DNA of 64,000 nucleotides from Botryllus schlosseri (taxonomy: Eukaryota). The stretch spans positions 19,344,001-19,408,000 of the forward strand of contig CM119386.1 in the NCBI GenBank assembly GCA_051294905.1, given 5' to 3'. This document shows, one piece after another, positions 1 to 64,000 of the stretch; within the stretch, counting starts at the first letter, position 1, and every line of letters starts with the position of its first letter. The notes under the pieces were generated by a model, which was not told the DNA's origin, did no database searches, and was given only the letters and a program-made list of their open reading frames with translations. The position numbers and the translations under genes are program-made.

Positions 1-2
1 AG

Positions 3-862
3 TAGGGCGAGTTTTTTGACATGTCAAAAAAAGTCAAAATTTTGTCAAAAGTGTAGATTTAGATCGAAAAATTGTCAAAATTGTAGATTTAGATCAAAAA
101 ATTGTCAAAATTATTTACAAAATCAAATTTTTTGTTTGCAACCTGCATTTCGTTTGTATCGTAAATATTTGCACTGTCGGTGAACTTATCATTTGACATT
201 TTACAGCTTGTAGCCTACTTTATAGGTCTACCGTTGTAGACGGCCCATTCTCTGCTCATTGTGAATCATAAGCGGTCAAATGAAACAGAGAGGTTGGCAT
301 GGTCTTATGATCAATGTAACTGAAGCAAGACTGCATGGGCATTGGCTCTTATATCATGAAGCGCATGATGAAAAATGGTGATACAGACAACATTGTCAGA
401 ATGCAGCAACACGGTGTGTCACCAGCTGTGCACGCGCAACTTCAATGTTGCTGAAGTTATTACTCCATTCTTGGCAATTTACTTAGTAAGGACAGACACT
501 TGCCACCCGAGAATGTAGGAAAGTATCTTTTGTTGTACTACTACAAATTTTAATCATTTCTACCATGATGCATGATGGAATTCTTCATAGGTTCAGATTT
601 GGTTAAAATTAAGTTTTTTCCCCTTAAAATTTGTCAGTTTTTTAGTCAGAAAAGTTTTTTCAGGCCAAACTACTTCGTAAGGACAGACAGTTCCAACCAG
701 AAATGAAGATAAGTAGTACAATTCTAACAATATGTGCGAAAATACCTGATTTACATATATGTGGGCATAATTTTGTCACAATTAAGTCTTTGAAGGTAGA
801 AAATGTCAAAACTTTGATTTTCAGGTCAATATCTTCCGTTTTTAGGTAAAAAAATTGCCCTA
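3..862 (+). mobile_element. Non-autonomous hAT deletion derivative carrying a transposase C-terminal remnant (copy 1)
   Basis: TIRs TAGGGCGAG... / ...ATTGCCCTA. Colinear with 32996-33851. The internal remnant reads SILGNLLSKDRHLPPENVGKYLLLYYYKF*, resembling a hAT dimerisation-domain tail. The left TSD is cut by the window edge. Confidence 0.8.
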
Positions 863-3800
863 ATGATACTTGATACTCGAATACTCGACTCAACGCCAAA
901 TGTTCGATTAAGAAGCGAATCGCTCAAGGTATTCGATATTGTTCATCCCTTTATAAATCAATAGTTATGTCTGAATACATCTTCGACGATCCATCGACTA
1001 TAAAACAGGATTCACTGGGCTGCTTTGACAATCTCTATTCTATGAGGAATGAGGTATGACGTGCGATGCAATTAGACGAAGGTTCAATACGCGATGTGTC
1101 GAACGGTACGTGGACATATTCTTGTTTCTGTCAGCAAATGTTAAAGATCAGGGAGAAAGTATTTTTTCGAGTACAGTATCTATAAACACCGACGTTTGCG
1201 GGAAAAATTATACCAGAGGCACGGAACTATTTGCACTCATATTTCCACTATTTGATAGCGGCGTTTGAAAACATATTTTTGTGTCGGAAAGAGTTGTCGA
1301 CTACGAATACTTATTACGGCAGGATGGTTATTTCCTCTCATGTCACGCCATGGCCTACTAGTAGGCCATGGTCAGTATGGTCACGCTATGCAAAAACTAT
1401 GCAGCGCGCATTCCAAATTCCGAAAATCGAAGAACTGGATGGTGATCGAAACTGATATGACAATTACACGCCGGAGGATTGTGCCGAAAACAATTATTTG
1501 CGAGAGAACATGATATTCGACGTCATTCGGATGTTTATGACGCCATAATCAGCTCGTTTAACCATTCTCCACCTAATTTACGGCGCAGATGTCAGAAGGT
1601 ATCCGTATTCAGCATAATTAGCTGATACGCCATCGGGTGTTGTACACGTGTACATGTACAACTGGAGATGACTATGTACTGCATTAATGGAACGGTTTAA
1701 TCAAACATCGAATAATGCTCGGTTAAATCGCCTATTTCAGAGCAGGATTTAAATATCAGTTCGAATTAACCTTTATGATTACATCCAAACTCGTGCAAAT
1801 TATTCATTCAAATGACTGAGGCAGTAGACATGTGAGGAAAATCCTAGACAGACGCACAAGATACAGTGCACTCCGATTACGTGGTTTGTCCAAGATGAAA
1901 AATACAATAGATATGACACATCTATAGCTAAGATATTTTTATTGTGTGCTTTGAGTGCAAATAGAAGTTTCATCGTGCAGGCGGGCCTCGTGACGCCTCA
2001 ATACCACAACACACCTCAGCGACATTTAACTGCAAGGGTATCAGTAGGGCTGGGAATCTATAGTGAATACGTGATGGGGTGCAGTGTAGGTCTATGATAT
2101 ATTGCTGCAAATGTACATTTATAATGTAAGTACATAGCTCCTTAACGCCGTACCACGCCGAAAGTTGACTTTGCTCCAGACAGTGGTATCCTGTGAGATT
2201 TTCGATGAAGGTTAGTGTCGTCATAATAGCGTTAACGTGGGTAATTATTGTCGCCCGAAAAGTCGCCGCCTAGACCATGGTCGCTTCTCGATTTTTGGCA
2301 AGCACAGCTACTCCCGAAATACCGACGGAACTCATTCAATCATGAAAATACAGGGTGCATTAACACAGAGACGACGCTAATCATTTCGAATCACTGCATA
2401 CCGTGCTATTAGCGTCTTTTAAAATTCCCACAACTGTAAATTTCCGCCTAATTCCGCGCGTTTTGAAAATTAAAATTTCAACCGCAATCATTCCTATTGT
2501 CGCCTATAGCGAGACCAATACGTCGTCCAGAATTTCCACTGGAGTGCTGGTGTGATTGAGTCGTGCTATTTTTAGCGAGCGCTACACAAATATACACGTC
2601 AAGAGTTTAGAAAAACGTCCGGTAATTTTCTTGATAATTAACCCGATCTGTCTGGAGAACTTTGCATATTAGTAAAATCTAGATACATTACATCAAATTG
2701 CGTTTGTGCTCACATAATCTCTACCTCTCGGCGGTCACATTTGCTTTTTAGAGAATTTCCAATAATAATTACACGGCGACCGGGGAAATCATATTATTAT
2801 TACTATCACTGCCGTTAAACAGAGTGGTGGTTACCTTCATTTATGTCATTGTGTAACTCGAAGAAGATATTTTAAACAGGTGTTTATAATGGCTGCTTCG
2901 TAGCTCTCTGCGAGATTAATCGCTGTTGCCGAAGACAATTAGATACTTCAAGCGCCGCTATGCTTCTACTTATTCCAAATATTCCAAACGATTGTGCTTA
3001 TAGTGGATTGCATTCTGCGAATAGAATGTAACGCGACTTATCTGTGAGACTGGCATATATAGCGCATATCGAGAGGCCGGTGTAGTGATAAAACTCACAC
3101 GGCAATCAATCGATCACCTGAGGTCGGCATTGATGACTTGATTCCGTTCGCGCTGCCTATATATAGACGGAATGCGTCGCGTTCGATGTAACTAAAAATA
3201 GCTCCCAATATCGCGCCGCGTCGGTATATCACTCGGACACTGGAACACGTTCCCATATAGCACTAGTGTAAAACGAAAACATGAAATCGTTATTGGTTTG
3301 AATAATATGATTAGGAATCACACCGTATGAAATTCATTAGCGTTTGACCTACTAAACCATTGTTACTTAACCTTTTTGCTCCAGCGCCCATAGGCCTACA
3401 GCCTCATACCATTAAGTTCGAGCTCGATGTATAGTGTACGTGTACAGTAGGGCTGTTCAAAAATAACTTTTTGTTCTGGATTCCAGCCAGTCACTGATTA
3501 AATTGTCAGGTTACCCTAAAAAACGCTGCACACCAAATTTGGCTCAATTCTAACAAGTATGGGGCTCCGCAGATCCAATTAAAATTTTTAACTTAGAAAG
3601 GAAAATAAAAAAAAAAATTTTCAAATTTTTCTGATAACCCCATGAAATTGTTAAGCTGTCTTCAGAGACGATGCAAAACAAATTTGACTCAATTCCAACT
3701 AGTAGAAGCAGAGTTATTGGAGTTTTTCGTTGATAATCCTCGGATTATCAAAATGTGCCGAGTGCAGTCAAAACTGCGGTCTCTATACAAGATTAGACAC

Positions 3801-3929
3801 TCCTAATAAAATTATCGAGAAAAGATGCTACAGCCCTCCTTGGGAAACCAAACAGACACGAATTTTAGTCTCTCTCTTTGGAGTCCATGGCGGAAACCAG
3901 GAGTCTTAATGATTATAAGTTGATTTACC

Positions 3930-3930
3930 G

Positions 3931-3968
<38 letters not shown>
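3930..3968. repeat. (GTT)13 microsatellite
   Basis: Direct reading. Confidence 0.95.
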
Positions 3969-3969
<1 letters not shown>

Positions 3970-3974
3970 TTAAG

Positions 3975-4853
3975 TCATTTGTGTTTCCTCGTTAGCATGC
4001 TCACCGTGACAATCATGATTCCTAGTGATACATGATCCTTTCGGTGAAAGGATTTAACTTGACGATATAAATGATGGCAATGGGACTCCATGGATTGAAA
4101 TGGGTCGACAACAAAGGGACAAACGAATGTGCTTGTGCATCGTAACATTTGAACTTGCCGACATATAATCTCTTGGAAGAGATCGTTACTTGGTAATGAT
4201 AATGAATATTGTATATTTATTGCAAATTCCAAACAACATTAACTGATAGCGACTGAATATGGTGTAAGAAGGTAAATATATCAAAAATAATCACAGAGTC
4301 TCGCTAGAATGTCTTGAAAAAAATCCCAGTAGCCAGATAAATATACTCTTAGTCTTCACGACACGCATGGTACTATTCGTTGAATAATTAGGGCGGATAG
4401 AATGCTCTATGTAGAAGAATTAATTTTAGTAATGACTTATACATTGAGCGAGTGCCTATACCAATGTAATTATAGATCTTCGACCGATATCACGTTACCT
4501 GGACACTACATAATTCATATCATTAACATCAGATAATTCCGTAGCTTTCGCAAATATCGATACGGAGGATGCATTCTTTAAAACTTGTTTGTATTCGTGG
4601 CAGTACTTAGGGATCGCATTTGTCGGAATGAACAAGGTTTCATCGGGGCCTACGATAACTTAAGTTATCGTAGGCCCCGGTTTCATGTTTCATCAACCGT
4701 AATGTCATGCAGCTGTATAGTAGGCCAGCTTGTATTTGTTGCCATTCGTATGAACTCGGAATCACGTAACAGCGGCTCTGCACGGTGTAGGTATGCAGAC
4801 GTACAAGCCAGACTGCGAAGCATCAGAGAAATGATTAACCCGGCCAAACGCAT
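3975..4853 (-). pseudogene. Probable 2-exon secreted-protein gene, disrupted by a 50-bp insertion
   Basis: ATG 4853 begins MRLAGLIISLMLRSLACTSAY (signal-peptide-like). Removing the palindrome and the duplicated ATGAAAC restores the frame to donor AG|GTAACG (4499). A phase-2-compatible acceptor at 4188 continues to a stop at 3975, giving about 172 aa. Confidence 0.4.
4644..4679. repeat. 36-bp perfect palindrome flanked by GTTTCAT direct repeats
   Basis: CGGGGCCTACGATAACTT|AAGTTATCGTAGGCCCCG. GTTTCAT occurs at 4637-4643, 4680-4686 and again at 4687-4693. Confidence 0.95.
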
Positions 4854-7113
4854 TTTTGAATAGTTGAGTCGTGAATCTCGAGACACGCGTCTGTGTAACA
4901 TGAGCGGCTTCAACAGAGTCCATTCTTTACTTGGAACCAATGGTCGTCGAGATGCCGAACACTTGATGAACTGAGTTGTTATATTTCTTCATCAAAATCT
5001 CTTATTCGACGAATGCATCTGATCGTTTCAGCTTCGTTAGTCATCAATCACACAGTTTACACGACACATTTCCCGCATCCTGCAAACGTGTATATTCCTA
5101 CCATTTGAATTTGCTGGAGAATTAAGATCATGGCAGTTCTTATCTTCTCGCCTTGTCAGTTATTTACGGGTATCCCGTATGCACCATGCAAATTGAAGGA
5201 ATTTAATGAATACCACATTACCACAATGACTAGATACGTATTGGTAGATTAACCAATTACGGTAGAGTATCTAATTGTGTGTTGTCGTTCGTTATAAACT
5301 ATATAAACAACTAATATTAGGATCTGTCTAACCATAGACTTCTGCTATACGATTTAGCAGATTGTGTAGCTATTCTCATTGAAAATCACTATTTCTCCTT
5401 CTGGAGGATTCTTGACACTTACATTTATCTTTTGGTGTAGTCGTTATGTACTCGAGTAAATTGTCAAGTATTATCGCTCCGAGTGAAAATTAAAAGCAGA
5501 ATATAGGTCGCTTACTTTTCCCTGACTAAATTCCATGAAAAATCATCGTACATCCCCTAGATGCGCTGCTGATATTTGTAACCGAGCAACATACGAGCGT
5601 AAATACTAAGGAATGCCTGTAGAAATTGACAGACAGTTACTTGGATCTGTGTCGGTTTTTAACTTACAAAATATTTTGATTGTGTTCTGGAAATGAATCG
5701 GTCGGCTGAAAGCGTAATATGTTGAATTGTTCTAACGTGTGCACATCTCTGTCATCGCTGACATACCGTCATATAGTGTAATTACATAGACTGGACAAGT
5801 GGATGGGCAATTTGGCATATACCAATATGGTTAAAACGCGAATGACCTATTGTATTTAATAGCGGGCTGGTGTTAAACCGGAAACTCGCCGCGATTTCCT
5901 CAGTCGTTCACAAAACAGTACACCACCGTTATTGGTTTGCTATCCGGAAGAATGCTAATTGTTGGTGTTTTGTGACTCAAATTTCATTTCCGGCGCAATC
6001 CTGTATTGTATGCAGACGATCAAGCTTTGGAAAGAACTGGTCAATTGTTAAAGCCCAGCTGCAATTTAGAATATGCGGTAATGTTATATGATCGCCATGA
6101 AGGGCAAATGCGGATGGTGACTTTATAAATCCAGATTATGCTTAGCAGTAGTATAGGCCATGCTACCTGCAGACTACATATTAAGAGTCATGACTCTGAT
6201 ATAAATATTTTAAATAATAAATTCCACTCTATCAACGCCTGTTCTCGGTACTTCCAATAGGTCCCTGGAGCTCAATTTATAAACTTATAGCCATTCACAG
6301 ATATAACAGTATCGCCAAGACCGAAAAAGGTCACCTAGATTATTCTGCCGCGGATAGCTGATGCCCTTTCGACGATGGTAGTGTGATTCGACTCACAGAT
6401 TTTTGGGTAGACTACATACCGAGAATAGTTATTTCCATGAAAGGTTATTAGGAATATGCGATATCTGTATTCACATAAGGTTACGTCATATATCCAAATT
6501 TGACCCAATTTCATCCGTCAAATGTTAATTGGCCTCGACTTCCACGAAAATATCGGGCGTATCGTGACGCGATAAACACGCGCTTGAAACCAATCAGGAT
6601 GACTCATGTGTGTATCTATTGACAATCTGAGTTCGGTTAACTGCTCGTAGGGTCGGTAGACTTTTAACCCTAACTAAAGTTCGCAGATGAGGGCGTATAT
6701 TATGTAACTCTATTGTTTACTAATGCATTTGAGTTTCTGCAATGTGCATTCACTTACTTTAGTCATCCGAACTATTTATGCAACGCAATGGTATTACCCA
6801 CTCATGGTTCAGGGGGAATGTTTACAATGACACTGGCGTATGGCGAAATCATCTCAAGAATTCAATGATCTTTGACAAGTTCACACAATGACCGTTTAAT
6901 CAGGTCTAATATAATTACTGTGTTGCTGGATGCATGCTACCACCATAGCACACATAGACTCTAGGTTTCGGCTGAAATGCGGATACTAGATAACCATACC
7001 AGACTTGCAAAAACTAGCTTATAGTTGACCATAAAGCGTAAACTAACTACTGTTTGTTTTTAGTTTCACCAATTATAGTTTTTATGTTCTTGACCACAAT
7101 TTATCATTTAGTA

Positions 7114-7459
7114 TAGGGCTACTATATTTTGCAAATCTAAAAAGAGGACACTTTTTCAGAATTTTCAGACTTGCAAAACCGGAGGAGAATTCTCAAAAAA
7201 TGGTAAATGGTGCCCGAAATACAGTTTTTTACTTCACATTGTCGGGTGGTTGAATAAAAAAAGGTCGACTTCCCGCTCAGCTCCCGAAATACCCGACGGA
7301 GCGTCACTTCGGTGCTGCTTTACGGCATCTCAGTCGGATTTTGCTATAAATATAACCAATATTCTCAAAAACGAGGACAAAACGGCGACCTCCTAGGACT
7401 ATTTCAAAAAAGTCAAAAAGACGACAAATCCTCTTAAAAGAGGACGTATGGTAACCCTA
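7114..7459. mobile_element. hAT MITE, TAGGGTTACCATA family
   Basis: TIRs TAGGGCTAC.../...TATGGTAACCCTA; perfect TSD ATTTAGTA (7106-7113, 7460-7467); AAGAGGAC subterminal motifs. Confidence 0.9.
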
Positions 7460-7736
7460 ATTTAGTATAGGCCTTGATTGTCTACTGCCCGTTTTTTCTA
7501 CAGAGCTAATCGCGATCTACAAAAGTCTCACTTGGGCGTATCAAACCTGCTATTATCCATGCAAGATAGCAGTCTTCACCGATAGTATAAGTAAGTGCAT
7601 TGCAGTCCATCGAACATAAAAGTGTGGGCAACAATGTGGTCGTTAATATCATCACTATCTGCAGAGATTTATCGCAGAGAAACATCGCCACACACCTAGT
7701 CTGGATACCAAGGCATCACGACGTCGGATACAACTA

Positions 7737-8125
7737 TAGGGTTGCATTTAAAACTAAAATCAATTTGAAACAAACATATTTAGAACAAGGCCCTTGTTTA
7801 AAACATGTTTTTTTTCTATTGTCTTTTTCAAGCAATGACGTCACGTTTATTCAATTGTGCCGTCATGGTGTATTGGCATTGACAACTGAAAATGTAGGGT
7901 AGATATAGCTCCTTTGACGAAATACCTATGTACTATAGCTGTTGAACCGACTATTTTTGGGTTTCCAACCATCCCATATCGTACACGTCGGTCATATTGG
8001 GTGGTAATTGTCTGTATAGGCTCATACAACATGTTTTTTTGTAAAGTATTTACACAATTGTGGCATAATTTTACTACTTAAAAAAAACACAATTTTTTAT
8101 AGATTTCATTCCAAAACAAAACTTG
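7737..8125 (+). mobile_element. Truncated hAT MITE, TAGGGTTGCATTT family
   Basis: Left TIR plus a body homologous to 63164-63580 and to the reverse complement of 51125-51449. Right end not found. Confidence 0.75.
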
Positions 8126-11065
8126 GCATTTCGGCGCCAGTCATTACCGCTTCGCGACACACCAAGACTTCGGAAGTTTTGGCCAACATACGACTTCGCT
8201 AAGTGAGTTACCAAATGAAAGCTTGCGCGAAAATGACCGCCTCATGTTGGCCGAAATCATCAATATATATATTAATACCAATCGTCCATTGTCCATATAT
8301 AGGCCTAGGCGTGAAATGGTCTTTCACTTGCTATCTGAAGTCACCAACTCCTTCAGCTCTGCAAGTAAATCTTATCACGTGAACACGTGAACTAAGAGAG
8401 GATGAAAAATTATTAGCATTATATACAATTACCAATATTATAGACCTAATTCAATCCTGGATATGAAAATTTTCGCGCCTGGCGCGATTACTTACACCGA
8501 TAAACAAAATACCCACACCAGTAAAAGTTGCCTTACTGGTAGTCATAAAAAGGCCCGTCGTGAAGGGGCTGGGGGCAAAGCAAGCGAAGCCCCCGCATAA
8601 GTTTGGTATATGATCCTATGGGTGGCAACACCAACGTTTTGTGGGAGGAAGGGGGGCGGACGCAGTACTCTTTCGGCCCTGCCTGTAGCCAGAGTCGGCA
8701 CTACTAACAGAGGCGTAGCTAGGTGTAGGTTTGGGGGGTCGAATCTCCTCCCCTTTCATGTTCCCGTGGAAAGCTGATCAGATTCCGCTAAAATAAAAAT
8801 TAATGAGTTGTTTCGGGATTGAATCTAGTTCGTTAGGTTTTAGATAGCTACTTGCGGATTTTCAAAGGTCGTTAGTAATAGTAACTCACACCTCCTGGTG
8901 TTTGCGATGCGGACATTATAGCTACAACACTCCCGATTATTGCGCTACTGTGTTGGCAATAAAAGTAGCTCTGAGTTTCAACTCTGTGGTGAGGCGTGGC
9001 GTGGCGTTGGTTTCCAGCTGCACTTCGTTGAAGCTTATCCCGTGAGATGATGCTGGTGCGGATTCACATGTGTTATGCGATTTGAAGCTGATTGCTACAA
9101 CTAGTTATCTATCCCCGTTACCGCGCTACGCACGGACAACTCTAGTGAGCATAAGTGAAGGCGACATATAAGAGTGTGTAAGCCAGCTTCACTTTTCGCC
9201 TCACTTGTGAATCAAAAGGTGCAAATATTCAATTACATAGCATTATAAGACCGGAAACAAGTTCCCAAATTACGGTAATCCTTTATGCGTCAGTCTGGAA
9301 TTTGTCGGGAAGATACTAGACCGCCTTTCGACACACTGCCGGCAGTGGAACGCTTCAACGTAACCCGAATGACTTGCCACGAGCAAATTACCTACTTGAG
9401 AAACAAGCGCCGTGTGACACACGGTCGGAACACACGGCGACTTCCAGAAACTGCGGCTTATACCATATTTTATCGGGCACTTTTCGCAAACGCGCCGTTT
9501 TAGACGTCTTCGAGTTTCAGGATATGCGTGGATATCAATATCATTTCCTGTCACTGACTGCACCTATTTGCGTTCAAATTTATTCCAACATTCAATTAGA
9601 ATATCATCGAAGCCGTGTCCGCCGGGTCAGTAATAATTGACACCAATGGAGCCACGCCGTGTAGAGTCGCGTAATCATACCAACGGTTCGGAACTGATTC
9701 GATGTAAGCGAGTGAATCACAATCCCCTCGTGTTGTGTAACTCCGTTTCCATCTCGTGTTGCTATAGCGCGCCTCGCTAACCTTGAGCACAATGATGGAC
9801 GTAAAGAGGGAAACGCCTGATATGAATGCTATGTTTACAGTAGTGCTGAACACTAGAAATAAGTATGAATGTAAATGGGAGTGCAAGGCGGAAGAACTTG
9901 AATAATAATGATTGGTAGAGTAGCCCGCTTTCAATTCGTATCCCGCCCGAATAAGATGTTTTGAGCATGGCTCGTAAGTCTTGAGTTTCGGCATCGTAAC
10001 GGCATTAACCTCCAACACTGAACCATTTTGCAGCAAGCCGCACAATGATATCTGCGATTCATTGCAGCTCGCATCTTAGTGCTGCCTCACCAAGACATCA
10101 CAGAGAGCGCAATAGAATCTCGAGTCCTCATGCGTTCTCGTAACCTACGAAAACATGTTGCACAAGATGACAGATGTTCACTACGGTCAAGTGGCAGTCG
10201 TCGACCGCGCCAACTACAAGGCGTTATTTCATACTTATCGGTTGTCAAATGTTCCACATTCTTTGTGACGAAACACGTCTGACATAATCTTCTTTGTAGT
10301 CGTATTGAAAGCCAACCGTTCCACTGTCTCGTGTTTTTCAATGTATGCGTTTATTTATGGGGGCGCTCAACCACTCAGTAAACTCGAACACTACTTTGAG
10401 TTCACATTAAATCCCCCACATACTCATGTATTCTAGGCTTACTGTAGAATACCAAAATGACGCATTTTTAAAAATGTTATCCATGTAATAATACAGTCGC
10501 TTCGTGACACCTGTGTGATTACCAGGGGCCCTGCATGATATCATTTTAATACCCGTGCAATAATATGTCCACTTCTATGTCACCAGACTTTCGAGCAAAC
10601 TATTGTACTAGCCTACATACTACGTTGCTACTATTTCATAACGGTTCTGTTATCCAGTAAATCGGATTGCATACATAAATCTACTATGTCACGAACGAAA
10701 AGTACTAGCGAAGCAATGAAATCATGGGTGTTACGTAACATCACTATTTTAATCTTTTTGGACATCGAACCCGATACCCGCGTTCGCGTCCGGCGTTAAT
10801 TGTGCTTGGTAATGCTATTTCATATCAGTGTTGATAACGAATAAAAGGCCTCTCCCACTCTCTCTTAACTGAGCACTGAGCAGTACGGACGCCACTACTG
10901 AAATCCTTGAGTGTTTGGCATAGCTGAAGCGTTCCCATACCATTGTGATGACCCATTATATGCGCATTGTTGTGAGTGAATGAGCTTGTTCCGTTGACTA
11001 GGGAAACAGCTGACTGAGATTTCGCATTTCAGACAAGTCTAATCCAACTCTGCTGCGGGTTATAT

Positions 11066-12101
11066 CAGGGGTCGGCAAACCCCGGCATGATTTTTCATGG
11101 CACGCCAAATGATTTCACGCAAACGACATATTGAGACCACGTTTTTGCAAAAACTGAAACAGAAGTTTTCGAAATATACAAAGCTCGTATGCGATATAAA
11201 ATTATTTCGCAAATCAACATAAAATAGAGTCTTTTAGGGCAGATTTTACTTATCTTGAAATTTCTTGGAACCTAATGTCTTGATTATAATGTGGGAAACG
11301 TCAATTAATAAATATATATGTATATAGAAAATGTTTTTAAAAACTATGGACATTGTACAGAAATGAGTCAACCGTATTAGCAGTTCTGAAAGAACGTCAA
11401 CCGAATGTCGTATAAAACCGTTTTGATGGTTTAGCCCAATAGTGTTCACTGTGCCGCCTACGGGAGCGCAGAAGACGCCATAGAAGAAACTACCAAGATA
11501 TAAAGTTTCGGACAGCATGCGACCATGCGACTCCCGTGCGGTGTTAGCGTTTCCAAACTGATTGGCGGCGATAAAACAAAATAACCACCCCATGCTGGCC
11601 AAAACGTTCGACGTTTGATATGTCGACTGTCAAATGACCAGCGCCGAATAGACCAGCGCCCGCAGTTTGAGCCGAACGTATCAGATGAGACCTGTCGAAG
11701 GAAATAATGAGCCCTGTATCGAAATGCGAATTTGGAATCGTGTACTGTTCGTCTCTCGGAAGGAGATATTTTTTTTGGTTTCATCTGGTGTGCAAGCGAT
11801 TCCAATATACCTGGAGCTTTACCGTGACTTTTGCAGACAAATCTAGTGTCAGACCAACCTTAATGTGACACCAAACCGACTTGAATGATATAGGGGTGGG
11901 CATATTTTCATCATCACCATACCATATCATCGCAACAACACTGCTTGGCCAGTCACTTATTGGATATGGTACCGAACACAGTGGTCTTGGAAACGACCAA
12001 ATCAAGCAAGCACAGAAGTTCGATCATTGGCACGCAAGCTGGTAAAAATTGGCATTTTTTGACATTTTGGCACGCTGCACACGAAAGGTTGCCGGCCCCT
12101 G
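11066..12101. mobile_element. Non-autonomous hAT (Buster/Charlie-type)
   Basis: TIRs CAGGGGTCGGCAAAC / GGTTGCCGGCCCCTG; TSD GGTTATAT / AGTTATAT. Confidence 0.85.
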
Positions 12102-14011
12102 AGTTATATCAAAGGGTATTTCTCGTGGTGAAATGCCTCATGACTAATAACGCACGTTGCGTAGCGAATCATGTGAAGTTGCAAGTTTTCATTCACTTGC
12201 GGACCTTTCTGATTTTTCGACAGTCAGCTGAGCAGTGAGCACACTCATGGGACTTTGCGTACTTCTTGCATTAATCACAAAGGCAGAATAATGTACTATG
12301 CCGGACGGTAGTTACGAATTTACCGTTCATCCTATGACTCATACATGTTACGGCTGGTAAGATTGCAAAGGTTAAACTACCAACTCGGCTCAATCGCACA
12401 CACAGCCCTTGGCAAATTATTTTCATTGTGTGAGCCTGAGCGCACATGCTCAAATTCTTCTTACGCTTTTTGGGGATGCAAACTGGTAGTCGATATTGTA
12501 TTAAACGGCTCTTTAGACGACTTATGCAAATAAACTCAAAATGCAGTGTTTGCACTCCCGGCTGAGTCAGTGATAAATGATACGCAACCTCTTATCATTC
12601 TGAATCAGATATAGAAAAACCAAGGCTCGCAAGCAGCATCTGGTTCGCTTACATTTCCGAATTATGTCAAGCACCATTTATTTTGCGCTGTGTGTTCCCT
12701 AGTTGAAAGCGTTCGAAGCGATCTGCCGCAAAACCATCTTCCCAAGAATTCCAATCATCTGTCACGGTCTGATTAGACAAAACTCAGCTGTGGTTTTCCT
12801 TGACTTTGAACTTTCAATTGATGACATTAAAATAGACGGCGTCCTGTGGTTGATGAATAGCATCGTACGGGCGATTAATGATTAATTTACATGAACTCCT
12901 GGTATTATGTAAAGTTGCGTAAATGCAAATAATATTCTAGTACATTTGTCGAGATGAAATGATTTTCTGATAGAGACTATTTTGCACATCGTAAATATCG
13001 GCCTCCTCATTTCACGTTATTTGCTATCTGAATATGCTTATTTATTTGCATATTTTTATTACCATATGCTTTAACTTTCATAAACTATACATGCCGCACT
13101 CTATTAAGTATATGTGTTCTGTCGAAACAACCTGTCATCTGTCAATATCCAACGAGGATTGGAAGTGAAAATGACCATCACCTTGCGGCAATAGCTGTTG
13201 GATGATATTCAAACAGACCAAATGTTTTATTCATAAGAGATAACGTCATGTGTATAAGGGTATCTTTGAGCCATAAGTCAACCGTCAAGTTAATATATCA
13301 CAGGTAGAGGTCGGGAGGGTAAATATAGCTCTTACCCGCTTCTCCTGCCAAAGTGGACATCGTGACGATATTTTATCGGTTACATCATAATTCATAGTGT
13401 ACATGTGATGTCAGATCGCTGATGAAATGATGATGCTCCATGTGTTCTATTATCTCGTTCTTGTTGCACCAATACACTGCTGACTGCTGGTGTAGTTTTG
13501 TTGCTACACGAAGCTTGCAGTATGCAATATAACGGTTGCGTTTACCAGATATTTACGCCTGTAGGTTGGGGTGCAGCTGCTGAAGAGAGTGAATACGCAC
13601 AGAGAAATGGATTTAGGACTTAACAAGATTAACGTGGCCAAGAGCCGAGTACATTTAGCTAGGATATCCCGACAACACCACACACGTGGTTAATACCGGC
13701 TGAGTTATGAAAAATCTTGCTTCAATAAACATATTTGAAGATAAAAGGATAGGGCAAATACCATTTCTAGTCTTGACGGGATGGAACATGAATCCACAAA
13801 ATTGCAGTTTACATTGCAAACTATATTCAGACCGGAAAATCCGTCGGTAAATCTACTGATCTTCGCACGTTGACTCTCGCCCGATCACACGATCCGGAAT
13901 CAGGGTGAAGCCAGAGCGAACTGCACACTTTTCCAGTATTAATATCGATAAGGCGTATCAATGTAACAGACGCGATATATACAATTCCAACAGTTCATGA
14001 TGCATCATGGC

Positions 14012-14223
14012 TAGGGTTGCATATAAAGCAAATGGTATTTTAAAGCACTTCGAGTAAAACATTTTCCAAACAGTATTTTAAAAAATGCCTTAAAAACAAA
14101 ATCGTAGACGTCACAACCAAAGATTCGTGATGTCATGACTCTAATAAAGAACGTAGGAACATGGGCCATGTTTTGAACATGTTTATTTTAAATTTATTTT
14201 GTTTTGTTTTAAATGCAACCCTA
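14012..14223. mobile_element. hAT MITE, TAGGGTTGCA family
   Basis: TIRs TAGGGTTGCAT / ATGCAACCCTA; TSD ATCATGGC / GTCGTGGC (2 mismatches). Confidence 0.75.
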
Positions 14224-15122
14224 GTCGTGGCCCGACATCAGCATAAAGCAGCATTAAGGGCATCGCTTGTTATATTCGAGAACTTCAGGGCATGAATCAG
14301 TAAGATTATAGGGTGTAATTACGAAATGACACCCAGTTGTACTGTACAAAGTGTCTACATGCTTATACTTCAAATACAGTCCTTCGACGGAAACTTTGCT
14401 TCGACCTTGAGGTCTTGAACGCCATAATACTATACACCGATCAAAACTATTTGCATAAATTCCACACATGCTCCAAAACACTTTGAGCTTCAGGATTACC
14501 GCGGACCAACCCTGGGTTAGGTAATGCAGCATGATGCACGACAATGTGGTCGACGATAAGATAGGATGAGGTTGGCTTAGTAAGGGTTATTATGCCTGCT
14601 GTCACGCATAGAAACCCCGAAGTATCAAAGATCTGAAGACTTCCCATGCTAAGTTGTCGCACGGAACACATCGACGTTTCTGGAGGATTCTCTTTGGTAA
14701 TTGATTAAAATAACATGAACTGCAATATGGACTACACGGAATGCCGAGAAATCTATTGCATTGTATCCCCCTACGGCAGGGGCGGGCAACTTCTCCAGTC
14801 GGCGGGCCGGATATAGGAAAATTAAATACTTGGCGGGCCGGATTGCTGAATCGATACATTATTCGCCCATTTATCCACATATACAAGGAATAAATCGTAT
14901 TTAATGAATGTATTTTAACGACAGTAATGTAACTTCAAAGCCATTTCTCGCCAATAATGACGAAAACAATGTGGATTTGAGAACAGCATTATCATACAGG
15001 CACCACTATGTTTGCTTCTCTCTGATCGATCACCACGGTGCAATCCCTAATTAAGATTTCAAGGCATTCGATAAGCCCGGTACTACAAATTCACCAATAT
15101 ATCTCTTCATTAGGGTTTAGTA

Positions 15123-15896
15123 CAGGTATGACCAACCTTTTTGCCATTCACGGCCGCATTTCGACTACTCATGTAGCCTACGGCCGCATTCCAGGGCATA
15201 GTCGTAATGAACTATCTGGACGCCAAATACACATGTTATAGTGTCCATGTCCTTTACCGGTGAACTCCGGACTTATCCATTTAATCACATAGGCTTACTA
15301 TACGCACCGACGTCGCGAGTGGTCACTGGTGACTGGTCATGGTTATGTTATGGGCCGTACATAATCGCGAAAATATTTTCCGATTCACCTATGAATTTCG
15401 TCACAAATAATAGTATTTTTCATATTATTTCTCATCCGATGTCATCAGATTCAACTGTAGATTTGATGGAGGGTGTGTTTTTCGAAAATTTAGGACAAGA
15501 TATCAATGATGATGCATCTTCGGGTGGGCCAATTATAATTAGTCACTTGGTTGCATGCTATTATTTCTTGACCTACCATCAAGATTGTCCGTATAGTGAG
15601 GAGTACAAGACTCCGAGTTGGTATTTCTATATGAGGCGCATCATTTTCCTCTGCTGTTCACGACTGTACTGTGGGGCCATGATTGTAAAGGGCGCCACTA
15701 TATTAAAATCGATAAACGAAGTCACATTGAATCGCGCGCAGCGCAAAGAAAATTTCAAGATTGATTAGGATCTCTCAAAAAATCGAGACTCAATTTGTAA
15801 ATTCAAATTGCATGTCGACGGCCGCCTGCACATACGGTACTAATTGAATTACTTGTCCACAAATTTCCCTTCTACGGCCGCAGGTTGGCCACCCTG
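15123..15896. mobile_element. hAT MITE nested in 14777-16448
   Basis: TIRs CAGGTATGACCAACC / GGTTGGCCACCCTG; perfect TSD GTTTAGTA. Confidence 0.9.
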
Positions 15897-16032
15897 GTTT
15901 AGTAGGTGACGAGATATAGCGTGGTTGTTCAACTGTGTGGCCTATTTTATCTCGATATTGAATTCATGCGGCCCGCGGCCACTACAAAATTTGAAAGTGG
16001 CCCGCGACCCGTTTCGAGTTGGCGACCCCTGG

Positions 16033-16150
16033 CATAAGCGATGTCTTACAAAAGCCTAGAAGTGTGTCGTGCTACAAGTCGACGGTTACGGAATCAAAAA
16101 TATGAAATATCGGCCTAGTGTAAATGACCATTGTAGTCGACAAACACCAT
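16033..16150 (+). mobile_element. 3' fragment of tRNA-derived SINE (same family as 53257-53533)
   Basis: Shares ...AAGCCTAGAAGT...GTGCTACAAGTCG...TCGGCCTAGTGTAAATGACCATTGTAGTCGACAAACACC with the full copy. Confidence 0.7.
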
Positions 16151-17657
16151 TATTACCACAAATGACATTAGGGTTGAGTACATCGTAAATGCCGATAATG
16201 CAAGTCTTCTCGCTTCGACTAACTTACGAGTAAGCACCACCCTCGCTCACTGCGCAGTGCGCATACATGTGCATTGTGCATAATAACGTACAGTCACTAA
16301 AATTTGACGTTTACGCAAGTAGCAGGGAATCTCTGAATACTGGGGCCGCGGGCCACATTATCATGTAAGACAGAAAACTGTCCGCGGGCCGGACAAAATC
16401 CCTTCGCGGGCCGGATCCGGCCCGCGGGCCGTATGTTGCCCACCCCTGCCCTACGGCAAAACGGGATTGCATTTAATTTGAAGAGACATGCGCAAATACG
16501 ATGACAAACGCGTGTCACGGATTTGACTGCTTTGTAAATTGAAACGCCAACCGCCGCTGTCTACTCAGGCAAATATTATTATATGTGAAGGACCTTTATC
16601 TTGTGCATTACGTGCCGATTATATAAATTGCCAGTCGAACACCACCATTAGATTACAGAATCAAATGTTATTAATTTTCTGGATGGAAGCCACAATATAG
16701 CAGGATGTTGAGAGTTTAACATACATGTGCGGTCAAATCGCATTTAAAAGTAACGATACGCGTAAACACGTGTGAGCTTATACTACGGTCAAAAGCATAT
16801 TGTCTGCTCATAAATATGCTCCTTAAGACACTTGTATTTTCCTTATATAAACAGCCAGAGGTGGTAATTTCATATTCAAATTGATCGGATGAACGCATAG
16901 CTAAGATGTGAAGAGGGGAATCACAAAATCAGTTCAGACTTCCGACGACTATACTGAAAACTTTCGCACTCTAGCCGTCACGAAAAATGTGCGCGTGTTT
17001 AGATTACGACATCTGTTATCGCCAATGTTGAAAGGGCTTGCTCGACAAAGTGCTGGATTGTCAATTTCTGTAAAATAAGCGAATTCAACGTAGCAACCGC
17101 ATCGGCGTATCAAAGAACGTTTATCGGCAAACGTATAATTTCAATTATATATTATTCGGAGGGCGTATTATTGGAGAGACCTAAAACAGGTTGAATTGAG
17201 GTTTGTATAAAATATGGTTCAAATTATATAATAATATGTAATCCTCAATGATATTTTGGCGAAGATATGTACGTAAACATATGAAAAACCATTTGTTTGT
17301 AGAGCATCGCTCAAGAAATGCACTGCTCATATTAAAACACACCTCCCCTCTCTGGTAACACCAAAGATTTAGGGCCCGGGTTTTTTCCAAGATGTCGCAA
17401 GATCGCGTATTCATGCTGGCTCTATAATTTCGACTTGAATGGACAACGGGCTCGCCGTTGTAGCTGGGGTCGTGTTTCTTAAATTACTGTTATGACACAC
17501 CTCGGTATGTCGAAGGAGATGCGTTCTCCTCAAGTATAGCCGCACGCCACGCCTCTGCCACACCAGGTCGAATCACCCAGATTCATAAGCTCATCCATCA
17601 TAATAATCCATCGTAGTTCAGCAATTTACGATTTGAATGCGTACTATTAGTTTACAG

Positions 17658-17765
17658 CAGTATGGTGTGTAGCCAACTTTGATGTCCGAGTATGGCCGGT
17701 TTCACAAAGCCCCAACGTTACAATCAACATGTTCTGCAACGGCTACACATTTGACTGGAAGTCAG
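17658..17765 (+). CDS. Isolated candidate phase 1-1 exon of an unknown extracellular-type protein
   Basis: TTTACAG| ... |GTGAGG, 108 nt, open frame VWCVANFDVRVWPVSQSPNVTINMFCNGYTFDWKS. Partner exons were not established. Confidence 0.25.
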
Positions 17766-19641
17766 GTGAGGTTATCTCGGACAGGTGTTGACAATAACGT
17801 TCAAACTTTGGATTCTGACCTTTGTAACGTAGACGCGATGATGAGGTGACAATGACAATACTGCCTTCCTACATATTCGGTAAGGTCGCGGCAGACACTG
17901 CATTTTTGTGGCTACGAGATGTATAACAAACTATAACTAATGCAGCATTTCCAATGCGTTTCACTCGTGTACCGGTATGTAATGCCGGAATCTGTGGGTG
18001 TGGGGCTCAAACGGTTCGGTGCAACAGCAATGATTTGATGCGGTGACCCAGTGTGGCATCTTATAAAACTACTAGAGTACCCAGGAAAAGTAGAAGCACT
18101 TTGTTGCTTAGAACCTCCGGTGGTGGGCGTACAGCAGTTTGGAACCACTGAACCAAGGATTCTGAATATAAATCAACGAATTTGAAAACCAGCTAGGGAC
18201 TTCAGGTTTATTCCAATATTTATAGATTGTACCGTTAGACAGGAAGAGTCATCTCATGCCAATTGCATGTACAAAGATCTGTAGGCCTATATTTTTTCGA
18301 ATTTTGCACGAAGAATGTCAATACAGTACTTGACGGAAACAAAGCAATCGCGGACTTGACGAAAACCCACGTTCTTTGTCGCAACCATTACATGGGCTTG
18401 ATGTAATCAGCTCTTGTGTCTCGTTACCAGCCAGCTAGCATGTGAGGAGTAAATAACAACAAAGACCTGCGCTACTGAGCTATGTTTTTGCACCTTCGAA
18501 CTCACGAATCGTCAGCGCTGGGTGTTCCACGAACTGTTTCGCTGTGGAGGTTCCGTTACTGCTGGTGCAAAGATGTAGCGAATCACTACGCGATGCGGTC
18601 TAGTGTCAACAAGCGAGGCGTCTCGTTACACCACGCCCGCGAAATCATCAATCACGCCGCCGCACGATCGTTTCGAAGCACGCAACGACTTCTATCGATT
18701 TGGTAAATAAAAATTATGTGAATGCAGCAATGGCTTGACGCAATAGATGACTCGAGCGATTACACCAAGAACCGTTAACAAGAACTGCAACATGCAGTTA
18801 CCGGGACGAGACGGCACTGATACGCAGAAAGCATATGAGAAATGCGTTGGTAAAACCCGGTGAATCATGGACTAAAACAAGTGTATCTCATATTATGTGT
18901 CACGCCGCAGTAAAATATTGCCCTCTACGCATCTACCAGTTACATGAGCGGTTGCGTTTACTGCTCAGAAAGATTGTAAAGGTAGTCAACACCTTCCTAG
19001 ACGTACGGCTGCACCAGAAATATCCAGGGACGTGCAACAGAAACTTGATATTGCAACCGACGAACAAAATATTTGCAACGTTCCGAGGAATTTCAGCACG
19101 TCCTGTGGGAATGAGTCACCAATGTAAACAGCTGATTGTTGCAACGTCCGCGCAATATCATTCCTACTCCTGGAAGATCTATAGCGCCATCTATCGTACA
19201 ATACTTGCGTTATTGCGAAGAGGGCAATGTATCATAAAACTTTTTAACACGGGAGTATCGACCACATGTAACGAAAGATGTAGCCAATAACGCACTCGTG
19301 CTTGTGTTGGTATCTTTATTGTTCATTTGTTCACTTTCAACGCCAAAATCAAGCTGGTGCTTAAAATACCGGATCAATAATAATTTTACTCAGCCTATAT
19401 CTTTCGACAATACCTCGAACCGACGGATGACTTTTGATAGTAATTGCACACGACCCTATAAACCCCGACACAGCTCGTTTGAAGCCCTTGATCGATTTAT
19501 TAGTCTGCGCTGGAGATTATCGGACACTGCTGCCCTACCTCGCCCAGACATTGCTTCATTGATCATTTGCCACCATCGTTTACATTTTATTTTTATTTTC
19601 CTTTTTTCAACTAACATTTTTTACAGCCAGACTGTACAGAG

Positions 19642-20319
19642 CAGGGGTGGCCAACCTTTTCAGCCAAATGGCCACATTCGATTGACGAACTATTGCGCGG
19701 GCCATTAGCCGCGCCAAGCGCAAAAATTTTTCGAAGTTCAGAGGTCAATAATATTGTCACTTGACTATATTGCGCGCCTGATGTATATCGCTGGGCTCAG
19801 TTTGCAAGGACTGGACTATTCGACGCCTGGACAATGGACATATCGATATCGAAAGCTTGGACCAACATGCGTCAATCATTTTGTGCCTAGGTTTCATAGT
19901 CGACGGTCTTTCTGCGAGCGCAAATGCAAGATCGCATATGTTGAACGACACTTTGTCTCGTAATCGCGAATGTAGTTAGACTCAATCTGATACATTATGC
20001 GTTCTTTCATTTTCACAAAGGGGTAACAATATTAAAAGCAAGAAATCGAGTGACAACATGTTGCGCGAAGCGATAAATCAATCGCAAATTATTCTGCTTT
20101 ATTGTAGTGTAAAAAGATCTACTAAAATGTGACTGGCTTATGGATCTGCCAATGCGCCGGAACTGATATTTTAGTAATCATATCTCAAGTGTTGCGGCCA
20201 GACTAATCAAATTTTTGGTTGGCCTTGCAAGTTCACAATCTGTGCAATCCATTTTTGATAATATTACTAATTTCGGAAATTAGTCAATTACCTCGCGGGC
20301 CACCGGTTGGCCGGCCCTG
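19642..20319. mobile_element. hAT MITE, CAGGG(G/C)TGGCCAACC family, copy 1
   Basis: TIRs CAGGGGTGGCCAACC / GGTTGGCCGGCCCTG; TSD GTACAGAG / GTATAGAG; homologous to 30451-31174. Confidence 0.9.
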
Positions 20320-20502
20320 GTATAGAGAGTCAAAGTGTACCAGTTCGATGCGGGTGTGATCAAACTAGTTGACCCTCAAGGTGGTATCGATCATCGCTAT
20401 CTAATACCGAATACTGTACAATGTGCATGCATACTTTCTGTTCCACCATAATTGCCGCCTGTTGTTATGTATATTGGTTGGATGAAAATAAAGACACACA
20501 CA

Positions 20503-20531
20503 CTCTCTCTCTCTCTCCCCCTCTCTCTCTC
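20503..20531. repeat. Imperfect (CT)n microsatellite
   Basis: Direct reading. Confidence 0.85.
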
Positions 20532-21724
20532 GATCTGGTATATCTATTTCGCCTGCCGACACATGCTACTTCATTTTCATTCTTGCTCGTTTTATGTTAT
20601 CTTACGTTACTTAATAATTCAGTGAACATACTGAAAATATGTCTCTTATCTGTATTAGGGCAGGGGTCTGCAATCCACGGCTCTTTTATGCCTCTGTTAC
20701 GGCTATTGGAGACTTTCAAAGGAAATTTGAACGAAGAATAGTTACGAAATATGATTTATCAATATTTAATATTATTTACTCGACCGAAACCCCATTTTTG
20801 CAAACGACACTACTGCGTAGTACTATTCCGGTTAATCTTTAGCTTGTTTACGACATTGCATTTTCAAGTGATTTTGGCGTACTGCAGGATCAGTAGTAGC
20901 CTAAGTTCTCGGGCGTTCTGACTGTGAGTCGCTACGAACGAATCGCTTACTGCGTAATGTTTGATCCCATGTTCACTACATAAACATTGGGCCGCGAGGA
21001 CTTGGGAAAAGAGTCGTTGAGATCACGGTTTTATCTGATATTCTCTCTAGGTTGTAACAACAAGAAGTCGCAACGCATGGTCACGCTGGATATGTGAAAT
21101 GCATTTGTCGAAGACGAGATGCAGGGCCGTCTTACCAGTTTATATCAGTAGTAGCATTATATTACGATAGTGCTCAGAAATTTCCTCACAATAGGGCATC
21201 ACCAACCGACATCTGGCGGTGATATCCTGGTATTCTTGGTAATCCTCTTCTCCTCGAACGACGTAAGTAACACATGCTTCTTGTCTTTACGATCAGAAAA
21301 TGTTACACCAAGAGGAATTCGGCAAGATTGTTCACAATAGTACCGATACATGATTGTTACAAGTTATAGATTCATCACTTTTTAGGGATGAAATAGAGTT
21401 AGCGGCTCTTGCTTGGTTTTATATGATGGCAAATGGGTGCACATGGCTCTGTCTACGTTTCAGTTTGCCCATCCCTGTTCTAGGCCAAGGGGGGTGTTTG
21501 TTGAAAAGAATTCTGCAATTCGTTTAACTCATTCCTATCGTTTCATTTCATCGCATCTTGTGATCTAATCCAAGACTTTTTTAGCTAAGATAAATAATGA
21601 GGTGAGTCACAATGGTCTTATAAGTATAGGGTATAGGTCTACAGAATAGAACTTTCAGACAACCAACCAATAATGACGAGAGAATAAACGGACGATAGTG
21701 ATCATATTAATTATAGCCAGCGAA

Positions 21725-21759
21725 TGGAAGCGTGGGTTCGAATCCCACTTCTGACACCA
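21725..21759 (+). other. 35-nt copy of the 3' end of mature tRNA-Leu including CCA (extended primer-binding site on the minus strand)
   Basis: TGGAAGCGTGGGTTCGAATCCCACTTCTGACACCA matches the metazoan tRNA-Leu T-arm/acceptor plus CCA. No 5' tRNA half lies upstream. Confidence 0.8.
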
Positions 21760-21761
21760 AT

Positions 21762-22015
21762 TGTTATGTTCTTGATCTTGTTCGAACAATAACTCAATAC
21801 GAAGAGATTGCAATAAGAAATCAGTATATTATCAGTAGAATAACTTTACGGCAGCGACACGATCCAGAGTGCAGTTAAATGAAACACCAGTAGACAACAG
21901 AACACAGGGTATAAATACGAAGCACGACACACGAGGAAATAATGATTGGCGGTAATTACTAATCCTAGACAAATAAGAAACAAACGATACCAACGTAAAA
22001 TGCACGAACATAACA
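21762..22015 (-). mobile_element. LTR of an LTR retrotransposon, without internal region
   Basis: TG...CA with a 10-bp terminal IR (TGTTATGTTC / GAACATAACA). On the minus strand it is followed after 2 nt by PBS TGGTGTCAGAAGTGGGAT. Confidence 0.75.
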
Positions 22016-22256
22016 TTTTCATCCGCTCAAGACGCGCTATGTAACGAAACGAAATGAGACGCAATAAACTATTTACTAACAGATCAGGGGTCCTTAACCA
22101 GGGATACGAATTACTAAAGCAGTGGGTACGACATGCAGTGTGTCTTGCAGTTGTGCGATATTCAGGGATATATTTGTGAAGAATGTGTTACAACTTACTC
22201 TGTTATATGTCTGGAACCGGTTGATTGTATAAAGTGCCAATGTCATATCTTTAAGG

Positions 22257-22571
22257 CAGTGGTTCTCAACCGGGGTGCCGATGGGACTGCACAGAGGTGC
22301 CGCGAGAAAATGAATTGAAAAGTGGGTATCCGCAGACAAAATTGATGGCAATGAAAATAAAATAAATTAGGGATATCCAAATTCTGAGTAGCATCTGGGA
22401 GACTGAGGACCAAGAAAATGTCATTACCGACAATCAGGCCCTGATATTGAGGCTTGGCCGAAAGTGATGACCTTTTTTATCACCTTTTCATGGTACTTGA
22501 AGTGCAAGCGTAACGCGATGTATTTTTACCTTTCATAGGTTGCTGCGAGGGGGCTGGGTTGAGAACGACTG
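22257..22571. mobile_element. hAT MITE, CAGTGGTTCTCAACC family
   Basis: TIRs CAGTGGTTCTCAACC / GGTTGAGAACGACTG; TSD not preserved. Confidence 0.65.
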
Positions 22572-23146
22572 CTGTTTCGTGATCGATTCTAGCCGAAATG
22601 GGGGTGAAAAACATGAAATAGTTTACCATATTATCAAATTTGCCAAAATGCCGACAATCATCAAAGATTCAACTGAATATTAAATATATTTCGGAGTTTT
22701 AGGCTGAATGTACCGTTGTCTTCAACATCCATCGATAATAATAGTCCTCAGTGAGGATACATTACTAATTGAACGACCGCTAAAACAACGTAGAAAATAT
22801 ATCATCATTAAATCATCCATTAAACAAGCACTTAAAAATCTTTTCTACATTCTGATATATATCCCGATATGGAATCGGACATCTGCTGTGATGTATACAG
22901 TATACAAATAAACTGCGCGAGCCCCAGAAACTTTCACTCAATGGAGACTGAATAAAGCATCGGACAAAAAATTCAGGCCCCGCTTCGGCAAGGTTTATTT
23001 GTCGGAGGTCTTTTATGCAAGAAGTAAAGACCGATAACGTCAGCCGAGCTTGAACTTCAGCAGCAACAATACAGACAGAATCGCGAGAGAACGATGACAA
23101 AATATTGTGTGAATGGGGGCCTTCCAAAATGCGTAGCCTATAAAGC

Positions 23147-23484
23147 TAGGGTTACCATATTTCATGATCAGGAATGAAGGACACTTTTTACAAATCACAA
23201 AATTTAGATTATTGGACCAGAAAGCTGCTGATTCTAAATTTTTCACCGGAAATCCTGTTGTGTTGACTAAAAAATGTCATATTTCAGCAGTCCTAATCCC
23301 GTGAGACCCGTTCGAACATTCACATTACGTATTTCGCGTCATTTATGGCGTTTTTTAGTTGTGCCTGTCCATTATCCTAACTGTCAAAGCTATAAGGAGG
23401 ACGAATTCTGAAAAAGGAAGACATTTAGGCGTCTTTGGAGTACATTTTCGATTTCCTGAAAACGAAGGACAAATGGTAACCCTC
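23147..23484. mobile_element. hAT MITE, TAGGGTTACCATA family
   Basis: TIRs TAGGGTTACCAT / ATGGTAACCCTC; partial TSD AAAGC. Confidence 0.65.
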
Positions 23485-26400
23485 AAAGCAAAAGATCTAT
23501 GAACATCACAGTATCCATTGCCGTGACGCAAATGACCTGCTGCATAAGCGATAAGCGCCAAAACAGTCTGCGTGCATTGAACAACATATTTAATAAATTT
23601 ATATATATATATGTAGTGATATTATAGTATCGAGGCCCATATGACTGCAATTAAGCGTATGCCAAAGTATAGTTGTGTCGCTGCTGATGGAATTATAACC
23701 ATATCAAAAACGTAAATGAGAATGGAATCCAGCAAATAAATGATTAATATTATTGACGTGGTAACTTCTCGGTACTTTTGAGAAATTTAGAATAACTTGC
23801 GAAGACGCAGAATGTTTAGAAAATAGGTTCAAAATTTGACTCCGAGCAGCTATAGTCTTTTTATATTTCTTAAACGACGTTTAGTCAAGTCAAGTTATTT
23901 GGAATACATGATTCGCGCTATGTGCGGTAGCCTAGACGGCTGAGGATTGATAGATAATTTGATTTTCAAGTTAGTAAGAAAAATAATTTTCCCGCAGAAA
24001 GAAGGTTCATCACCACGTGACCACGTTCGCGATCTAAAGAAATTTTTAGTTACAAAATAAGAAGCAGTACCCAATTGCAGCTACAACAATTGATCCTTAT
24101 TCGATGCACGGTTGTGCGGTTGTTAAATATTTTGCACTGATCGTTGAGATTGTCAATGTAGAAATGTTAGGAATCAATTCTCTAAGAAGTGGGATAAAGA
24201 CCATTATGTGTGACTCAATATATATGTGTACTGACTCAATTACATATGAAACCGATCTGTCAAAAAATGAATTCGGTGGAGAAGGTATTGTAAATTTATA
24301 TACAACCCTGTATCCTTCATAATGTTGGCGTGAAGAGTGGACAGTTATGGCCTGAATAACGAAATCGCCCAACAAGCTTGCGATCGACAGTAATTCGAAA
24401 CCGTCGACTCTACATAGCTTTTACATCTTATAGCAGAAAGTAGCAAAATTGACCTTGCCTATAGTTTTAGTTTAAAAGTAAGATACTGATTACTTGCACT
24501 CGAAGACTCTATGCCGGTAATTGATCTGCCTACGCCCATGGCACACGCAGTGCTGCATCATATTCAGTAACAGTCTGTATAATATGTAACGAACACACAC
24601 CCATTGAAAGACTCGGTTGGGGTATCCTACCATATGTATGGTGCACCAGACACCAAAATTGATAAGCGTTATTGTTTTAAAGCTATTTATCCACCATAAA
24701 ATAAGATTTAAAGAGCTCATCAAAACATTCTCTCAATTGGTTCTCGGTATGACACTCTTATAAGTGCAACACCCGTGACTTGGCTATTATAATACGCTAC
24801 ATTGTTCTATATCACTTTCTATACGCCGCTTTGCGGTTATGTTACTGTATCCATGAAGTTAATCAGGCTATGTGACATAGGTGAGGATTCGAAATTAATA
24901 TTAGCAACAAACAATCAAAAAGCGAGTCAGCTTGGCATATTCGATTTAGGGTCACATCAATCGTAAAAGAACTTTATCGGCCACTGCTGTACAAACTCAT
25001 CATTTCGATATACGTGTGGTTCTAACTGCAGGGAAATTAAATTAAGAAAGACAGTTTAGTTAGACTTGCAGATGACAGTTAGACAAGTGCAAAAGTGACT
25101 TTCAGCCTGTTCATATAGAAAGGGGTTGAAATATATCAATAAAGATGCACCCATATAACCAATCGGAAACTTTTAGATGAGACAGTATACATGTGATTGT
25201 TTCATGTAGAAAATATGTAGAGCACGTCATGGTTGTTGCATCGGGGTCGACGTTTCTGAGACATACGGTGTAGCTAGAAACATTTGATTGTGTTGCTAGC
25301 CCTCACATTGGGCAGGGATAAAAAGCCCATCTGAGATACACGCGAAAATCATGAGCTTCAAGAGTCTTTGGTAATCGACCATTGTATACTTAAATTTCCC
25401 TTGAGGATTTTGAGACTATAACAGATATAGTTTCCGGTCTTATTGTCACAATTTATATACAGTTTAAAACTCATGTTAGGTAAATTGAAGGAGCGAGTGT
25501 GTCCAGATCGACTCCAAGGCCTATTTCATATACACTTTCGGGTAATGCTAACTTTTCAACAAGCATCAACTTTTATCAGCATCGTTTAATTAGTGTCCTG
25601 ATGTCATAAAGTCCATATTATGATATTCGAAATGTTGCGGGTATTCTGCGCATTTGATCCGGTACATGTTAGCTTCATGCTAGACAGCATATTTTTTTTT
25701 TTGCGTTAGGAATCCACTTACCCTCAACCCCCCTCTTGCGAGTTGGAAACCAACTGTGGTTACACGAGTAAAATAGATTGCAGAATCACATAATCTCACA
25801 CTGTAACATAACATAAATTAGTTATATCGAGCACAATATGGAGTAGTACATATCCGTTGCAATGCAATATCCAATAGGTTTGAACTGATGTTCTGACTAC
25901 ATTGCTGTTACAGAGGCATATGACCACCTGGATGCCTTACTTTGTTTGTGCTATTAAAATTTCACAGTCTAGTTCATTTGCAGATGTCCAGGCATATGTC
26001 CAATTGTTCAAAATATTAATGGCGACAAAGTCAATAAAGTTGATATATATCATTCCAAAGGTTAGGCCTGGCCTTCATTAAACATTTGCTACGCGATTTT
26101 ATGAAAGAAGATGTGATTTAAGAGAACGAATCACGTTTTGAACGTACATAACGAAACTCGCGTGAAAACTGTTCCTATGAAAGATTCTTGGATGTCATTG
26201 TTATATGACACACGCTTCGTAAATACGGAATTGTCAATAGTGAGGCTATGTACAGGAGTTCAGGACAATAAAGAACTGCAGAAGACGTGATATTAATATG
26301 GACCAAGCTTACAGCCAGGTTATTCTTTGATTTAGCAGCGGCAGCGCTGATGATTAAGCTAAGTTTCATATCAACTACAATTTTCTTTTATTCTTATTTA

Positions 26401-27381
26401 GATTGTATTCACGTAGGCCTAAAGTTGAGATAATCATGGTGGAAGCCGATCCAGATTATCGAAGATGGTCAGATAACATTCTGCATTGGCAAGAAGCGCC
26501 ATATGTCTACCCGTTTTCCGATAAAGGGTAATTGAATTGAAATCATCCAATTCGCAATGAACATGCGACTGAAGGTAAACTCCTTGATTTATATCAGGAT
26601 CAAAGCCGAACGACGACTGCCGGTGCATCAGCCGTACGTCACAATGTATAACTCGGATTTCGTCACAAAGCCAATATCTATTCGACGATTGCGCCCAACG
26701 TCGATACACCGATTTAACAAACCGCATCCGAGGAGTACGTTCCATATCAATCAAGCCACAGACAAGGTTAGGGATTCTTTATTTTTGTACAATATTGTAC
26801 GTTAAATCCTGTTGTGTTAGGGAAATATATTTTATTGGTAGCGACATTACACATGTCGTCAATTGACGTTACTGAGTTCATGTGGGGCCTTAATGCATAT
26901 TCATTATTACTGCATTTTACTAAATTAGTTATGAGGTACATTGTTTCGTGTTGATATTCCATCGTTTGTATCCTGGCTGGACTGTGCGAAGGCGCTCAAT
27001 ACTCGCGCATCGACATAACAGTCTCAATCACAATGTTGATTTCCTCACGCTTACACGCTATAAAGCTATTCGATTTCGTGTTAATTGCGTTATGACGCGT
27101 AAAATTAATGAATCTGTTATCTAATATGATGATTAAGACGCAATCGTTGCCTTTTTGTGTAACTAATTCTAATATCGGCATTGCTGAACAGTGAACACCT
27201 TACAAATATCGAATGTTTGTAATCCTATTGTAATAGGTAGGCCTACAGCATTCACAAATCTTTGGCGCCATGAACAAAAAGCTGGCAACAGTATGGCACT
27301 GGGATTCCAGCCTCGTAAACTCAAGGCTATATGAACGTACTTAGTAAGGCTATGTTAGCTTCGAGTCAGTCGATTATACGA

Positions 27382-27827
27382 TAGGCTTACCATATTTTGG
27401 AAATCTAAAAAGAGGACACTTTTTCAGAAATTTGAGACTTGCAAAACCGGAGAAGAATTCTCAAAGACCGGTGAATTTTTCCCACTTTGTGATCGGTTGA
27501 CTAAAAAAAAGTCATCTTTTCCGCTCAGAGCTCAAAATACCGTTTTTCTTCCCGCATTGCTAGGTGGATGACTAAAAAAATATAAAAAAGGTCATCTTTC
27601 CGCCCAGAGCTAAAATAACCGTTTTTCACTCCGAAATACCCGCCGGTGCGTCAGTTCTGTGCTAATTTACGCCATATCACTCGCAATTTGCTCTAAATCT
27701 GACCTAAATTTTCAAAAAAGAGGACAAAATCTCAAAAAAGAGGACAAAAGGGCGTCCTCCGAGGACACTTTCAAAAAAGTCAAAAAAGAGGACAAATCCT
27801 CTTAAAAGAGGACGTATGGTAACCCTA
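27382..27827. mobile_element. hAT MITE, TAGGGTTACCATA family
   Basis: Homologous to 7114-7459; perfect TSD TTATACGA. Confidence 0.9.
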
Positions 27828-28099
27828 TTATACGAGCATTACTCACCATGACGTCATAAGAGTAAGAATGATGTGCAAATTTCAAATATGTACATTTTAT
27901 GTGACCGTAAGGAAAACATTTCCATTTCTACACGACGTAAAATATTATTTGTCTACTTCACTGGAACTTGTGACAATCGTGTGGTTCAAAGCAAATCCAT
28001 TTCGATTTACATGGTAATAATGTGTCGATTTTGAAGATTTCCCTGTTAAAATCTGACATGCAAATAACATTGCAGAAAATTTCCGTCGTTAGCACAAGA

Positions 28100-31000
28100 A
28101 TGACTCTGGAGCAATTGAATGAAAAGCCAATTAACTCTCCAATGATATCCAACACTCATCGATCCTTCAGAGGAACTAAATTACCAGTAAGTGACTTGGA
28201 TATGCGATGCGGTACTATATGCCGATTGTCCTTACGCGATTCGATTGGCTCATAGAGTGCTCAGAAATCTCGACAATTCAAAGAGACGTGGAAAGCTGCT
28301 GAAGGGATCGTACCTGAAATTCCAAAAGCCGGAGAGACGGTAGAGGTGACTAATAGAACTTAAGTCCGCTTTAGAACATAGGAAGAATCAAACGATTTTT
28401 TCAGCTGTGCAGCTAACCAAGAAACTATGTAAACTTACCCATTGTTTTGAAAAAAAATAAGGATTTAAATCGTTCTTTCCTCGTCAATACTGCTCTCTCT
28501 AGAAGATTTTTACTAACTACCGCAATCTATAGTTAATTGACTGTCAACTAACTACAGGTTTTAAGGAGTTATAGATACAGTACATAGTTGCGGATTTTGA
28601 AGAGTAACTAGTTCTAGTTCTAGCCTCCAGAAAACACGTGTCGTCGTTTGGCGTGAATAGTTCTGATCTGTTGTATGATGTTATTGCAGCCCTTAATATA
28701 TAGCAGCCCATCCAATTTCAAACTTGCACTGATATTCGTGTGGAAATGCGATCCTATTCTGATAAAATAAAAATTAAGAAATTGATTCGGAATTGCGTCT
28801 GTATAGTTAGTTAGTTGCGGATTTTTAATGGCCTTTAGTTCTAGTTTTAGTTCCAGTTGCTCATTTTGAAAATCCAGTTTGCTATAGCTTGTACTGCTCC
28901 CCAAGTGTCGATAGGTTTTTAGCTATATGAGTGCCGTTTTCATGAAATATTCTGAATTTATTTGCGTCCGTGGCACACAAGACCTTAACAGGTGACGAGT
29001 GCCACTGAAAACTTTTAATAATAATGATACTAATAATAGCTATCTAAACCTAAAGCATGCGAAAGCGCGACAAGTCATGACACGAGTCATCCAAACACTG
29101 CTATACGTACCACATTATTTTGCTTTAGAATACCGTCACCTCTACTTAAAGTTTTATTAATAATAATAAAAAGCACACTCTTCACATTTCAAACTTTACG
29201 CAGTAGAAAGTAGTTTATTACTAGATTCCCAGGAACGGGGCCGTAACAGCACTTCGTCAGCCCCCCCCCCCCAAAAAAAAAATAACTTTGGTCCTGGGCT
29301 TCGCGCGATTTACATCCTATTCATAATTATTTCCTACTATTTAGTCTGAATTTCATATGTAAAAATCCCTCATCCACAGTCGTAACCTTCCATGCCATCA
29401 AACCATCAGCCCACGCAGTTTCAAAGGTTCATCTGCTAAACATGACAGAAATCCTAAACGAGATTGACATAATTCGAATCACGAGTTTGATTTCAGATTG
29501 GCCACTCCAGTTGTAATTATTTCAGTGATGTGCTTATAAAAATGATTCACGCGTGTCTTAGGTAGATTCGTTCTATTTATGCGTAGAATTAGGGTATTTA
29601 TATTTTATCTACACATAGTAGAAGCGTGTTCGAAGCTAACATGGTTATGATGCTGTCAGCATTGTGTGTCCTGGAACTGAACCAAAAGTTGAATTAGTAA
29701 ACCTTTGAACAGATCTCTGCTCTGAGATTTAAATTTCAATCCTGTTCTAAGAATCGGAACAACCGACTTTCATCGCTATAGTTTTGACAAAATGGTTATT
29801 CAGGCCGACCAGCCTATGAAATCTCGCCACTGTTTCTGAGGCTTGTACGATATCATCAAACCAATATGTGGATTGTTGTAAATAAGCATGTATATTATCT
29901 CCATGTCCTCACTATAAAATCAAATACCAATATTGCGTTTTGGTTTATAGTCCCAATTTTATATAGTGCGGCCCGCGAATAGATTCAAATATTGAATGCG
30001 GCCCGCGAGCTCAAATGTTTGCCCACCCCTGGATATTATGCTATCAATTTATTGTCCTCTCTACTCCCGTAATTAGATTTACCGGTAGAGCTGAGTGAAG
30101 TGTCTTGAAAACGAGAGGGCCCGTAAATAATGATTAAACATCTTCGGGCGGGCGGACCTGTTGATATGACTTCGTTACATGATGTTATTTCGTGACTTCC
30201 AGTCTGCTATATTAAAAAATATAGAATCGCCCAAGTAGGCTTCTAAACTAAGAGACGCATACGATTTCAAATTGGTATTTCTTCACTGGCATAAAATTTT
30301 TCCCAGCCGGATGGTATTTGTCTTGTGAGGTTCAGATTGCAATGACAGGAACATTCGGCACCAGTCATTTAGGCGCCTATGGACATTGGACAATTAAACC
30401 TATATGCATTTTGTATAGCCTATATAACGAAGTCTTCGGTCTGCATAAGGCAGGGCTGGCCAACCTTTTCAGCCAACGGGCCACATTCGATCGTGGAATG
30501 ATTGTGCGGGCCACTAGCCGCGCAAAGCGCGAAAATTTTTTGAAGTTCATAAGTCAATAATATTGTCATTTGACTATATTGCGTGCCTGTTGTATATCGC
30601 TGGGCTAATTTTGCGAGGACTGCGCTATTCGGCGCTTGGACATACCGATATCGACAGATGCGACCAACATGCGTCAATCATTTCGGGCCTATGTTTCGTA
30701 GTCGACGGTCTTAGTGCGAGCGCAAACGCAATGTCGCATATGTTGAACGACACTTTGTCTCGTAATCGCGAATATAGTTAGACCCAATCTGATACATTAG
30801 GTGTTCTACCATTTTCACAAAAGGGCAACAATATTAAAAACAAGAAATCGAGTAACAAAATGTTGCGCCAAGCTTGTAGAAAATTTTTACCTTCGATAAA
30901 TCTACCGAAAATTATTCTGCTCTATTGTAGTGTACGAAGATATACCAATACGTGAAAGGCTGATGGATCTGTCAATGCGTCGGAACTGATATTTTAGTCA

Positions 31001-34000
31001 TCCCATCTCAAGTGTTGCGGCCAGACTAATGAAATTTTTGGTTGGCCTTGCAAGTTCAAAATCTGTGCAATCCATTTTTGATGATATTATAAATTTCGGA
31101 AATGACCTCGCGGGCCACTCAAAACCTTCTCGCGGGCCACATGTGGCCCGCGGGCCACGGGTTGGCCGGCCCTGGCATAAGGGCATAGACCTTTTCGGCC
31201 AAGCTTTTCGCGCTGCCGATCGTTCTGGCACACTTCTTGGAATCGCATGTTATATGGCCTAAAACTTGATTGTATGTCATGGTGGGTCGTGGCGCGGTAA
31301 TGGCCCAATACCCAATAATATGGAAAAAACGCTACTTGAATTCGCGCGAAAAAATTTTGAAAAAATTGCATAAATTTTCAAAAAATACTCTATGATTTAT
31401 GCCAATTCACGAAATAATTTTGGGCCCCCTTCGAGTTCGGCCCCCCCCAATTGCTTCTCAGGAACACTAAACCAGCGATACTATTATTATCATCATCTTC
31501 TCAAGACACGCTATGTACAATGCAGTAGACAATATATAATTGGTTGCTATCATTGACTGTCATCATTTGGGAGACGCCATATGAATAGTTTTCTGGCGCA
31601 TGTGCATCTTGAAACTTCGAAAGTTTTCTCGGGATATTGGAAAGAGAGATCGCCTCTTTACTATACTTTTAACGTTACGTGGAAACTTTCACAACGTTAA
31701 CTGTTCATCCCATTTAATTTGAAGTAGATTTGACAGACCTTGCAAACGCACTGTTTTTGCGGGAGTAACTAGTCTATACTTTGATGTTTTATAATTATGT
31801 GGGAATCATTGATATTCAATCCCATCTGCAAAGGTGTATATTCTGCTGGGTCTTGCGAAATCACAGTCTGAGTACAGAGTAAAGAAAATATAGTTGCAGT
31901 ATCATACAGCTATATGTATTCTAAATTGTTTTTGCTCGTGACCTATATAATGCAATCCCTATCTTTCTTAATGATTGTAATAATTGAGTAACAACCTCTG
32001 TTTACAGACTCGACTGTTTCCTTGCATACCTCGTAATGCACGGTTGACCGCAGACCGAGCAACCAAGATTACGAACGCAGTCATCAAACCAAGTGCAGAC
32101 AAGAAGCAGCCTCATCTAAAAGGTACTGGTATATTATAGATATGGAGATTATATACCTTCAGTACATTCAATCGGAATATCTTATGGTAACTCCGTTTTA
32201 CGGTTTTAGTGATGTACGATGACTATTTAGTTAGATCATGAGTGGGGAACCTTCTGAGAACTCATGACCGCATCAGTTGTATAGATTTAAAGTGATCATT
32301 GGTCAGTCTAATTCTACATAATGGAACGCAAAGCAGCACCCGAGTCCTTTTATATCGAACGGAAAGAACTTACCCTTGGCACATTAGGCCCACACAGGCG
32401 ATACGCACCACTGTCGTTGCCGTGTATGGAATATTTTAATTACTCTTATGGCCTGAATGATCCCTTTCTTTGGTGCGAAGCATACACGCTACTATATTCT
32501 CATTTTTCATTGTAAGGTTTCCTCGGTTATGTGTAGCGGAGCAACCCCCGTCTTAGGAACCCTGGTCTGGCAGTCTGTAGTCGCATAGGAGGCTAACTCC
32601 CTCAAACGACAGCAATACATCCCAGTGCCGGTTCCAAGCCGCGGTACACGCGATAAATGTTGTTATTTATTTCAAGTAGAGGCAATCGACTGGTTACATT
32701 ACGTTAGAAATATATAGTGCATGGTTTAATGTATGACAATTTGTGGGCGATGTCATTACGCTTGATGCGGTACAATGGAATGTAAGTCATCAATAAGTCT
32801 ATAATTTATTTCATTGGAAAATAGGCTGATTGTCATGACTATGTGTACGAAAGTTGACTTAATGCTATTACAGGATCCATGGGCGATATTATGCGAGGCC
32901 ATCCATTAGAAGAGGGACCTATATATCCGTTTCTACCTGTGAAAGACCTTGGTAGACCGGCGTTGAAGCCTTTATCCGGTGAGAATATTTATGAGTAGGA
33001 CGATTTTATTGACATGTCAAAAAAAGTCAAAATTTTGTCAATATTGTAGCGTTAGGTTAGAAAATGTCAAAGTTGTATACAAAGTCCAAAATTTTTTGCA
33101 ACCTGCATATCGTTTGTATCGAAGAATTTGCACTATCGGTGAACTTATCATTTGACATTTTACAGCTTGTAGACTACTTTATAGGCCTACCGTTGTAGAC
33201 GGTCCATTGTCTGATCATTGTGAATCAAAAACATTCAGATGAAACAGATAGGTTGACATGGTGTTATGCTCAACGTACCGCAATATCCTAAGTGAAGCAA
33301 GACTGCGTGGGCTTGCATGGCTCTTGAAGGGCATAATGAAAAATTGTGATGTAGACACCATTGGTAAAATGAAACAACACGGTGTGTCACCAGCAGTGTA
33401 CGCGGAACTTCAGTGTTGTCAGCCAACAACTGCTGCTGTTGGACTTCCTTTTCCATTCTTGGCAAGGACAGACACTTTCTACCCGAGAATGTAGGAAAGT
33501 ATCTTTCGTTGTACTACAACAAATTTTAATTATTTCTACCATCAAACGTGATGTAACTACTGGGATTATTGATACTGCCAGATTTCGTTAAAATGAAGTT
33601 TTCTCATGTAAAAATTTTTCAGTTTTTGAGTTAAAAAAGTTTTTTCAGGCCAAACTTTTTCGTAAGGACAGACAGTTCCAACCAGAAATGAAGATAAGTT
33701 TAGTGCAATTCTAACATTGTGTGGGAAAACACCTAATTGGCATACGTTTGGTAAAAGTTGGTCAAAATTAAGTTTTTAAAGTAAAAAAATGTCAAAATTT
33801 TGATTTTTTTCAGGTCAAAATCTTCCGTTTTTTAGAAAAAAAATCGCCCTATTTATGAGTATCGGCCTCTACACCTCTGTATGCTTATTTAGGCTACCAT
33901 ACTTGCGTATACGGGATCAGTGGTGTTTGGAGGCCCAATTTAATTTTTTTGTGATATTTACCCGAAGAAATGATTTTATTGTTCCGAATTGAACAATGGA

Positions 34001-34425
34001 AAATTTACCTATGAACGGTATATCTTTTAAATCATCATTATATAGTCTACTCTAATAGATCATTTACAATTGTAGTTTTTGACGCTGTATTATGTTATTT
34101 TCGGTCGCTCAATTGATCATAAGGACTCAGGTTCATTCGTCTGTGTTTATTTGTAGGCCGGTCAAATACTATGGAAGTTCCTATGTGGGACGGTGCGCCA
34201 CGCTCTCAAGCGACCACAACCCAAAAAGTTTATGGAAGAAAACGAAAATTTTCAAATTACATCGATCCGTCCGCAGAAGCGGTAGCACCTGACGTAGAAG
34301 TGCCAAGTTCCAAAGAACTGATGTTCAAAGAGTATACACAGTATCCGAAATATGCACCGCAGATGTTGGATGGGTATTATAATGACAGGAAGCCGAAGAG
34401 ATTAGTCCCTCTGCGGTTAAGATAA
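28100..34425 (+). CDS. Uncharacterised 4-exon gene, 186 aa, basic, family not recognised
   Basis: Exons 28100-28186, 28256-28345, 32008-32122, 34157-34425, all GT-AG with phases 0,0,1. The spliced ORF is MTLEQLNEKP...SAQKSRQFKETW...TRLFPCIPRN...GRSNTMEVPMWDGAPRSQATTTQKVYGRK...KPKRLVPLRLR*. Confidence 0.7.
30451..31174. mobile_element. hAT MITE, CAGGG(G/C)TGGCCAACC family, copy 2 (intronic)
   Basis: Perfect TSD GCATAAGG; homologous to 19642-20319. Confidence 0.9.
32996..33851 (+). mobile_element. Non-autonomous hAT deletion derivative with transposase C-terminal remnant (copy 2, intronic)
   Basis: TIRs TAGGACGATTTT / AAAATCGCCCTA; perfect TSD TTTATGAG. The remnant reads QPTTAAV...KDRHFLPENVGKYLSLYYNKF*. 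Confidence 0.9.
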
Positions 34426-34620
34426 TATCCTGGAAACCCTGAGCAGGCGTCTTGAATTACCATCGCCATAGCATCTGTGGTTTTTTATCCATTGCATATA
34501 TCATGCATTGCGCTTCCAAGCTTGGATAAATTGTCGGTATGCCATCTTTATGGTATTTAACTAAAACGATAGCAAATAATTGTATATTTCCCGTCCGATA
34601 ACACGGTTACTGTGTCTTTT

Positions 34621-34702
34621 TCATTCTCCTAGGCGCTTTGATAACTCTCTGCCCATGCTTTGCGTTAAGACATCTGCCATTTCGTAATGAAGATTTTGAA
34701 TC
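34621..34702 (-). CDS. CATSPER3: CatSper3 exon 9 (terminal)
   Basis: TTTTCAG| IQNLHYEMADVLTQSMGRELSKRLGE*. Confidence 0.8.
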
Positions 34703-37700
34703 CTGAAAATTCATACATGTTACTTTCAGAGCTACTTTTTGACTATCATGGCTCAAGTTTATCGTGGCCAGGTATAATATTATTTCATGAAAATAAAGGT
34801 TTACAGTCTTAATCACTCGAGCAGTTGGGATTTAAAATACTGATAAGTATAGGTATGTAAGTCCGAGTTATCACAAGTACATGAAATAGCTCCTATATCC
34901 CGTGGTCGGCCAGACGGTTCTATTACAAGAGTGAAATATTTTCAGTCAGTTCTGTAACAAAATTTCATTGATAGTAACCTGACTAAATATGAATTCGAAG
35001 ATCGCATCTATTTGTAGTGCCATTATAGTCATGATGCGTTATTCGCGAATACTCCTTGCAATTTGGAAAGTAGGCTGTAGCTACCCCGTCTGACTCCTAA
35101 ATGCGACTCCTTGATCAAATTAAAGTTTTGAAACTAGGCTACTTCTTGACTTTGCAGAACTTTCATTTTCTATTTCCACTTCGAGCAGTTTTGACATGTA
35201 TTGAAAATTGCTACTTCTACGTGTGCTTGAGTAGAAATTTACGCGGCCTTACTTCTACTTCTACTTGATTAGCAACCCTGACTACTTTGGCCACCACTCA
35301 GTATTATTACTGATTGGAATATAATGTATATAATATATCAATTACCGATGAGTGGTTCAGACGCAATTTCTCTTACGTTGAAGAGGAGATCATCAAATTT
35401 AGTGCAAACTAGTTCTGTTGACACGTGTCTAGGAGAGAAACCTAAAGAATGGCAATCAGTTTGCTCTATAGCGGAGAATTCGAGATTTATTCAGATTTTA
35501 GTAGTTCGCGCACGTCTTGATGGCTACGCAATTCCAAGGTTGTTGTTTGTGTTTTTGTGGTATTCGTGGTATTTGTAGACTGCTATGGTCATTTACACCA
35601 GGCCGATATTCTTCATTCTTTCCCGTAACTGCCGACTTTAGCACGGCCCACTTCTAGGCTTTTTGGAAGACACCGCTTTGGCGGATTAGGTGGCGAGGAG
35701 GAGCCTAGATAAACCTCCAATATTTTCGGTAGAGGACATTTACAAGGTGGCATAATCGATTTGCTGAAAGATAACGCTGCTATATTCAGTGAATACCAAC
35801 ACCGAACTACTCCTTTTTCACGCACAGTTGTTCTGTTGGAATTGACAACGTATCCATGTGAGTCCAAACACATACATTCAAAATCGAAAAGATCTGTTGC
35901 AATACTCATTATTGACAAAGATCTAATTCAAACGAGGGACGTATGCATATTGCTTACAGAAGCCTATATAGGCCTATTCATTGAGAGATGTGGTAATAGA
36001 TATCGATGAAGAGACATTACGTAGCATATTTCTTCTTGTTGTTGGGCAGCAGTATTGGCAATTCCCTAGAAACACTGTGATAGTAATATTAGGACCCATA
36101 TTAATAATTCTTCTAATATTTATGTTGCATTTTTTTAAAGACGCATACCATACACTGTCATTGTAAAAATATCCAGACAGGATTGATACAGACACGCCGA
36201 TAGGATGAAGTCGAAAGTCGTTATGTGAGTAGGCTACTGTTTATAATATACCAGTACTAACTACTGTTGAAGCACGCAGTCACAATGGACAATGATGCAT
36301 ACAAAGAATTCCAGATATCCCTAATTATAGCTGCATACCGAACTATCAACCAGACATGGGGTAATCGTGATTAGTAATCGTAATCGATTACGACGATTAC
36401 AGCATTTTCAAGTAATCGTAATCGCAATCGATTACATTCGAAAAAATTCCGAAGTAATCGTAATCGTAATCGACTACTTCCCATATCTAATCGATTTCTT
36501 TGCCCATGAACGATTACTTTTTATTCGCACAAGGACTATGACATGAACTGAACATTCGTCAACAAGGAGATATTATACCAGATTTATTGATAGCACAAAT
36601 GTCTGATTTTTAAATGCCACTGCTCATTCTTACGTCAGAAGTATTAGCTTTGCTCGTCATTGCGTAAGAAGTATCCACACTCCAAAGCCACACATATGAA
36701 ATAGGCATTCGATGTTCATCGTAGTGCGATTGTAAGAACACCTGTCATGCTATTCTGTATATCAGGTTATCAATGCACTCCAGACGCCACTTCCTTGCAG
36801 CAGGATAATAATCACCACTCTGCCTAGTTTCAAATAGTAACTTATAAGTACTGATGTCTGCATGGCTATGCTCAGTTAGACCGTTGTTGCTTAGCAGACA
36901 GTAGGCCCATGTACGTGCGTACTACGTACACTGGACAAAGATTTGAAATTTTGTACTCGTCAAACGAAAGAAAAATTACGATTTCCACAATGAATCTGCT
37001 GATATATATCATAAGCGAGCCGTTGTTCGCCGTTTCTCATAACGGCAGCTCGCAGTATCTGTATTAAGTGGAAGACAAAATTTCATGTACACCTTATCTT
37101 GTTCTCCTATGACTCTACCTGAAACGGTCTCCAATCGTAATTACCCAAGTCTTTTCTCAACATTTAGAGCTGCCGCCATATCCACCCGCTAATACACCAC
37201 GTTAGCTTGAGTTGTAGGTGTAGCTAGAATCAGGACCAAAACAGCAAGTCGCACCATAACTCCAAACGTTATTCATAGGTCCCATGCGGTATTCAATTTT
37301 CAGGTTGATGACTGGATTTCGTCAGAGTATTGGTATTCACAATATATTACTATTCATTTTTAATCCTCTCAACCTCCGATGGTCAGATTTACTGGTAGAG
37401 CTGGGGGCACGTAATTCATAATTTTAACATGTGATATGTTGGTATAATTGCTCTATTGTATATTGTTAATTCGTGACCTGCCATCTGTTATATAATCAAA
37501 ATATAGTGTAGTCACCCTAGCGTAGCAGACTAAACTTTCGTGAGACGCACACACACATTGTCATGTCTTCATTCCTCTGTGGGTGCCCCGGTGGCATTTG
37601 TATGGTGGGACTGAGATTGAAACGTCAGGACTATTCGTTACGTCCATCCAGCTCGGCTATTGACAATGGACGCATATTCAAAGCTTCGGCCTAGCCTAAA

Positions 37701-40700
37701 ACTAACTTTGGTAGTACACTTCGCGGAGTCGCATGTTGACCGAATTTCCATATATCTTTGGGTGGGGCGCCGAAATGCCTACTCCTATAACTTAGGCATG
37801 CTTTTATTCTTGAGGGAGAGACGAATGCATTTCAAAATCAAGTTATTTAGAGACAATAATTTGGAAAGCTCGAAGAACATTTTCAAGTTAATTACATCGC
37901 TCGAAAATATCCTATATAATTTATGTAACGAAATACTTTGGAGTTCCCTTCGAGCTCGCTCCCCACCAGCGTTTTAACCAAGTCACAAGGTTCCGAGTCA
38001 CAAGTCAATCTCAGTTTATAGTTTTGACTCGAGAAAAGTCGAGTAATTTTTAATTCACCAACGAGTCAAATCCGAGCCCAAATCAGCTAGTACGGGGCCG
38101 AGTCCAAGTCAATATATGTTCACTGTTCAGTTTTCAGTTCAATTCGGTTCAACCCACTTTTCAACTCTGCTGAATGATATAGATGGCTCGCATTCATAAT
38201 ATAGTAATTTTCCCCAGTGTTAACACTTTCTGGCCTTATTTTTCAAGTATCAGGACAGATAGACGAATTATCAATAATGTGTTGACTTTACTATTCTTCG
38301 AAGTTACAATGAAATGTCTGTCTTGGCCGCCCGAGTCTCGAGTCGTATGACTTGGTTTGAGTCATGCATAATGACTTGAGTACAAGTCAAGTCAATGCAA
38401 AAATTGACTCGAGTCAGCAAAATCGCGACTCGAGTCATTACAACCCTGCTCCCCACCCTATTAGTGAGTTGGGGGTGCGACAGTAACCGACCGGGCAAGA
38501 AATCAAATGGGTAGGTGCGATAAATTGTCATCTATAAAGTTGGACATTCGGTAGGCCTATATTATGACGTAACACGCAAATGATGTATCAACTATAAAGA
38601 AAGTTGTTATCTCATTACGCCTTTTCATCACAATCATTATATTTTCTACCAATATCTTCTAAGATTAGTTCTAAGAAGCAAAATAAATGTAATCGTGAGT
38701 AATCGTGATTACTTTTCGAATGTAATCGTAATCGTAATCGACTACTTCCTGATTTTGCTGTAATCGTAATCGTAATCGTAATCGCGTGATTCAGAAGTAA
38801 TCGTAATCGCAATCGATTACATTCATGAAGTAATCACCCCATGTCTGCTATCAACTACACAAGCCTGACCATCAGTGAATATGATTAATCATTTTATAAT
38901 GCGTCGTAGCTTATTACGACGGACTCGATTCCGTAATGTAGTGGTCTCGATTCCGTAGTGTAGGGGTCATCGCGTTCGCCTAACATGCAGAAAGGTCCCC
39001 GGTTCGAGCCCGGGCGGAAACACCCCCTATTGATTTTACCTGTATACCGTCTCATCCATATGGTCCAACGTTTCTAGATAAAGTTGTAACCATGTTGGAT
39101 CCGACACAGTGTCTTCCATAATCGCGTAATCGTCGTTTCTGAGAGTTTCTCGGAATGGTTTCACCATATCATAAAAATTTCCATAATCGTTTTCTTCCTG
39201 TTTTTCTTGTAGCTTTCTGTGAATTTATTTTGCTGTAGCCGTAATTCCGAATATAGAGATGCAGTTCTACATCAATTGATCGACATTCAACCAGTGTTGG
39301 GATCAAGTCACTACCTTCGAGTCACAAGTCATGTCGAGTTATTGCACAATGCCTCGAATCAGGTCAAGTCACTCGATTTTTCAAGGTGACTCGAGTCAAG
39401 TCAAGTCACTCGGTTTTTGAAGGTGACTCGAGTCAAGTCAAGTCACGAGTCAAGTCACAAAGTCATGTACGAAGTATAAGAGGCACAATGGAAGCCATTG
39501 CATTTTGCGAGATGATTGAAGTATACAGATTGAGTCGCTATTCATTCTGAATCGAGTAACATATATCTATAGTCAGTCAGACATTTTTGCAAAGTGACTC
39601 GTGTCAAGTCAAGTCATCTGAAAAAGTTGATTCGAGTCTGACTCGAGTCGTCCCGAACACTACATTTAACTAGAGAGCCAATTCGCTCTTTGCCGGTATC
39701 CGTTTCAAGTTAATTGTCACGCTATGAAATAGTAAAAAAGTTGGGCCTCTTAAAATATATATAAGCACTGCGTTGCCTGAACAAATGCTGAACAATAACA
39801 TCGCACCATCCACCATCGACATCATAGCAAAACTCTTATCCGAAAGGTAGGATATGATATATAGGATTATATCAGATTGAAACATTACCTGACACCCTCG
39901 TGTTGACTCAACAATATTGCCTCTTTCTTTCTAGCTAGTGTTGCCTCTTTTTCCGCGATAACCTGTTTCAAAGATGAACGAACACGAGTTGGTAATTAGC
40001 CTATAGCACTGCAAATGGCTGGTGTAAATATACCTGCTCGTGAAAGTTTTCGTTGGCTTCGTGAATATTCATAATATTTACTCCAATGAATATGTTAAAT
40101 ATTAGGAAATGTCCGATGATAATGAAAGGAATTGTATAGAGCCTCGAGAGCATGGTCGTTTTACTATCCATTTCAAGCTGTGCATCGAACCATCCGTCGA
40201 CCTTGAAATTACGTTTAAATATAAATTCTTTTCAAGTGGAAATACATTATTATTTCTCACCGTAACAAAGCTGAAAAGTGTGAGGAAGGCGACTCCCAAG
40301 TTACCCCAGTTGTCCTCATCTCCGCCTTCGTATCCGAACAAGTAGTAGCCGAAAATTGCAAACAGGAACATCAGGAATAGTAAGATAAGCATGACGTTTG
40401 TGAATGACTTCTTCATGGTGTCAAATAGAGCCGTAAGTAGAACCTATACGCCGTAAAAGCGATTATTTTATTCCTTTTCTTTTAAAAAAGGATTTAACAT
40501 CAAAATTGTCAGCGTCAGCTAGCGAGTGATAGTTTGTTCAAGTACCAACAATTTCTCATATCAATTCAATCCTAGTATCAATCTAGAATCTATATCAATG
40601 AACTTCTGGTATGTGGCTGGAACAGTCTGTCGTAAATAACGAACGCTCACGGAAGCATATGCCTACACTACATATAGCATGCCCGTAGACGGACATACCA

Positions 40701-43700
40701 CAGACAGACAAACCCGTGGACATCAATTTGGCATGATCGAGAATTCTCCATAATGACCAGCTTATATCCAGTCCACCTGCCTTTCAAATTTTTTGATCCA
40801 GCTCGGGATCTATATAGCTTCCATGGCTATCCTAGGGTTACCATAATTCTGTGCCTCTTTAGCGCCCACTACTGGATATAGAAATGAAGGTATGAGGTGA
40901 GGTATGGGCACATTGTCTGTGAATATGACGTCACACCAGCAAAGCTTTGCTTATCGACCAGAGGTGGTCACGATCCGGTTCAGGAGTGGCTGTGTGTTGT
41001 GTAAACAGGACCAAAACCACATTTTCCAGCCCCCCTCCCGCCTAAATATTAGACAATGATTTGGGGCGCACCATAGGGTAATCGATGCAAATTCTGGGGG
41101 GGGGGGGGGGGGGGCTTGCTATATGCATCTGGTCGTTAATTTTTTTTTTGAATGAATTCTACCAATAATATTGTTCCTTCCGCATATTATTGTATAGTTT
41201 GATCCGATCTCCGCCCACGTGATCAGAGTTAGTGGTAGAGCTGGTGGGGGAAAATACAGGGAGCGTAATTGTATACATGGTTAAGTCATGTTCATGTCAC
41301 AACGATAAGATAATTTATCAGCCTAATGCCGGTGCACACCACGGAGCTTTATAATCACCCCGCATCCGGTGGTTTCTAAACTTTTATGGCCGCGTATCCA
41401 TCTGCAATTTGAAAATGTTCCGTTGCGCAGATCAACATTTGACGAGCTGATTACTAAAAGAAGTCAGCACCTTTGCCCATACTTACGCACGGGCTATTTT
41501 GGAAGTTGATTACGTTCAACATCCTGGCGAACCCCGGAACAAATGGCATACGACCCTACGTTTAGAACCACTATCTTTGAATAAAGCACTTAAACGGCCT
41601 TAACCGTCTAGGAATATACCGTTCTCCAATAACTGCGATTACAATTAGGCTTGGTTCAGTAAATGAAGTTATTTTTATTTATTCTGTTATTGTAGTTTTT
41701 GTGAGGGTGGCAACCCCCATATTAAAATCAATATATGTTATGGTACATCGCGCGCAGCGCGAAGAAAAATTTCATGTATCATCAATATTCTACAAAATAG
41801 TGTTATTATGTTGATTTACGAAAAGATTATGAGCATACGTCAAGCCTTCAAAATTCTGGACATTTAGGCATAATTTGGAAATTCCTACCGGACACAGTTT
41901 GAACAGTGAAATTCCGGACATGTCCGGGAAATTCCGGACGTATGGCAAACCTATCCTATACCCTTTACTCCAATACGTACTTGTAAACCGCGTACGAAAG
42001 ACACGGCTCTCATCGCTCTGATTGCTCGGGTGGCCTTCAAGGTGCGAAGAATTGGAATAGCTCCGGTCCAGTTTGTACTTTCGTTATCTTCCAGCTCAAG
42101 CTCATCCAAGAATACCTATAGATTCATGAATATTTACGAATGAATGAATGAATGAATGAATTTATGAATGAATGAATGAATGAATGAATGAACGACAGGC
42201 GTCGGATTACATTGAAATCCTGTTCGCATTTCGTATATACATTTATTTCATAGCATATGTGAGAAGGTTTTTCGTCAGCACCACCAAGGAAGGCTCATTG
42301 ACGATGGAGATGCGAAGAACCGTTGGTTAGGTTATTGAGTATGCACCACAATTTCCTTTTCACTCTACCGCGGACTGCAGAACGCCTCAGGGAAGTCGCA
42401 GATACAACATCAAGTCTAGCAAGGTCGGGGATCGAACAGGCGGAATCCACGACATACTGATCTACGCGAACACTAAATACAGCTAGATGAATTTTAAATT
42501 GATTAATATGCTACTTTTCAAACCAAACATTTGTTACGCTTCGGGAAAGTCAACTACCACCAGTCTATCACTTCTGGAGTCAATGAATGAGAATTTGGAT
42601 ATAGCACAATTTGTGATTCCATTACAATTATGCCACTCACATTCATTAATAGAAAACAACCCCTATAGCCTGGTTCTGTCATTGTATCCATATTATACAC
42701 TTTTAATTAATCTCAGACGCATTTGTAACAGATGTTATCACAGAAAGTGGTGCACCACACCTTCATCGGGGATACCTGACACTAAGGTTTTACAATACTA
42801 CTGTCATAGTGCCAATAATAATAATTACTGAACAAAATTTAATGAATTCACCCGATATAGCATTAGTGGTTTACTGTTTGCCAATATACCCATCACAGTC
42901 ATCAAGTTATTCTAGCTAAGGTTGATCTAAAACAGTCTGTTCGTAGTTTTTTCTCGTTTATCTCGGAATATCAACAACGTTATATACAAGACCAATCAAT
43001 AGCATACGAATTCTTACCTGCAGATATGAGATCAAAAGAATGAAAAAATCGAAGCGATTTGACATCGTTTTCCAGTAGGTGACAGGCTCGACATACACTT
43101 TCAAAGCAAACTCCACCGTATAAATTGACAGAAAAATAATATCGAATGTCTGAATATAGAACGGCATGTCACGCAGAAAAGGTGAAACCTCGGTAATTAT
43201 AAAACAAATACCGAGTATAGTTCTCGAAGGGGCTCGTAGCTGTCATTGACCTCCAGCATCATGATGACAGAGTTAATCAAGATGGTGAGCATCACAGTGG
43301 CGTTGAATAAGGGGCTTTCGCTCACCGAACGCGCAAAATCATGAAGCGCCTTATCCTGTCTGTTTTCAATACACCTGAAGTGAAACGATAGTACCCAGAT
43401 TGGTAACTTCCGCGTGTGGATATCAAAAGACGGCGCCTCTACGACAAATGTATCAATTACTTCTCCAGAATTTGTTAATTTATTTCATTGTTCAGAACAC
43501 CACCTCATTCTGGTTCAAAGAACAGGCAAAGAAGATTTGAAACCACTAAGTGTGGTTACTGATTACAACGATCACTATTTCCCACAATAGTGCAGGAAGA
43601 TTAGTTAATAGTTATTACAAAAAAGTCATGGAATATACATACAGTAGGTGAGAATACACAGTAATAATCACCAAAACTTGACAAGCAATCGGATGGCGTT

Positions 43701-44104
43701 GGTACAAGCAAGATGAAATTTGTAGGCATACGACAGAGAGACACAAACCGACAATGTTGATAATACATCTTTCTAGTTGGCCTAATCAAGTCGCCAAAAA
43801 TGGAAATTCATAATTTGCGAGGTATGCATGAGCTTACTATAACTTCACTTAATATGTATAAGCAACACTGGATTTCAAAACGATTTGACGTTAATTGGAC
43901 AATGTACTGATCTTCCACACTACTGGAAATATTACGGAATGCCTATCTCATTTCACGATCTTTACAAAGATCTACCGGTTCGTACCCAATCGGTTTAGTC
44001 AATTCCTCATCGACATCTTCGAAATCATCATAATCATCATCATTTTCCATGGATGGACCATCTTCACCGTCCATTGGTTCTTGAGGCTTGCGACGAACGT
44101 CCAT
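34621..44104 (-). CDS. CATSPER3: Cation channel sperm-associated protein 3 (CatSper3), 9 coding exons, 410 aa
   Basis: Exons 44104-43986, 43374-43212, 43149-43018, 42115-41981, 40443-40261, 40201-40034, 39962-39889, 39216-39040, 34702-34621 total 1233 nt with GT-AG sites and matching phases. Single 6TM repeat, S4 LRTLKATRAIRAMR, pore T-V-D-G-W (the CatSper3-type filter), C-terminal coiled-coil. Confidence 0.92.
35530..35720 (-). mobile_element. 5'-truncated tRNA-derived SINE (family of 53257-53533)
   Basis: Close similarity to 53260-53440 (GGTCATTTACACCAGGCCGATATT...GAGGAGGAGCCTAGATAAACCTCCAA). Confidence 0.8.
36351..38847. mobile_element. Large non-autonomous hAT with (GTAATC)n subtermini, copy 1 (in CatSper3 last intron)
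   Basis: TIRs CAGACATGGGG / CCCCATGTCTG; perfect TSD CTATCAAC. Confidence 0.92.
37967..38448. mobile_element. hAT MITE with GAGTC/AAGTC repeats, nested in copy 1
   Basis: Perfect TSD CTCCCCAC; absent from the other two copies. Confidence 0.85.
38949..39022 (+). tRNA. tRNA-Val(AAC)-like gene, probably degenerate
   Basis: GATTCCGTAGTGTAGGGGTCATCGCGTTCGCCT-AAC-ATGCAGAAAGGTCCCCGGTTCGAGCCCGGGCGGAAACA closely follows canonical Val-AAC, but has an acceptor-stem mismatch at position 2 and a 1-nt insertion in the 3' anticodon stem. Confidence 0.75.
39040..39216 (-). CDS. CATSPER3: CatSper3 exon 8
   Basis: KLQEKQEENDYGNFYDMVKPFRETLRNDDY...LDHMDETVY; TTCACAG| and |GTAAAA. Confidence 0.88.
39292..39662. 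mobile_element. hAT MITE with GAGTCAAGTC repeats (CatSper3 intron 7)
   Basis: TIRs CAGTGTTGGGA / TCCCGAACACTA; TSD CATTCAAC / CATTTAAC. Confidence 0.8.
39889..39962 (-). CDS. CATSPER3: CatSper3 exon 7
   Basis: VIAEKEATLARKKEAILLSQHEGV. Confidence 0.88.
40034..40201 (-). CDS. CATSPER3: CatSper3 exon 6 (pore C-half and S6)
   Basis: VDGWFDAQLEMD...FIIIGHFLIFNIFIGVNIMNIHEANENFHEQ. Confidence 0.93.
40261..40443 (-). CDS. CATSPER3: CatSper3 exon 5 (S5 and pore helix)
   Basis: VLLTALFDTMKKSFTNVMLILLFLMFLFAIFGYYLFG...WGNLGVAFLTLFSFVT. Confidence 0.93.
41981..42115 (-). CDS. CATSPER3: CatSper3 exon 4 (S4)
   Basis: VFLDELELEDNESTNWTGAIPILRTLKATRAIRAMRAVSFVRGLQ. Confidence 0.92.
42138..42490 (-). 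mobile_element. Probable tRNA-derived SINE with (TTCA)n tail
   Basis: B-box-like GTTCGATCCCC near the 5' end on the minus strand; the 3' end is the (TGAA)n array at 42138-42192. Confidence 0.5.
43018..43149 (-). CDS. CATSPER3: CatSper3 exon 3 (S2-S3)
   Basis: TFDIIFLSIYTVEFALKVYVEPVTYWKTMSNRFDFFILLISYLQ. Confidence 0.93.
43212..43374 (-). CDS. CATSPER3: CatSper3 exon 2 (S1)
   Basis: CIENRQDKALHDFARSVSESPLFNATVMLTILINSVIMMLEVNDSYEPLRELYS. Confidence 0.9.
43986..44104 (-). CDS. CATSPER3: CatSper3 exon 1 (acidic N-terminus)
   Basis: MDVRRKPQEPMDGEDGPSMENDDDYDDFEDVDEELTKPI; the phase-2 donor matches exon 2. Confidence 0.8.
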
Positions 44105-45706
44105 CTTGATTCGATACGGAGAATTGTAATCTTCTCGTTTGACGATTATATCATATATAATTGATTCGTGATTGTTACGTCATATAGATTTCGATGATCT
44201 GGAAAGGGGCTCTACAAATTTTTCAGACATGTCTCTTTACTCTTAACGATATCATGCGACAAAGATCGAACAATACAACATGTACGCAATTACCTGTATC
44301 ATGGAATAGAAGAGGGAAACCTAGTGCGAATCATAAGCAGAATTTTCGGTACTTCCAGTTCTATCTTCGCCCTTACAGAGGTGCACATTAAAGAATCATT
44401 TCTACTTTTCCCGAGTGATCAAATAGATTGAATCTATAGGCACTTGCAATAATTTCTGTGTGCCCAAGTTTTCAAGAATTAATTGTAACACAAAGTATAC
44501 GACACCCATCGGTTATTGTCACGCTGATGGAATACTTTGTAATCTATAGGTGCAATCGAGAAGTAATAATACCTATAAATCTGCACGACTGATGTTTTTC
44601 AGCATGTCGCTTACTTGTCCTAGAGAATTAATGATCAGTAAGGGCTGTACAGGATATTGCATACGACTTGGTTTCAAAGATTCGTATTGTGTAGATTCGT
44701 AAAGGTTGTAAATTATAAAAGATTGTATACTTAGTGACCACTGAGCAGTGACCGTTATTGAACGCATACTTTCATAATCTTCGACAAAACTTCCCATCGG
44801 TCACTCATATTGATTTGTAATATATAATTAGCATCGCTAATTCAGATGTGCTATTTAGTTACCTCTAGGGGTGCATTTAACTATAGAATATAAACATGGA
44901 ATGGAAACGACCGATTTTGCAACTTCGTTCCGCTTCGCTGAGGCTAGAATTCAGAATTGTTTTGCGTAAGCGACTGACGATTTTGTTCAAAACCCTGTTT
45001 ACATACTATAATTTAAAACAAATGGTCGTTTAAAACAGTGGTTCTCAACCTTTTTCACCTCGCGGACCGGTAAAATTTCAAAAACAATGTCTGGCGGGCC
45101 GGTGAATTGTCAAAATTAAAATGAAGCCGAAATGTAAAGCAGACAACCGGTTGATTTGCAATTATATGGTGTCAGAGAGTGACATTTAGAGGGTTTTGAT
45201 CGTAATTAATTATCTTCATGTGATTTTATGGTAGCCAGTCTGCCGAGTCAAGGTAACATTGCCTTGTCCAGATAAACTTACTACCGCCAAGAGTCGTTTA
45301 CAGTTTTTCGCGCCGAAAGTCGTGGGTTTAACCGACCAACCTAACTGGGATATAATTCTTCTCTTTGACACTATTGAGAGAAGAAGCATTTCGGAGTCGA
45401 ACCGAGTACCTTGTCGTGTTACCATTGTCCACTGCCACCAGACGCAGGCTACTTTGACAAGTACGAGCACAACGCGTACTGCAAGAAAACACCTTACAGC
45501 AGCTATACGGGCCATTCGCAAATCCTGGCCGAAAAAGCACTTCGTCAGCCTGATCCCACTCCCCAAAACGTTGGTTTTGAGCCCCCACATGGCGATAAGC
45601 CAAATTTCAGGGGGCTTTGTCCGGATACCCTACAGTTGGGTGGATGTTTTCGCCTGTACTTGCGAGCACATTCATTCTACTCGGTGTAAGCAGAAAGTTT
45701 ATATAG

Positions 45707-46923
45707 TAGGGATGGTGTGAAACTCTGAAAGGTTCAGGTTTGTGTGAACGCGAACTTTTTTGAAAGGTTCTGGATGTGTGAACGCTAGCGTGAACCTCAT
45801 GACGTCATATTGCCAGTTCCAACCCTTCATTTCAGTGAAGTGAGAGCCTATATTAATGAACGCGATACCTAGCGACGACACGGGCAACATATTTGCACTA
45901 TGCTGAAGTACATACTGACGTTCTAAAAATTGCCAAATGTATTAACTGGGGGCAATCAAATGATATAATAATCCTATAAAATCAATATTTTCCGTCGTAT
46001 TGCCTACAATTTCGACAAGGACTTGCAAGGGAATATCAGCTTACGTCCTAAAGGTCTTGACAAAACCGGACAATGTATTCGGTTTCTCGGTTTTGCGACG
46101 TTGATATTGCGCAGACTATGAGATGGGTTTCTATGCTACCGATATTACCCAATACCAAATTAACAAGTTATGCAGTAGTAGCCAACACCCCGATCGCACC
46201 TATTTTGTTTTTATGATACAATAAACATATGAAGTCAAGATTGACCCGTACACATGCTAGATTTTTTTACACCAGCTAAAGCATCATTCATTGACTACAT
46301 ATAGTGTATTGTGGCGAGATAGCATAGTGGTATATACCACGGCTGCAATACCAAGGTCCACTCCAAAATTCCCGCCCAAGTGTTAGAGGTTTATCTAGGC
46401 TCTTCCACGCCATTTCATCCGTGTAAGAGGTGTCTTCAAAAGTATAGAATTGGGCCGTGCTACAAGTCGGAAGCTAAGAAATAAAAATGCGGAAAATTGC
46501 CCTGGTCTAAATGACCATCGTAGTCGACACACACCCTGAATACATGGAACAAACACGTGGTGTCATTTGGGCTCAAGCTCACAGCATAAAGAATCACTTA
46601 ACATTCACAAACGGAAAGCTGGATATTTTGAACAAACTTTTGTAACATAGCAAGAAAACTTTTTGAAATTGTCAATATGCATGCTCATTGCTCATTCCTC
46701 ATTTAATGTTTATTTTTTATGCTTCCATCGCCATACATAGAGGGGCCCGCAGTTGAAATGCAATAAATTTCTATTAAAGATGTTATGATGAAGTGAAAAT
46801 TGTAATATATGCAGAAGGTTCACAGTGCAGAACCTTCCAAGGTTCGTTTGGGACCGTGAACCTCTAAATTTACGAGGTTCACACACAGAACGCGAAAGTG
46901 AACCTCACGTTCACACCATCCGA
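45707..46923. mobile_element. hAT element with GTGAAC(C) subterminal repeats, nested level 3
   Basis: TIRs TAGGGATGGTGTGAA / TTCACACCATCCGA; TSD TTATATAG / TTATGCAG. Confidence 0.75.
46313..46560 (+). mobile_element. tRNA-derived SINE with internal deletion, nested level 4
   Basis: GGCGAGATAGCATAGTGG head plus a body matching 53257-53533; the B-box segment is missing. Confidence 0.75.
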
Positions 46924-48019
46924 TTATGCAGCTTACTCGCGCCAATAGCGAAAATTTTGGATGATTCATGACTGAATCGGTTTTCTCGCTGCCGAATTTT
47001 TGGCGCACCTTTCTGAGTCACATGTTAGCCTAAACTTCATTATGTGGTGGTACGTCGTGGCGTGGTAATGGCTGACGCCGAAATCCCGATTTTTATAAAT
47101 CATGTGTATTTATCGGAGAAGGGCTCCTAATAAGCGAGACATTTAGTGACACTAAATCGCACAAAGCGCAAATAGAAACTGGAAAAATGTTGGGAAAAGT
47201 TTCAAGAAAATACGATATGATTTATGTTCATTTGCAAAATAATTTTGGGCCCGTTTCAAGCTCGCCCCTCTTCAATTTGGCGGTATGGGGTGCCCCAGTT
47301 ACGATCATGAACAAAATGATGGAATCGAAACCGAAAGATCGCGCAAACTGCACTGTTTAGCGATGAGTCATCTCGTATCCGTTCTGTACTTGTCGCTCGC
47401 ATGTCGTCAAATGACACGTCTTGAACTCTAGGTCGAATCCAACATGTTTCCAGCCCTAATTTCACCTCACGAAGTTCTGAATCTGCTTAAAATGTGATGC
47501 TGTATTTATGTTATCAATGGACAAGCCTTCAACATTGCATCTTGAAATTAAGGTATAAAATTGTAAAATACCTGGCGGACCGGCAGGAATGTCGTCGCGG
47601 ACCGTCGCGGTTGAGAACCACTGGTTTAAAACATGTTTTAAATAGGGTTTTGAACAAAATTCTTAAAATGGAGTTTTTTGAAGTAGTATAAATGTATAAT
47701 TATTAGAGGTCGACCAATATTGATATTTACCGATACCGATACCGATATATCGGCTCACTCACAAGGCCGATACCGATATCACAGGCCGATATTAATATGG
47801 AAGGAGCAGAGAACAATTTCACCAAAAATATTATATATTAGGCAAGATGGAACTTGTACGTACATGCCACAGAAAGCTGAACAACAAACGAGAAAACTTA
47901 AATTGAAAAGAATTATTGCTTAATTGTGCACATTCGATGAAATTTGGGATAATCCAAAAAGCAAAATGTGATACAGAATTGCAGATCAGTTCAGAAAAGG
48001 TAGATTGTAATGTAGGAAG

Positions 48020-50859
48020 CAGACATGGGGTAATCGCGATTAGTAATCGTAATCGATTACGGCGATTACAGCATTTCCAAGTAATCGTAATCGCAATCGA
48101 TTACATTCGAAAAAATTCCAAAGTAATCGTAATCGTAATCGACTACTTCGCATATCTAATCGATTTCTTTGTGTAATAACGATTACTTTTTATTTGTACA
48201 AGGACCATGACATAAACTGAACATTTCTGAACAAGGAAGCGATATTATATCAGGCTTATTGATAGCACCAACGTCCTATTTTCAAACGCCACTGCTCATT
48301 ATTACGTCAGAACTATTGGCTTTGCTCATCATTGCGTAAGAAGTATCCACACATAGTAAACAGATATCCGATGTACTATGTACAGCACATTGTAGGCCTA
48401 TATTGTAATGTGATTGTAAAAACACCCGCCCGTGCTTTATATCAGGTTTTCAGTGCAGTACAGACGTCACTCCTCGCAGCAAGATAATAATCACCACTCT
48501 GCCTAATTTCATATAGTAACATATTAATTGATGTTTAGGTAATGGGTATGCTTAATTAAACGCAGTTGGACCGTTGTTGTTTGGTGAGCCGTATGCCTAT
48601 GTATCTGGGTACGTACACCGCAAATCGATTTGAAATTTTGTACTACTAAAATGAGACATTACGATTTCCACAATGAAGCATTAAAAACGAACAGCTGCAT
48701 TTATATATCACATCCGAGCCTTTCTTTCTCGTAACGGCAGCTTGCAGCATATCTGTATTAAATGGAAGGCAGAATTTTATGTTCACTTTATCTTTTTCTC
48801 ATATGACTCTATTTGAAACGGGCGCCAATCGTTATTTTGCAATTCTTTACTCAATATTTGGACCTGCGCCATAGCCACCCGCTTATGCACCATGTTAGTG
48901 TGGGTTGTAGCTAGAATCAGGACCAATACAGCAATTCGTCCCCCAACTTCAAACGTTGGTTTCGGGCTGGCTCCCATAAGGTAGTCAATTTTCAGGTTGA
49001 TGACTGAAATTCGTTAGTTATATGGATAATTACATAATATTATTATGCATCTTCAATCCTCTCCCAGCCACCGATGTCCAGATTTACCGTTCGAGCTGCG
49101 AGCTCGTAATTCATATTTATAACATCTGATATGCTGTTATAATTACATTATTGCATGACGTCTGTTATATAATCAAAAGACATTGTAGTCACCCAAACGT
49201 GTAGCAGACTAAAAATGTCGAGGGACACACACAAATTCCCATGCATTCATTCCGCTGAGGGTGCCCGGGTTGCATCTGTATTTTGGGGTTCAGATTGGGA
49301 GGGCATGACTATTCATCACGTCCATCCATCGTGGCTATTGACCATTAACACATACCTAAAGTTTCGGCGTAAGACTTTTTTGCTAGCACACTTCGTGGAG
49401 TCCCATGTTGGCTGAAACTGCACCTGTCTTTTGGTGTGTCGTGGTGCGGTAATGACGTGCACCGAACTTCCTATTGCTATAAATTAGGCATGCTTTTTTG
49501 CTTAAGGGGAGACGTATGCATTTCAGAACCAAGGTATCTACAGAAATTAAATTGCGAAGCTTGACGAAAATTATCAAGTTGATTAAATTGCTCGAAAATA
49601 ATCTACAATTTATGTTGATTTACGAAAGACTTTTGATTGCCCTTCGAGCTCGCTCCAGGACCGTAACTATACCGCACCCCAAAACCCTCCAATGGGGGGA
49701 GGGGGCTCGAAGGGGGCCCAAAATAATTCCGTGAGTATTTTTTGAATATATATGCAACTTTATGCAACAACAATTTGATGGTGCCGAACCTCTTCGTTGT
49801 TGAGTACCATTCTCCAAGAAAAATACGCATGATTTATAGAAATTGTCAGTTCGGCGTCGGCCATTACCGCGCCACGACGCATCAAAACATATGAAGTTTT
49901 AGGCCATGCAATATGCAACTCCGATAAGTGTGCAAGAATGATAAGCAGCGAAATAAACTCGACCAACTGCCCTTATGCTGTCCGAAAAATTTTATATACA
50001 TACAAATATATCCAATTGTCCATAGCCTGACTGGCGTCAAATGTTCCTGTACTGACAATCTGCAAGACAAGTGCCACCCCGCAGAGAAGAAATATTTGCC
50101 AGTGGAGAAATACCAATTTGAAATCGTGTGCGTCTTTTAGTTTAATACGTTTGGGCGATTTTAATATCATCTGACATAGCAGACAGGAATACATGAAATA
50201 ACAACGGGCCCACCCGAATATGTTCATTGTTCAATTATTATTTACGGGCCCGACATTTTCCCGGGCAACACCTCACTCAGCGCTACCGGTAAATCTGATT
50301 ACATGGGCGGAGAGAGGATAAAAAAAATTATACCAGTATATATGCAATTCCCAATAATTTTGACCGAATCAATATTGAATTATATAAAATTATTAAAAAA
50401 AAAATATGATCCCATGGGTGCCCAAGACAAATGATTTTTTGGTGGGGAGAGGGGGACGACGTGATGTTTCGGCCCTTTCTCGCTCACCATCATATTAGGG
50501 TGTTGGGGTGCGGTAGTTACGAACCTGCCAAGAATGCAAATCGGTGGGTGCGATAAATCGTCCCCTCTAAAGTTGAGCAAATATTATGACGTAACAAGAA
50601 AATGACGTATCATCGATAAAAAGGTTGTTTTCAGGCCATTTCATCGTAATCCTAATATTGTCTTCCAATAAATTTTCTTGGTTTTCTAAGCAAAATGAAT
50701 GTAATCGTGAGTAATCGTGATTACTTTGCCAATGTAATCGTAATCGTAATCGACTACTTCCTGATTTTGTTGTAATCGTAATCGTAATCGTAATCGTGGG
50801 ATTCAGAAGTAATCGTAATCGCAATCGATTACATTCATAAAGTAATCACCCCATGTCTG
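48020..50859. mobile_element. Large (GTAATC)n hAT, copy 2, nested level 3
   Basis: TIRs CAGACATGGGG / CCCCATGTCTG; perfect TSD GTAGGAAG. Confidence 0.92.
49656..50477. mobile_element. CAGG(A/G)CCG-ended element nested in copy 2, level 4
   Basis: Absent from copies 1 and 3; flanked by GCTCGCTC / TCTCGCTC; the body resembles the reverse complement of 31190-31440 and 46960-47290. Confidence 0.7.
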
Positions 50860-53256
50860 GTAGGAAGCATAGTTTCTCTGCATGCTCACCCAGCTAAACT
50901 CGTCCTGCAAGGGTAAATCTGTCATATATCGCCCTTTGCGTCGTCGATTTCTTGAGATTGAGAACACGGAGCATTGAATTTCCGAAATTTTTGATTTTTT
51001 TTTTAAAGATAAAATATCGGCCGCGATATCGGCCTTCATAGGCCGATATCGATATTCGGGAAAGCTCCGAATATAGGCCTCGACAATCGGCCATGTCGAT
51101 AATCGGTCGACCTCTAATAATTATGCCATAATTGTGTAACTACTTTCCAATAAGCGTGTTGTATGAGCCTGCGGACGATTACCATCCGATATAGCCGACG
51201 TATACGATATGGGATGGTTGGAAACCGCAAAATAGTCGGTTCCACAGCTATAGTACGTAGATATTTCATCAAAGGAGCTATATTTACCCTATATTTTCAA
51301 TTGTCAATGTCAATCTATTATGACGTCACAATCGAATATTCCTGACTTCGTGGCATGAAAAAAAAATACAATAAAAATCATTTTTTAAACAAGGGCCTTG
51401 TTTTAAAAATGTTTGTTTTGAATTCATACTTGTTTTAAATGCAACCCTGGTTACCTCTCCAATACCGATTCAGAGGCGCGATGAACTCTACTCGTAAAAG
51501 CGGTTATTTAGCGCACTGTGTCGGATACCGCGCGTAATAGGTTATTGATCATGATTTGTATCGCTGATGAGTGACGTAGTGCCGATATTGAGATCACAAG
51601 TACAAGTAAAATACGATTTATAATTACCTATATGCAGGTGCAACGCTGGACGGGTCTAACAATGTTGCCATATGCAATCAGTGCATTCAGCAATAACAGC
51701 GAAACTCCGCGTTGAGTAGAAATGCCTAAGTTCTCGATTGCCAATATCGCATTTTAGCAAGAGTAAATTGCGTGCATTCGATAACACTTGCGATGCAAAA
51801 CCAAAATAGCACGCTAGTCACTCGGCGAAGGAATTTTTTATGGTCTGCTGAACCATAACATAACTGCAGTAGGTACAGGTCACTATTGACATTTCGAGAT
51901 TTCAGCAAAGAGGGAGTCAAGTTTACCAGCATGAGAGCGGCGATGCATCATCCAGTACTGGGAAGAATAGGTTTTGTCCTAGCTTGGTTAACCGTTTTCA
52001 ATACTAGAGCACAGGAGTTTTCAAGTTCACGAGAGCAGGTACTATATAAAGGTTTCTTGAAATAATGTTTGTTCTGGTATAGCTTAAACAATTTTGTGTT
52101 GTTCTAGTTTTTTTTTTAGAACAGAGGTACTCAAACTAGAGGTAACGTAATTGATTTTTGGGACCGCAGCGAGTATACCAATTTCACACCGAATACTACT
52201 ATGGATGTAATGACGGTCCGACTTGGAGACTTTGCATACATTCCATACAGTGATAATTACAGCCAGTAAAATGGTTCCCGAATCCCTATACTTTAGAGTT
52301 ATATAACGGAGAAGCAGGTTTTCCATGTGTCGTCGTCACGGAATCACCTTCAACTTTCTTTGTATCGTTGAGTAGTTTTAAGGCCGGCGCAACGATTAAG
52401 TAATCGAAACCGAATCAAGTATCAATTTTGATGATTCGAGTCGGCTACAGTGACAGTCGATGTTTTTGAGTAGCGACATGATACGCACGATGACACAAAT
52501 AATTATTTTATCAACGGTATAATAATTGTTTCGATAATTCCTTCCCATCGTGCCAACATCCAAATTTCGCTTCGCATAGTGTTATATCGTTAAAAAATAC
52601 ACTAGAAGGCTACGCATGTTTATGGTAACTATAATACATTCCCGTGATATATCAATCGATCTGCTGTATAGCATTGTCACAGTGATGCGCAATGTCATGG
52701 TTAGTATTAACAAACCTGAAATCATATTGATTAAGTGTAACTGGCATTATTGATTTCGATATCGCGCGAAAGGTACTGGAAGAATTCCGTATACCTAGAT
52801 ATCAGAGTTGAGTGTCGCAATGCAACTATACAGCACCAACTATCGTTGTTTGTTTTATTAAAAAGCACGGATAACAATAAAAGAAATCACGAAGCCTGGG
52901 TTTTTAATGATTTAAAATAGGGTAGCAAAACGGAAAAAATGACGTGTTTCGGGCTCGGGTTTACGAGAGTTGAGAACAACTCATGTCACCAGGATTAATC
53001 AACGACTGCAATGATGCACATCAGACATCACAAACCATCGATTCTTTCAAATAACGCCTGAAATGGCTGGACGAGTGGACAATGCTCAATGGGTGTGCAA
53101 CTAATGGGTGTTGTTGTTGTTGTTGCATTGAATTGTGGTGCTCGGCAGCAATGGCCTTGTGGCCGATTATTTTTGTATTATACAATTTAATGTCCCTTCC
53201 GGTCAGCATACTCATGAGTGTATGTATCCGTACATCACGGGTGGTGAAATGAGGGG

Positions 53257-53533
53257 TTGTTTGTTGTTCGCGGTATTCATGGTGTTTGTCGACTACTATG
53301 GTCATTTACACCAGGCCGATATTTTTGATTTTTATTCCGTAACTGCCGACTTATAGCACGGTCCACTTCTAGGCTTGTTGTACGACACTGCTTACGCGGA
53401 TGAGATGGCGAGGAGGAGCCTAGATAAACCTCCAACACTTAGGTAAGGGAATTCGGAAGTCGACCTCGGTCGGACTCGAACCCGCAACCCATTGGTGTTG
53501 CAGCCGCGGATTATGCCACTGCGCTATCTCGCC
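53257..53533 (-). mobile_element. Full-length tRNA-derived SINE (~277 bp)
   Basis: A-box TAGCGCAGTGG, B-box GGTTCGAGTCC, AAC-rich tail; 20-bp TSD ACGGGTGGTGAAAT(G/C)AGGGG (53237-53256, 53534-53553). Confidence 0.88.
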
Positions 53534-53712
53534 ACGGGTGGTGAAATCAGGGGTGAAATCCTGGGTTTTAAATGATATAAAATAGGATAGTGAAACTGCG
53601 AAAAAGGCGTATCGTGCTCGTGTTTGCGAGTGTTGAACTATGATACGGAGAAACACTCGTATGATCAACGACTGCAATGATGCGTATCGGATATCACAAA
53701 CAATCGATACCT

Positions 53713-53940
53713 ATATATTCTTTCAAATGACGCCTGACATGGCCGGGCCAGTGGACAATGGACAATGGACATGCAATGTAATTGTAGGCAGACTTGGACA
53801 AATAATTAATTATAATAAATACATTAATATATTCTTTCAAATGACGCCTGACATGGCCGGACCAGTGGACAATGGACAATGGACATGCAATGTAATTGTA
53901 GGCAGACTTGGACAAATAATTAGGTATAATAAATAAATTA
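53713..53940. repeat. 114-bp near-perfect tandem duplication
   Basis: Two units starting 53713 and 53827; a diverged relative lies at about 52997-53100. Confidence 0.9.
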
Positions 53941-54345
53941 AAATTATAATTGTAGTAAGACTAATTAGACTATTTCGAGGAGAAATACCGAAAACCTGCT
54001 TCTAATCTAATTTGTGAAATGTTTCTATGCTCCAATTTTAATTCGCATCTAATTTCTGGATTTCCTGGAACTGCTACGGAACTGTCGCAGTGCGAGAGGA
54101 GGCAAGATTGATGTTCAGACATTTGTCATTCTCTTATGAGGATAATTCTGATTTGATATGAACTGAACTGTAATTTTTTTCAACTTCTTTGTAAATCGGA
54201 ATTTAATCTGCAAGTTTTTGAGGATTCAGTAATTCTGATGTTAATTCAACTTAAAACTGTGTTTAATCACAGTTATAATCTAATTTGAACAAGGTGAAGA
54301 TGGAGGCGCCTTGCTTTCATTCAATATTTTTATTCATTTACACAG

Positions 54346-57300
54346 CGATGCCATTACCGGGATACAAGCTATGGCATTGGTCAACGTTTTGTACTCAACC
54401 GGGAAAGTAAAGTCTTCCAATGTACGTGTGCGGTCGGAGCACAAATACGTTGCACTTGGAGTCCCACTAGTGAGTATGACTGCTGGTGATTTTCAAAATA
54501 CAAAAACATACAAGGAGATAATTAAGTCGCTGCTTAATTAAGCCTCGCCGAGCACAAAATGCTACGACAGAGTAACGCGAACATGGAAACCACCGGGATC
54601 GTCATGGGAGCGAATCCGAAACGGGAGAACTCTTGACTGTTCATGCATTAGAGGATCATCTGGCATGCAAGTCTCTTGCAGCGATGAAAGTATGCTAACA
54701 GGGTATATCATGAAGCCGACTACATATCATGTTTTAAGAAAACATCCGATTTTCCAGATAGATGTCACCATAAAGGAATTTCACACAGAGCGGGGACGCA
54801 ATTTGAGACAACTAGTGACTCCGGAAGGCATATGAATTGTGAGTGCCTGCAAGGAAAGAAACTTACTTGCACATATCGTGGTTAGTATACACATACATGG
54901 TTATTCTTAACAGAATATTTTATGTCGGCACTTCATAGTTCAGAAGTCTCAGATGTCTGACATTATTATCGACCAAAGAAGGGACGTGTCCAATCTTAGC
55001 TATCTGTAGTGTCACTCCGGTCAGTAGGCTGCTCAAGTATAGGCCTTACCCGAGCATAAGCAATAAGCGTAAAGTGTAGCGCAGGCGTCGCCAACTCGAG
55101 GGCCACAAAATTCGTAGAGGTATCGAGAGAACGTATAAGCCACGCAGTTTCACAACCACGTTTTTATAACTTTACGTCTGTACAACGCTGTGCTCTCTTA
55201 CATGGGCGACGGGCATAGCACCACAAAAGTAATAATATTTTATTATTGAAACACAAATGCAACAAAAAAATATCATAATCATCACTTTCATTCTATTGCG
55301 AACTATGATATGCGTGCGATACCTGGCAACACTTTTCAGCGACTACAAAAATCGATATTGGGTTTAGATAGACACGGTACTTGCTGAAAAACTATCTCAT
55401 CGTAAAGCTTGGTCTTTTCAATTTCAGCATTTCAAAATGCTTTACTAAGCGTTTTGCCGAATATGAACTCGCGGGCAGCGTGTTGGTAACCCCTGGCGTA
55501 GCGTAGCGATTCGCAAGACATGCCAAAACTACTTCAAGTGGCGGTAAAAATGGAGGTCTGGCATGTTGGCTACTTGGGTATTTTTAAAACGGAGATTTTG
55601 TGGAGGGATTACACACTTTTAGCACTTTATCCGATGTATCTACATTTTACTTTCTGAATTGCAATATGTATCTTCACGACCAACGCAGACCGGCTATAAT
55701 GACTCTACAAATATGTGCGATTTCCGAAAATAAGTTCAGTTACCGCGACGCAGAGGCCAAAATTGCCAAAATGTTATAACAAGTCCCTTTGTCAAAACAT
55801 TGAACCTTGTCAGCTACTAGTCAGCGTAAATTTGTCCAACCCATTTTCGCTGTAGAGATGTTAACACCATCTGCACAATGCACACGAAGTTTATGATTCG
55901 ATTACAAGCTTGGATGATACCATGTCTTTGTCTAAATATTCAGCACCCAGTCATTTCAAGGAACAAGCGAACGTTTGATCGTTTCAGTCAGCAATGTATG
56001 AAAACGACCTCCACTATATTATATATAGAGACCGTGCCCGCCCCAGCGACAAATTCGCCAAGAAGAGAAGACTATGTATTACGCGAGCCACAAGTTCTTC
56101 ACCCACAAATTTGGACCCTACAAGCTTGCAGGACAGGAGAAAAGGTATTTCAGGCCCATATTGAGTTGTATTCGGTTACCGACAGTATTTATCGAATTCA
56201 TCAAGGTTGTGACGAACGGGGCAGTCTGGAATCAGACTAACACGGATGCTTTCGGTGTGAAAATGCTCGAGGAATGCACCTGTGAGAATGCTATCGTTAA
56301 GTGCAAGCGGCTGCGTGTTGTAGATCGAATCGGTGAGCCTGTAGCTGAGTTGCTTTGTATGATATACCAATGCATTTAGCGTTATGCGTGAAGGCACATG
56401 GCTTGATTGCGTATGCAAATGTAGGCTACATAAAGGTTGATAATCTTTTCGACCAACATGGAATATTCGTCCGCGCAGTTCCCACCCGACGCCTATGTTT
56501 TTTCATGTTTAAGATCTCTAAATATTTTCGAAATAACATGTAGCCTGAGCATGAAAACCACTTATTGAACCAGAAATAGAAGACGGACATGTTAATAAAC
56601 CATCGATGTATACTCTGTATCTGTATATTTTTGCAGTTGCATGATATAATATGGTGCTGGTCGGATAAACGGGAAATCGTTTGTTTCCGTAAGACGCGAT
56701 GTTACGGATTCGTAGCGAGCACAGATTTCTGCTCTCAATAAGGCTACAATACTATGTGCGGTTTCAAAACGGCATTTTCCGCGACCACGGTATACGCTAC
56801 GGAGATAACTTCACCCATAAACTTGTTTTAAGTCCATTCATATACCCGAACGGATCAATTTGAAGCCATTGCAAAAGAACTCATTCGAGTACATGTAGAT
56901 TTGCATTTAAAACAAAAATCCATTTACAAAATATGCTTCAAACATGACCCTTGTTTAAAACATGTTTCTTTAGCCATGGCATCACGAATATTCAATTCTG
57001 ACGCCATAGTAGTTTGGTATCCTTTAGCGAAAAAAAAAGTATATTTGACCAGGACTGCATCGTCATGCAGCATTTTTACGGTCGGCGGTGATCATTATCA
57101 GAACATCCATTCCACCCTAGTTACTATGTGCTATAGTGCTACATAATCATTGAACCGCGGATGATTCCGAGAATTCTAACCATTCCATATCGTAATATCG
57201 TATGCATCGAAAATATCTGGCGCAATCGGCCCTACGCTAATACTAGATATTTGTTCAAAGGCATTAAAACAAAGTTTTTTTTAAACACCTCTTGTTGCGA

Positions 57301-59945
57301 CAGACTTTACATGTATTTGGAGAAAAGGCTAGTCTGCTACTGACTACGGATCACTGATCTTTGTTTCTTGCGCGAATAATATGTTACCACATCACTTGAT
57401 GCTGATGTCTTGATTTCGAGTAATAGTACTTGAATCCCATAAGGAACTGTGACTACACGAATCTCATTTATGATTGTGATCACTTCTAGATAGGTCGTCA
57501 TTTATGTTTCATATATTTCCATAACGCAGAGCCACATTGCACATCACTGGATGGACGACTTCGCCTCGTTGGTAAACGTTGGATTCGAAGACGCGAGCGC
57601 TATCCGCACCAAGAATACATATGCGAATGTTACGCGCACGAAAAATCTCGATGCAGAAGAACTCGTGGTAAGCAGAGCGACGGTTATCTCCATTCACTCA
57701 AAGCAGATTGCTGACATGCGATAATATTTACAATATTTATGTATGATATAAGTGGTACGGTTGAGAAAAATGTGATGACAGATCAGAGTCGATCCGAATA
57801 CCCCATGTCCTCATTCGAATCGAATAAAATTGAATTCAGCAGAGTTGGAGTAATTGTTATTGGCGTTAATTCTCGCAATAGCATCTTCATTACATTCGCG
57901 ATTGCAAAATCGGTAAAGCGTTTTGTCGTGAAATGTAATAAAAACGAACTACAATCGATATTCCAGGATATGTGAACTGTCCAGAGTAGGTAACGCTTGG
58001 ACCAAAGTGTTGAGTGAGCAAAAGATTCGCTGTTTGTTTGGAATTAGTATTGTGACGCCGAGTGAAGTAGCAGTTTCGAGTTCACGTTGGTGTTCACGGC
58101 AAACCGTTCATTTAAGTTAGGGTTACCATATTTGGGAATCGGGAAAGGAGGACACCTATACCAAAACAGCTGCTCTTGCTACTTTTGCTGGAATTTTGTT
58201 TCGATTTTCAACAAACCTGTTCATTATCCTAGCTGTAAAAGTGGTAAAGGAGGAATAATTGCCAAAAAGGCGGACATTTTCAAAATCCTGAAAAGGGAGC
58301 ACAAATCCTCCCAAAGGAGGACGTCTGGTAACCCTATTTATGTTCATGTTCAAGCGAACCAGAAACTGTCAGGGGCACTGGTCCCTCTAAGCTGCGCCCG
58401 TGCGCAATTACGCAGTGCTGATACAGTCTCTGAACACAGAAATCTAAGGTGCGCACAAGGAGGCCGAAGTGATGACTTTTTTTAGTCGTTACGCACTATG
58501 CTGTCCAATGAACCGAGTAGTGAGTTGGTGAGTGCGCGCACACTCGTAAAAAATTATAGGGAACATTGGTCAGGGTTTCGCACCATCCCTAACGTCAGTC
58601 AGTACAAAAAATGGATAATTGTTATTGTAGTTCCATACTGTTTGGATGATGTTGCCGGCGAAGTACGTACGGCTGGTGACCAGTGGAAAAGAGTCCATGA
58701 AACAGTTGAAAATTTGGTTTTTCAATGTACTTGCAATGATGACAGAAGCATCACTTGTAAAGATATAGGTGAATATCGTATTTTAAAAGAACATAATAAT
58801 TTAATTGATATGGTTTCAATATTCAGGAAAGTGTAGCGAGCCGCCATCTCCTGTCAATGGTGCTATTCTTTGTGCCAATATTGGGATAGCTGGCGGAGAT
58901 CATGTGGTGTATTGTAAACCGATGTGTCTTGCGGTATGTTAATCATTCTTCCTACGGTATTGTGAGTTGCAACACCCCCTTCATTCGTCTGCCAGGATTA
59001 TGAATTCATCAATCCAGAGAGATATTTTCGGATTTGGGAAGCATGCGGACCGATGAATCTACACCGATGGAGCGGCGGTTTCCTGGGAGATCCAGATGCA
59101 ATCGCGAGATGCAAAGGTATAAAATGAAGTTACCGTTCGTAATGAAAACCCCGCATTACGACGTATTAAACTATTGTATATCTCTCCATGGTAAGTACAA
59201 TACGCCTATACAGTTTTGCTTTTGTAACGATCAAACAATATCGCGACGTTATTTACAGTCAAAACCTATATTTGTAGATCAAATATTATAATAATAGCAT
59301 CTGAGTTCGTGATATGCATGCCATTAGTTGTTAGTAAGGGCGCGAAAGTGTCTATTGATAGGACAAGACCTTTGTGAAACATAGCCTGTTGGACCGGATT
59401 TTTTGACCAAGATAGATGATTCCCACCCTTTACTTACGGGAATATGAATGCGTTGCAAGCATCAACTATATTTTCGTGATGCTATTATATAATGTAGAGT
59501 CCATTTTCAAATCCGCACCAATGTTTAGCAATATATAGCCGCCAACTATTTATTCGCACCTAATAGGACAGTAGGATAGCCTGGACTGTTATATTGTTAT
59601 GATTAGCCGGGGAGATAGCATAGTGCCGGTGAGAACCGCCGCCATCTACGTGGCGGTCCGGGTTCAAGTTCCGCCGTCGTAGGTTATTCTGGGCTCCTCG
59701 TATGCCGTGTCACTGTTCTTACGGCGACATAAAAGCTCAGAAAAATGACCCGATAAAGAAAGAAAGAGCAAGAAAAAGCTTCTAAAAAATTACCGAATAA
59801 GAAAGATTAACATCGAAAAAGACTGTGACATCGGGCACTATAGGTTGATGAGGATGCCAGTTTAAGAGACTACAACTTGTCCTGCATCCCCCTCATCTGT
59901 TCATTACATCGCATTGTGTATTGTATATTGCATGGTAAATTGTGT

Positions 59946-59987
<42 letters not shown>

Positions 59988-60458
59988 ATGTGTGTGTCTT
60001 GGGCAGATGTAAATATAATCTGACAATTATTACGATTATTTTTATTACCAATATAATTCATTAACAATCGCATTTGAAGGTGAGTCACAAATAACAAATA
60101 ATAATCATTATCCTACTACATTATAAATGACGATTGGATACAGCCGTCATCTGCATTGTATTTTATATATGCCCGATTCTCTTTTGCAGCACGAAGCACG
60201 GGAAATCGTCGAGGCCATTCGAATCTTTACCTTCCCACAAACGATTGTTCTGGGATGAGTAACCTTGAAATAGAGCAGGTCGGTTTCCAATGGTTTAGTA
60301 TTTGAAAAAAAAATCTTACACATATAATGCTGATAATATTCAAACGCATACACGTATGTTTGCAGCAAAAGGATCTCTTTCTTCGTCAGTTGCAGTTTCG
60401 CAACCTGTGCAGCCGCAAATGCCAGATCACTGTTTTCAAATGCGGTGCGGTGGAATAA
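54346..60458 (+). CDS. 5'-incomplete gene: at least 6 fibronectin type I-like modules, a Sushi/CCP-like module and a Cys-containing C-terminal segment (440 aa recovered)
   Basis: Exons 54346-54469, 54543-54689, 54758-54880, 56029-56144, 56206-56332, 57530-57667, 58631-58768, 58827-58933, 58996-59116, 60190-60278, 60366-60458 total 1323 nt, GT-AG, phases consistent, no internal stop. Each module has 4 Cys (C..G..W/F..CxC..C), e.g. CYDRVTRTWKPPGSSWERIRNGRTLDCSCIRGSSGMQVSC. Confidence 0.8.
55082..55495. mobile_element. hAT MITE (intronic)
   Basis: TIRs CAGGCGTCGCCAAC / GTTGGTAACCCCTG; TSD GTGTAGCG / GCGTAGCG. Confidence 0.8.
58118..58336. mobile_element. hAT MITE, TAGGGTTACCA family (intronic)
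   Basis: TIRs TAGGGTTACCA / TGGTAACCCTA; imperfect flanking duplication TTTAAGT / TTTATGT. Confidence 0.8.
59609..59780 (+). mobile_element. tRNA-derived SINE-like element (second family) or tRNA pseudogene
   Basis: A-box-like TAGCATAGTGCCGG, B-box-like GGGTTCAAGTTCC, purine-rich tail. Confidence 0.55.
59941..59984. repeat. (GT)n microsatellite
   Basis: Direct reading. Confidence 0.95.
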
Positions 60459-61681
60459 AAGAGGCAGCGATTGTAAAAGCATATATGTGCCCTGGTCTGA
60501 GTTCACAGGCTTATATATATACTGCATGTGTACTTCCCGCGCGGGTTAAATTCGACTACGTCGATTTTAATCAATTACAATTATGGAAGTTAACGATTGT
60601 CCAGTCCATCCCTCTGTATTTTCTCACGGGTGGTAAGCGATGTTATTGAAACATGCTGGGTTGTATGTACGATGCTAAACAGTTGTAATTCAATGGATTG
60701 TTGCCAAATTCTTCAAATTAAGTAATCAATTCACTCTAAATATAAATAAATATATATATATTGGTTGTAGATGACTGCTTACATTTTTATGTAAGGGTAT
60801 TTTCACGGGACAGATGACGCCGAATACTGTCGCACCGGCCCCTTCTTATTGCGTATGCTTCAGACATGAATCCGTGAAAGACAACTCCCACTAGGGGCAC
60901 AACACTCGATATTGAACATATGTCTCCTGCAATCATATACCCAATGCTGCCATAAAGTCCTTATGAAACTACATTGTTGTTATTTCTAAAATGGTAATAT
61001 GCCGATCAGAGGTAATCAAGTAAGTTTTTTTTAAATCTAACGGGTTGCATTCAAAGTGATCGGTCATGAATCAATGTCATGAGTCAAAGTTAGCAGCTGG
61101 CCAGTAGATGGGTTTAAGTGGATATTAATTACTCTTGGGGTTTTCATATACCATTATTCTTTATAACATTTACCATATTTGATTGTCTTAATCATACAAA
61201 TTGATTTTACTCCTTATATGTTCAAAATTCGACCGTATACTTTTGACTCAAGTCCTATCCCGGTCGAAGTCGAGCTTATTTTGTCTTGTTTCCTACCATT
61301 AGAAAAACTATTTTATCGCTCTTGTATCAGCATCGTAGCTCGAATTTTCCAACAGGATAGAACACGTTGTAGGCATTTGGTGCCACATTCACCGAGATTT
61401 GCCGTGATCCCAATAACGTCCGAAAAGACCTCGTATAACGTTCAGTAGAAACACTGAGCATAAGCATAAGCACCGAGAGCTCTGTGATTTCACAAATCGT
61501 AACGCACCCCAGACTGATTTGTATACAAATAGCAGGGATATCTAGATATCCCTGACAAATAGTGAAGGGTGATTGGAAATCGGTTGAACCGTGTTCTAGC
61601 TGGGCTTCCAAACAGGTCACAGAGGTTAATACGAGGGCACTGGGCATTCATCAAATAGGCTACTCCTGCGGATGTTGTGTC

Positions 61682-64000
61682 CAGACATGGGGTAATCGCG
61701 ATTAGTAATCGTAATCGATTACGACGATTACAGCATTTTCAAGTAATCGTAATCGCAATCGATTACATTCGAAAAAATTCCGAAGTAATCGTAATCGTAA
61801 TCGACTACTTCGCATATCTATTATCTAATCGATTTATTAGTGAAAGAACGATTACTTTTTATTTTTACAAGGAGTGTGACATAAACTGAACATTCGTGAG
61901 CAAGGAAGAGATATTATACCAGGTTCGCGATAGCACACACGTCTGAATTCCAAATGCTATTGCTCATTATTACGTCAGAAGTAGCCTATTAGCTTTGCTC
62001 GTCATTGCGTAAGAATTATCCACAGTAAATAGATATTCGATGTACGTAGCCTACATTATTAGTGTGATTGTAAGAACACCCGCCGTGCTGTATATCAGGT
62101 TATCAACACGTTCCACACGCCACTCCCTCGCAGCAGGATAATTAATCTCCATTCTGCCTATAGTTTAAAATAGTAACTTATGTATTGATGTTTGGCTATG
62201 CTTAGTTAAACGCAGTTTGACCGTTGCTTCTTGGCGAGCAGTAGGCCTATGTAGGCTACTACGTACATACACCGGACAAAGATTTGAAATTTTGTACTCA
62301 CCAAATAAAACATTACGGTTTCCACAAGGAAGTAGTAAGAATTTACAGCTAATGATATATATCATAACCGAGCCGTCTTTGCCGTATCACGTAACGGCAG
62401 CGTGCAGTACATTATCTGTATGGCGTTGAAGGCAGAATTTTATGTTCGCTTCATCGGGCCAGGGCTTCATCTTATTCTGATATGACTCTACTTGAAACGG
62501 GCGTCAATCGTTATTTCACAATTCTTTACTCAACATTGGGACCTGTCGCCATGGCCATGGGCTTCTATACCATGTCAGCGTGGGTTGTAGCTAGAATCTG
62601 GACCTAAACAGCAATTCGTCCCCCAGTCCAAACGTTGATATTTGGCCCCATTAGGGTGGTATTTTCAAGCTGAAGACTGAATTTCCTCAATATTATTAGT
62701 AATTGCAATATATTACTATAAATTTTTAAGCCTCTCTGAGCCCCGATGGTCAGATTTACCTGTAGAGCTGGGAGCACGTAATTCATAATTATAACGTCCG
62801 GTATCTTGTTATAATTACTTTAGTTTATGTTGTTTATTCGTGACCTCCGGTCTGTTAATAATCAAAAGATATTGAAGTGGCGCAAGAACTTTGGTGAGAT
62901 GCACACACAAATTGTCATGTCTTTAAAACTCTGCGGGTGACCCGGGTGGCATTTGCATTATGAGCTCAGATTGGACGGACCGGAATATTAGTCACATCCA
63001 CCCAGCGTGGCTATTGACAACGGACACATACCCAAAGTTTCGACCAAGGTCTCTCTTTAGTAGCACGCACTTCGTGAAGTCGCGTGTTGGTGGAAACTAT
63101 GTATATCTTTTGGTGTGTCGTGGCACGGTATTCACTGGCACCTAAATGCCTATTACTGTAAATTAGGGTTGCATTTAAAACAAAAATCAATTTAAAACAG
63201 ACATGTTTAAAACAAGGCCCTTGTTTAAAAAATGTTTTTTTTTTTTTAAAACCACGACGTCACGAATATAAAATTGTGACATCCTAGTGGATTGAAATTG
63301 ACAATTGAAAATATAGGGTAAATATAGCTCATTTGACGAAAGATCTGGACTATATAACTGTTGAACAGACTATATTGAGGGTTCCAACCATCCCATATCG
63401 ATGTACGTCGGCCAAATCGGGTGGTAATTGTCCGTAGGCTCATACAAAATGTTTTTTGGAAAGTGTTTACACAATTATGGCATAATGTTACAACTTTAAA
63501 AACACAATTTAGTTTTTTTTTTAAGTCTTTGTTTTTAAAACACCGTTTAAAACATGTTTTAAACAAAGTGTTTTAACGGAGGAGACGTATACATTTCAAA
63601 ATCAAGCTATCCAGAGAGAATTTTCAAGTTAATTAAATCTCTCGCAAAGACTGTATATAATTTATGTTGGTTTACAAAATACTTTTGAGTCCCCTTCGAT
63701 CTCGCTCCCCACCCTATTGGGAAATTTGGGGGCGGCGGTTACGGACTGGCAAGAATGCAAATCGTTGGGTGCGATAAATCGACCTCTATAAAAATGGGCA
63801 ATCGGCACATGATGACGTAACAAGCCAATGCCGCATCGTTTTTTAAAGGAAGTTTGTTATCTCATGAGGCCTTTTCAGCGCAATCCATATATTGCCTACC
63901 GATATAACTTCTAAGATGCAAAATAAATGTAATCGTGAGTAATCGTGGTTACTTTTCCAATGTAATCGTAATCGACTACTTCCTGATTTTGCTGTAATCG
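61682..64000. mobile_element. Large (GTAATC)n hAT, copy 3 (runs off the window end)
   Basis: Left TIR CAGACATGGGG; colinear with copies 1 and 2; the window ends inside the right subterminal repeats. Confidence 0.9.
63164..63580 (+). mobile_element. Truncated TAGGGTTGCATTT MITE nested in copy 3
   Basis: Homologous to 7737-8125; absent from copies 1 and 2. Confidence 0.8.

What the first reader, a model, noticed from the sequence alone, without database searches (positions are those of the whole stretch)
54346..60458. Tandem fibronectin type I-repeat protein with a Sushi-like tail and no FN2/FN3 domains
Seen: eleven exons splice into one open frame with six 4-Cys modules (RCHYRDTSYGIGQRF..CTC..C; KCYDRVTRTWKPPGSSWER..CSC..C; RCHHKGISHRAGTQF..CEC..C; ACRTGEKVVTNGAVW..CTC..C; HCTSLDGRLRLVGKRW..CEC..C; YCLDDVAGEVRTAGDQWKR..CTC..C), mostly one per exon with phase-1 boundaries. 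These are followed by CSEPPSPVNGAILC..CKPMC..DYEF..CG..W..C and a short C-terminal segment. Known: FN1 is a 4-Cys class 1-1 module largely confined to chordates (fibronectin, tPA, factor XII, HGF activator). Inference: this FN1-array + CCP-like architecture is none of those proteins and may be an undescribed matrix/adhesion protein relevant to how the fibronectin N-terminal array arose. The signal-peptide exon was not found. A possible degenerate seventh module may lie at about 56380-56690.
Basis: partly seen in the sequence, partly recalled or inferred. Interest (0 to 1): 0.8.

Follow-up and report, generated by a model that had tools for sequence, protein, structure and literature searches.

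The report
Sea-squirt secreted FN1-repeat protein gene
This is a real, expressed sea-squirt gene for a secreted protein made of six fibronectin type I-like modules plus an unnamed Sushi-like end domain; relatives are predicted in other ascidians but I found no study of any of them.

Summary
Eleven + strand exons at 54346-60458 splice into one 440-codon frame. RNA confirms nine of the ten junctions. A likely signal-peptide exon lies at 51931-52038, giving an intact 476-aa ORF.

Five of the six 4-Cys modules are FN1 homologues:
- A profile of the window modules hits only fibronectin FN1 fragments in PDB (E 6e-11).
- Among 1.84 billion proteins it hits only this family, vertebrate fibronectins, one unnamed metagenome cluster and one annelid protein.
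- An HMM built from vertebrate FN1 modules scores the spliced protein 34.7 bits, against at most 12.6 in 20,000 shuffles.
- The orthologue's model superposes on fibronectin 2F1-3F1 (TM 0.81).

Module 4 has the Cys pattern but no significant FN1 score.

The "Sushi" tail has no Pfam or PDB sequence hit. Its first ~80 residues fold weakly like CCP modules (Z 4-4.7). The whole 137-aa unit matches models of an uncharacterised fish protein family (si:ch1073-126c3.2; the zebrafish member is a plasma protein).

Orthologues are predicted in Styela, Ciona (once auto-named "fibronectin"), Phallusia and an unnamed ascidian transcriptome. There are no FN2 or FN3 domains, no seventh module, and no paper on it. 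FN1 stays within its known tunicate-plus-vertebrate range. It is a new architecture of a known module type, of moderate interest.

The parts
51931..52038 (+). Candidate first coding exon: ATG plus a hydrophobic signal peptide, 36 codons, donor CAG|GTACTA, phase 0
   Evidence: It came from a scan for Met + hydrophobic stretch + phase-0 donor, and the sequence was read. It completes a 1431-nt, 476-aa ORF, the same length as the 477-aa orthologue. Its residues 13-36 fall inside BLASTP alignments to the Styela, Phallusia and metatranscriptome orthologues. The 149 bases around it are held in full by the RNA-type runs that otherwise hold only the exons (X15, X12, and X17/X18 at 0.82). An X15 contig aligns from 54343, as expected if ...CAG is joined to 54346. 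The junction itself was not seen.
54346..54469 (+). Exon with FN1 module 1 (phase 0 to 1)
   Evidence: Junction 54469>54543 in RNA contigs. The vertebrate-FN1 HMM gives this domain 15.3 bits. No Pfam hit on its own.
54543..54689 (+). Exon with FN1 module 2 (phase 1-1)
   Evidence: Junctions. Pfam fn1 20.7 bits. 11.5 bits.
54758..54880 (+). Exon with FN1 module 3 (phase 1-1)
   Evidence: Junctions. Pfam fn1 18.1 bits. 22.3 bits.
56029..56144 (+). Exon with a ~32-aa Pro-rich linker and the first Cys of module 4 (phase 1 to 0)
   Evidence: Junctions 54880>56029 and 56144>56206 in raw reads and contigs. The linker has pLDDT under 40 in the orthologue model.
56206..56332 (+). Exon with the rest of module 4, a divergent 4-Cys FN1-like module with a conserved WNQT sequon (phase 0 to 1)
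   Evidence: Junctions. hhalign against FN1 gives probability 3%, P 0.015, in the correct register only. No domain hit. Positionally conserved in all orthologues.
57530..57667 (+). Exon with FN1 module 5 (phase 1-1). This module is present in the window, P0001 and Styela and absent from the Ciona, Phallusia and metatranscriptome orthologues
   Evidence: Junctions. hhalign against FN1 gives probability 87%, E 3.8e-6. A 43-column gap in the five-module orthologues.
58631..58768 (+). Exon with FN1 module 6 (phase 1-1)
   Evidence: Junctions. Pfam fn1 19.2 bits. hhalign against FN1 gives probability 96.8%, E 2.7e-10.
58827..58933 (+). Exon with the first half of the CCP-like part of the C-terminal unit (phase 1 to 0)
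   Evidence: Junctions. The fold match to CCP modules is on the orthologue model.
58996..59116 (+). Exon with the second half of the CCP-like part, including the conserved HRWSGG motif and the last Cys (phase 0 to 1)
   Evidence: Junctions 58933>58996 and 59116>60190. This is the most conserved stretch of the family.
60190..60278 (+). Exon with the start of the helix-plus-strand extension of the C-terminal unit (phase 1 to 0)
   Evidence: Acceptor confirmed by RNA contigs. Colinear with orthologues.
60366..60458 (+). Last coding exon, with three Cys and the TAA stop. AATAAA at 60454-60459 overlaps the stop
   Evidence: ORF and splice sites. Colinear to the last residue with P0001 and Styela. 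The junction 60278>60366 was not covered by the reads laid.

Best explanation
A 12-exon protein-coding gene (51931-60458, + strand) of a stolidobranch-like ascidian. The taxon is inferred from the nearest orthologues.

It encodes a ~476-aa secreted, Cys-rich modular protein laid out as follows:
- a signal peptide;
- three closely spaced canonical FN1 modules;
- a flexible ~35-aa Pro-rich hinge;
- one divergent FN1-like module and two more FN1 modules;
- a 137-aa C-terminal unit, with a CCP/Sushi-like beta-sandwich carrying an extra Cys pair, extended by a helix and a strand with four more Cys.

It belongs to a conserved ascidian family with 5 or 6 FN1 modules. It is distinct from the large tunicate fibronectin.

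Shown here: gene structure, transcription and splicing, FN1 homology of five modules, conservation, and the absence of FN2 and FN3.

Inferred: the protein is extracellular. Its FN1 arrays bind extended peptide segments of fibrous matrix or blood proteins by beta-strand addition, as FN1 pairs of fibronectin do. The C-terminal unit supplies a second binding or assembly site. I put about 0.9 on the identity and architecture and about 0.4 on this mechanism; the confidence figure given for this explanation (0.8) refers to identity and architecture together with secretion.
For: - Splicing and expression. Intact ORF.
- First exon.
- FN1 homology: Pfam fn1 on modules 2, 3 and 6 and 46.7 bits against a cutoff of 27 on orthologue P0001.
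- The window-module profile hits only fibronectin FN1 chains in PDB, best E 6.3e-11.
- Among 1.84e9 proteins the same profile gives 18 hits at E<1e-3. Those I identified are this family, vertebrate fibronectins or their fragments, one unnamed metagenome cluster and one Capitella protein.
- A vertebrate-FN1 HMM scores 34.7 bits, against at most 12.6 in 20,000 shuffles.
- hhalign against FN1: E 2.7e-10 for module 6 and 3.8e-6 for module 5.
- Foldseek of the orthologue model: 3cal 2F1-3F1, TM 0.81, rmsd 2.1 A, 36% identity.
- Family: orthologues at 65% (P0001), 54% (Styela) and 30-34% (Ciona, Phallusia, metatranscriptome) identity, colinear end to end.
- All complete orthologues start with a hydrophobic signal peptide and have no other hydrophobic segment.
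- C-terminal unit: model pLDDT 80, pTM 0.77. CCP modules are the top hits for residues 2-82. The whole unit matches fish si:ch1073-126c3.2-type models at TM 0.67-0.75.
- The zebrafish protein is an abundant liver-made plasma protein (PMC4829857, PMC3547925).
Against: - No window module alone reaches Pfam's 27-bit cutoff.
- Module 4 is not significantly FN1 and is poorly modelled.
- The structure evidence comes from a 65%-identical orthologue, not the window protein, and the full-length model has mean pLDDT of only 61.
- There is no Sushi HMM hit at E up to 10. CCP fold scores (Z under 5, Foldseek E about 0.6) are in the range the tool warns can be common arrangements.
- The exon 1 junction and the last junction were not observed.
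- Nothing here tests ligand binding, localisation or tissue of expression. Depth in the one raw RNA run was low.
Confidence: 0.8

Rival explanations
1. The protein is a humoral (haemolymph) factor for clotting, wound sealing or microbe binding rather than a structural matrix or adhesion protein. On this view the FN1 array captures fibrin-like or microbial peptides and the CCP-like unit works as in complement-type proteins.
For: The only relative of the C-terminal unit with any data is a liver-secreted plasma protein of zebrafish (PMC4829857). CCP modules are typical of complement and selectin proteins. From established knowledge, FN1 fingers of tPA and factor XII act in blood, and fibronectin 1F1-5F1 is the target of bacterial adhesins; PDB entries 3cal and 2rky show that complex.
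Against: The link to the fish protein is a similarity between two predicted models only. No expression site is known for the ascidian gene. No protease or lectin domain is present.
Confidence: 0.3
2. The modules are not FN1 but another small 4-Cys module, such as the VWC N-terminal subdomain, a PSP94-like module or a TIL-like module, and resemble FN1 only by Cys spacing.
For: Single modules are below Pfam's cutoff. Module 4 fails all FN1 tests. From general knowledge, VWC subdomain 1 is FN1-like in fold.
Against: No VWC, PSP94 or TIL hit appears at E up to 10 on the window modules or up to 1 on P0001. The profile finds only FN1 chains in PDB and only fibronectins outside the family, apart from one unnamed cluster and one annelid protein. 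hhalign gives E 2.7e-10. The model superposes on crystal FN1 pairs at TM 0.8.
Confidence: 0.03
3. The locus is a decaying or non-functional copy, or the 5' part of the true fibronectin gene mis-read as a separate gene.
For: The first exon junction was not seen. RNA depth was low in the one raw run.
Against: The 476-codon ORF is intact and all splice sites are canonical. Spliced transcripts appear in several independent RNA data sets. A stop codon with an overlapping AATAAA follows a C-terminus conserved to the last residues in six other sequences. Complete orthologous transcripts of 1.8-1.9 kb encode just this protein. Ciona fibronectin is a separate 3698-aa protein (PMC5006582).
Confidence: 0.03

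Closest known systems
Fibronectin N-terminal FN1 array (1F1-5F1) of vertebrates, and the FN1 modules of tunicate fibronectin (Ci-FN)
   Same: The same module type. It has 4 Cys in the C...CxC...C spacing, a G-x-x-W/F motif and 37-45 residues, mostly one module per phase 1-1 exon, with short linkers between neighbours. There is 31-33% identity over three consecutive modules to lamprey, sturgeon and loach fibronectins, and the model superposes on 2F1-3F1 and 4F1-5F1 crystal structures.
   Different: It has no FN2 or FN3 modules, no Ig modules and no RGD. It is 476 aa, against 2,200-3,700. A Pro-rich hinge splits the array 3+3. Module 4 is strongly divergent. It ends in a CCP-like unit that fibronectins lack. 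No one-to-one orthology of its modules with particular fibronectin modules could be resolved.
Single-FN1 'finger' proteins: tPA, factor XII, HGF activator
   Same: Secreted proteins in which FN1 is combined with other class 1-1 modules by exon shuffling. This comparison rests on general knowledge, not on a test here.
   Different: Those proteins carry one FN1 (factor XII, tPA, HGFA) together with EGF, kringle and serine protease domains. None of these is present here.
Predicted ascidian orthologues: Styela clava XP_039272990 (LOC120347174), Ciona intestinalis XP_002126304 (LOC100175487; UniProt F6YJ24, once auto-named 'fibronectin'), C. savignyi H2ZGH9, Phallusia mammillata CAB3246632
   Same: The same architecture end to end: signal peptide, FN1 modules, hinge, FN1-like modules and the same C-terminal unit. 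Identity is 34-54%.
   Different: The Ciona, Phallusia and metatranscriptome proteins have five modules, not six, and lack the counterpart of window module 5. All are automatic predictions, and no paper in the library names them.
CCP/Sushi modules (MASP-1/2, C1s, selectins, factor H, CD46, beta2-glycoprotein I)
   Same: The start motif is C-x-x-P-x-x-x-x-N-G, with Y-C, then C, then W, then a final C. The predicted beta-sandwich aligns to CCPs over 58-69 residues at 2.2-3.0 A. The extra Cys pair recalls the six-Cys CCPs of selectins and beta2-GPI domain V; that comparison is from general knowledge, plus a lead.
   Different: There is no Pfam Sushi or Sushi_2 hit at E up to 10. Z is only 4-4.7. 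The domain continues into a ~55-residue helix-plus-strand extension with four more Cys, which packs on it to form one 137-aa unit.
Fish 'si:ch1073-126c3.2' family (uncharacterised; the zebrafish member is a plasma protein), and similar units in amphioxus, Lingula and mollusc multi-domain proteins
   Same: The whole C-terminal unit superposes at TM by query 0.67-0.75 over 114-143 aligned columns. The language-model feature search picks the same clusters first.
   Different: This is prediction against prediction at 17-25% identity. Their sequences could not be fetched, so sequence homology is untested. My FN1 profile search did not find them.

Membership tests
FN1 module (Pfam PF00039) | A module of ~40-45 residues with four Cys spaced C1-x(20-30)-C2-x-C3-x(6-12)-C4 | tested here: met
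   All six modules fit. The Cys align with FN1 Cys in HMM alignments.
FN1 module (Pfam PF00039) | Significant match to FN1 profiles | tested here: met
   This is met for modules 1, 2, 3, 5 (weaker) and 6. Pfam gives 18-21 bits per module, below the 27-bit cutoff singly, and the orthologue's whole protein scores 46.7 bits. The profile against PDB gives E 6e-11 with FN1 hits only. The vertebrate-FN1 HMM gives 34.7 bits, against a shuffle maximum of 12.6. hhalign gives E 2.7e-10 and 3.8e-6. It is not met for module 4.
FN1 module (Pfam PF00039) | FN1 fold: a small double plus triple antiparallel sheet | tested here: met
   The AF2 model of 65%-identical orthologue P0001 was compared with fibronectin crystal structures: 3cal TM 0.81 at 2.1 A, 2rky TM 0.73. 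Module 4 was too poorly modelled to judge.
FN1 module (Pfam PF00039) | Disulfides 1-3 and 2-4 | not testable with these tools
   Model coordinates cannot be read here. This needs a disulfide map or a solved structure.
FN1 module (Pfam PF00039) | A class 1-1 exon module, one module per exon with phase-1 introns on both sides (general knowledge of FN1 genes) | tested here: met
   Modules 2, 3, 5 and 6 are phase 1-1. Module 1 is phase 0/1. Module 4 is split by a phase-0 intron.
Fibronectin (the protein) | FN1 arrays combined with FN2 and a long FN3 array | tested here: not met
   Only fn1 is found on P0001, P0010 and P0011. The ORF ends at 60458 with a stop and AATAAA. Complete orthologous transcripts encode 477 aa.
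Sushi/CCP (Pfam PF00084) | Match to the Sushi profile | tested here: not met
   No Pfam family at E up to 10 for any of six C-terminal units. No PDB sequence hit.
Sushi/CCP (Pfam PF00084) | Four consensus Cys, a Trp before the last Cys and a CCP beta-sandwich | tested here: inconclusive
   The pattern is present and invariant in the family. Most of the top VIA matches are CCP modules, but at Z 4.0-4.7 and Foldseek E about 0.6.
si:ch1073-126c3.2-like C-terminal unit (unnamed) | A ~125-135-residue unit: CCP-like sandwich plus helix and terminal strand | tested here: met
   TM 0.67-0.71 in AFDB clusters, E 7.8e-6 to 1.9e-4. TM 0.73-0.75 in the ESM Atlas. This is fold level only, and sequence homology was not tested.
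VWC (PF00093) and PSP94/microseminoprotein | Match to the family profile | tested here: not met
   No hit on the window modules at E up to 10 or on P0001 at E up to 1.

The most novel reading that the evidence does not exclude
This ascidian family may be a free-standing FN1 array that diverged from the fibronectin N-terminal array in the tunicate-vertebrate ancestor. It may work with the tunicate fibronectin, which has only three N-terminal FN1 modules, in matrix assembly or clot-like reactions. Its C-terminal unit may define a previously unnamed extracellular domain family shared with an abundant fish plasma protein and with lophotrochozoan and amphioxus proteins.
Probability: 0.2. Interest if true: 0.7.

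Novelty: new variant of a known kind. Interest (0 to 1): 0.45.

Why it matters
FN1 modules are usually discussed only in fibronectin, tPA, factor XII and HGFA. Accounts of fibronectin evolution mention just one fibronectin-like gene in tunicates (PMC4422808, PMC5006582).

A second, conserved tunicate gene built almost entirely of FN1 modules gives a small, tractable protein for two questions. One is what an FN1 array did before, or beside, fibronectin. The other is how module number changes by exon gain or loss, since this family has six or five modules.

Its C-terminal unit also links it to an abundant but unstudied fish plasma protein, which points to an unnamed extracellular domain family. 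The gene is already predicted in databases and lies within the known taxonomic range of FN1, so this is a useful annotation and a lead, not a surprise.

Tried and rejected
- **Seventh module at 56380-56690.** It lies in the spliced-out intron and has no counterpart in orthologues.
- **ATG at 54300.** It has a signal-peptide-like ORF just upstream of exon 54346, but it is out of frame with module 1. RNA depth fits an exon starting at 54346, and no indel is seen in DNA contigs there. I take it to be chance.
- **FN1-like pattern at 49979-50074 (+) and 48670-48771 (-).** These are isolated, lack the G-x-x-W motif and are not part of the transcript.
- **My first-pass exon bounds (54557 and 56125).** These were corrected from the RNA junctions.
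- **Word-index protein searches.** Searches with the family profile and with the C-terminal profile found only the family itself and one fragment. The fish, amphioxus and Lingula proteins seen by fold search could therefore not be fetched or aligned.
- **Swiss-Prot fold search of the C-terminal unit.** Nothing significant.
- **Earlier scan notes.** One unrelated note nearby, and none on FN1 or Sushi.
- **tRNA scan of the SINE-like intron repeat.** No tRNA gene found.
- **Module tree.** With 40 columns it cannot say which fibronectin module, if any, is the counterpart of each module.
Full report
**What is in the sequence**

All lie on the + strand between 54346 and 58768. The full module pattern occurs five times in this gene, with a sixth copy split by a small intron. 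It occurs only twice elsewhere in all six frames of the 64-kb window. The window contains no N.

**Gene structure and transcription**

I laid one raw RNA run (X23), two contig sets that hold only the exonic fraction of the locus (X8, X15) and one DNA set (X1) on 54250-60249. Nine GT..AG junctions were found: 54469>54543, 54689>54758, 54880>56029, 56144>56206, 56332>57530, 57667>58631, 58768>58827, 58933>58996 and 59116>60190. None of them appears in the DNA contigs.

- It also corrects my own first-pass bounds. Exon 2 begins at 54543. The exon before module 4 begins at 56029 and adds a Pro-rich linker of about 32 residues.
- Modules 2, 3, 5 and 6 are each one exon with phase-1 introns on both sides. 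Module 1 is phase 0/1. Module 4 is split by a 61-nt phase-0 intron.
- The last junction (60278>60366) was outside the 6,000 bases allowed. It rests on colinearity with orthologues to the last residue.
- The TAA stop at 60456-60458 is overlapped by an AATAAA.

**The missing first exon**

A scan for Met, a hydrophobic stretch and a phase-0 donor upstream gave one good candidate at 51931-52038. It has 36 codons and the donor CAG|GTACTA. Four observations support it:
- It makes the ORF 1431 nt (476 aa), against 477 aa in the nearest orthologue.
- Its residues 13-36 fall inside BLASTP alignments to the Styela, Phallusia and metatranscriptome orthologues.
- The 149 bases around it are held completely by RNA-type runs that hold only 8-17% of the 6.2-kb gene body, which is the exonic share.
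- An X15 contig aligns from 54343 with 22 further unaligned letters. That is expected if an exon ending in CAG is joined to 54346.

The junction itself was not observed.

**Are the modules FN1?**

The evidence for FN1 is as follows.
- Pfam gives fn1 as the only family, for modules 2, 3 and 6 (20.7, 18.1 and 19.2 bits, each under the 27-bit cutoff). It gives nothing for VWC or any other family at E up to 10.
- A profile of the six window modules (A1) hits ten PDB sequences at E below 0.03. All are fibronectin FN1 fragments, and the best is E 6.3e-11.
- Against 1.84 billion representative proteins the same profile gives 18 hits at E<1e-3. Those I identified are four members of this family, vertebrate fibronectins or their FN1/FN2 fragments (lamprey, hagfish, sturgeon, skate, loach, salmonid), one unnamed metagenome cluster (P0017) and one Capitella protein.
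- An HMM built only from lamprey and paddlefish fibronectin FN1 modules scores the spliced window protein 34.7 bits, against at most 12.6 for 20,000 shuffles of it. Domain hits fall on modules 1 (15.3), 2 (11.5), 3 (22.3), 5 (1.7) and 6 (10.1).
- Profile-profile comparison with the 22 vertebrate modules gives E 2.7e-10 (probability 97%) for the module 6 group and 3.8e-6 (87%) for module 5.
- Module 4 gives only P 0.015 against FN1 and 0.005 against module 6, although in the right register.
- An AF2 model of the closest orthologue superposes on fibronectin 2F1-3F1 (3cal; TM 0.81, 2.1 A, 36% identity) and on 4F1-5F1 (2rky; TM 0.73). Fibronectin entries fill nearly all of the significant hits. 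The model's mean pLDDT is 61. Most modules are at about 65-85, while the hinge and module 4 are below 40.

My conclusion is five FN1 modules plus one divergent FN1-like module.

**The family**

The nearest relative is P0001 (477 aa), translated from 1.8-1.9-kb transcript contigs of two public runs. It is 65% identical and colinear from residue 28 to the end. Further orthologues are:
- Styela clava XP_039272990, "uncharacterized LOC120347174" (54%);
- Ciona intestinalis XP_002126304, first auto-named "fibronectin" and now "uncharacterized LOC100175487" (34%);
- C. savignyi H2ZGH9;
- Phallusia mammillata CAB3246632;
- a marine metatranscriptome protein.

P0001 reaches Pfam's fn1 threshold at 46.7 bits and shows no FN2 or FN3. 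All complete members begin with a signal peptide and have no other hydrophobic segment.

The window, P0001 and Styela have six modules. Ciona, Phallusia and the metatranscriptome protein have five, and their alignment shows a one-module gap. In a module tree, modules 1-4 group by position across species. Modules 1-3 fall in an unresolved group with the fibronectin modules. Modules 4-6 form a separate group with support 99/88. With 40 columns the tree is only a rough guide.

The window is therefore from an ascidian, closest to the stolidobranch Styela. Tunicates are already known to have FN1 modules: Ci-FN has 3 N-terminal and 3 C-terminal FN1 (PMC5006582).

**The tail**

The last 137 residues are the best conserved part of the family. 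They have no Pfam hit at E up to 10 and no PDB sequence hit.

Modelled alone, the unit gives pLDDT 80 and pTM 0.77. It forms one compact unit: a beta-sandwich (residues ~1-80), then a helix and a final strand.
- Residues 2-82 align best with CCP modules: MASP-1 Z 4.7, E-selectin SCR 4.3, MASP-2 4.2, then C1s, factor H, DAF, CD46 and beta2-GPI. They cover 58-69 residues at 2.2-3.0 A. Foldseek E-values are only about 0.6. These scores are within the range the tool warns can be non-specific. I therefore call it CCP-like and do not file it as a Sushi domain.
- In AlphaFold DB clusters, the whole unit matches unnamed fish proteins of 147-276 aa, one of them named si:ch1073-126c3.2. TM by query is 0.67-0.71 and E runs from 7.8e-6 to 1.9e-4.
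- In the same search it also matches a Lingula SVEP1-like protein (residues 715-842) and a Branchiostoma protein (residues 237-361).
- The ESM Atlas shape search gives the same fish clusters at TM 0.73-0.75 and a mollusc EGF/HYR/Sushi cluster at 0.66.
- The feature search ranks the same clusters first, but below its 0.9 guide value.
- In zebrafish, si:ch1073-126c3.2 is an abundant, male-biased, liver-made plasma protein of unknown function (PMC4829857, PMC3547925).

I could not fetch these sequences, so homology at the sequence level is untested.

**How it probably works**

Shown here: this is a spliced, expressed, intact and conserved gene for a protein with a signal peptide and no membrane anchor.

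Inferred from the known behaviour of FN1 pairs, which bind extended peptides by adding a strand to their triple-stranded sheet (as in the PDB complexes that matched):
- The two three-module arms are joined by a flexible Pro-rich hinge.
- They bind unstructured segments of matrix or blood proteins.
- The C-terminal unit gives a second interaction site.

Whether the setting is matrix (about 0.4) or haemolymph (about 0.3) cannot be decided here.

**Comparison, novelty and verdict**

It is not fibronectin, tPA, factor XII or HGFA, and it is not VWC or PSP94. No paper in the library names any orthologue. The two reviews of fibronectin evolution that I read mention only the large fibronectin-like gene in tunicates.

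The gene is already predicted in public databases and lies within the known taxonomic range of FN1. I therefore rate it a new architectural variant of a known module family and of moderate interest.

Noticed in passing
P0016 (Capitella teleta ELU16596.1), residues ~95-400: An annelid hypothetical protein with several 4-Cys modules (C-x-x-P-D-G-R ... C-x-C ... C) matches the window-module profile at E 1.6e-5. Its Pfam fn1 score is only 15.3 bits. In the module tree its modules sit in the same unresolved group as the fibronectin modules. This may mean FN1-like modules exist outside chordates.
   Followed up: partly
window 55050-55450, 56850-57250, 58050-58250, 58450-58650, 59650-59850: Introns carry high-copy interspersed repeats. 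Summed contig depth is 1,000-8,700 in the DNA run, against about 12 for unique sequence, and is also high in the RNA sets. The 59600-59700 stretch looks tRNA-derived by eye, but ARAGORN finds no tRNA.
   Followed up: partly
window 59941-59997: A (TG)n microsatellite of ~28 units sits in the intron between the CCP-like exons and the tail exons. DNA contigs show many alternative joints there.
   Followed up: no
window 53713-53941: A tandem duplication of a 114-nt unit (2 copies, 96% identical) lies in intron 1. Each copy contributes the same peptide repeat to a spurious ORF.
   Followed up: no
window 54300-54410: An ATG opens a short ORF with a signal-peptide-like hydrophobic start just upstream of, and overlapping, exon 54346. 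It is in a different frame from module 1. RNA depth does not support transcription upstream of 54343 as part of this exon.
   Followed up: partly
P0017 cluster (ENA metagenome contigs, 143-188 aa): An unnamed protein cluster from environmental assemblies carries FN1 modules at 46.5 bits in Pfam. The source organism is unknown.
   Followed up: no
window 54591-54798 and elsewhere in the exons: RNA contigs from other samples of the same species label differ from the window at several exonic positions, and most laid records are 95-99% identical. This points to high polymorphism in the species.
   Followed up: no
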